NCBI GenBank assembly: GCA_040289575.1
Contig: PSLL01000036.1
Coordinates: 1 to 22,570, forward strand
Direction: 5' to 3'
From: Candidatus Dadabacteria bacterium
Lineage (GTDB): Bacteria > Desulfobacterota_D > UBA1144 > Nemesobacterales > CSP1-2
Length of the DNA: 22,570 nt
Position numbers and translations under genes: made by a program. Positions 1 through 22,570 of the stretch are shown one piece after another. The notes beneath the pieces were generated by a model. The model was not told the DNA's origin and did not search any database. It saw only the letters and a list, made by a program, of their open reading frames with translations. Each line of letters opens with the position of its first letter. Positions within the stretch are counted from its first letter, which is position 1.

Positions 1-17
1 GCAGTAATATTTCTCAT
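1..17 (-). CDS. 5' end of a gene running off the left edge (MRNITA...), product unknown
   Basis: Minus-strand ATG at 17 preceded by a strong SD, GGAGGAGG (27-34); only 5 codons are visible. Confidence 0.55.
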
Positions 18-65
18 ATCATCATACCTCCTCCTTTTTGTCCTAAATTTTAATGTGTAAGCACA

Positions 66-130
66 GCGTCTCTGGATGCTAGGAGTGCTTTTCGGAAGCC
101 CTCTGACTTCTCTGTCATAGTCCAGTACGC
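66..130 (-). other. Candidate structured RNA (multi-stem junction) in the leader of the leftward gene
   Basis: Nested complementary pairs: 66-69/127-130, 72-76/121-125, 79-81/118-120, 83-85/101-103, 87-90/96-99, 104-107/114-117; no known family recognised. Confidence 0.35.
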
Positions 131-341
131 GCAATCAAGTAACCTTTGGTAATCTTCACTGGGGCTGATGGTCGAGTTGATAAGGCTTTTTCAATTTGTA
201 TATGAAGTTAAACCAAGTTTCCCAGGGTTCATTTGGGTTTCTAAAATCCAGAGGTATTTTTACCGACTTTTAATCAAGATGAACTTTAAAAATGAAGAAT
301 AGAAGTTTATAATTATTTTTACCTAATCGGAGGACGATGAA

Positions 342-701
342 TTGAGTCGAGTGATATTTATTGTTTTTATGTCTATTTCCTTCTCTTCTTTTTTCAACGC
401 CCCTTTAATAATGTCCGATGAAAGGGATTATTTTGACATCTCCCCTAGATTAGACGAACTTGGAAAAGAGACAAAACCAGATATATATACCGAATATCAA
501 AAAGCCCAAGATAGACTCTGGAGAGATTACCTGGAGATAAGAAATAAACTCATTAACGAATATATATCGGGAAAATCCGAGATGTCATATGAAGAGTTCA
601 AGTCGAAAGAGCAGTCATTAAGGGATATATATCTGAGGGGACGAAGTGAATTGCTCCGTAAGTATCTCAGAAATAGTGAACGGACACCGAATAAAAGCTA
701 G
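342..701 (+). CDS. Hypothetical protein, hydrophobic N-terminus (possibly exported), charged helical body
   Basis: 119-aa ORF, TTG start with GGAGG at 329-333. Confidence 0.6.
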   Translation: MSRVIFIVFMSISFSSFFNAPLIMSDERDYFDISPRLDELGKETKPDIYTEYQKAQDRLWRDYLEIRNKLINEYISGKSEMSYEEFKSKEQSLRDIYLRGRSELLRKYLRNSERTPNKS

Positions 702-738
702 GTTCTTGTACGCATCATGCAAATCATAGAGGGAAATC

Positions 739-1152
739 ATGAAAAGCCACACGGAATATATATGGTTTAATACAAAAAAGAAGAGAGAAATAGTACATAT
801 CACAGACACAGTAAGAGAGATTGTAAAAAAGAGCGGTGTACAGGAGGGGTTTGCTTTAGTATCTGCCATGCATATAACGGCGGCGGTCTACATAAATGAT
901 CTAGAAGGAGGGCTATTCAAGGACATCTGGGAGTGGCTTGAAAGACTGGCTCCATATCGGAAAGACTACAAGCACCATAGAACTGGAGAAGATAACGGTG
1001 ATGCCCATCTCAAGAATCTCATAATGCACCACCAGGTAATCGTGCCGATTACAAAGGGAGATTTAGACCTTGGTCCATGGCAGAGGGTTTTTTATGCCGA
1101 ATTTGACGGACAAAGAAGGAAAAGAATAATCGTGAAGGTAATTGGTGAGTAA
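739..1152 (+). CDS. yjbQ: YjbQ / UPF0047 family protein (secondary thiamine-phosphate synthase-like)
   Basis: Motifs [35 protein letters not shown]. Confidence 0.92.
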
Positions 1153-1155
1153 GAA

Positions 1156-1614
1156 ATGAAAGAAACAGAAAAAATGGATAAATTTCAGCCCAGAATATAC
1201 ATTGACAAAGAGGGAAACTGGTATCAGGACGGGATTCCTATTCTTCACAGATGGACATACCTTTACAACAATAAATTATTAAGACGCGACGAAGAGGGCA
1301 GATATTACATAGATGAAGGAAGAGGAAGGGTTTATGCTCATGTAGAAGATACCCCATTTGTGGTTAAGATGATAGACAAACGCACCGACGGGCTTTATTT
1401 GATCCTAAACGACGAGACCGAGGAGAAACTCGATTTCAGTGCACTTTGGTTGAATCAACAAAACATACCTTATACTAAGGTAAAGAACGGTGAATTCGAA
1501 GCCAGATTCTCAAGACCTGCCTACTATGAAATCACTAAGTACCTGAAGCAGAAAGGAGATAGATTTTATATAGAATTAGATGGAATTGAGTATACATTAA
1601 AATCAAAAAAATAA
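1156..1614 (+). CDS. DUF1285-like protein
   Basis: IDKEGNWYQDG.PI, VEDTPFVV, PYTKV...EARFSRPAYY pattern. Confidence 0.7.
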   Translation: MKETEKMDKFQPRIYIDKEGNWYQDGIPILHRWTYLYNNKLLRRDEEGRYYIDEGRGRVYAHVEDTPFVVKMIDKRTDGLYLILNDETEEKLDFSALWLNQQNIPYTKVKNGEFEARFSRPAYYEITKYLKQKGDRFYIELDGIEYTLKSKK

Positions 1615-1622
1615 TTTTATCC

Positions 1623-2786
1623 TTACTTAAGAATCAAAGAGTCAATAACCCTCATAATGAGTTCGTTTGAAACGAGAACTCCATTTCTACTCAGTCGAAT
1701 CAAATCACCGGATAATACCAAAAAACCGCCATCTATGAGTGAATCTAATTTATCAGAGCGTAGTTTTATTCCAAATCTCTCTTTGATACTTGTAAGACTG
1801 ATTCCCTCTTGAAGCCTGAGTCCCATAAGAATCTTATCCTCAATGGCTTCCTCTTTTTCGAGATACTCCGTAAATGCAAGAGGCCTTTTGCCTTCTAAAA
1901 CTGCTTTCATATAAACGTCCGGATTATTTAAGTTAGCCCATCTAACTCCCCAAGGACTTAATCTACTTGAAGAAATATGCGAATGGGCACCGGCGCCAAG
2001 TCCAATATAGTCCTCCCCCTTCCAGTAAAGTAGGTTATGTCTGCACTCAAACCCCGGCTTTGCAAAGTTTGAAATCTCATATCGCCTGTAGTCGTTATTT
2101 TCTAGAAAACCAGATGTGAAAGAGAGCATCTCTGTGAGTGCATCTTCATCAAGAAGCGGCAGTTTGCCATTCGAGTAAAGTATTCCAAATTCCGTATTAT
2201 CTTCTACCGTAAGGCAGTAGGCAGAGATATGAGTCGTATTAAATCTAAGCGCCTCTTCTAAATCCACTCTCCACTCGTCAATGGTTTCAAAAGAGACTCC
2301 GAACATAAGGTCAAGATTGAAATTGTCAAACCCCGCTTTAACTATGTCATCTAATATCCTTCTGCTATTATCGGGTGTATTTATTCTCCCGAGCAGTTTA
2401 AGCTTTCTTTCTGAAAAGGATTGCACTCCGACACTGATTCTATTTATCCCCGCGTCACGTAAACCACTTAGCTTCCCTAGATTTGCCGTTTTTGGATTTA
2501 CCTCCAAAGAGACTTCAACCGCATCTAAAGGAGAAGCTAACTTTAGGATTTCGCCTGTTATTTTTCCTATACTCTCCGGGGAAAATAAAGACGGCGTTCC
2601 ACCCCCAAAAAATATTGAACTGATGGGAACCCCTTCAATTGATCCTCTGTAGAGATCGAGTTCTTTAAGAATTGACTCCGTATATTCTTTCTCCGGTACA
2701 CGTTTTCCTACGCCATACGAATTGAAATCGCAGTAGGGACATTTCTTTACGCAATACGGAATGTGAACGTAGACGCCAAATGGCAT
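1623..2786 (-). CDS. hemW: Radical SAM heme chaperone HemW (HemN-like)
   Basis: YVHIPYC..KCPYCDF (CxxxCxxC), GGGTPS, YEISNFA, HNLLYW, YIGLGAGAH; no HemN N-terminal extension. Confidence 0.92.
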   Translation of the reverse strand: MPFGVYVHIPYCVKKCPYCDFNSYGVGKRVPEKEYTESILKELDLYRGSIEGVPISSIFFGGGTPSLFSPESIGKITGEILKLASPLDAVEVSLEVNPKTANLGKLSGLRDAGINRISVGVQSFSERKLKLLGRINTPDNSRRILDDIVKAGFDNFNLDLMFGVSFETIDEWRVDLEEALRFNTTHISAYCLTVEDNTEFGILYSNGKLPLLDEDALTEMLSFTSGFLENNDYRRYEISNFAKPGFECRHNLLYWKGEDYIGLGAGAHSHISSSRLSPWGVRWANLNNPDVYMKAVLEGKRPLAFTEYLEKEEAIEDKILMGLRLQEGISLTSIKERFGIKLRSDKLDSLIDGGFLVLSGDLIRLSRNGVLVSNELIMRVIDSLILK

Positions 2787-2844
2787 AGAGATATTCTACA
2801 CAAATAGGTAGGTGGCACAAATGCAACTCCCGCGAAAAAAGTCC

Positions 2845-2873
2845 TTGACTGCATTTATCAAAGTTGATAAAAT
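2845..2873 (+). promoter_or_regulatory. sigma70-type promoter of the island's first operon
   Basis: TTGACT (2845-2850) - 17 bp - TAAAAT (2868-2873). Confidence 0.7.
2854..2871. promoter_or_regulatory. Palindromic operator candidate TTTATCAA-AG-TTGATAAA
   Basis: Perfect 8-bp inverted repeat covering the promoter spacer and part of the -10. Confidence 0.6.
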
Positions 2874-2958
2874 GGTGAATATAGTAAATAACAAACAGAA
2901 GTCCCCGATTCTAATTTATTAGAGGATATTTTCTTCCACAAATCCTCTGGAGGCGGAG

Positions 2959-3408
2959 ATGGGAGAATTTACATTCAAGATTGCCGAAACCGCAAAGGAA
3001 CTAGAAGAGTATTTTTGCCTTCGCCACGAGGTTTTTGTCCAAGAACAGAGGATATTTTCCGAAACCGATGTTGACCAATACGACAGGGATGCGGTGCATA
3101 TAGTTGCAATTGATAAATCAACTGGAAGGGTGGTAGGTGCGGTCAGGTGTTATAAAAAGGAAGAAAACACGTGGTTCGGCGGACGGCTTGGAGCCGCCCC
3201 GGCCTATCGAAACGGTCAGGTGGGACCAGGACTCGTGAGACTTGCCGTAAAAACGGTGAAATCCAATGGGTGTGAGAGATTCCTTGCGTACATTCAACCT
3301 CAGAACGTGAGATTCTTCGAAAGATTGGGATGGAAAACAGTGGGAGAACCAGTCATCTACCAAGGTCTTCCCCATCAGTTAATGGAAGCGGATTTGGATT
3401 CAGTTTAA
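2959..3408 (+). CDS. GNAT N-acetyltransferase, MSMEG_0567 N-terminal / Sll0786 family (NitE-like)
   Basis: LRHEVFVQEQRIF..D.D.YD, WFGGRL, FLAYIQPQNVRFFERLGW, HQLMEADL; SD GGAGG; cluster context. Confidence 0.88.
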   Translation: MGEFTFKIAETAKELEEYFCLRHEVFVQEQRIFSETDVDQYDRDAVHIVAIDKSTGRVVGAVRCYKKEENTWFGGRLGAAPAYRNGQVGPGLVRLAVKTVKSNGCERFLAYIQPQNVRFFERLGWKTVGEPVIYQGLPHQLMEADLDSV

Positions 3409-3461
3409 GAAACGCATTTAGTCACGAATGAACACGAATTCGTAGCTAATAAGGAAAACAA

Positions 3462-4448
3462 ATGCATGAGCTAATCTCGGCTTTACGCTCTTCTCCCCGA
3501 TTAGACCAAAAGACAAGGTTAAAACACCTCTGGCGCCTATTACCCCAGGTCTCTCGGGTTGACGGCAGCGATATACTTATTGGCGATGATGCGGCATCTA
3601 TTAAAACCCAAGACGGTTACCTGCTTCTTGCCGCAGAAGGCGTTTATCCCCCTCTTTTAAAATCAAATCCTTACCTTGCTGGGCGCACATCCGTTCTTAC
3701 AAATGTAAATGATATATACGCCATGGGCGGCAGGCCTATAGCGATCGTAGATGTGCTCTTCGCATCAGATTCCGAAGAGGCTGAGAAAGTACTCCATGGA
3801 ATCAGAGACAATGCATTACGTTACAAGGTTCCTGTAGTCGGTGGACATTTGACCCTTGAATCGGGCTGCTTTTCGCTCTCTGTCTCTATACTTGGTAAGG
3901 CCAAGAGGTTGATTTCGAGCTTTGGCGCCGAGGTAGATGATGACCTGGTTTTTGTCTCCAATCTCAATGGGAAATTCTACTCCAGTTTTAATTTCTGGGA
4001 TTCTTCGAGCAACCTGAGCGGAGAAGAGGTTCTAACCCAGTTGAACCTCATGCCTCAAATATCCGAGGATGAACTGGCAGATGCAGGAAAGGACATAAGT
4101 ATGGCTGGACTCATAGGCTCAACATTAATGCTCCTTGAGTGTTCCCACAAGGGAGCGGAGATCTACATTGATAAAATCCCTAGGCCCTCTAATGTCTCTC
4201 TAAAAGATTGGCTGATTACGTTCCCGAGTTTTGGATTTGTTCTTTCTCTAAGACCGCGCAACACCCCAAAGGTAAAAGAGATTTTCAGAAAATTTAATTT
4301 AGTGTGTGAGCGAATTGGAAAAGTAACCTCTGATTGTCAGGTCTCTTTCGTTAAGGATTCGGTCGAAAAAAACCTCTTTTGGGACTTTAAAACAGAGCCC
4401 TTGATTGGAATTGAAAAGATAAAAAAAATAAATTCTAACATCGGCTAA
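3462..4448 (+). CDS. AIR synthase (PurM/SelD/HypE superfamily)-like protein, Sll0787 / MSMEG_0567 family (NitF-like)
   Basis: IGDDAA, NVNDIYAMGGRP, VPVVGGH, AGKDISMAG, WL.TFPSFGF. Confidence 0.9.
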   Translation: MHELISALRSSPRLDQKTRLKHLWRLLPQVSRVDGSDILIGDDAASIKTQDGYLLLAAEGVYPPLLKSNPYLAGRTSVLTNVNDIYAMGGRPIAIVDVLFASDSEEAEKVLHGIRDNALRYKVPVVGGHLTLESGCFSLSVSILGKAKRLISSFGAEVDDDLVFVSNLNGKFYSSFNFWDSSSNLSGEEVLTQLNLMPQISEDELADAGKDISMAGLIGSTLMLLECSHKGAEIYIDKIPRPSNVSLKDWLITFPSFGFVLSLRPRNTPKVKEIFRKFNLVCERIGKVTSDCQVSFVKDSVEKNLFWDFKTEPLIGIEKIKKINSNIG

Positions 4449-4459
4449 TAGGTAAATGT

Positions 4460-5041
4460 ATGGCCGAAGAGAAAAATCAGGTAGACAGAATTATATCAAA
4501 GCTGGGAGAAAAAATAAAGGCCCTTCGCATTGAAAAGGGTTGGTCTCTTCAGGACTTAGCTCAAAAATCCGGTATCTCTGCAGCTGGGATTCACAGGATT
4601 GAGTCAAATGGCATAACCCCAACAATAACTACCATGATGAAAATAGCAGACGCCCTGGGAAAGAAGGTCAGCTTCTTTATAGAAGAAGAGGAAGAGGACG
4701 CCGTCTTTGTCCCTTCGGGTAAGCGTGAGTCAATATTCACCTTTAAAAAAGGGCTAGATTTACAATGCGTTTCCGCGAAAAAATACGGTGATTTCATTAT
4801 GACTGCGGCTTATGCGGTGGTTGAGATTGGGGCGTCAAGCGGCAGAAAACCTATGAGCCATCGCGGAGAGGAACTGGTCTACTGCATCGAGGGGAAAATG
4901 GAGTTCCAGGTAAATAACAAGGTATATGTACTTAACCCCGGCGATAGCCTTCACTTTAGAACGATTGCAGAACATAGATGGAGAAATATAGGCGACGTTC
5001 GAGCAAAGCTAATATGGGTGCTCGCTGTCCCGCCCTCGTGA
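4460..5041 (+). CDS. XRE-family HTH transcriptional regulator with C-terminal cupin domain
   Basis: N-terminal IKALR..KGWSLQDLAQKSGIS...IHRIE HTH; cupin H.GEE.VY..EG, L.PGDSLHF..H.W.N. Confidence 0.92.
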   Translation: MAEEKNQVDRIISKLGEKIKALRIEKGWSLQDLAQKSGISAAGIHRIESNGITPTITTMMKIADALGKKVSFFIEEEEEDAVFVPSGKRESIFTFKKGLDLQCVSAKKYGDFIMTAAYAVVEIGASSGRKPMSHRGEELVYCIEGKMEFQVNNKVYVLNPGDSLHFRTIAEHRWRNIGDVRAKLIWVLAVPPS

Positions 5042-5054
5042 GGAACTCGATTAC

Positions 5055-6359
5055 GTGGCTGCCAAAACCAAAATTCAGGGAAAATCAAGAGAGAAAATGT
5101 ACCTGGGAGAGCGGATTAATGAGGCAAATGCGGTTGCTATAGAGAGAATACTCTCTGTTGAGCCAGCTCTTGTTGATGTGAATACCGCACTCAACGCCAT
5201 ACCCAATATGACCCCCAATACCATACTCCATGCAGGGCCTCCAATTGAATGGGAAAGGATGTGCGACCCGATGAAGAGAGCCATTAGAGGAGCCTTGATT
5301 TTTGAGGGGCTGGCTAGTGATGATCAAGAAGCAAAGAGGCTGATTCGGGCAAATAAAATTAAACTCTCTCCAAACCATCATCACGATGCGGCAGGCCCTA
5401 TGACGGGGATTATTTCCCCTTCCATGCCAGTAATCGTCTCAAAGGACTTAACATCCGGCAGAACTGTCTATTCCACATTTAATGAAGGCGGAGGCAGGGT
5501 TCTCTGGTTTGGGGCTTTCGGGGATGAAACGCTTGAGAGACTCAGATGGATGCGTGATGTATTGGGTCCTGTGATGAAAAGGGTAATTGAAAAGGCAGGG
5601 GGTATCTCGATCTGGAATATCTTAGCTCAGGGGATTCAGATGGGGGATGAGTGCCATAACCGCCACGCTGCCTCTACGAACATCTTTCTCAAAAGCATTA
5701 TTGAGCCCCTCTTTTCAATAGATTTATCTCGTGATACTGCCCTGCAGGTCTACAGATTTATAGCCGGAAACAGTCACTTCTTTCTCAACATAACTATGAC
5801 TGGCTGTAAACTCGCAATGGATGCGGCCCGTGATATAGAGGATTCTACAATAGTTACCGCCATGTCTCGAAACGGGACGGATTTTGGTATACGCGTAAGC
5901 GGACTTGGGGATAGCTGGTTTATATCTCCTTCGCCTCTTCTTCTTGATGCCCTATATAATCCGGGGTACGGTCCCGATGACGGCGCTCCTGATATAGGGG
6001 ATAGCGCAATTATAGAGACTATGGGACTTGGTGGATTCACTATTGCTTCTGCACCTGCTATGGCCTCATTTGCTGGTGGTGGCTTCCAGGAAGCCGTGAA
6101 TATAACAAAACAGATGGGTTTGATTACAACTACTAAAAATTCCAAATTTGCAATCCCCTCTTTGGACTTTGAAGGGATCCCGATGGGGATTGATATTCGA
6201 AAGGTCATAGAAACAGAAATTCTTCCAAGCATAGATAGCGCGGTGATTCATAAAGCCAAAGGAACGGGACAGATCGGAGCCGGAATTGTAAAGGCCCCCT
6301 ATGAGTGTTTTGCAAAGGCTCTTATGGCCTTTGGAGAGAAATATAATTGGGCAGTGTAG
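5055..6359 (+). CDS. DUF1116 protein (YlbE/AllG-like oxamate carbamoyltransferase subunit)
   Basis: LHAGPPI.W, GPMTGIISPSMP, MGDECHNR, SRNGTDFGIRVSG, DIGDSAIIET.GLGG, GQIGAG; start uncertain (GTG 5055 or ATG 5097). Confidence 0.9.
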   Translation: MAAKTKIQGKSREKMYLGERINEANAVAIERILSVEPALVDVNTALNAIPNMTPNTILHAGPPIEWERMCDPMKRAIRGALIFEGLASDDQEAKRLIRANKIKLSPNHHHDAAGPMTGIISPSMPVIVSKDLTSGRTVYSTFNEGGGRVLWFGAFGDETLERLRWMRDVLGPVMKRVIEKAGGISIWNILAQGIQMGDECHNRHAASTNIFLKSIIEPLFSIDLSRDTALQVYRFIAGNSHFFLNITMTGCKLAMDAARDIEDSTIVTAMSRNGTDFGIRVSGLGDSWFISPSPLLLDALYNPGYGPDDGAPDIGDSAIIETMGLGGFTIASAPAMASFAGGGFQEAVNITKQMGLITTTKNSKFAIPSLDFEGIPMGIDIRKVIETEILPSIDSAVIHKAKGTGQIGAGIVKAPYECFAKALMAFGEKYNWAV

Positions 6360-6379
6360 TAGATACAAAGAAGAAAAAA

Positions 6380-7942
6380 ATGGCGGTAGTCAGCACGATT
6401 AAGAAAAACTATTATCAGGACTCAATGAAGCTTATGCAGATAAGCCAGAAGCTCAGTACGCTACCCGGCATTAAGAAAGCCTCTGCGATTATGGCAACGG
6501 AGGCTAATCTGAGGATACTAAGAGACACCGGTATAATCGAGCAAATTCCCGAATCGGCAAGTGCAAATGATTTGATTGTAGCGATTGAAGCAGAATCCGA
6601 AAAGGCGGCAAAGGAAGCGATAGAGAAGCTTGATTCTTTTCTTGCTTTTCCCAAAGTTCGGATTACTGCAGGGATAGAATACAAAAACTTTGACTCTGCT
6701 TATGAAGCTCTCCCCCAGGCGAACCTTGCAATTATCTCCGTTCCCGGTCAATACGCGAAACTGGAAGTGGCAAAAGCTATTGAAAGAGGGCTTCATACGT
6801 TCCTTTTCAGCGATAATCTGACAATAGAAGAGGAAATAGAGCTTAAAGAAAGGGCAAGGGAAAGGGGACTCCTGGTTATGGGTCCCGGATGTGGCACAGC
6901 AATAATAAATGGAATCGGGCTTGGGTTTGCAAATGTGGTGATGCGAGGCCCGATTGGAGTAATCGCTGCGTCAGGAACGGGAATGCAGGAGGTCACAACC
7001 CTCATACACAACTGTGGTTCAGGGATTTCTCATGCAATCGGGTTAGGGGGAATAGACCTATCCGAAAAGGTCGGTGGCATTATGGCAATAGAAGCGATAA
7101 GGATACTCGAAAATGATAGAAGCACACAAGCCCTTCTTCTCGTCTCTAAACCGCCGTCTGAGGAGGTAGCGCAAAAGGTAATTAATTTGGTTCATGAATC
7201 CAAAAAGCCCGCCGTTGTGTGCTTTCTTGGAAATAAGTTCGATAAAAAAATAGATTCAAACATCCGCTTTTCTTCAACATTAGAAGAGGCGGCTTTAGAA
7301 GCTTTGAAACTCGTCGACGGGAACACAGATAAGCGCTATATTATCTCTAACAAGAATTGGAAGAAACAGGCCAAGAGGTTCATCCAACTACTTAATCCTA
7401 AACAGAAATACATTCGTGGTCTGTTTTCGGGCGGTACTCTCTGTTATGAAGCTCAATGCGTTCTAACACCGATTTTAGGAAAGATTTATTCAAACGCCCC
7501 TTTATATAAAGAAAACAAATTGGATGACTCAAATCGGAGTAAACGTCATACGTGCATTGACTTAGGCGAGGAGGAATTCACACCGGGGCGTCCTCATCCA
7601 ATGATAGATGCGACTCTGAGAAAGGAGAGATTAATAAAAGAGGCCTCCGACCCAACCACGGCTGTAATACTTTTTGATGTAGTTCTTGGATATGTATCAA
7701 GCCCCGACCCTGCCGGAGGCCTCATTCCGGCAATTAAAGAGGCAAAAAGAATAGCAAAGAGTAAAAAGCGTTCCCTAGCCTTTGTGGCCCACGTCTGTGG
7801 CACGGAAAAAGACCCCCAGGGTTTAAAATCACAGGAGGAAAAACTAATAGAAAGCGGGGTATTAGTTTTTCCCACAAACGCCCTCGCCTCCAGGGTTGCA
7901 GGATGGATTACAAAAAGAGGGGAAAAAGGGTTGGAGATTTAA
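6380..7942 (+). CDS. fdrA: FdrA / AllF-like protein (succinyl-CoA ligase alpha-like)
   Basis: YQDSMKLM N-terminus, ISVPGQYA, FLFSDN, MGPGCGT, ASGTGMQE, GLFSGGTL, GRPHPMID; ATG 6380 preferred over TTG 6347. Confidence 0.9.
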   Translation: MAVVSTIKKNYYQDSMKLMQISQKLSTLPGIKKASAIMATEANLRILRDTGIIEQIPESASANDLIVAIEAESEKAAKEAIEKLDSFLAFPKVRITAGIEYKNFDSAYEALPQANLAIISVPGQYAKLEVAKAIERGLHTFLFSDNLTIEEEIELKERARERGLLVMGPGCGTAIINGIGLGFANVVMRGPIGVIAASGTGMQEVTTLIHNCGSGISHAIGLGGIDLSEKVGGIMAIEAIRILENDRSTQALLLVSKPPSEEVAQKVINLVHESKKPAVVCFLGNKFDKKIDSNIRFSSTLEEAALEALKLVDGNTDKRYIISNKNWKKQAKRFIQLLNPKQKYIRGLFSGGTLCYEAQCVLTPILGKIYSNAPLYKENKLDDSNRSKRHTCIDLGEEEFTPGRPHPMIDATLRKERLIKEASDPTTAVILFDVVLGYVSSPDPAGGLIPAIKEAKRIAKSKKRSLAFVAHVCGTEKDPQGLKSQEEKLIESGVLVFPTNALASRVAGWITKRGEKGLEI

Positions 7943-7959
7943 CTAGGGAGAGAAAGTAG

Positions 7960-8901
7960 ATGAATGTGGCTGTGGTAGCGTTTGGTGGAAATGCCCTTAT
8001 GGATTTCAGTGGCAAAAGCAGTTATGCCGACCAGTTAATGAGAACCGAAAAGATGTGCAGTGAGATTTTGAGTCTTTTTGATTTGGGTTATCAGGTTGCG
8101 ATTACACACGGTAATGGTCCCCAGGTCGGAAATCTCCTCATGCAGCAGGAATCCCTGGCCGATACTATCCCACCAATGCCCCTTCATGTCTGTGATGCAA
8201 TGACACAAGGACAGATAGGGTACATGATAGAGCAGACGCTGAGAAATACGTTTACTAAAAATAGTATAAAAAAATCTGTTGTTGCCCTCGTAACTCAAGT
8301 AGTAGTTTCTGAGAATGATCCTGCATTTCAGAATCCTACAAAGTTTATCGGTCCATTTTTTAATAAAGAGGAGAGCGAAAAGCTCGAGAAGGAAAGGGGA
8401 TGGCAAATGAGAGAGGATTCAGGAAGGGGATGGAGACGTGTTGTGCCGTCTCCAAAGCCGGTTGACATAGTTGAAAAAGAAGAAATTGGAGAGATGATAA
8501 AAAAGGATTTTGTTGTAATAGCGTGTGGGGGCGGTGGAATCCCTGTGCTTCAAGATAAAAAGGGAAGGCTTAAAGGAGTGGCTGCGGTAATTGACAAGGA
8601 TTTTGCGGCAGAGAGACTTGCAAGCCTTATTGGTGCGGATATGCTTCTTTTAGTCACATCTGTAAATCAGGTGTCCATTTTCTATGGGACTCCAAATCAA
8701 AAGAATCTAGGTAAGATGACTCTTAAAGAAGCCAAGCACTACTTGTCAGAAGGGCATTTCCCACCGGGAAGTATGGGACCGAAGATTGAAGCCGCAATTA
8801 AATTTCTCAATTCGGGCGGAAAGAAGGCGATCATAACGTCACTGGAAGGTATAGAAGACTCATTAAAAGGAAAAGACGGAACGGAAATACTCAATGCTTG
8901 A
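7960..8901 (+). CDS. arcC: Carbamate kinase
   Basis: FGGNAL, THGNGPQVG, AF.NPTKFIG, WRRVVPSP.P, GGGGIPV, AVIDKD, GSMGPKIEAA. Confidence 0.95.
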   Translation: MNVAVVAFGGNALMDFSGKSSYADQLMRTEKMCSEILSLFDLGYQVAITHGNGPQVGNLLMQQESLADTIPPMPLHVCDAMTQGQIGYMIEQTLRNTFTKNSIKKSVVALVTQVVVSENDPAFQNPTKFIGPFFNKEESEKLEKERGWQMREDSGRGWRRVVPSPKPVDIVEKEEIGEMIKKDFVVIACGGGGIPVLQDKKGRLKGVAAVIDKDFAAERLASLIGADMLLLVTSVNQVSIFYGTPNQKNLGKMTLKEAKHYLSEGHFPPGSMGPKIEAAIKFLNSGGKKAIITSLEGIEDSLKGKDGTEILNA

Positions 8902-8941
8902 GATATGGGGAACAAAAGCGATGCCTGTTTTTAATACCTCA

Positions 8942-8958
8942 TGCCTAGACATTAAGCA
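8942..8958. promoter_or_regulatory. Possible enhancer-binding-protein site (TGC-N11-GCA)
   Basis: TGCCTAGACATTAAGCA ending about 40 bp upstream of the sigma54 -24 box; ATGCCT also occurs 20 bp earlier at 8921. Confidence 0.3.
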
Positions 8959-8999
8959 CGGATTAAACAGATGTTTTCAAAAAATCAGCCTCTTAACAG

Positions 9000-9014
9000 T
9001 GGCACATTGCTTGC
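9000..9014 (+). promoter_or_regulatory. sigma54 (RpoN) -24/-12 promoter
   Basis: TGGCAC-ATTGC-TTGC, exact GG-N10-GC spacing, intergenic, 80 bp before the ATG at 9095. Confidence 0.8.
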
Positions 9015-9094
9015 GAAATAGAGATTCAAAGAGGCAACCTGAAAAATGATTGCTCTTTTTTTGCTTTTATAATAAGATAGAGGAGGTGAGACAG

Positions 9095-9940
9095 ATGAAG
9101 GTAAACAGAAAGGTATTTGATGCTCATAGTCATATAGGCGAGTTGGCTGCATACAAGTTTTACGACCTTAAAGAACCCGTAAAGCCAACTGTAATAGAAT
9201 ACCCATCCTCAAAGGAATACATAAAGTACATGGACGAGTATGGGATAGATCGGGCGATGGTCATATCCAATTACGGCGTACCCGACTCAGGGCAGCCCTT
9301 TACGCTAAATCCCCTTGTGATTGATAGCGTCCATAAAGCCGACAGACTTATAGGGGCCATTTGGGTCTCAGGCATGCCAAAAGATAAGGAGCGAACAGAA
9401 GAAGCACTAAAGCACGTAAAAGAAAAAGGCATTGTGGCACTAAAAGCCACATGTCTTCTCGGCGGAACCTATAAGCCCGCAGAATGGGATGATACAACAA
9501 GGGGAATATGGAATAGCATTGTGAATGCGGCTGAGGCGAATAACCTCGTTCTCCATATCCACACAAGCCCCGGAGGAGGCTCCGATGTGGGAAACGCCTT
9601 TGAGTTTGTAAAGGAATATGGGAAGCGGATTAAGGTCCATATAGTCCATATGGGAGGCGGGGTGAGCGGCCACATAAGGCTTGTTCCCAAGTTCATTGAG
9701 TTGATAAAAGAGGGTTACCAGATCTATACGGATACCACTTGGGCTATTGGTTTTGGCTCACGGTGGCTGCTTCATGAGATTGAGCGCACGGGCATAGGTA
9801 CCGATAATGTACTCTTTGCCTCTGATACGCCTTGGGGAGACTTCCCCTCAGAGTATTGGAAGGTTGAGGGTGCAAAGATTTCAGAAGAGTTAAAAAATAA
9901 GATTTTTTGGGAAAATGCCCAGAGGCTTTATTCTAGATGA
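9095..9940 (+). CDS. Metal-dependent amidohydrolase (amidohydrolase_2-type TIM barrel)
   Basis: FDAHSH (HxH), LHIHT, IVHMG, LFASDTPW, KIFWENAQRLY; ATG 9095 follows AGGAGGT. Confidence 0.88.
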   Translation: MKVNRKVFDAHSHIGELAAYKFYDLKEPVKPTVIEYPSSKEYIKYMDEYGIDRAMVISNYGVPDSGQPFTLNPLVIDSVHKADRLIGAIWVSGMPKDKERTEEALKHVKEKGIVALKATCLLGGTYKPAEWDDTTRGIWNSIVNAAEANNLVLHIHTSPGGGSDVGNAFEFVKEYGKRIKVHIVHMGGGVSGHIRLVPKFIELIKEGYQIYTDTTWAIGFGSRWLLHEIERTGIGTDNVLFASDTPWGDFPSEYWKVEGAKISEELKNKIFWENAQRLYSR

Positions 9941-10042
9941 AAGTCAAGAAGGGAAATCAGAGAAGTTTCCACTGGCTTCTGGTTTGGTGTCTTAGGAATT
10001 GACCAAATTGAGTATAAAACCAAAACTAAGGAGGGAATAAAA

Positions 10043-10534
10043 ATGACAGTAGAAAGGGTAAAAGGAGAAAGACCGCAAAAGGGAAAGGCAATCGTTAATT
10101 ACGAGGAAAAGGTGTTCCCGGATCACAAGGCGAATCCCGGAGAAAAGGCGCTATTCCTTATCCACACTGTTCCGTATGAGGGTTCAGTGGCCGGTATCAA
10201 TATGCTGACAGCCATAAGATGCAAGAAAAAGGGATACGACGTAAGTGTCGTTTTCTATGGTCCGGCTTCTGCCATACCCGTATACAGAGGCTGGCCCAAT
10301 ATAGGAGACGACGGCTACGGTGCAGGGATACAGCTCTACCCCAATCTAGTCCAAAGAATGCTCAATGAAGGAATAAAGGTCTATGCGTGTCGCTTCTCAG
10401 CCGCCTGTCTCATAGGTGTAAGAGAAGAAGACATGTTAGAAGGTGTGAAGCCGATACATCCAACTGATATCCTGGATATAGTAATTGAACACCACAGGGC
10501 AGGTGCAATGATGTTTAGCACATGGACCGTGTAA
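10043..10534 (+). CDS. DsrE-like nitrogen-starvation protein, MSMEG_0572 / Sll0783 family (NitB-like)
   Basis: YEEKVFPD.KA.PGEKAL, HTVPYEGSV, VYACRF, C-terminal TWTV. Confidence 0.9.
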   Translation: MTVERVKGERPQKGKAIVNYEEKVFPDHKANPGEKALFLIHTVPYEGSVAGINMLTAIRCKKKGYDVSVVFYGPASAIPVYRGWPNIGDDGYGAGIQLYPNLVQRMLNEGIKVYACRFSAACLIGVREEDMLEGVKPIHPTDILDIVIEHHRAGAMMFSTWTV

Positions 10535-10571
10535 TGGATTAATCTGGATTAGCTCTAAGTGCTAGTTCTCA

Positions 10572-10623
10572 TAGGGGCAATCATTGGAGTTACCTATTAT
10601 GGATAACCCTAGATTTGCCCCTA
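10572..10623. repeat. Long REP-like intergenic hairpin
   Basis: TAGGGGCAA (10572-10580) / TTGCCCCTA (10615-10623) with an imperfect inner GTTACC/GGATAAC stem; a second imperfect hairpin lies at about 10652-10678. Confidence 0.55.
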
Positions 10624-10709
10624 CAGTTGAAATAGAGATTTGTGAGTTCAACTTTTTCCCCAAAATTGGGAGAGAGGGATTGAACGCATAGATAGATAAG
10701 GAGGGAATT

Positions 10710-11843
10710 ATGGATTCAAAGGCCCTGAAAGTAGAACTACAGAGTTACGGACTGAGGATTCCCGATACGAGAAATATAAGAAGAGGCGGAGCGGGGCCTA
10801 CCGGAGGAATCCATCTAAAGATTCTTCCCGACAGCGAAGGGAATATTCCGGTTGTCGGAGATTTTGTCCATTCCTCCCCATATTATCTCGATCAGATAAA
10901 CGGCGAATACTGGGTGTTCCGAGACGGCGTTGCTCTTAATCAGGTAGAGCTTATGGGGGCGGCTAAGTTTTACGAACACACAACATCAATGGGGGTGCCT
11001 ATGGGTAAGATCGGACTCCTCCACTGCCCGACGACATTTGCTACAACCCTCCTTCAGACATGCGTCTTTTGGGAAGATTCAAGGCGATGCAAGTTCTGCG
11101 GGATTGAACTTACGCTCAAAGACAGAAGCACAGTGGGATTTAAGGATCCCAAAAGCCTCGTTGAAACTATATCACGTGCAAAGGAGCTCGACGGTATCAA
11201 GAACATAGTTTTTACATCCGGAGTTGCAAAAGATGAGGAAAAGGCGCTGAAGAAATACGCCGAAATATGCTCGGAGGTAAAGGAGGCAACGGGTCTTCCG
11301 ATTCAGCTTCAGATAGTTCCTCCCGAGGACTTAGGTTGGCTTAAGAGGTTAAAAGACTGCGGCGTTGATGCGCTAGGGATTCATATTGAAACATTCGACC
11401 CGGGCGTGTTTGAGAAGATAACCCCGGGAAAGGCAAAAATCGGGTTCGATAGATATATAGGGGCGTGGAAAGAGGCCGTGAGTGTTTTTGGAAGATGGCA
11501 GGTTAGCACGTACGTCTTAGTAGGACTCGGAGAAAAACTAGAGACCATAATAAAAGGTGCTGCCCTTTGTGCCGATATTGGGGTTTATCCGTTTATCGTT
11601 CCATTTCGTCCAATTGCAGGAACACCTATGGAAAATGTAAAGCCTCCGGAGTCCCATGTGATGGAATATGTATATACCGAAGCCGCAAAGATACTCTCGA
11701 AATGCGATGGTGGCTCAAAGAGCAGCAAGGCGGGATGTGTAAGCTGTGGTGAGTGCTCAGCACTTCCCGATTTTGAAAGGGCATTGAATCCGGGGAATGT
11801 GAGATTTAAAAAATTCATCTCAAAATCGCATGGTGTCAACTGA
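10710..11843 (+). CDS. Radical SAM protein, MSMEG_0568 family (NitD-like)
   Basis: ELQSYGLR, RRGGAGP, ATTLLQTC-x8-CKFC, QVSTYVLVGLGE, YPFIVPFRPI.GT, C-terminal KAGCVSCGECS. Confidence 0.92.
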   Translation: MDSKALKVELQSYGLRIPDTRNIRRGGAGPTGGIHLKILPDSEGNIPVVGDFVHSSPYYLDQINGEYWVFRDGVALNQVELMGAAKFYEHTTSMGVPMGKIGLLHCPTTFATTLLQTCVFWEDSRRCKFCGIELTLKDRSTVGFKDPKSLVETISRAKELDGIKNIVFTSGVAKDEEKALKKYAEICSEVKEATGLPIQLQIVPPEDLGWLKRLKDCGVDALGIHIETFDPGVFEKITPGKAKIGFDRYIGAWKEAVSVFGRWQVSTYVLVGLGEKLETIIKGAALCADIGVYPFIVPFRPIAGTPMENVKPPESHVMEYVYTEAAKILSKCDGGSKSSKAGCVSCGECSALPDFERALNPGNVRFKKFISKSHGVN

Positions 11844-11888
11844 TTTGTAAAGAGGATGAGGTCTTAGCTCAAGTGAGGTGAGGTTAAT

Positions 11889-13238
11889 ATGACTCAAAAT
11901 AATCTGCGTATCATTGTAATAGGAGGAGGTGCTGCAGGAATTTCGGCGGCATCAACGGCAAGGGCTGTCGCTCCGGATGCTCACGTAACCCTTTTCACAG
12001 AATATGAAGACGTAGCATACAGCCCCTGCGGCATTCCATTTGTTCACGGTAGGGAGATCCCAGACTTCAAGAGCTTATTCCTTCAAACCCCTGAGCACTA
12101 TGCCGAGATTGGAATTGATTTAAGACTCCAAACAACCGTTACGAGGATTGATCTGAACAACCGTACAGTAAACGTCGGCTCTCAGGTGTTTGAGTGGGAT
12201 CGCCTTGTTATTGCTACAGGGTTTGAATACGAAAAACCCAATATCCCGGGAATTGATTTGGAAGGAATTCATTATGTTAAAAACATACGCCGTGCAATGG
12301 AGTTTGATAAAATTCTCGACCAGATAAAAAGGGTTGTCGTCGTATCGGCAACGCCGCTTGGAATCGAGATGACGGGGAATCTCGCGCACAGGGGGCTTGA
12401 AACCCATCTCGTAGATGAAGGAGCATGGCTTATGTCTGAGGTTGCTGATCCGGACATTATGCAGCCGGTTCAGAAGTCCCTTGAGGAATTTGGGGCAAAG
12501 ATTCATCTTGGAACAAAGGTTCTCGGGTTTAATGGCTCAGACGGGAATGTAAAATCCGTAGTCACAACAGAAGGGGAAATCCCCTGCGATGTGGCTGTGA
12601 TTGCCACGCATAAAAAGCCAAATAACCGCCTCTCGCGCGAAGCAGGATTAAAGATTGGAGCGACCGGCGGAATCATCGTGGACGACCACATGAGAACATC
12701 CGCAAAGGATGTTTATGCGGCCGGAGACTGCATAGAGGTTATTCACGGTGTAACAGATGTTCCCATTCAGGGGCTTTCAGGAAGCCATGCCTACTCTCAG
12801 GGAAGGGTTGCAGGAGCCAATGCCGCGGGCGACGAACGCGCTTATGACCCCGTGTATGTCCCCTGGGGAATGGTAGGCGGAAGGGTTCAGATCGGCGGGG
12901 TTTCATTTGGAGAGACACTAAATAAGGCTCTGGGGATTCCCCATATAGTTGCCGCCGCCCAGGGAATTTCGAGAGCAAGATACTATCCCGGAGTAAGCAG
13001 GATTCTTGTAAAGCTCATTGCCGACCCGAAGACACTTCGTGTGATGGGTGCTCAGATGGCGGGCGGTGAAGGGATTAAAGAAAGGGCAGATTTTCTCGCA
13101 TTTGCAATAAAGCGTGGGGCTACGCTTAATGATTTTGCATGGATGGAGAATGTCTATTCTCCTCCAATCGGAGCCTTAATGGAGCCTATTGCTCTAGCCG
13201 CTCAGGCAGGATTGGCAGAGTTGGCAAAAAGGAAATAA
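11889..13238 (+). CDS. FAD-dependent oxidoreductase, CoA-disulfide reductase / NADH oxidase family
   Basis: IGGGAAG FAD motif, AYSPCGIP single redox Cys, VYAAGD, C-terminal YSPP dimerisation motif. Confidence 0.85.
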   Translation: MTQNNLRIIVIGGGAAGISAASTARAVAPDAHVTLFTEYEDVAYSPCGIPFVHGREIPDFKSLFLQTPEHYAEIGIDLRLQTTVTRIDLNNRTVNVGSQVFEWDRLVIATGFEYEKPNIPGIDLEGIHYVKNIRRAMEFDKILDQIKRVVVVSATPLGIEMTGNLAHRGLETHLVDEGAWLMSEVADPDIMQPVQKSLEEFGAKIHLGTKVLGFNGSDGNVKSVVTTEGEIPCDVAVIATHKKPNNRLSREAGLKIGATGGIIVDDHMRTSAKDVYAAGDCIEVIHGVTDVPIQGLSGSHAYSQGRVAGANAAGDERAYDPVYVPWGMVGGRVQIGGVSFGETLNKALGIPHIVAAAQGISRARYYPGVSRILVKLIADPKTLRVMGAQMAGGEGIKERADFLAFAIKRGATLNDFAWMENVYSPPIGALMEPIALAAQAGLAELAKRK

Positions 13239-13912
13239 TGACGATATATATAAAATTATCAGTAAAAGGTCAATTTGATTACTCCTTCCTACAGAAGGCC
13301 CAGACTTCTGGGCTCTACAAAAAAGCACTTTTACTGTTCTATTTCACATTAGGATACAATATACTAGAAGGATTAGCATCAATTTTTACGGGTTTATCAA
13401 CCGATAGCATTGCCCTATTTGGGTTTGGACTGGACAGTTTTATAGAATCTCTTTCAGCAGGTGTGATGGTTTGGCGATTCAGAAAACATGAAAAAATATC
13501 AAAAGAGGAAGAAGAAAGGATAGAGGCAAAGGCTATAAGACTGATCGCTTACGCTTTTTTTATTCTCGGAGCTTACGTTTTATATGAATCTACAAAAAAC
13601 CTATACTTTTGCGAGATCTCAGATCCAAGTCTCTTGGGAATAATTATCGCCATTGCCTCTATTATAGTAATGCCGATTTTGTTTTATATGAAATATCGAA
13701 CTGGAAAATCAATAGATAGTAGAAGCTTGGTAATGGACTCAAAGCAGACACTCGCTTGTGTATCGCTGTCCGTTGCCTTGTTAATTGGATTGGGGCTTAA
13801 TTATTTTTACAAACTGTGGTGGGCAGATCCAATTATCGGTTTAATTATTGCAACCTTCCTGATAAAAGAGGGCTATGGTGCTCTAAATGAAGAGAAATTA
13901 TGTAGTTGCTGA
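13238..13912 (+). CDS. Cation diffusion facilitator-like transporter (transmembrane domain only)
   Basis: YNILEG, SIAL.GFGLDSFIE, SRSLVMDS.QT, WWADP; TAATG stop/start overlap with the upstream gene. Confidence 0.85.
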   Translation: MTIYIKLSVKGQFDYSFLQKAQTSGLYKKALLLFYFTLGYNILEGLASIFTGLSTDSIALFGFGLDSFIESLSAGVMVWRFRKHEKISKEEEERIEAKAIRLIAYAFFILGAYVLYESTKNLYFCEISDPSLLGIIIAIASIIVMPILFYMKYRTGKSIDSRSLVMDSKQTLACVSLSVALLIGLGLNYFYKLWWADPIIGLIIATFLIKEGYGALNEEKLCSC

Positions 13913-13988
13913 CCTCTCATTATAAGAATGCATATAATAACAAAAAACTCGAATCTCTATTGGTGATTGAAATAAAAGGAAATTTGAA

Positions 13989-14255
13989 ATGTCAGAGAAA
14001 AAGTCATTTGGCGAGTGGTTAAGAGAAAACGCCCAAAAATACCTGCTCGAAGCCGCTGCCGATGAGATGGCAACCCGTTACCCTGATTTCTGTGCGAAGC
14101 CCTATAGAGAAAAAGGACTCATTCCGTTTTTCTGGCGGAATATATTTGTTCCAATTTATTCAAGAATTCCCTGGGGCGTTCGCAGAAAGGTGATCCTCCT
14201 CAGCTCATATCCAACTGGAGAGCGCCCGCATTGGAAAAGATTTGGACAAGGGTGA
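13989..14255 (+). CDS. Small hypothetical protein (88 aa) within the cluster
   Basis: ATG ORF with AAGGA SD, co-oriented, fills the gap between neighbours. Confidence 0.7.
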   Translation: MSEKKSFGEWLRENAQKYLLEAAADEMATRYPDFCAKPYREKGLIPFFWRNIFVPIYSRIPWGVRRKVILLSSYPTGERPHWKRFGQG

Positions 14256-14265
14256 TTCCCTCTTC

Positions 14266-15276
14266 ATGGCTATAAACAAGGAAATCCATTTCAACTCGCT
14301 AATAGCTAAATCTATTGGATATAAGGTGCTAGAAGCACTAAGCGATTCTAAGAAACCTAAAGTGCATAGTGTCTTCGACCATGCATTCTATATACAATCC
14401 AGGGGTAAATCCCTAATTAGTGTAATTAAAAACGAGAACTATATCAGTCCCGCATCCATATTGATAAAAGACTTTGGGAATAAAAGCTTTAAATCAATTG
14501 GCGTTGTGGAAGGAATGAAAGTAAAATTCGATAAACGCACCCTGACACTCGGAGATAATATAATTGCTATTAAATTGGCAAAAACCTCCAACTGGACTAT
14601 ACCCCTATCTCCTAAAACCCCTTTTATAAGCCCAACTGGCATAAGCCTAAATCTCAGGGTACTCAGAGACATAATCTATGCGTGTCCCAGCAGAGAAGGG
14701 CTTGTCCCAATCCTAGAGAATGTGGAATTATACGGCCCGCTTAAATTCTTCCTTCAACCGCAAAAGCCCACATTTTCGGAAAGGGCAAGGCCCTATATTG
14801 ATATGCTTATGCGTGGGCTGTTTAGATGCGACTCTTATATGATCATAAATGGGGCTTTATCTATCGTTGGGCTTGGCCCCGGACTTACTCCTTCATGCGA
14901 TGACTTTTTATATGGCTTAATACTGAGCCTGAATGTATGTGGAAACACACTAATTAAAGATAGAAAAAAACAGGTCGGCTTCTACAGAAGAGTCTCTTCT
15001 GAGATCTGTCGGATGACAAAAGGAAAAACCACAATATACAGCCAGAGCCTTTTAGATCAAGCCCGACGCGGTGAGGGACATAAGTCCGTGATTGAATTGA
15101 TCCACAGCCTCATCACAAAAGACCCAGACCAAGTTGCTTCTGTCTCAAAGACAGTAATAGAGATGGGAGAGACTTCAGGAGCCGATATCGCAATTGGCAT
15201 CTATTATGGGATTCGATTTCTAGTTTCACAGATGGAGATGAAAAGCATAGAAGATTTAATAGATGAAATCACTTAA
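14266..15276 (+). CDS. DUF2877 protein (YlbF/AllH-like)
   Basis: VHSVF, GLGPGLTPSCDDFLYG, T..YS..LL..A..G, GETSGADIAIG; alternative TTG start at 14242. Confidence 0.85.
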   Translation: MAINKEIHFNSLIAKSIGYKVLEALSDSKKPKVHSVFDHAFYIQSRGKSLISVIKNENYISPASILIKDFGNKSFKSIGVVEGMKVKFDKRTLTLGDNIIAIKLAKTSNWTIPLSPKTPFISPTGISLNLRVLRDIIYACPSREGLVPILENVELYGPLKFFLQPQKPTFSERARPYIDMLMRGLFRCDSYMIINGALSIVGLGPGLTPSCDDFLYGLILSLNVCGNTLIKDRKKQVGFYRRVSSEICRMTKGKTTIYSQSLLDQARRGEGHKSVIELIHSLITKDPDQVASVSKTVIEMGETSGADIAIGIYYGIRFLVSQMEMKSIEDLIDEIT

Positions 15277-16423
15277 GATCGCACTCCTTACCTATTCGAC
15301 AAAGCCAAGGGGCGGTGTGGTTCACACACTAAATCTGGCTGAGGAATTATTCCGCCTTAAGCACCAGGTTCATTTATATGCCCTGAGCTCAGGAGGAGGT
15401 TTTTTTAGAACTGTAAGCGTCCCGCATACCCTTATCCTCTGTCCTACTCCTCGTGAAGAAACCATAGATGAAAAGGTGGAGAGGTATATAAACACATATT
15501 CTGATTTCCTGGTCTCCGCATCGAGAGATTATGACATATATCACGCCGAGGATTGCGTCTCTGCAAACGCCCTTCTCAATTTGCGCAATCGGGGCTTAAT
15601 AAAATCCTTCGTTAGAACCGTTCATCACATAGATGACTTTACATCCCAGTCTCTAATTGACTGTCAAATCAGAAGCATCGTGGAGCCGGATTACTTAATC
15701 ACTGTCAGCAAGTTTTGGGAAAAAGAACTCCGCTTTCGGTATTCATTAAGTCCTACTGTCATTCATAACGGCGTGGATGTGGAGAGATTCAGAATTCAAG
15801 AAGGATTTTCAAAAGAAAAAACCAGGGAGTCTTTTTCCGTAAGCGGATGTAATGTAATTCTAAGTATCGGTGGAATTGAGCCTCGAAAAAATACATTGAC
15901 CTCCCTCAGGGCATTTAAAATCGCAAGTCAATATTTTAAAACAAAAGGCGAGCGTCTTGTATGGCTAATTGGAGGTGGCGAGACACTATTTGATTACAGG
16001 GCATATCGCGAAGAATTCTTCTCCGAGATCGAGAATATAGGATTAAAACTAAATGAAGACATAATCCTCCTCGGTGCTGTCCCTGATGATTCCATGCCCA
16101 ATCTCTATAGAGCGGCGGATGTACTTGTCTTTCCTTCCGTTAAAGAGGGATGGGGGCTTGTTGTGCTTGAAGCCATGGCATCGGGGCTTCCCGTAATCAC
16201 CTCCGGCCTAGAACCCTTAACGGAGTATCTGAAAGACAGGGAAAATGCTCTACTCATTTCTCCCATGGACTATAAAGCTTTGGCTCAGCAGATTATCAGT
16301 GTTATAGAAAGCGATGAGCTTCGGGATAAACTTACGAGAAACGGAAGAAAAACGGCGCAGGCTTATAGTTGGCGGAATACGGCGTTAAGACACTCAGAGT
16401 TTTATAGTAGAATTTTAGGCTGA
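15263..16423 (+). CDS. GT4 glycosyltransferase, MSMEG_0565 family
   Basis: IALLTYSTKPRGGVVH, RTVHHID.F, GGIEPRKN, FPSVKEGWGLVVLEAMASGLP. Confidence 0.9.
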   Translation: MKSLKIALLTYSTKPRGGVVHTLNLAEELFRLKHQVHLYALSSGGGFFRTVSVPHTLILCPTPREETIDEKVERYINTYSDFLVSASRDYDIYHAEDCVSANALLNLRNRGLIKSFVRTVHHIDDFTSQSLIDCQIRSIVEPDYLITVSKFWEKELRFRYSLSPTVIHNGVDVERFRIQEGFSKEKTRESFSVSGCNVILSIGGIEPRKNTLTSLRAFKIASQYFKTKGERLVWLIGGGETLFDYRAYREEFFSEIENIGLKLNEDIILLGAVPDDSMPNLYRAADVLVFPSVKEGWGLVVLEAMASGLPVITSGLEPLTEYLKDRENALLISPMDYKALAQQIISVIESDELRDKLTRNGRKTAQAYSWRNTALRHSEFYSRILG

Positions 16424-16475
16424 TTAATCTCTTCAGATTTAGGGTGATATAAACAGCGGAGCTTCGATTCGGTAT

Positions 16476-16952
16476 CTAGGTGAGTTTTGCACGGAAGCTC
16501 AAGTTGACTTCCCAAGTCTGGCCAAGGGACTCCACTTCGCCTCCTGTCGAGAGCCTACCTCGCACCTTGCCCTGCTCGATATGAAAGCCCTCTACCTTGA
16601 GTTCGCCAAGAGAGCTAAACGGCGTCTTTTTATGTGCCGTGTGTGCTACTTCAGTGCCAATGAGATGCCCAGAGCGTGTGAAAGTTACAATAAGGGCGCT
16701 GCCGAACTTGCCAAAGGAGGCCATGATTTCAGGGTGCTGTTCGCCACCTGTATTCCTTTCAGTGAGTACGACAATAACTGTCTCCTTACCTGAGAACGGC
16801 TCTCCGGCATGTGCGGTGGCGAAGGCGAGGTGGGCATCCTTACCATTCCCGCGAAATATATCAGTTACAGACCGCTCTGCAGCCGTGAGGGTTACTAGAC
16901 CAGGGAGACAGACACAAGCCAATATTAGGGTACAAAAAATAGGATAAACCAT
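16476..16952 (-). CDS. Hypothetical exported protein
   Basis: ATG 16952 after a GAGG SD gives a signal-peptide-like N-terminus; the ORF track starts at 16985. Confidence 0.65.
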   Translation of the reverse strand: MVYPIFCTLILACVCLPGLVTLTAAERSVTDIFRGNGKDAHLAFATAHAGEPFSGKETVIVVLTERNTGGEQHPEIMASFGKFGSALIVTFTRSGHLIGTEVAHTAHKKTPFSSLGELKVEGFHIEQGKVRGRLSTGGEVESLGQTWEVNLSFRAKLT

Positions 16953-17020
16953 GAAGATTTCCTCTTTTATATGTATATGGCTCATGTTAATTACTGTGCA
17001 ATCCTCAATTCTTTTGTGAA

Positions 17021-17049
17021 AATATACTTACAGGTCTTCCCGAAGTCAA
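17021..17049 (-). promoter_or_regulatory. sigma70-type promoter for the exported hypothetical protein
   Basis: Minus strand TTGACT - 17 bp - TATATT. Confidence 0.55.
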
Positions 17050-17101
17050 TGGATTAGGAAGAAATTATGGAGCCAAACGGTTGGGAGACTAGAACATATA
17101 C

Positions 17102-17416
17102 CTAATCCTCGTGCGCTTCGAGGCAGGTGACACCTTCGGGGCCAACGCGTGCGGCATGAATGGTACCGCGTGGCAAATCCAGACGATCACCAGCACGTGT
17201 TTCAATTTCCTGATTCATCTGTGGTAGTACCCAAATAATCGAGCCGCGAAGAACATATATTACCTTATCGTATGGATGGGTATGGGCCGCGTATGTATCG
17301 CCGGGCGCATTAGACCAGGCGTATAGAGATAGACCTTCGCGGAGAAAGCACTCACTTAGTGTACGCTCATCTGGCGGCTCAGACTTCTCCCAACGTTGGA
17401 TTTTCAACTCTGTCAT
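17102..17416 (-). CDS. Small cupin-domain protein
   Basis: WSNAPG..YAAHTH.YDKVIYVLRGSI, GDRLDLPRGT.H.A.VG; ATG 17416 preferred over GTG 17446. Confidence 0.82.
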   Translation of the reverse strand: MTELKIQRWEKSEPPDERTLSECFLREGLSLYAWSNAPGDTYAAHTHPYDKVIYVLRGSIIWVLPQMNQEIETRAGDRLDLPRGTIHAARVGPEGVTCLEAHED

Positions 17417-17478
17417 TAATAGACATTTTATCGGTTGTAGGGACACTTTGCAAAGTGTCCCTACATTTTGGTTAGAAG

Positions 17479-19599
17479 TTAAATAAATAGGGGTGCAAGA
17501 ACAAGCGTGATTGTGGAGAGGAGTTTTATAAGGACGTGTATTGAGGGACCCGCCGTGTCTTTAAATGGGTCGCCCACAGTATCACCCACCACTGCGGCTT
17601 TATGGGCATCAGACCTCTTTCCCCCATACATCCCAGTTTCTATAAACTTCTTTGCGTTATCCCATGCGCCTCCCCCGTTATTCATAAGGGTTGCAACGAG
17701 GATTCCGCTGATGGTTCCGACCATAAGAAATGCAGCCACTGTCTCAGCACCAAGACCAAATCGCTTGAATACAAGCCCCACCAATACAGGCATACCAACA
17801 GCAAGAATTCCTGGAGGAACCATCTCTTTGAGCGCGCCCTTTGTAACGATGTCAACAGACCTTGCATAATTCGGTTTTGATGTCCCCTGAAGAATACCTG
17901 GATTCTCCTTAAACTGAGCGCGAACATCATTGATTATATAGTAAGCCGCACGCGCAACAGCTCTGATCGCAAGGGCACTGAAGAGAAAAACAAGCATTGC
18001 CCCAAGAAGACCACCCACAAAAACCTGAACCTTAGCAATATCAACCGAGTGAAAGGCACGACCCGTAATATGGGTTATCTCATCCAAGTAGGCAGAAAAG
18101 AGCAGAAATGCCGCAAGAGCCGCAGAGCCGATTGCATATCCTTTTGTAAGGGCCTTGGTTGTGTTTCCTACAGCATCAAGCCTATCCGTTTTGTTCCTGA
18201 TCTCTTCTGGCTGTTTACTCATCTCAACAATTCCGCCCGCATTATCCGTAATAGGCCCGAACGTATCCATGGCAAGGATGTATGCAGCTGTTCCGAGCAT
18301 ACCCATTGTGGCGATTGCGGTGCCGTAGAGTCCAGCACCGATTGTAGAAATATCGGTGTACTCCCTTAACCCATAAACCCCGCAGTAATATGCCCCGACG
18401 AGTGCCGCCGAGATTGCAATCACGGGAAGCGCAGTGCACTCAAGCCCGACTGAAAGCCCGGCTATTATGTTTGTTGCAGGCCCCGTTTGAGACGCCTCAG
18501 CAATAAACTTCACAGGGCGATATCTATACTCCGTATAGTACTGTGTAATAAAGACGAATACAATGCTCGTTACAATTCCTATAACACCGGCAATAAACAG
18601 CCAGAAGTTATGGTTAAGTAGGAAAAATGTGGCTACATAGAACCCTATAGCCGCCAGTATGCAGGCAACATAATATCCGCGATTTAGGGCAGACATCGGG
18701 TCCTCTTTATCATCTTTTAATCCTACCATCGCGATTCCGACCATAGAGGCAATAAGTCCAAGCGCACGCGCAACCAGAGGAAAGAGAATCCCCTTTATAC
18801 CGAAGTGAGGGAAGAGGGCAACCCCAAGGATCATAGCGCCTATATTTTCAGCCGCTGTGGATTCAAATAGGTCCGCGCCACGCCCCGCACAATCACCGAC
18901 ATTATCGCCCACGAGGTCTGCAATAACGGCGGGATTTCTAGGGTCATCCTCCGGGATTCCGACCTCCACCTTTCCCACAAGGTCGGCTCCCACATCGGCG
19001 GCTTTTGTGTATATCCCACCACCAAGCTGGGCAAAAAGAGCAACAAAACTCGCTCCAAATCCATACCCAACTATTAGAAACGGAACCCTTTTTATAAGCT
19101 CTGTATTATCCGTTGCACCACCATAAAGGGTAAAAATGATTCCTACTCCGAGAAGGCTCATAGCAACTATTGTAACCCCTGAAACCGCCCCGCCACGGAG
19201 GGATATTTTGAGTGCCCTATCCAAGCTTGATCTGACGGCGCTTGCCGTGCGTATGTTTGACCTGATTGAAATCCACATCCCTATATAGCCCGCAAGAGCC
19301 GAGCATCCGGCACCAAAAAGAAAGGCCACGGTGGTACGCCATGCCATATCGGGATCATCCTTTGCAAACCAATAAAGCACGAAGATAAGAGCGGCAAGAA
19401 CAATACTCAGCATTATTATGGTTGAATACTGCCTCTTTAGGAATGCCTCGGCACCCTCTTTAATGGCGTTGCTTATCTCCTGCATTGCCGATGTTCCAGT
19501 ATCATTGCTAAGCACAAACTTAGCTAGATACCCAGCAAAACCGAGTGAAATCACACTTATACCTAAAACAATTACCAGAAGCACGTGGGCAAGTTGCAT
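17479..19599 (-). CDS. hppA: Membrane-bound pyrophosphatase, K+-independent H+-translocating type
   Basis: GGIYTKAADVGADLVGKVE, EDDPRNP, DTVGDPFKDTAGPS; GNTTKA signature. Confidence 0.95.
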   Translation of the reverse strand: MQLAHVLLVIVLGISVISLGFAGYLAKFVLSNDTGTSAMQEISNAIKEGAEAFLKRQYSTIIMLSIVLAALIFVLYWFAKDDPDMAWRTTVAFLFGAGCSALAGYIGMWISIRSNIRTASAVRSSLDRALKISLRGGAVSGVTIVAMSLLGVGIIFTLYGGATDNTELIKRVPFLIVGYGFGASFVALFAQLGGGIYTKAADVGADLVGKVEVGIPEDDPRNPAVIADLVGDNVGDCAGRGADLFESTAAENIGAMILGVALFPHFGIKGILFPLVARALGLIASMVGIAMVGLKDDKEDPMSALNRGYYVACILAAIGFYVATFFLLNHNFWLFIAGVIGIVTSIVFVFITQYYTEYRYRPVKFIAEASQTGPATNIIAGLSVGLECTALPVIAISAALVGAYYCGVYGLREYTDISTIGAGLYGTAIATMGMLGTAAYILAMDTFGPITDNAGGIVEMSKQPEEIRNKTDRLDAVGNTTKALTKGYAIGSAALAAFLLFSAYLDEITHITGRAFHSVDIAKVQVFVGGLLGAMLVFLFSALAIRAVARAAYYIINDVRAQFKENPGILQGTSKPNYARSVDIVTKGALKEMVPPGILAVGMPVLVGLVFKRFGLGAETVAAFLMVGTISGILVATLMNNGGGAWDNAKKFIETGMYGGKRSDAHKAAVVGDTVGDPFKDTAGPSIHVLIKLLSTITLVLAPLFI

Positions 19600-19893
19600 G
19601 TCTTATTCTCCTTCTCCTTAAAATGATTTTTAGGTCTAGGCTTAGTTTTGTTTAGAGCTAGAAGAAAGGCTCCACCCTTTTTTGATAACAAAAAAGAGAT
19701 AGACGTAGTCCAAGAACCTTCATCCTCTATCAATTTAAATGGAAACAAATTTAAGCCTAACCCTCTTAGATAGTCAAAATTTGATTTTTCAGGGAATGCA
19801 AGATAACTGGAAAACTCGGAAATTACAAGTGCTTTCTCTCCATGGTATGCCTAATACAAGATTCGACATGTAAACAGTATAATCCTCGACCAC

Positions 19894-19921
19894 TTGAAGT
19901 ATAGCCCCGATTAGCTATAAT
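19894..19921 (+). promoter_or_regulatory. sigma70-type promoter for trxA
   Basis: TTGAAG - 16 bp - TATAAT. Confidence 0.5.
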
Positions 19922-19962
19922 TTTTGTACTAAACCAAAATATATATTAAGGAGAACTCCAGA

Positions 19963-20292
19963 ATGGCAAGTGCAGAAATGGTAGAGTTAAGCGATTCAAC
20001 CTTTGAAAAAGAGGTTCTAAAGAGTGAGGAACCGGTCTTAGTTGATTTCTGGGCACCGTGGTGCGGTCCGTGCAGAATCCTAGCTCCCGTAGTTGAAGAG
20101 ATTGCAAACTCATATTCGGGACGTCTAAAGGTAGGAAAGCTCAATGTTGATGATAATCAAGAGACCACGATGGCTTATGGAATAAGAAGTATCCCTACAC
20201 TTATTATATTCAAGGATGGAAAAGCCCTCGACCAGATTATAGGAGCCGTACCTAAAAGTGAAATAGAAAGAATGGTCAAAAAGGCTCTTTAA
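19963..20292 (+). CDS. trxA: Thioredoxin
   Basis: VDFWAPWCGPC, cis-Pro IRSIPTL; SD AGGAG. Confidence 0.97.
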   Translation: MASAEMVELSDSTFEKEVLKSEEPVLVDFWAPWCGPCRILAPVVEEIANSYSGRLKVGKLNVDDNQETTMAYGIRSIPTLIIFKDGKALDQIIGAVPKSEIERMVKKAL

Positions 20293-20443
20293 CTTGTGTA
20301 AATCAGGTTATACAAGCCTAGATATAGTGAAATCGAAAGCGGATAATTCATATTCTCTATATTTTCGTCATAACCTTCCGTTAACTCTGATTTATTAAAA
20401 AGCAGATTTGAACCCATATTAAAGCTCAAATCAGGATGGTTAG

Positions 20444-20557
20444 AAAAAATACCCCCCTGCGCGCACATGGGATGTGCATTGAAAGAGTTTGACCCGTGTT
20501 GGAGACTCTCGCGCGGCCAATTAATAAACCGCCGTTAACCCCTTCAGAGGCAATACC
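20444..20557 (-). ncRNA. Candidate structured RNA of about 110 nt downstream of speD
   Basis: Closing stem GCCUCUG/CAGGGGG enclosing three hairpins and followed by a U-tract; G-U pairs favour the minus strand; TATAAT directly upstream. Confidence 0.45.
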
Positions 20558-20592
20558 AATTATAGTTTTCGAACACAACCAGTCATCCATAG

Positions 20593-20976
20593 CTAGATGG
20601 ATCTGAGACTCAATCGGCCCTCCAGATGAGGAACTTCACCCCTAATAATTTCACGAACACTACACTCTCTGGAGTCGAGACTCAGTTTAAGATGGTGAAA
20701 TGCCACCCAAGGATCAACCTTTGTACCGCAGGTAAATATGTCCACAGCTGCATATCTGTATTCAGGCCATGTGTGAATTGCGATATGAGATTCGGCAATC
20801 ACCACCACCCCACTCACCCCCTGGGGCGAAAAGTAATGAAACGAGCTTTCCAGCACGGTAGCTCCACATCGAGAGGCCGCCTCAAGCATATGCCATTTGA
20901 TTTTCTCCAAACTGTTTAGAATTTCAGGGTCGCACCCATGGTATTCCGCCAACAGATGCCTCCCTAGAGCCTTCAA
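20593..20976 (-). CDS. speD: S-adenosylmethionine decarboxylase proenzyme (short, class 1B type)
   Basis: [43 protein letters not shown] (E|SH pyruvoyl cleavage site); TTG start with AGGAGG. Confidence 0.93.
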
Positions 20977-21019
20977 TCTCTCCTCCTTTGTTCCACAAGA
21001 ATTTTTCGCAAAGACTCAA

Positions 21020-21110
21020 AATATACCTTCTTGCGTTAAAAAGTCAAACAAAGAATGATAGATAGAAAGGAAAAAAATCCCTTGCAAAAATTTCTATATA
21101 GTAATATTAT
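21020..21110. promoter_or_regulatory. Divergent sigma70 promoters for speD and the GYD gene
   Basis: Minus: TTGACT (21047-21042) - 16 bp - TATATT; plus: TTGCAA (21082-21087) - 17 bp - TATTAT (21105-21110). Confidence 0.5.
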
Positions 21111-21155
21111 CTTAATTGCCCTATTGCCTTAAAACCCTAAATGAGGAGGAATCAG

Positions 21156-21446
21156 ATGGCTACGTACATAATGCTAAGTACCCTCACAGATGAGGGAAGA
21201 AAAACAGTAAGAATGAGGCCAGAGAGGATTAAAGAGGTAAATAAAGAACTGGAGAAGATGGGTGTCAGGGTGGTTGCCCAATATGCAGTGCTAGGGCCGT
21301 ATGACTTTGTAAACATTGTCGAAGCCCCGGATAATGAGACCATATCAAAGGTCTCGATTGACCTAGGCTCTCGCGGTACGGTTCAGCTTATGACACTCGT
21401 AGCAATTCCAATAGATGAGTTTGAACATAAGCTAAAAGAAGGCTAG
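21156..21446 (+). CDS. GYD domain protein
   Basis: MATYIMLSTLT..G, LGPYDFVNIVEAPD; ATG 21156 follows GAGGAGG. Confidence 0.88.
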   Translation: MATYIMLSTLTDEGRKTVRMRPERIKEVNKELEKMGVRVVAQYAVLGPYDFVNIVEAPDNETISKVSIDLGSRGTVQLMTLVAIPIDEFEHKLKEG

Positions 21447-21530
21447 ACCAGAGAGAACAAAAGCTGGATTTCGGATCTTGTATCTGATTTAAATCCAATT
21501 TGACTCCGGAGTCAGTCTAAGAGGTAAGAG

Positions 21531-21905
21531 ATGGTGAGTAAAAAAAGATTTTTATTTTTTATGATCCCGATCATAGGTGTTCTTCTTTTTGCTTCCTCTC
21601 TAACCCTAGCAGAGGAAGAAAAGGGAAACTTGAGGGGGCAATTAAATCCACAGGCTGTCAATACTCTGGGTGAAGAGTTCAGTGTGCTCCGCAAGGTCCT
21701 AGATGGACTTTATGGATCAGACCCTAATGATCTTCTGTGGAATCGCGCGGATGATATAATCGCATTAGATAGCTCACTTTTTCAGAAAGGCGGCTTCGAG
21801 GGGATTGTTCCTGCTGTCTATTTCTCTCTAAACCAGCAAGACGTTTTGCCTTCTATAAAGTTCTCCACTATTGGCATAGGACTGCTATTCTATCTAAATA
21901 GATAG
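21531..21905 (+). CDS. Hypothetical protein with signal peptide
   Basis: KKR plus hydrophobic stretch plus TLA-EE cleavage-like site; GAGGT SD. Confidence 0.6.
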   Translation: MVSKKRFLFFMIPIIGVLLFASSLTLAEEEKGNLRGQLNPQAVNTLGEEFSVLRKVLDGLYGSDPNDLLWNRADDIIALDSSLFQKGGFEGIVPAVYFSLNQQDVLPSIKFSTIGIGLLFYLNR

Positions 21906-21950
21906 AGGTGCAAGTAGTAATAAACACCGTAGCAAGAGAGGTTATAACAC

Positions 21951-22430
21951 ATGATTGAAACGTTTTTAGTTGAAGATAAAACCTATTACAAAGAAGCCCA
22001 ACTTGAAGTAATGAAAAGGGCGCTTATGAAGAACTTTTTGTTATCTGAGAATCCAGAGTTGGAGACAATATTCAAACACAACACACCCCAGATACGGATT
22101 TATATAAAGTTCCTAATGGGAATGCTCCCCGAGATTCTACTTAGGGCACTGAGCGAAGACCTGTGTAATTCTATAAGCGGCGCCTTTTTAAATGCCCTTG
22201 CCAACCCAAACTCTGTAGAAATCCCTTCCCTAATTTTTCATTTTGTAGGGGATTTCAGATCAATTGAGTTCAAGGTCTCCTCAAGAGACGAAAAGACCCT
22301 GCTTGAGGCATCAGAAAAGGTCATGGATAAACTATTGAGCATAGTAAAATCAGAAGGTTTCTTTTCAGAATCGGACAGCAGCACACAAACCTTCCATTAT
22401 GAGGATGGCAATTGGATTCAGTCAATTTAA
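21951..22430 (+). CDS. Hypothetical protein
   Basis: 159-aa ATG ORF with GAGG SD; no family recognised. Confidence 0.65.
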   Translation: MIETFLVEDKTYYKEAQLEVMKRALMKNFLLSENPELETIFKHNTPQIRIYIKFLMGMLPEILLRALSEDLCNSISGAFLNALANPNSVEIPSLIFHFVGDFRSIEFKVSSRDEKTLLEASEKVMDKLLSIVKSEGFFSESDSSTQTFHYEDGNWIQSI

Positions 22431-22570
22431 TTGTCGCACAATAGATTATTTTGTTCCTCGGCCTCGGCTCGATCCCGATCAGGTATTTCTGTCTGTTCTT
22501 TATTCTATGGGATAATTAACCTGTCAATACAAGGGGAAAATGTCACCTGTAAGTAGATTCTCAGGGGGGG

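Follow-up and report, generated by a model that had tools for sequence, protein, structure and literature searches.

Gene array and putative control regions

The window, which is the whole stretch of 22,570 nucleotides analysed, contains a co-directional array of 13 genes at 2959-16423 on the plus strand. The gene of a predicted metal-dependent amidohydrolase (AH) lies inside this array, and all features described below are located on the same strand. A genome scan of 185,579 species genomes yielded 435 AH relatives, and 80 of their loci, each spanning up to 10 kb on either side of AH, were examined. These loci were picked by AH and the canonical Nit1C set consisted of nine plasmid loci, so clusters with both enzymes, AH and nitrilase, or with neither may be missed.

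The array begins with a NitE-type GNAT acetyltransferase of the MSMEG_0567/Sll0786 family (2959..3408; TIGR04045, 162.9 bits, cut-off 68.45; present in 70/80 AH loci) and a NitF-type AIR-synthase-like protein of the sll0787 family (3462..4448; TIGR04049, 349.8 bits, cut-off 321.3; 65/80). For the latter the runner-up model was methanogenesis marker 2 with 252 bits, under the cut-off of that model. A PuuR-like HTH-cupin regulator follows (4460..5041; Pfam HTH_3 and Cupin_2; 48/80). The next genes encode an AllG (DUF1116)-like subunit of an oxamate-carbamoyltransferase-like enzyme (5055..6359; PF06545, E 1.7e-81; 55/80), an FdrA/AllF-like subunit (6347..7942; NF004760, 504.6 bits, cut-off 433; 60/80) and a carbamate kinase (7960..8901; TIGR00746, 409.8 bits, cut-off 358.25; 46/80).

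AH (9095..9940, 281 aa) is preceded by a spacer of 193 bp. This spacer contains the sole exact match of the window to the sigma-54-type motif TGGCAC-N5-TTGC, a candidate -24/-12 promoter at 9000..9014, 81 nt 5' of the AH start. With the looser pattern TGGYAY-N5-TTGC a match was found in the same spacer of four of the eight full window-type relatives (L001, L002, L004 and L006), and also 65-100 nt upstream of nitB in four of the nine canonical loci. The unit AH-NitB-NitD is probably driven by sigma-54, like nitB-nitC-nitD of the proteobacterial Nit1C. Scans of 2700-16700 for sigma-70 promoters and terminators were uninformative, with 19 promoter-like sites against 21.9 expected. The Shine-Dalgarno sequence of AH, GAGGAGGTGA, was read from the sequence at 9080..9089, 6 nt before the ATG, and its GGAGGTG is kept in the relatives. 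As the AH homologues of 281-285 aa can be aligned from residue 1, ATG 9095 and not TTG 9050 is the start. An HxH TIM-barrel enzyme with a strong Shine-Dalgarno sequence, first in its transcription unit, had been predicted. The protein features and the ribosome binding site were found again; the first position in the unit is plausible.

NitB (MSMEG_0572/Sll0783 family, DsrE-like) is encoded at 10043..10534 (TIGR04044, 174.6 bits, cut-off 109.85; PF02635, E 7e-5), and the radical SAM protein NitD (MSMEG_0568 family) at 10710..11843 (TIGR04043, 344 bits, cut-off 303.7). Exactly 175 bp separate the two genes (10535..10709), in agreement with the original prediction, and the 3' end of this spacer is the Shine-Dalgarno sequence of NitD. 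C116 of NitB is invariant in 67/67 sequences including the canonical ones. In NitD, C118-x8-C127-x2-C130 and C343-x2-C346-x2-C349 are invariant in 39/39 sequences. The spacer is structured and non-conserved. Its RNA showed a minimum free energy of -59 kcal/mol with z -4.6, and for the equivalent spacers of 44 loci (73-320 nt) the median z was -2.8, with z<=-2 in 32 of them (25 shuffles per spacer). The column identity amounted to 25%. No Rfam match was obtained for this spacer, and none at gathering score in the window. A remnant of a deleted nitrilase in the spacer was rejected: tblastn gave no match at E<=10, and the spacer is non-conserved.

Downstream of NitD a pyridine-nucleotide-disulfide oxidoreductase is encoded (11889..13238; 56/80), which resembles CoA-disulfide reductase (CoADR) and scores under the cut-off (TIGR03385, 284 bits, cut-off 578.8). 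It is followed by a lineage-specific insertion (13238..13987; GC 0.38) with a CDF-transporter-like ORF at 13235-13912 (PF01545, E 5e-17). The insertion is missing from all 80 loci and lies outside the conserved cluster; its flanks on both sides are collinear between the window and L001, with 87% identity. The array is completed by a conserved 88-aa protein (13989..14255; no Pfam or NCBIfam match; 45/80), an AllH (DUF2877)-like subunit (14242..15276; PF11392, E 2.1e-23) and a GT4 glycosyltransferase of the MSMEG_0565 family (15263..16423; TIGR04047, 404.1 bits, cut-off 259.85; 28/80). OsmC was observed in 18 of the 80 AH loci.

Nitrilase-free clusters and their distribution

The Nit1C cluster was described with seven conserved genes, nitB-nitH (Podar et al. 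2005, PMC1199592), and the gpr cluster MSMEG_0565-0572 of M. smegmatis (PMC6039565) is Nit1C. The order nitB-nitC(nitrilase)-nitD, taken as canonical in the original prediction, was recovered in eight of the nine plasmid loci; the Rhodococcus locus L084 deviates. NitC, NitG and NitH were present in all nine. None of them contained AH, the flavoprotein, the 88-aa protein, AllG, FdrA or carbamate kinase.

The predicted lack of a carbon-nitrogen hydrolase ORF in the window was borne out by three methods. No CN_hydrolase was detected by Pfam among its 28 ORFs, and tblastn with three Nit6803-family nitrilases gave no match at E<=10. A nitrilase HMM, for which the three loci it was built from scored E<=1e-202 as control, gave a best E of 3.5 with 9282 six-frame segments of the window and the 80 loci. 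By tblastn and HMM a nitrilase was found in none of the 80 loci, up to 10 kb on either side of AH. Nor was a CN_hydrolase present among the unmatched ORFs, of which 51 conserved clusters were checked through representatives.

NitG and NitH were also searched for in the window by tblastn, the former with three NitG proteins, and no match at E<=0.01 was obtained for either. The place of NitH is taken by the flavoprotein, whose SPCGIP motif is conserved in the profile consensus. A diverged NitH was ruled out, as the similarity by hhalign is confined to the N-terminal Rossmann part (probability 94 over 157 columns). In the place of NitG the 88-aa protein was found, always after the flavoprotein gene where it is present; it is not a diverged NitG (hhalign probability 0.1). 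With the same probability of 0.1 the ORF family c1 (265 aa, 21 loci) was rejected as a diverged AllH. We are confident that the cluster of the window is a sister form of Nit1C/gpr without a nitrilase. The second subtype of the original prediction stands as a nitrilase-free cluster with an integral AH. The exchange of one gene does not: NitG and NitH are also gone, the flavoprotein and the 88-aa protein always accompany AH, and AllF/G/H-like genes and carbamate kinase usually do.

Linkage of AH homologues to NitB and NitD had been expected and was found. NitB and/or NitD were present in 70 of the 80 AH loci, which belong to at least six phyla. In the remaining ten, the contig end cuts the side where NitB/NitD would be, and in seven of these GNAT/AIRS and further genes of the cluster remain. 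Rather than a chance neighbour, AH is a core component inherited together with the cluster. In 25 loci it lies directly before NitD, and in 19 the distance from the AH stop to the NitD start is -23 to +13 nt; between NitC and NitD it is -71 to +30 nt in eight canonical loci. Hence, in many lineages AH occupies the slot of the nitrilase, abutting or overlapping the NitD start. In the window and 27 loci AH precedes NitB. In 23 further loci it is placed outside the operon and is divergently transcribed with an FmdB-type zinc-ribbon gene.

Judged by their record titles, all 80 loci come from metagenome-assembled genomes or other assemblies of uncultured organisms. Among 72,556 plasmid records, 517 contained a NitD relative and none an AH homologue. 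With 435 AH relatives in the species genomes scanned, the nitrilase-free variant is common. The AH-type cluster is a widespread, undescribed relative of Nit1C: the titles and abstract openings of the papers retrieved on Nit1C and related genes hold no description of an amidohydrolase type. The uncultured origin of all loci may explain why it went unnoticed.

On the core-gene trees the two types were separated, an outcome that had been named as support for the original prediction. In the NitD tree (78 rows) the nitrilase type forms one side of a branch with SH-aLRT 89, and in the concatenated tree of NitB, NitD, NitE and NitF (36 rows) one side with SH-aLRT 100. The direction, a nitrilase replaced by an amidohydrolase, did not find support. 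The core genes fall into four deep lineages, three of which belong to the AH type, and a midpoint or weak outgroup root places the nitrilase type within these. Rooting of the NitD tree by one distant radical SAM paralogue (L090) was discarded as unreliable, with an outgroup branch length of 10 and the root on the longest ingroup branch. For the divergent-type loci of Thermodesulfobacteriota and Dadabacteria the core genes group with those of the window, and the AHs nest among AHs of Chloroflexota and Marinimicrobia. An AH grouping congruent with the core genes gave p 0.010 in the AU test. By these trees, the AH gene was exchanged between cluster lineages with the linkage kept.

The amidohydrolase and its possible reaction

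The match of AH to Pfam Amidohydro_2 (PF04909; E 5.4e-15) reached 56.3 bits against a gathering cut-off of 26.4, and no NCBIfam model matched. Amidohydro_2 was also matched by 39/39 AH orthologues, with weak matches to TatD in 25/39 and to Amidohydro_1 in 5/39; no other binuclear-type profile was matched. The predicted model (pLDDT 88.5) consists of eight beta/alpha units with strands at 8-14, 53-58, 85-91, 113-119, 152-156, 180-184, 210-213 and about 240. Binuclear amidohydrolases such as dihydroorotase, hydantoinase and allantoinase are characterised by a carboxylated lysine, with HxH on strand 1, Lys on strand 4, His on strand 5, His on strand 6 and Asp on strand 8. In AH all five positions are filled: H11 and H13 (H-S-H at residues 11-13), K117, H154 and H156, H185 and D244 are invariant in 39/39 sequences and, in the model, are placed on strands 1, 4, 5, 6 and 8.

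With Foldseek the model matched PF04909-type structures with probability 1.0 and E about 3e-11. The neighbours were LigW, gamma-resorcylate decarboxylase, IDCase, ACMSD, LigI-like enzymes and diiron oxygenases, with TM 0.6-0.72 at 13-18% identity. The nearest structures listed include none with a description as hydrolase of amides or nitriles. Sequence matches to solved structures are limited to the C-terminal ~50 residues. Look-alikes in the ESM Atlas were further PF04909 clusters only and gave no functional lead. The profiles of AH and NitC are not homologous (hhalign probability 0.8). The C-N cleavage of the original prediction was assumed from the superfamily name and did not gain from these neighbours, which are decarboxylases, lactonase-like enzymes and oxygenases. 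As the family is known for decarboxylases and lactonases, C-N cleavage by AH is putative.

For the cluster as a whole we propose the following scheme. AH would be a metal-dependent hydrolase which acts on the product of the NitD/NitE/NitF core, where it opens or cleaves a bond of the amide or ureide type. The carbamoyl group would then be removed or supplied, in the form of carbamoyl phosphate, NH3, CO2 and ATP, by the AllFGH-like carbamoyltransferase together with the carbamate kinase. In this way AH and the two carbamoyl enzymes may accomplish in several steps what the nitrilase of Nit1C does by itself in the handling of nitrogen. The chemistry proposed for AH and the carbamoyl enzymes is tentative and stays well below an even chance; the complete explanation, architecture plus chemistry, is rated just short of an even chance. 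AH, the flavoprotein, the AllFGH-like genes and carbamate kinase always co-occur, so that any of them, or none, may be the substitute for the nitrilase.

In a strict non-orthologous displacement AH alone would perform the nitrilase step and release ammonia. Its substrate would be the intermediate used by the nitrilase or a closely related one, with an amide in place of the nitrile, and the other gene differences would be incidental. The mutual exclusivity of AH and nitrilase on the trees and in the collections fits this explanation, as does the position of AH in the nitrilase slot before NitD (25 loci, overlapping or abutting in 19). AH and the flavoprotein are moreover the most conserved cluster proteins across phyla, with 55-62% identity vs 36-43% for NitD. 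However, NitG and NitH vanish along with NitC, and AH arrives with four to six further genes. The characterised PF04909 relatives among the matches include no C-N hydrolase. AH is also found before NitB (the window and 27 loci) or outside the operon (23 loci), and the nitrilase itself is not always located between NitB and NitD, as in Rhodococcus L084. We consider this displacement unlikely.

AH could also be a typical PF04909 decarboxylase, lactonase or hydratase for a step that has no counterpart in Nit1C, in a pathway which never forms a nitrile. This would agree with the best structural matches (LigW, gamma-resorcylate decarboxylase, IDCase, ACMSD and LigI-like), with the Amidohydro_2 match of all 39 family members and with the many genes in which the cluster differs from Nit1C. 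On the other hand, AH is only 13-18% identical to those enzymes and its strand-4 lysine K117 is invariant. Such a lysine is not known as a feature of the decarboxylases named here. The positional equivalence of AH and nitrilase beside NitD would be a coincidence, and we regard this assignment as doubtful.

A nitrilase that is still used and encoded elsewhere in the genome, with AH as an extra accessory enzyme, is very improbable, since none was found up to 10 kb on either side of AH in 80 loci from at least six phyla, canonical clusters carry theirs internally (9/9) and all seven genes are preserved according to Podar et al. (PMC1199592).

Comparison with known systems

What Nit1C does has been an open question since 2005 (PMC1199592), and in 2021 the cluster was still termed 'obscure' and the physiological role of its nitrilase 'unclear' (PMC7815647). 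The sister architecture separates an invariant core of NitB, NitD, NitE, NitF and GT from an exchangeable peripheral chemistry, and the nitrilase is not required for this core to work. The carbamoyl-phosphate module, the CoA-disulfide-reductase-like enzyme, OsmC and coenzyme M genes are functional clues to thiol/redox and carbamoyl chemistry, not to nitrile detoxification.

A far-reaching reading, to which we give little credence at present, is that the AH type is the older and more diverse form of Nit1C/gpr and the nitrilase type a derived offshoot. The shared core, i.e. the DsrE-like NitB with its invariant Cys, a BioB/LipA-like radical SAM protein, the GNAT, the HypE/PurM-like NitF and a BshA/MshA-like GT4, might then make or recycle a redox metabolite that contains sulfur, with a link to coenzyme M biosynthesis in some lineages. 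The CoADR-like reductase and an OsmC-type peroxidase would serve this metabolite, and the arm of carbamate kinase, AllFGH-like proteins and AH would add or remove a carbamoyl or amide group. If true, the phenotypes reported for gpr and Sll0783, which concern peroxide resistance and NADPH, would find an explanation.

The xcbABCDE genes were reported as the bacterial coenzyme M pathway (PMC9457059). Genes of this pathway are embedded in the AH-type cluster in about 7-12 of the 80 loci, not in the window. In related loci the cut-offs are exceeded by XcbA (310 bits against 150) and XcbD (605 bits against 600), and relatives of ComA/XcbB, XcbC and XcbE in AH-type loci score under their cut-offs. 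No alkene or epoxide genes were seen alongside the xcb genes in these loci.

With the Amidohydro_2 enzymes LigW, gamma-resorcylate decarboxylase, IDCase, ACMSD, the LigI-like hydrolases and CAC3332 (3cjp), AH shares the Pfam membership and the predicted fold, including HxH on strand 1 and Asp on strand 8. It differs from these enzymes by the low identity and the invariant strand-4 lysine, and it is about 50-90 residues shorter than the decarboxylases. The Nit6803/Nit11764 nitrilases (nitrile_sll0784 family; PMC7815647) have no homology to AH, which occupies the same slot before nitD in 25 loci.

E. coli AllF/G/H and AllK were reported as oxamate carbamoyltransferase and carbamate kinase (PMC11326118). 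All four families are present in the window, NF004760 and TIGR00746 above cut-off and PF06545 and PF11392 by Pfam. In E. coli the genes belong to the allantoin regulon, whereas the window set is placed in a Nit1C-like cluster, and no other allantoin-pathway genes were detected among the scanned window ORFs. AllH was detectable in only 11/80 AH loci, the window-type ones. Oxalurate would be an unlikely substrate of the window enzyme.

Compared with Nit1C, the window lacks the nitrilase, NitG and NitH and has in addition AH, the CoADR-like flavoprotein, the 88-aa protein, AllF/G/H-like genes, carbamate kinase and the HTH-cupin regulator. Plasmids from cultured Proteobacteria, Cyanobacteria and Rhodococcus served as the canonical examples, in contrast to the uncultured AH loci. 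NitB, NitD, NitE, NitF and GT4 are common to both, and the window copies pass the NCBIfam cut-offs built on Nit1C. In both systems the genes form co-directional, operon-like arrays with a spacer after nitB, and a sigma-54-type motif precedes the unit both in the window and in four of the nine canonical loci.

Gene array and search for a nitrilase

The Amidohydro_2 (PF04909) gene at 9095-9940, here named AH, belongs to the core of a second architecture that is related to the Nit1C cluster and lacks a nitrilase. It lies in an array (2959-16423) in which all genes are co-directional on the + strand: NitE-type GNAT (2959-3408), NitF-type AIR-synthase-like protein (3462-4448), HTH-cupin regulator (4460-5041), AllG/DUF1116 (5055-6359), FdrA/AllF (6347-7942), carbamate kinase (7960-8901), AH, NitB (10043-10534), the radical SAM protein NitD (10710-11843), CoA-disulfide-reductase-like flavoprotein (11889-13238), a CDF-like ORF with the membrane domain only (13235-13912), an 88-aa protein (13989-14255), AllH/DUF2877 (14242-15276) and an MSMEG_0565-family glycosyltransferase (15263-16423). 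NitB, NitD, NitE, NitF and the glycosyltransferase scored above the curated cut-offs of the NCBIfam families defined from the Nit1C/MSMEG_0565-0572 cluster. No NCBIfam model matched AH, AllG, the 88-aa protein or AllH.

An insertion of ~750 bp (13238-13987, GC 0.38) carrying the CDF-transporter-like ORF separates the flavoprotein gene from that of the 88-aa protein. It was found in 0/80 related loci, among them the otherwise collinear locus L001 (87% identity). Upstream of the cluster HemW (1623-2786, - strand), YjbQ (739-1152) and a DUF2946-like ORF are encoded. The downstream neighbours (16476-22430) are a small cupin (17102-17446, - strand), a Na+/H+-pyrophosphatase (17479-19599, - strand), a thioredoxin (19963-20292), an AdoMet decarboxylase (20593-20976, - strand), a GYD-domain protein (21141-21446) and unassigned ORFs.

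The original prediction described an HxH amidohydrolase behind a strong SD, 175 bp between the NitB and NitD genes, and a window without nitrilase. These observations were confirmed. The ATG at 9095 is preceded by GAGGAGGTGA, H-S-H forms residues 11-13 and the spacer measures exactly 175 bp. Regarding the nitrilase superfamily, no CN_hydrolase was detected by Pfam on 28 ORFs, and tblastn with three Nit6803-family nitrilases as queries gave no window match at E<=10. The best hit of a nitrilase HMM among 9282 six-frame segments had E 3.5; as control, the three loci from which the model had been built scored E<=1e-202. Nitrilases were likewise detected in 0/80 AH-containing loci by tblastn and HMM. 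Pfam identified no CN_hydrolase among representatives of 51 clusters of unmatched ORFs from these loci; for ~180 singleton ORFs the check consisted of tblastn and HMM only.

Linkage, position and exchange of the amidohydrolase gene

In the protein collection 1011 AH homologues were found at E<=1e-3, the best 120 of the 1011 being 57-91% identical. A profile of 39 orthologues (alignment A1), scanned against one genome per GTDB species, yielded 435 relatives. The loci of 80 of these were retained and searched with the window proteins by tblastn. Judged by record titles, all 80 derive from MAGs or other assemblies of uncultured organisms and belong to Dadabacteria/Thermodesulfobacteriota, Chloroflexota, Marinimicrobia, Actinomycetota, Dormibacterota and Acidobacteriota.

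AH homologues are linked to NitB and/or NitD in 70/80 loci (NitD 68, NitB 65). Among the same 80 loci GNAT was present in 70, the AIRS-like NitF in 65, FdrA in 60, the flavoprotein in 56, AllG in 55, the regulator in 48, carbamate kinase in 46, the 88-aa protein in 45, the glycosyltransferase in 28 and AllH in 11. Each of the 10 loci without NitB/NitD reaches a contig edge on the side expected for these genes, and 7/10 keep other cluster genes. A demonstrable absence of NitB/NitD was found in 0/80. No description of this AH-type variant was found in the literature at the level of titles, abstracts and passages.

The position of AH varies. The order AH-NitB-NitD occurs in 27 loci and in the window. 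In 25 loci AH is located immediately 5' of NitD, with NitB just upstream in 13 of them. For 23 loci AH is placed outside the operon, where it follows an FmdB-type zinc-ribbon gene and is transcribed divergently, and 5/80 loci are too short at the contig end to be classed. In L007 two NitB copies of equal length flank AH (9420-9908 and 10861-11349); the second, with 177.5 bits to TIGR04044, sits between AH and NitD. The distance from the AH stop to the NitD start is -23 to +13 nt in 19 loci, comparable to -71 to +30 nt between the NitC stop and the NitD start in eight canonical, nitrilase-type loci. This junction is the best support for a displacement in situ, though the arrangement in the window differs.

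A zinc-ribbon gene of the FmdB family (~124 aa) lies directly 5' of AH in 32/80 loci, namely in L016-L060 (e.g. L016 9594-9968) together with L018, L033, L035, L045, L046, L050, L053, L058 and L059. The window has no counterpart (best tblastn E 0.095 over 23 residues). In AH trees of 81 and 50 rows the AHs of divergent type from Thermodesulfobacteriota/Dadabacteria nest within the AH clade of Chloroflexota/Marinimicrobia. In contrast, the core genes of the same loci are placed with the window lineage (SH-aLRT 100) by the NitD tree and the concatenated tree. Constraining these AHs to the core clade cost 52.6 log-likelihood units (p-AU 0.010, 50 rows), with a group drawn from the core tree after the AH tree had been seen. 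The phylogenies imply that AH, with the zinc-ribbon gene, was transferred or replaced between cluster lineages (L016-L060 versus L001-L012). This conflict between AH and core phylogeny indicates that an AH was kept through at least one gene exchange, which argues that the cluster needs one.

Regulation, enzyme type and cluster chemistry

The 193-bp spacer 5' of AH contains the sole exact TGGCAC-N5-TTGC of the window (9000-9014), a predicted sigma-54-type -24/-12 motif. The looser TGGYAY-N5-TTGC was found in the spacer preceding AH in L001 (9902-9916), L002 (9847-9861), L004 (9836-9850) and L006 (9895-9909), and in L035 upstream of the genes for carbamate kinase, zinc ribbon and AH. The canonical loci carry it 65-100 nt 5' of nitB in 4/9 cases (L081 6427-6441, L085 5313-5327, L087 5420-5434, L089 5347-5361). 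Altogether, 26 matches occur in 19/90 loci, compared with ~11 expected by chance over ~2.9 Mb on both strands, a figure of our own arithmetic from base counts. No sigma-54 activator gene is present within the window. In relatives of the window type the AH SD is directly preceded by a conserved block whose last letters resemble TATAAT. Together with the sigma-54-type motif this makes the proposed first position of AH in its unit plausible for the window's lineage.

Strong structure was predicted for the spacer between NitB and NitD (10535-10709; z -4.6) but not for the two other spacers of the window (z +1.07 and -0.86). Equivalent NitB-NitD spacers reached z<=-2 in 32/44 loci (25 mononucleotide shuffles each). 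Neither sequence conservation across loci nor a matching Rfam family was found for this spacer. The hairpin-rich region may serve in RNA processing, stabilisation or attenuation and so separate NitB from the genes 3' of it.

The AlphaFold model of AH is an eight-stranded beta/alpha barrel (pLDDT 88.5, pTM 0.90). Foldseek against the PDB (probability 1.0, TM 0.6-0.72, identity 13-18%) matched 5-carboxyvanillate, gamma-resorcylate and 2,3-dihydroxybenzoate decarboxylases, IDCase, ACMSD, LigI-like proteins, the uncharacterised CAC3332 and the oxygenases TruffO and AibH1H2. When the PDB was searched by sequence and by profile, AH aligned over its last ~50 residues only (E 7e-4 to 3e-3). Invariant in 39/39 orthologues are H11 and H13 (strand 1), K117 (strand 4), H154 and H156 (strand 5), H185 (strand 6) and D244 (strand 8). 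Binuclear amidohydrolases that contain a carboxylated lysine, for example dihydroorotase, hydantoinase and allantoinase, are characterised by this pattern of five positions. Judged by these residues, we lean towards a hydrolase whose substrate is an amide or ureide. Profile matches were weak for TatD (25/39) and Amidohydro_1 (5/39), and none backs an amide/ureide hydrolase. The name amidohydrolase alone is no demonstration of C-N cleavage.

The FdrA, AllG, AllH and carbamate kinase families, which are located inside the window's cluster, make up the oxamate carbamoyltransferase of E. coli and its kinase (PMC11326118). For the flavoprotein CoA-disulfide reductase is the closest family, with a score under its cut-off and a conserved SPCGIP motif. 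A single cysteine of NitB is invariant in 67/67 sequences of the AH and nitrilase types. In NitD the cysteine spacing is unusual, C118-x8-C127-x2-C130 rather than CxxxCxxC, and invariant in 39/39 (alignment A3), as is C343-x2-C346-x2-C349 at the C-terminus. The NitD ORFs of L026 and L035 measure 533 and 574 aa and are possibly fusions with GNAT.

OsmC-like genes accompany 18/80 AH loci, and genes for coenzyme M, known in bacteria as the xcb set (PMC9457059), lie within the cluster in about 7-12/80. They are in or abutting the cluster in L029, L031, L035, L061 (13534-19117), L062, L066, L068, L069, L073 and L076, and between NitF and AllG in L061, L068, L069 and L076. XcbA and XcbD scored over the NCBIfam cut-offs, relatives of ComA/XcbB, XcbC and XcbE under them; representatives were scanned and the rest placed by BLAST clustering. 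A further ORF family of 210-265 aa, assigned to no known family, was found in 21 loci (e.g. L035 18037-18834, L056 9272-9904) between AllG and FdrA (Chloroflexota type) or NitB and AH (Actinomycetota type). By hhalign this family does not resemble AllH (probability 0.1).

For the gpr cluster of M. smegmatis, peroxide resistance and a raised NADPH/NADP ratio are reported in passages of PMC6039565. These phenotypes, the flavoprotein, the NitB cysteine, OsmC, and the coenzyme M and carbamoyl genes suggest a thiol/redox and carbamoyl chemistry of the cluster; the reaction of AH is not fixed by these facts.

Comparison with nitrilase-type clusters

The original prediction held that AH replaces the C-N cleaving enzyme. 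A nitrilase-free second architecture with AH as core gene was corroborated; a one-for-one swap goes beyond the evidence on scope, chemistry and direction. Regarding direction, nine nitrilase-type rows lie on one side of a branch in the NitD tree (SH-aLRT 89; 78 rows, quick IQ-TREE). In the concatenated tree of NitB, NitD, NitE and NitF the nitrilase split has SH-aLRT 100. For this tree 50/90 sources (window and 89 loci) had all four genes at plausible length and were thinned at 85% identity to 36 rows; 5/9 nitrilase rows were retained, L081, L084, L088 and L089 being lost at the length/completeness and thinning filters. It contains four deep lineages with a poorly resolved centre: Actinomycetota/Dormibacterota, Chloroflexota/Marinimicrobia, Dadabacteria/Thermodesulfobacteriota including the window, all of AH type, and the nitrilase type. 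Midpoint rooting places the nitrilase clade inside the AH types, as does a single very distant outgroup (branch length 10, not trusted). Thus, the predicted replacement of a nitrilase by the amidohydrolase may have the direction reversed.

In the plasmid collection 517 records with NitD relatives were found and no AH homologue at E<=1e-3. Nine plasmid loci from Caballeronia, two cyanobacteria, Acetobacter, Rhodococcus, Methylorubrum, Klebsiella, Sagittula and Tistrella represent the canonical Nit1C cluster, whose nitrilase has a physiological role termed unclear in a passage of PMC7815647. NitC, NitG and NitH are present in 9/9 of these loci, whereas AH, the flavoprotein, the 88-aa protein, AllG, FdrA and carbamate kinase occur in 0/9. 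Divergence from the canonical genes was ruled out by hhalign for AH as NitC homologue (probability 0.8), the 88-aa protein as NitG (probability 0.1) and the flavoprotein as NitH (overlap at the Rossmann N-terminus only). Since none of the three is a diverged form of its canonical counterpart and the gene content differs, the two architectures are separated by a gene block and not by a single gene.
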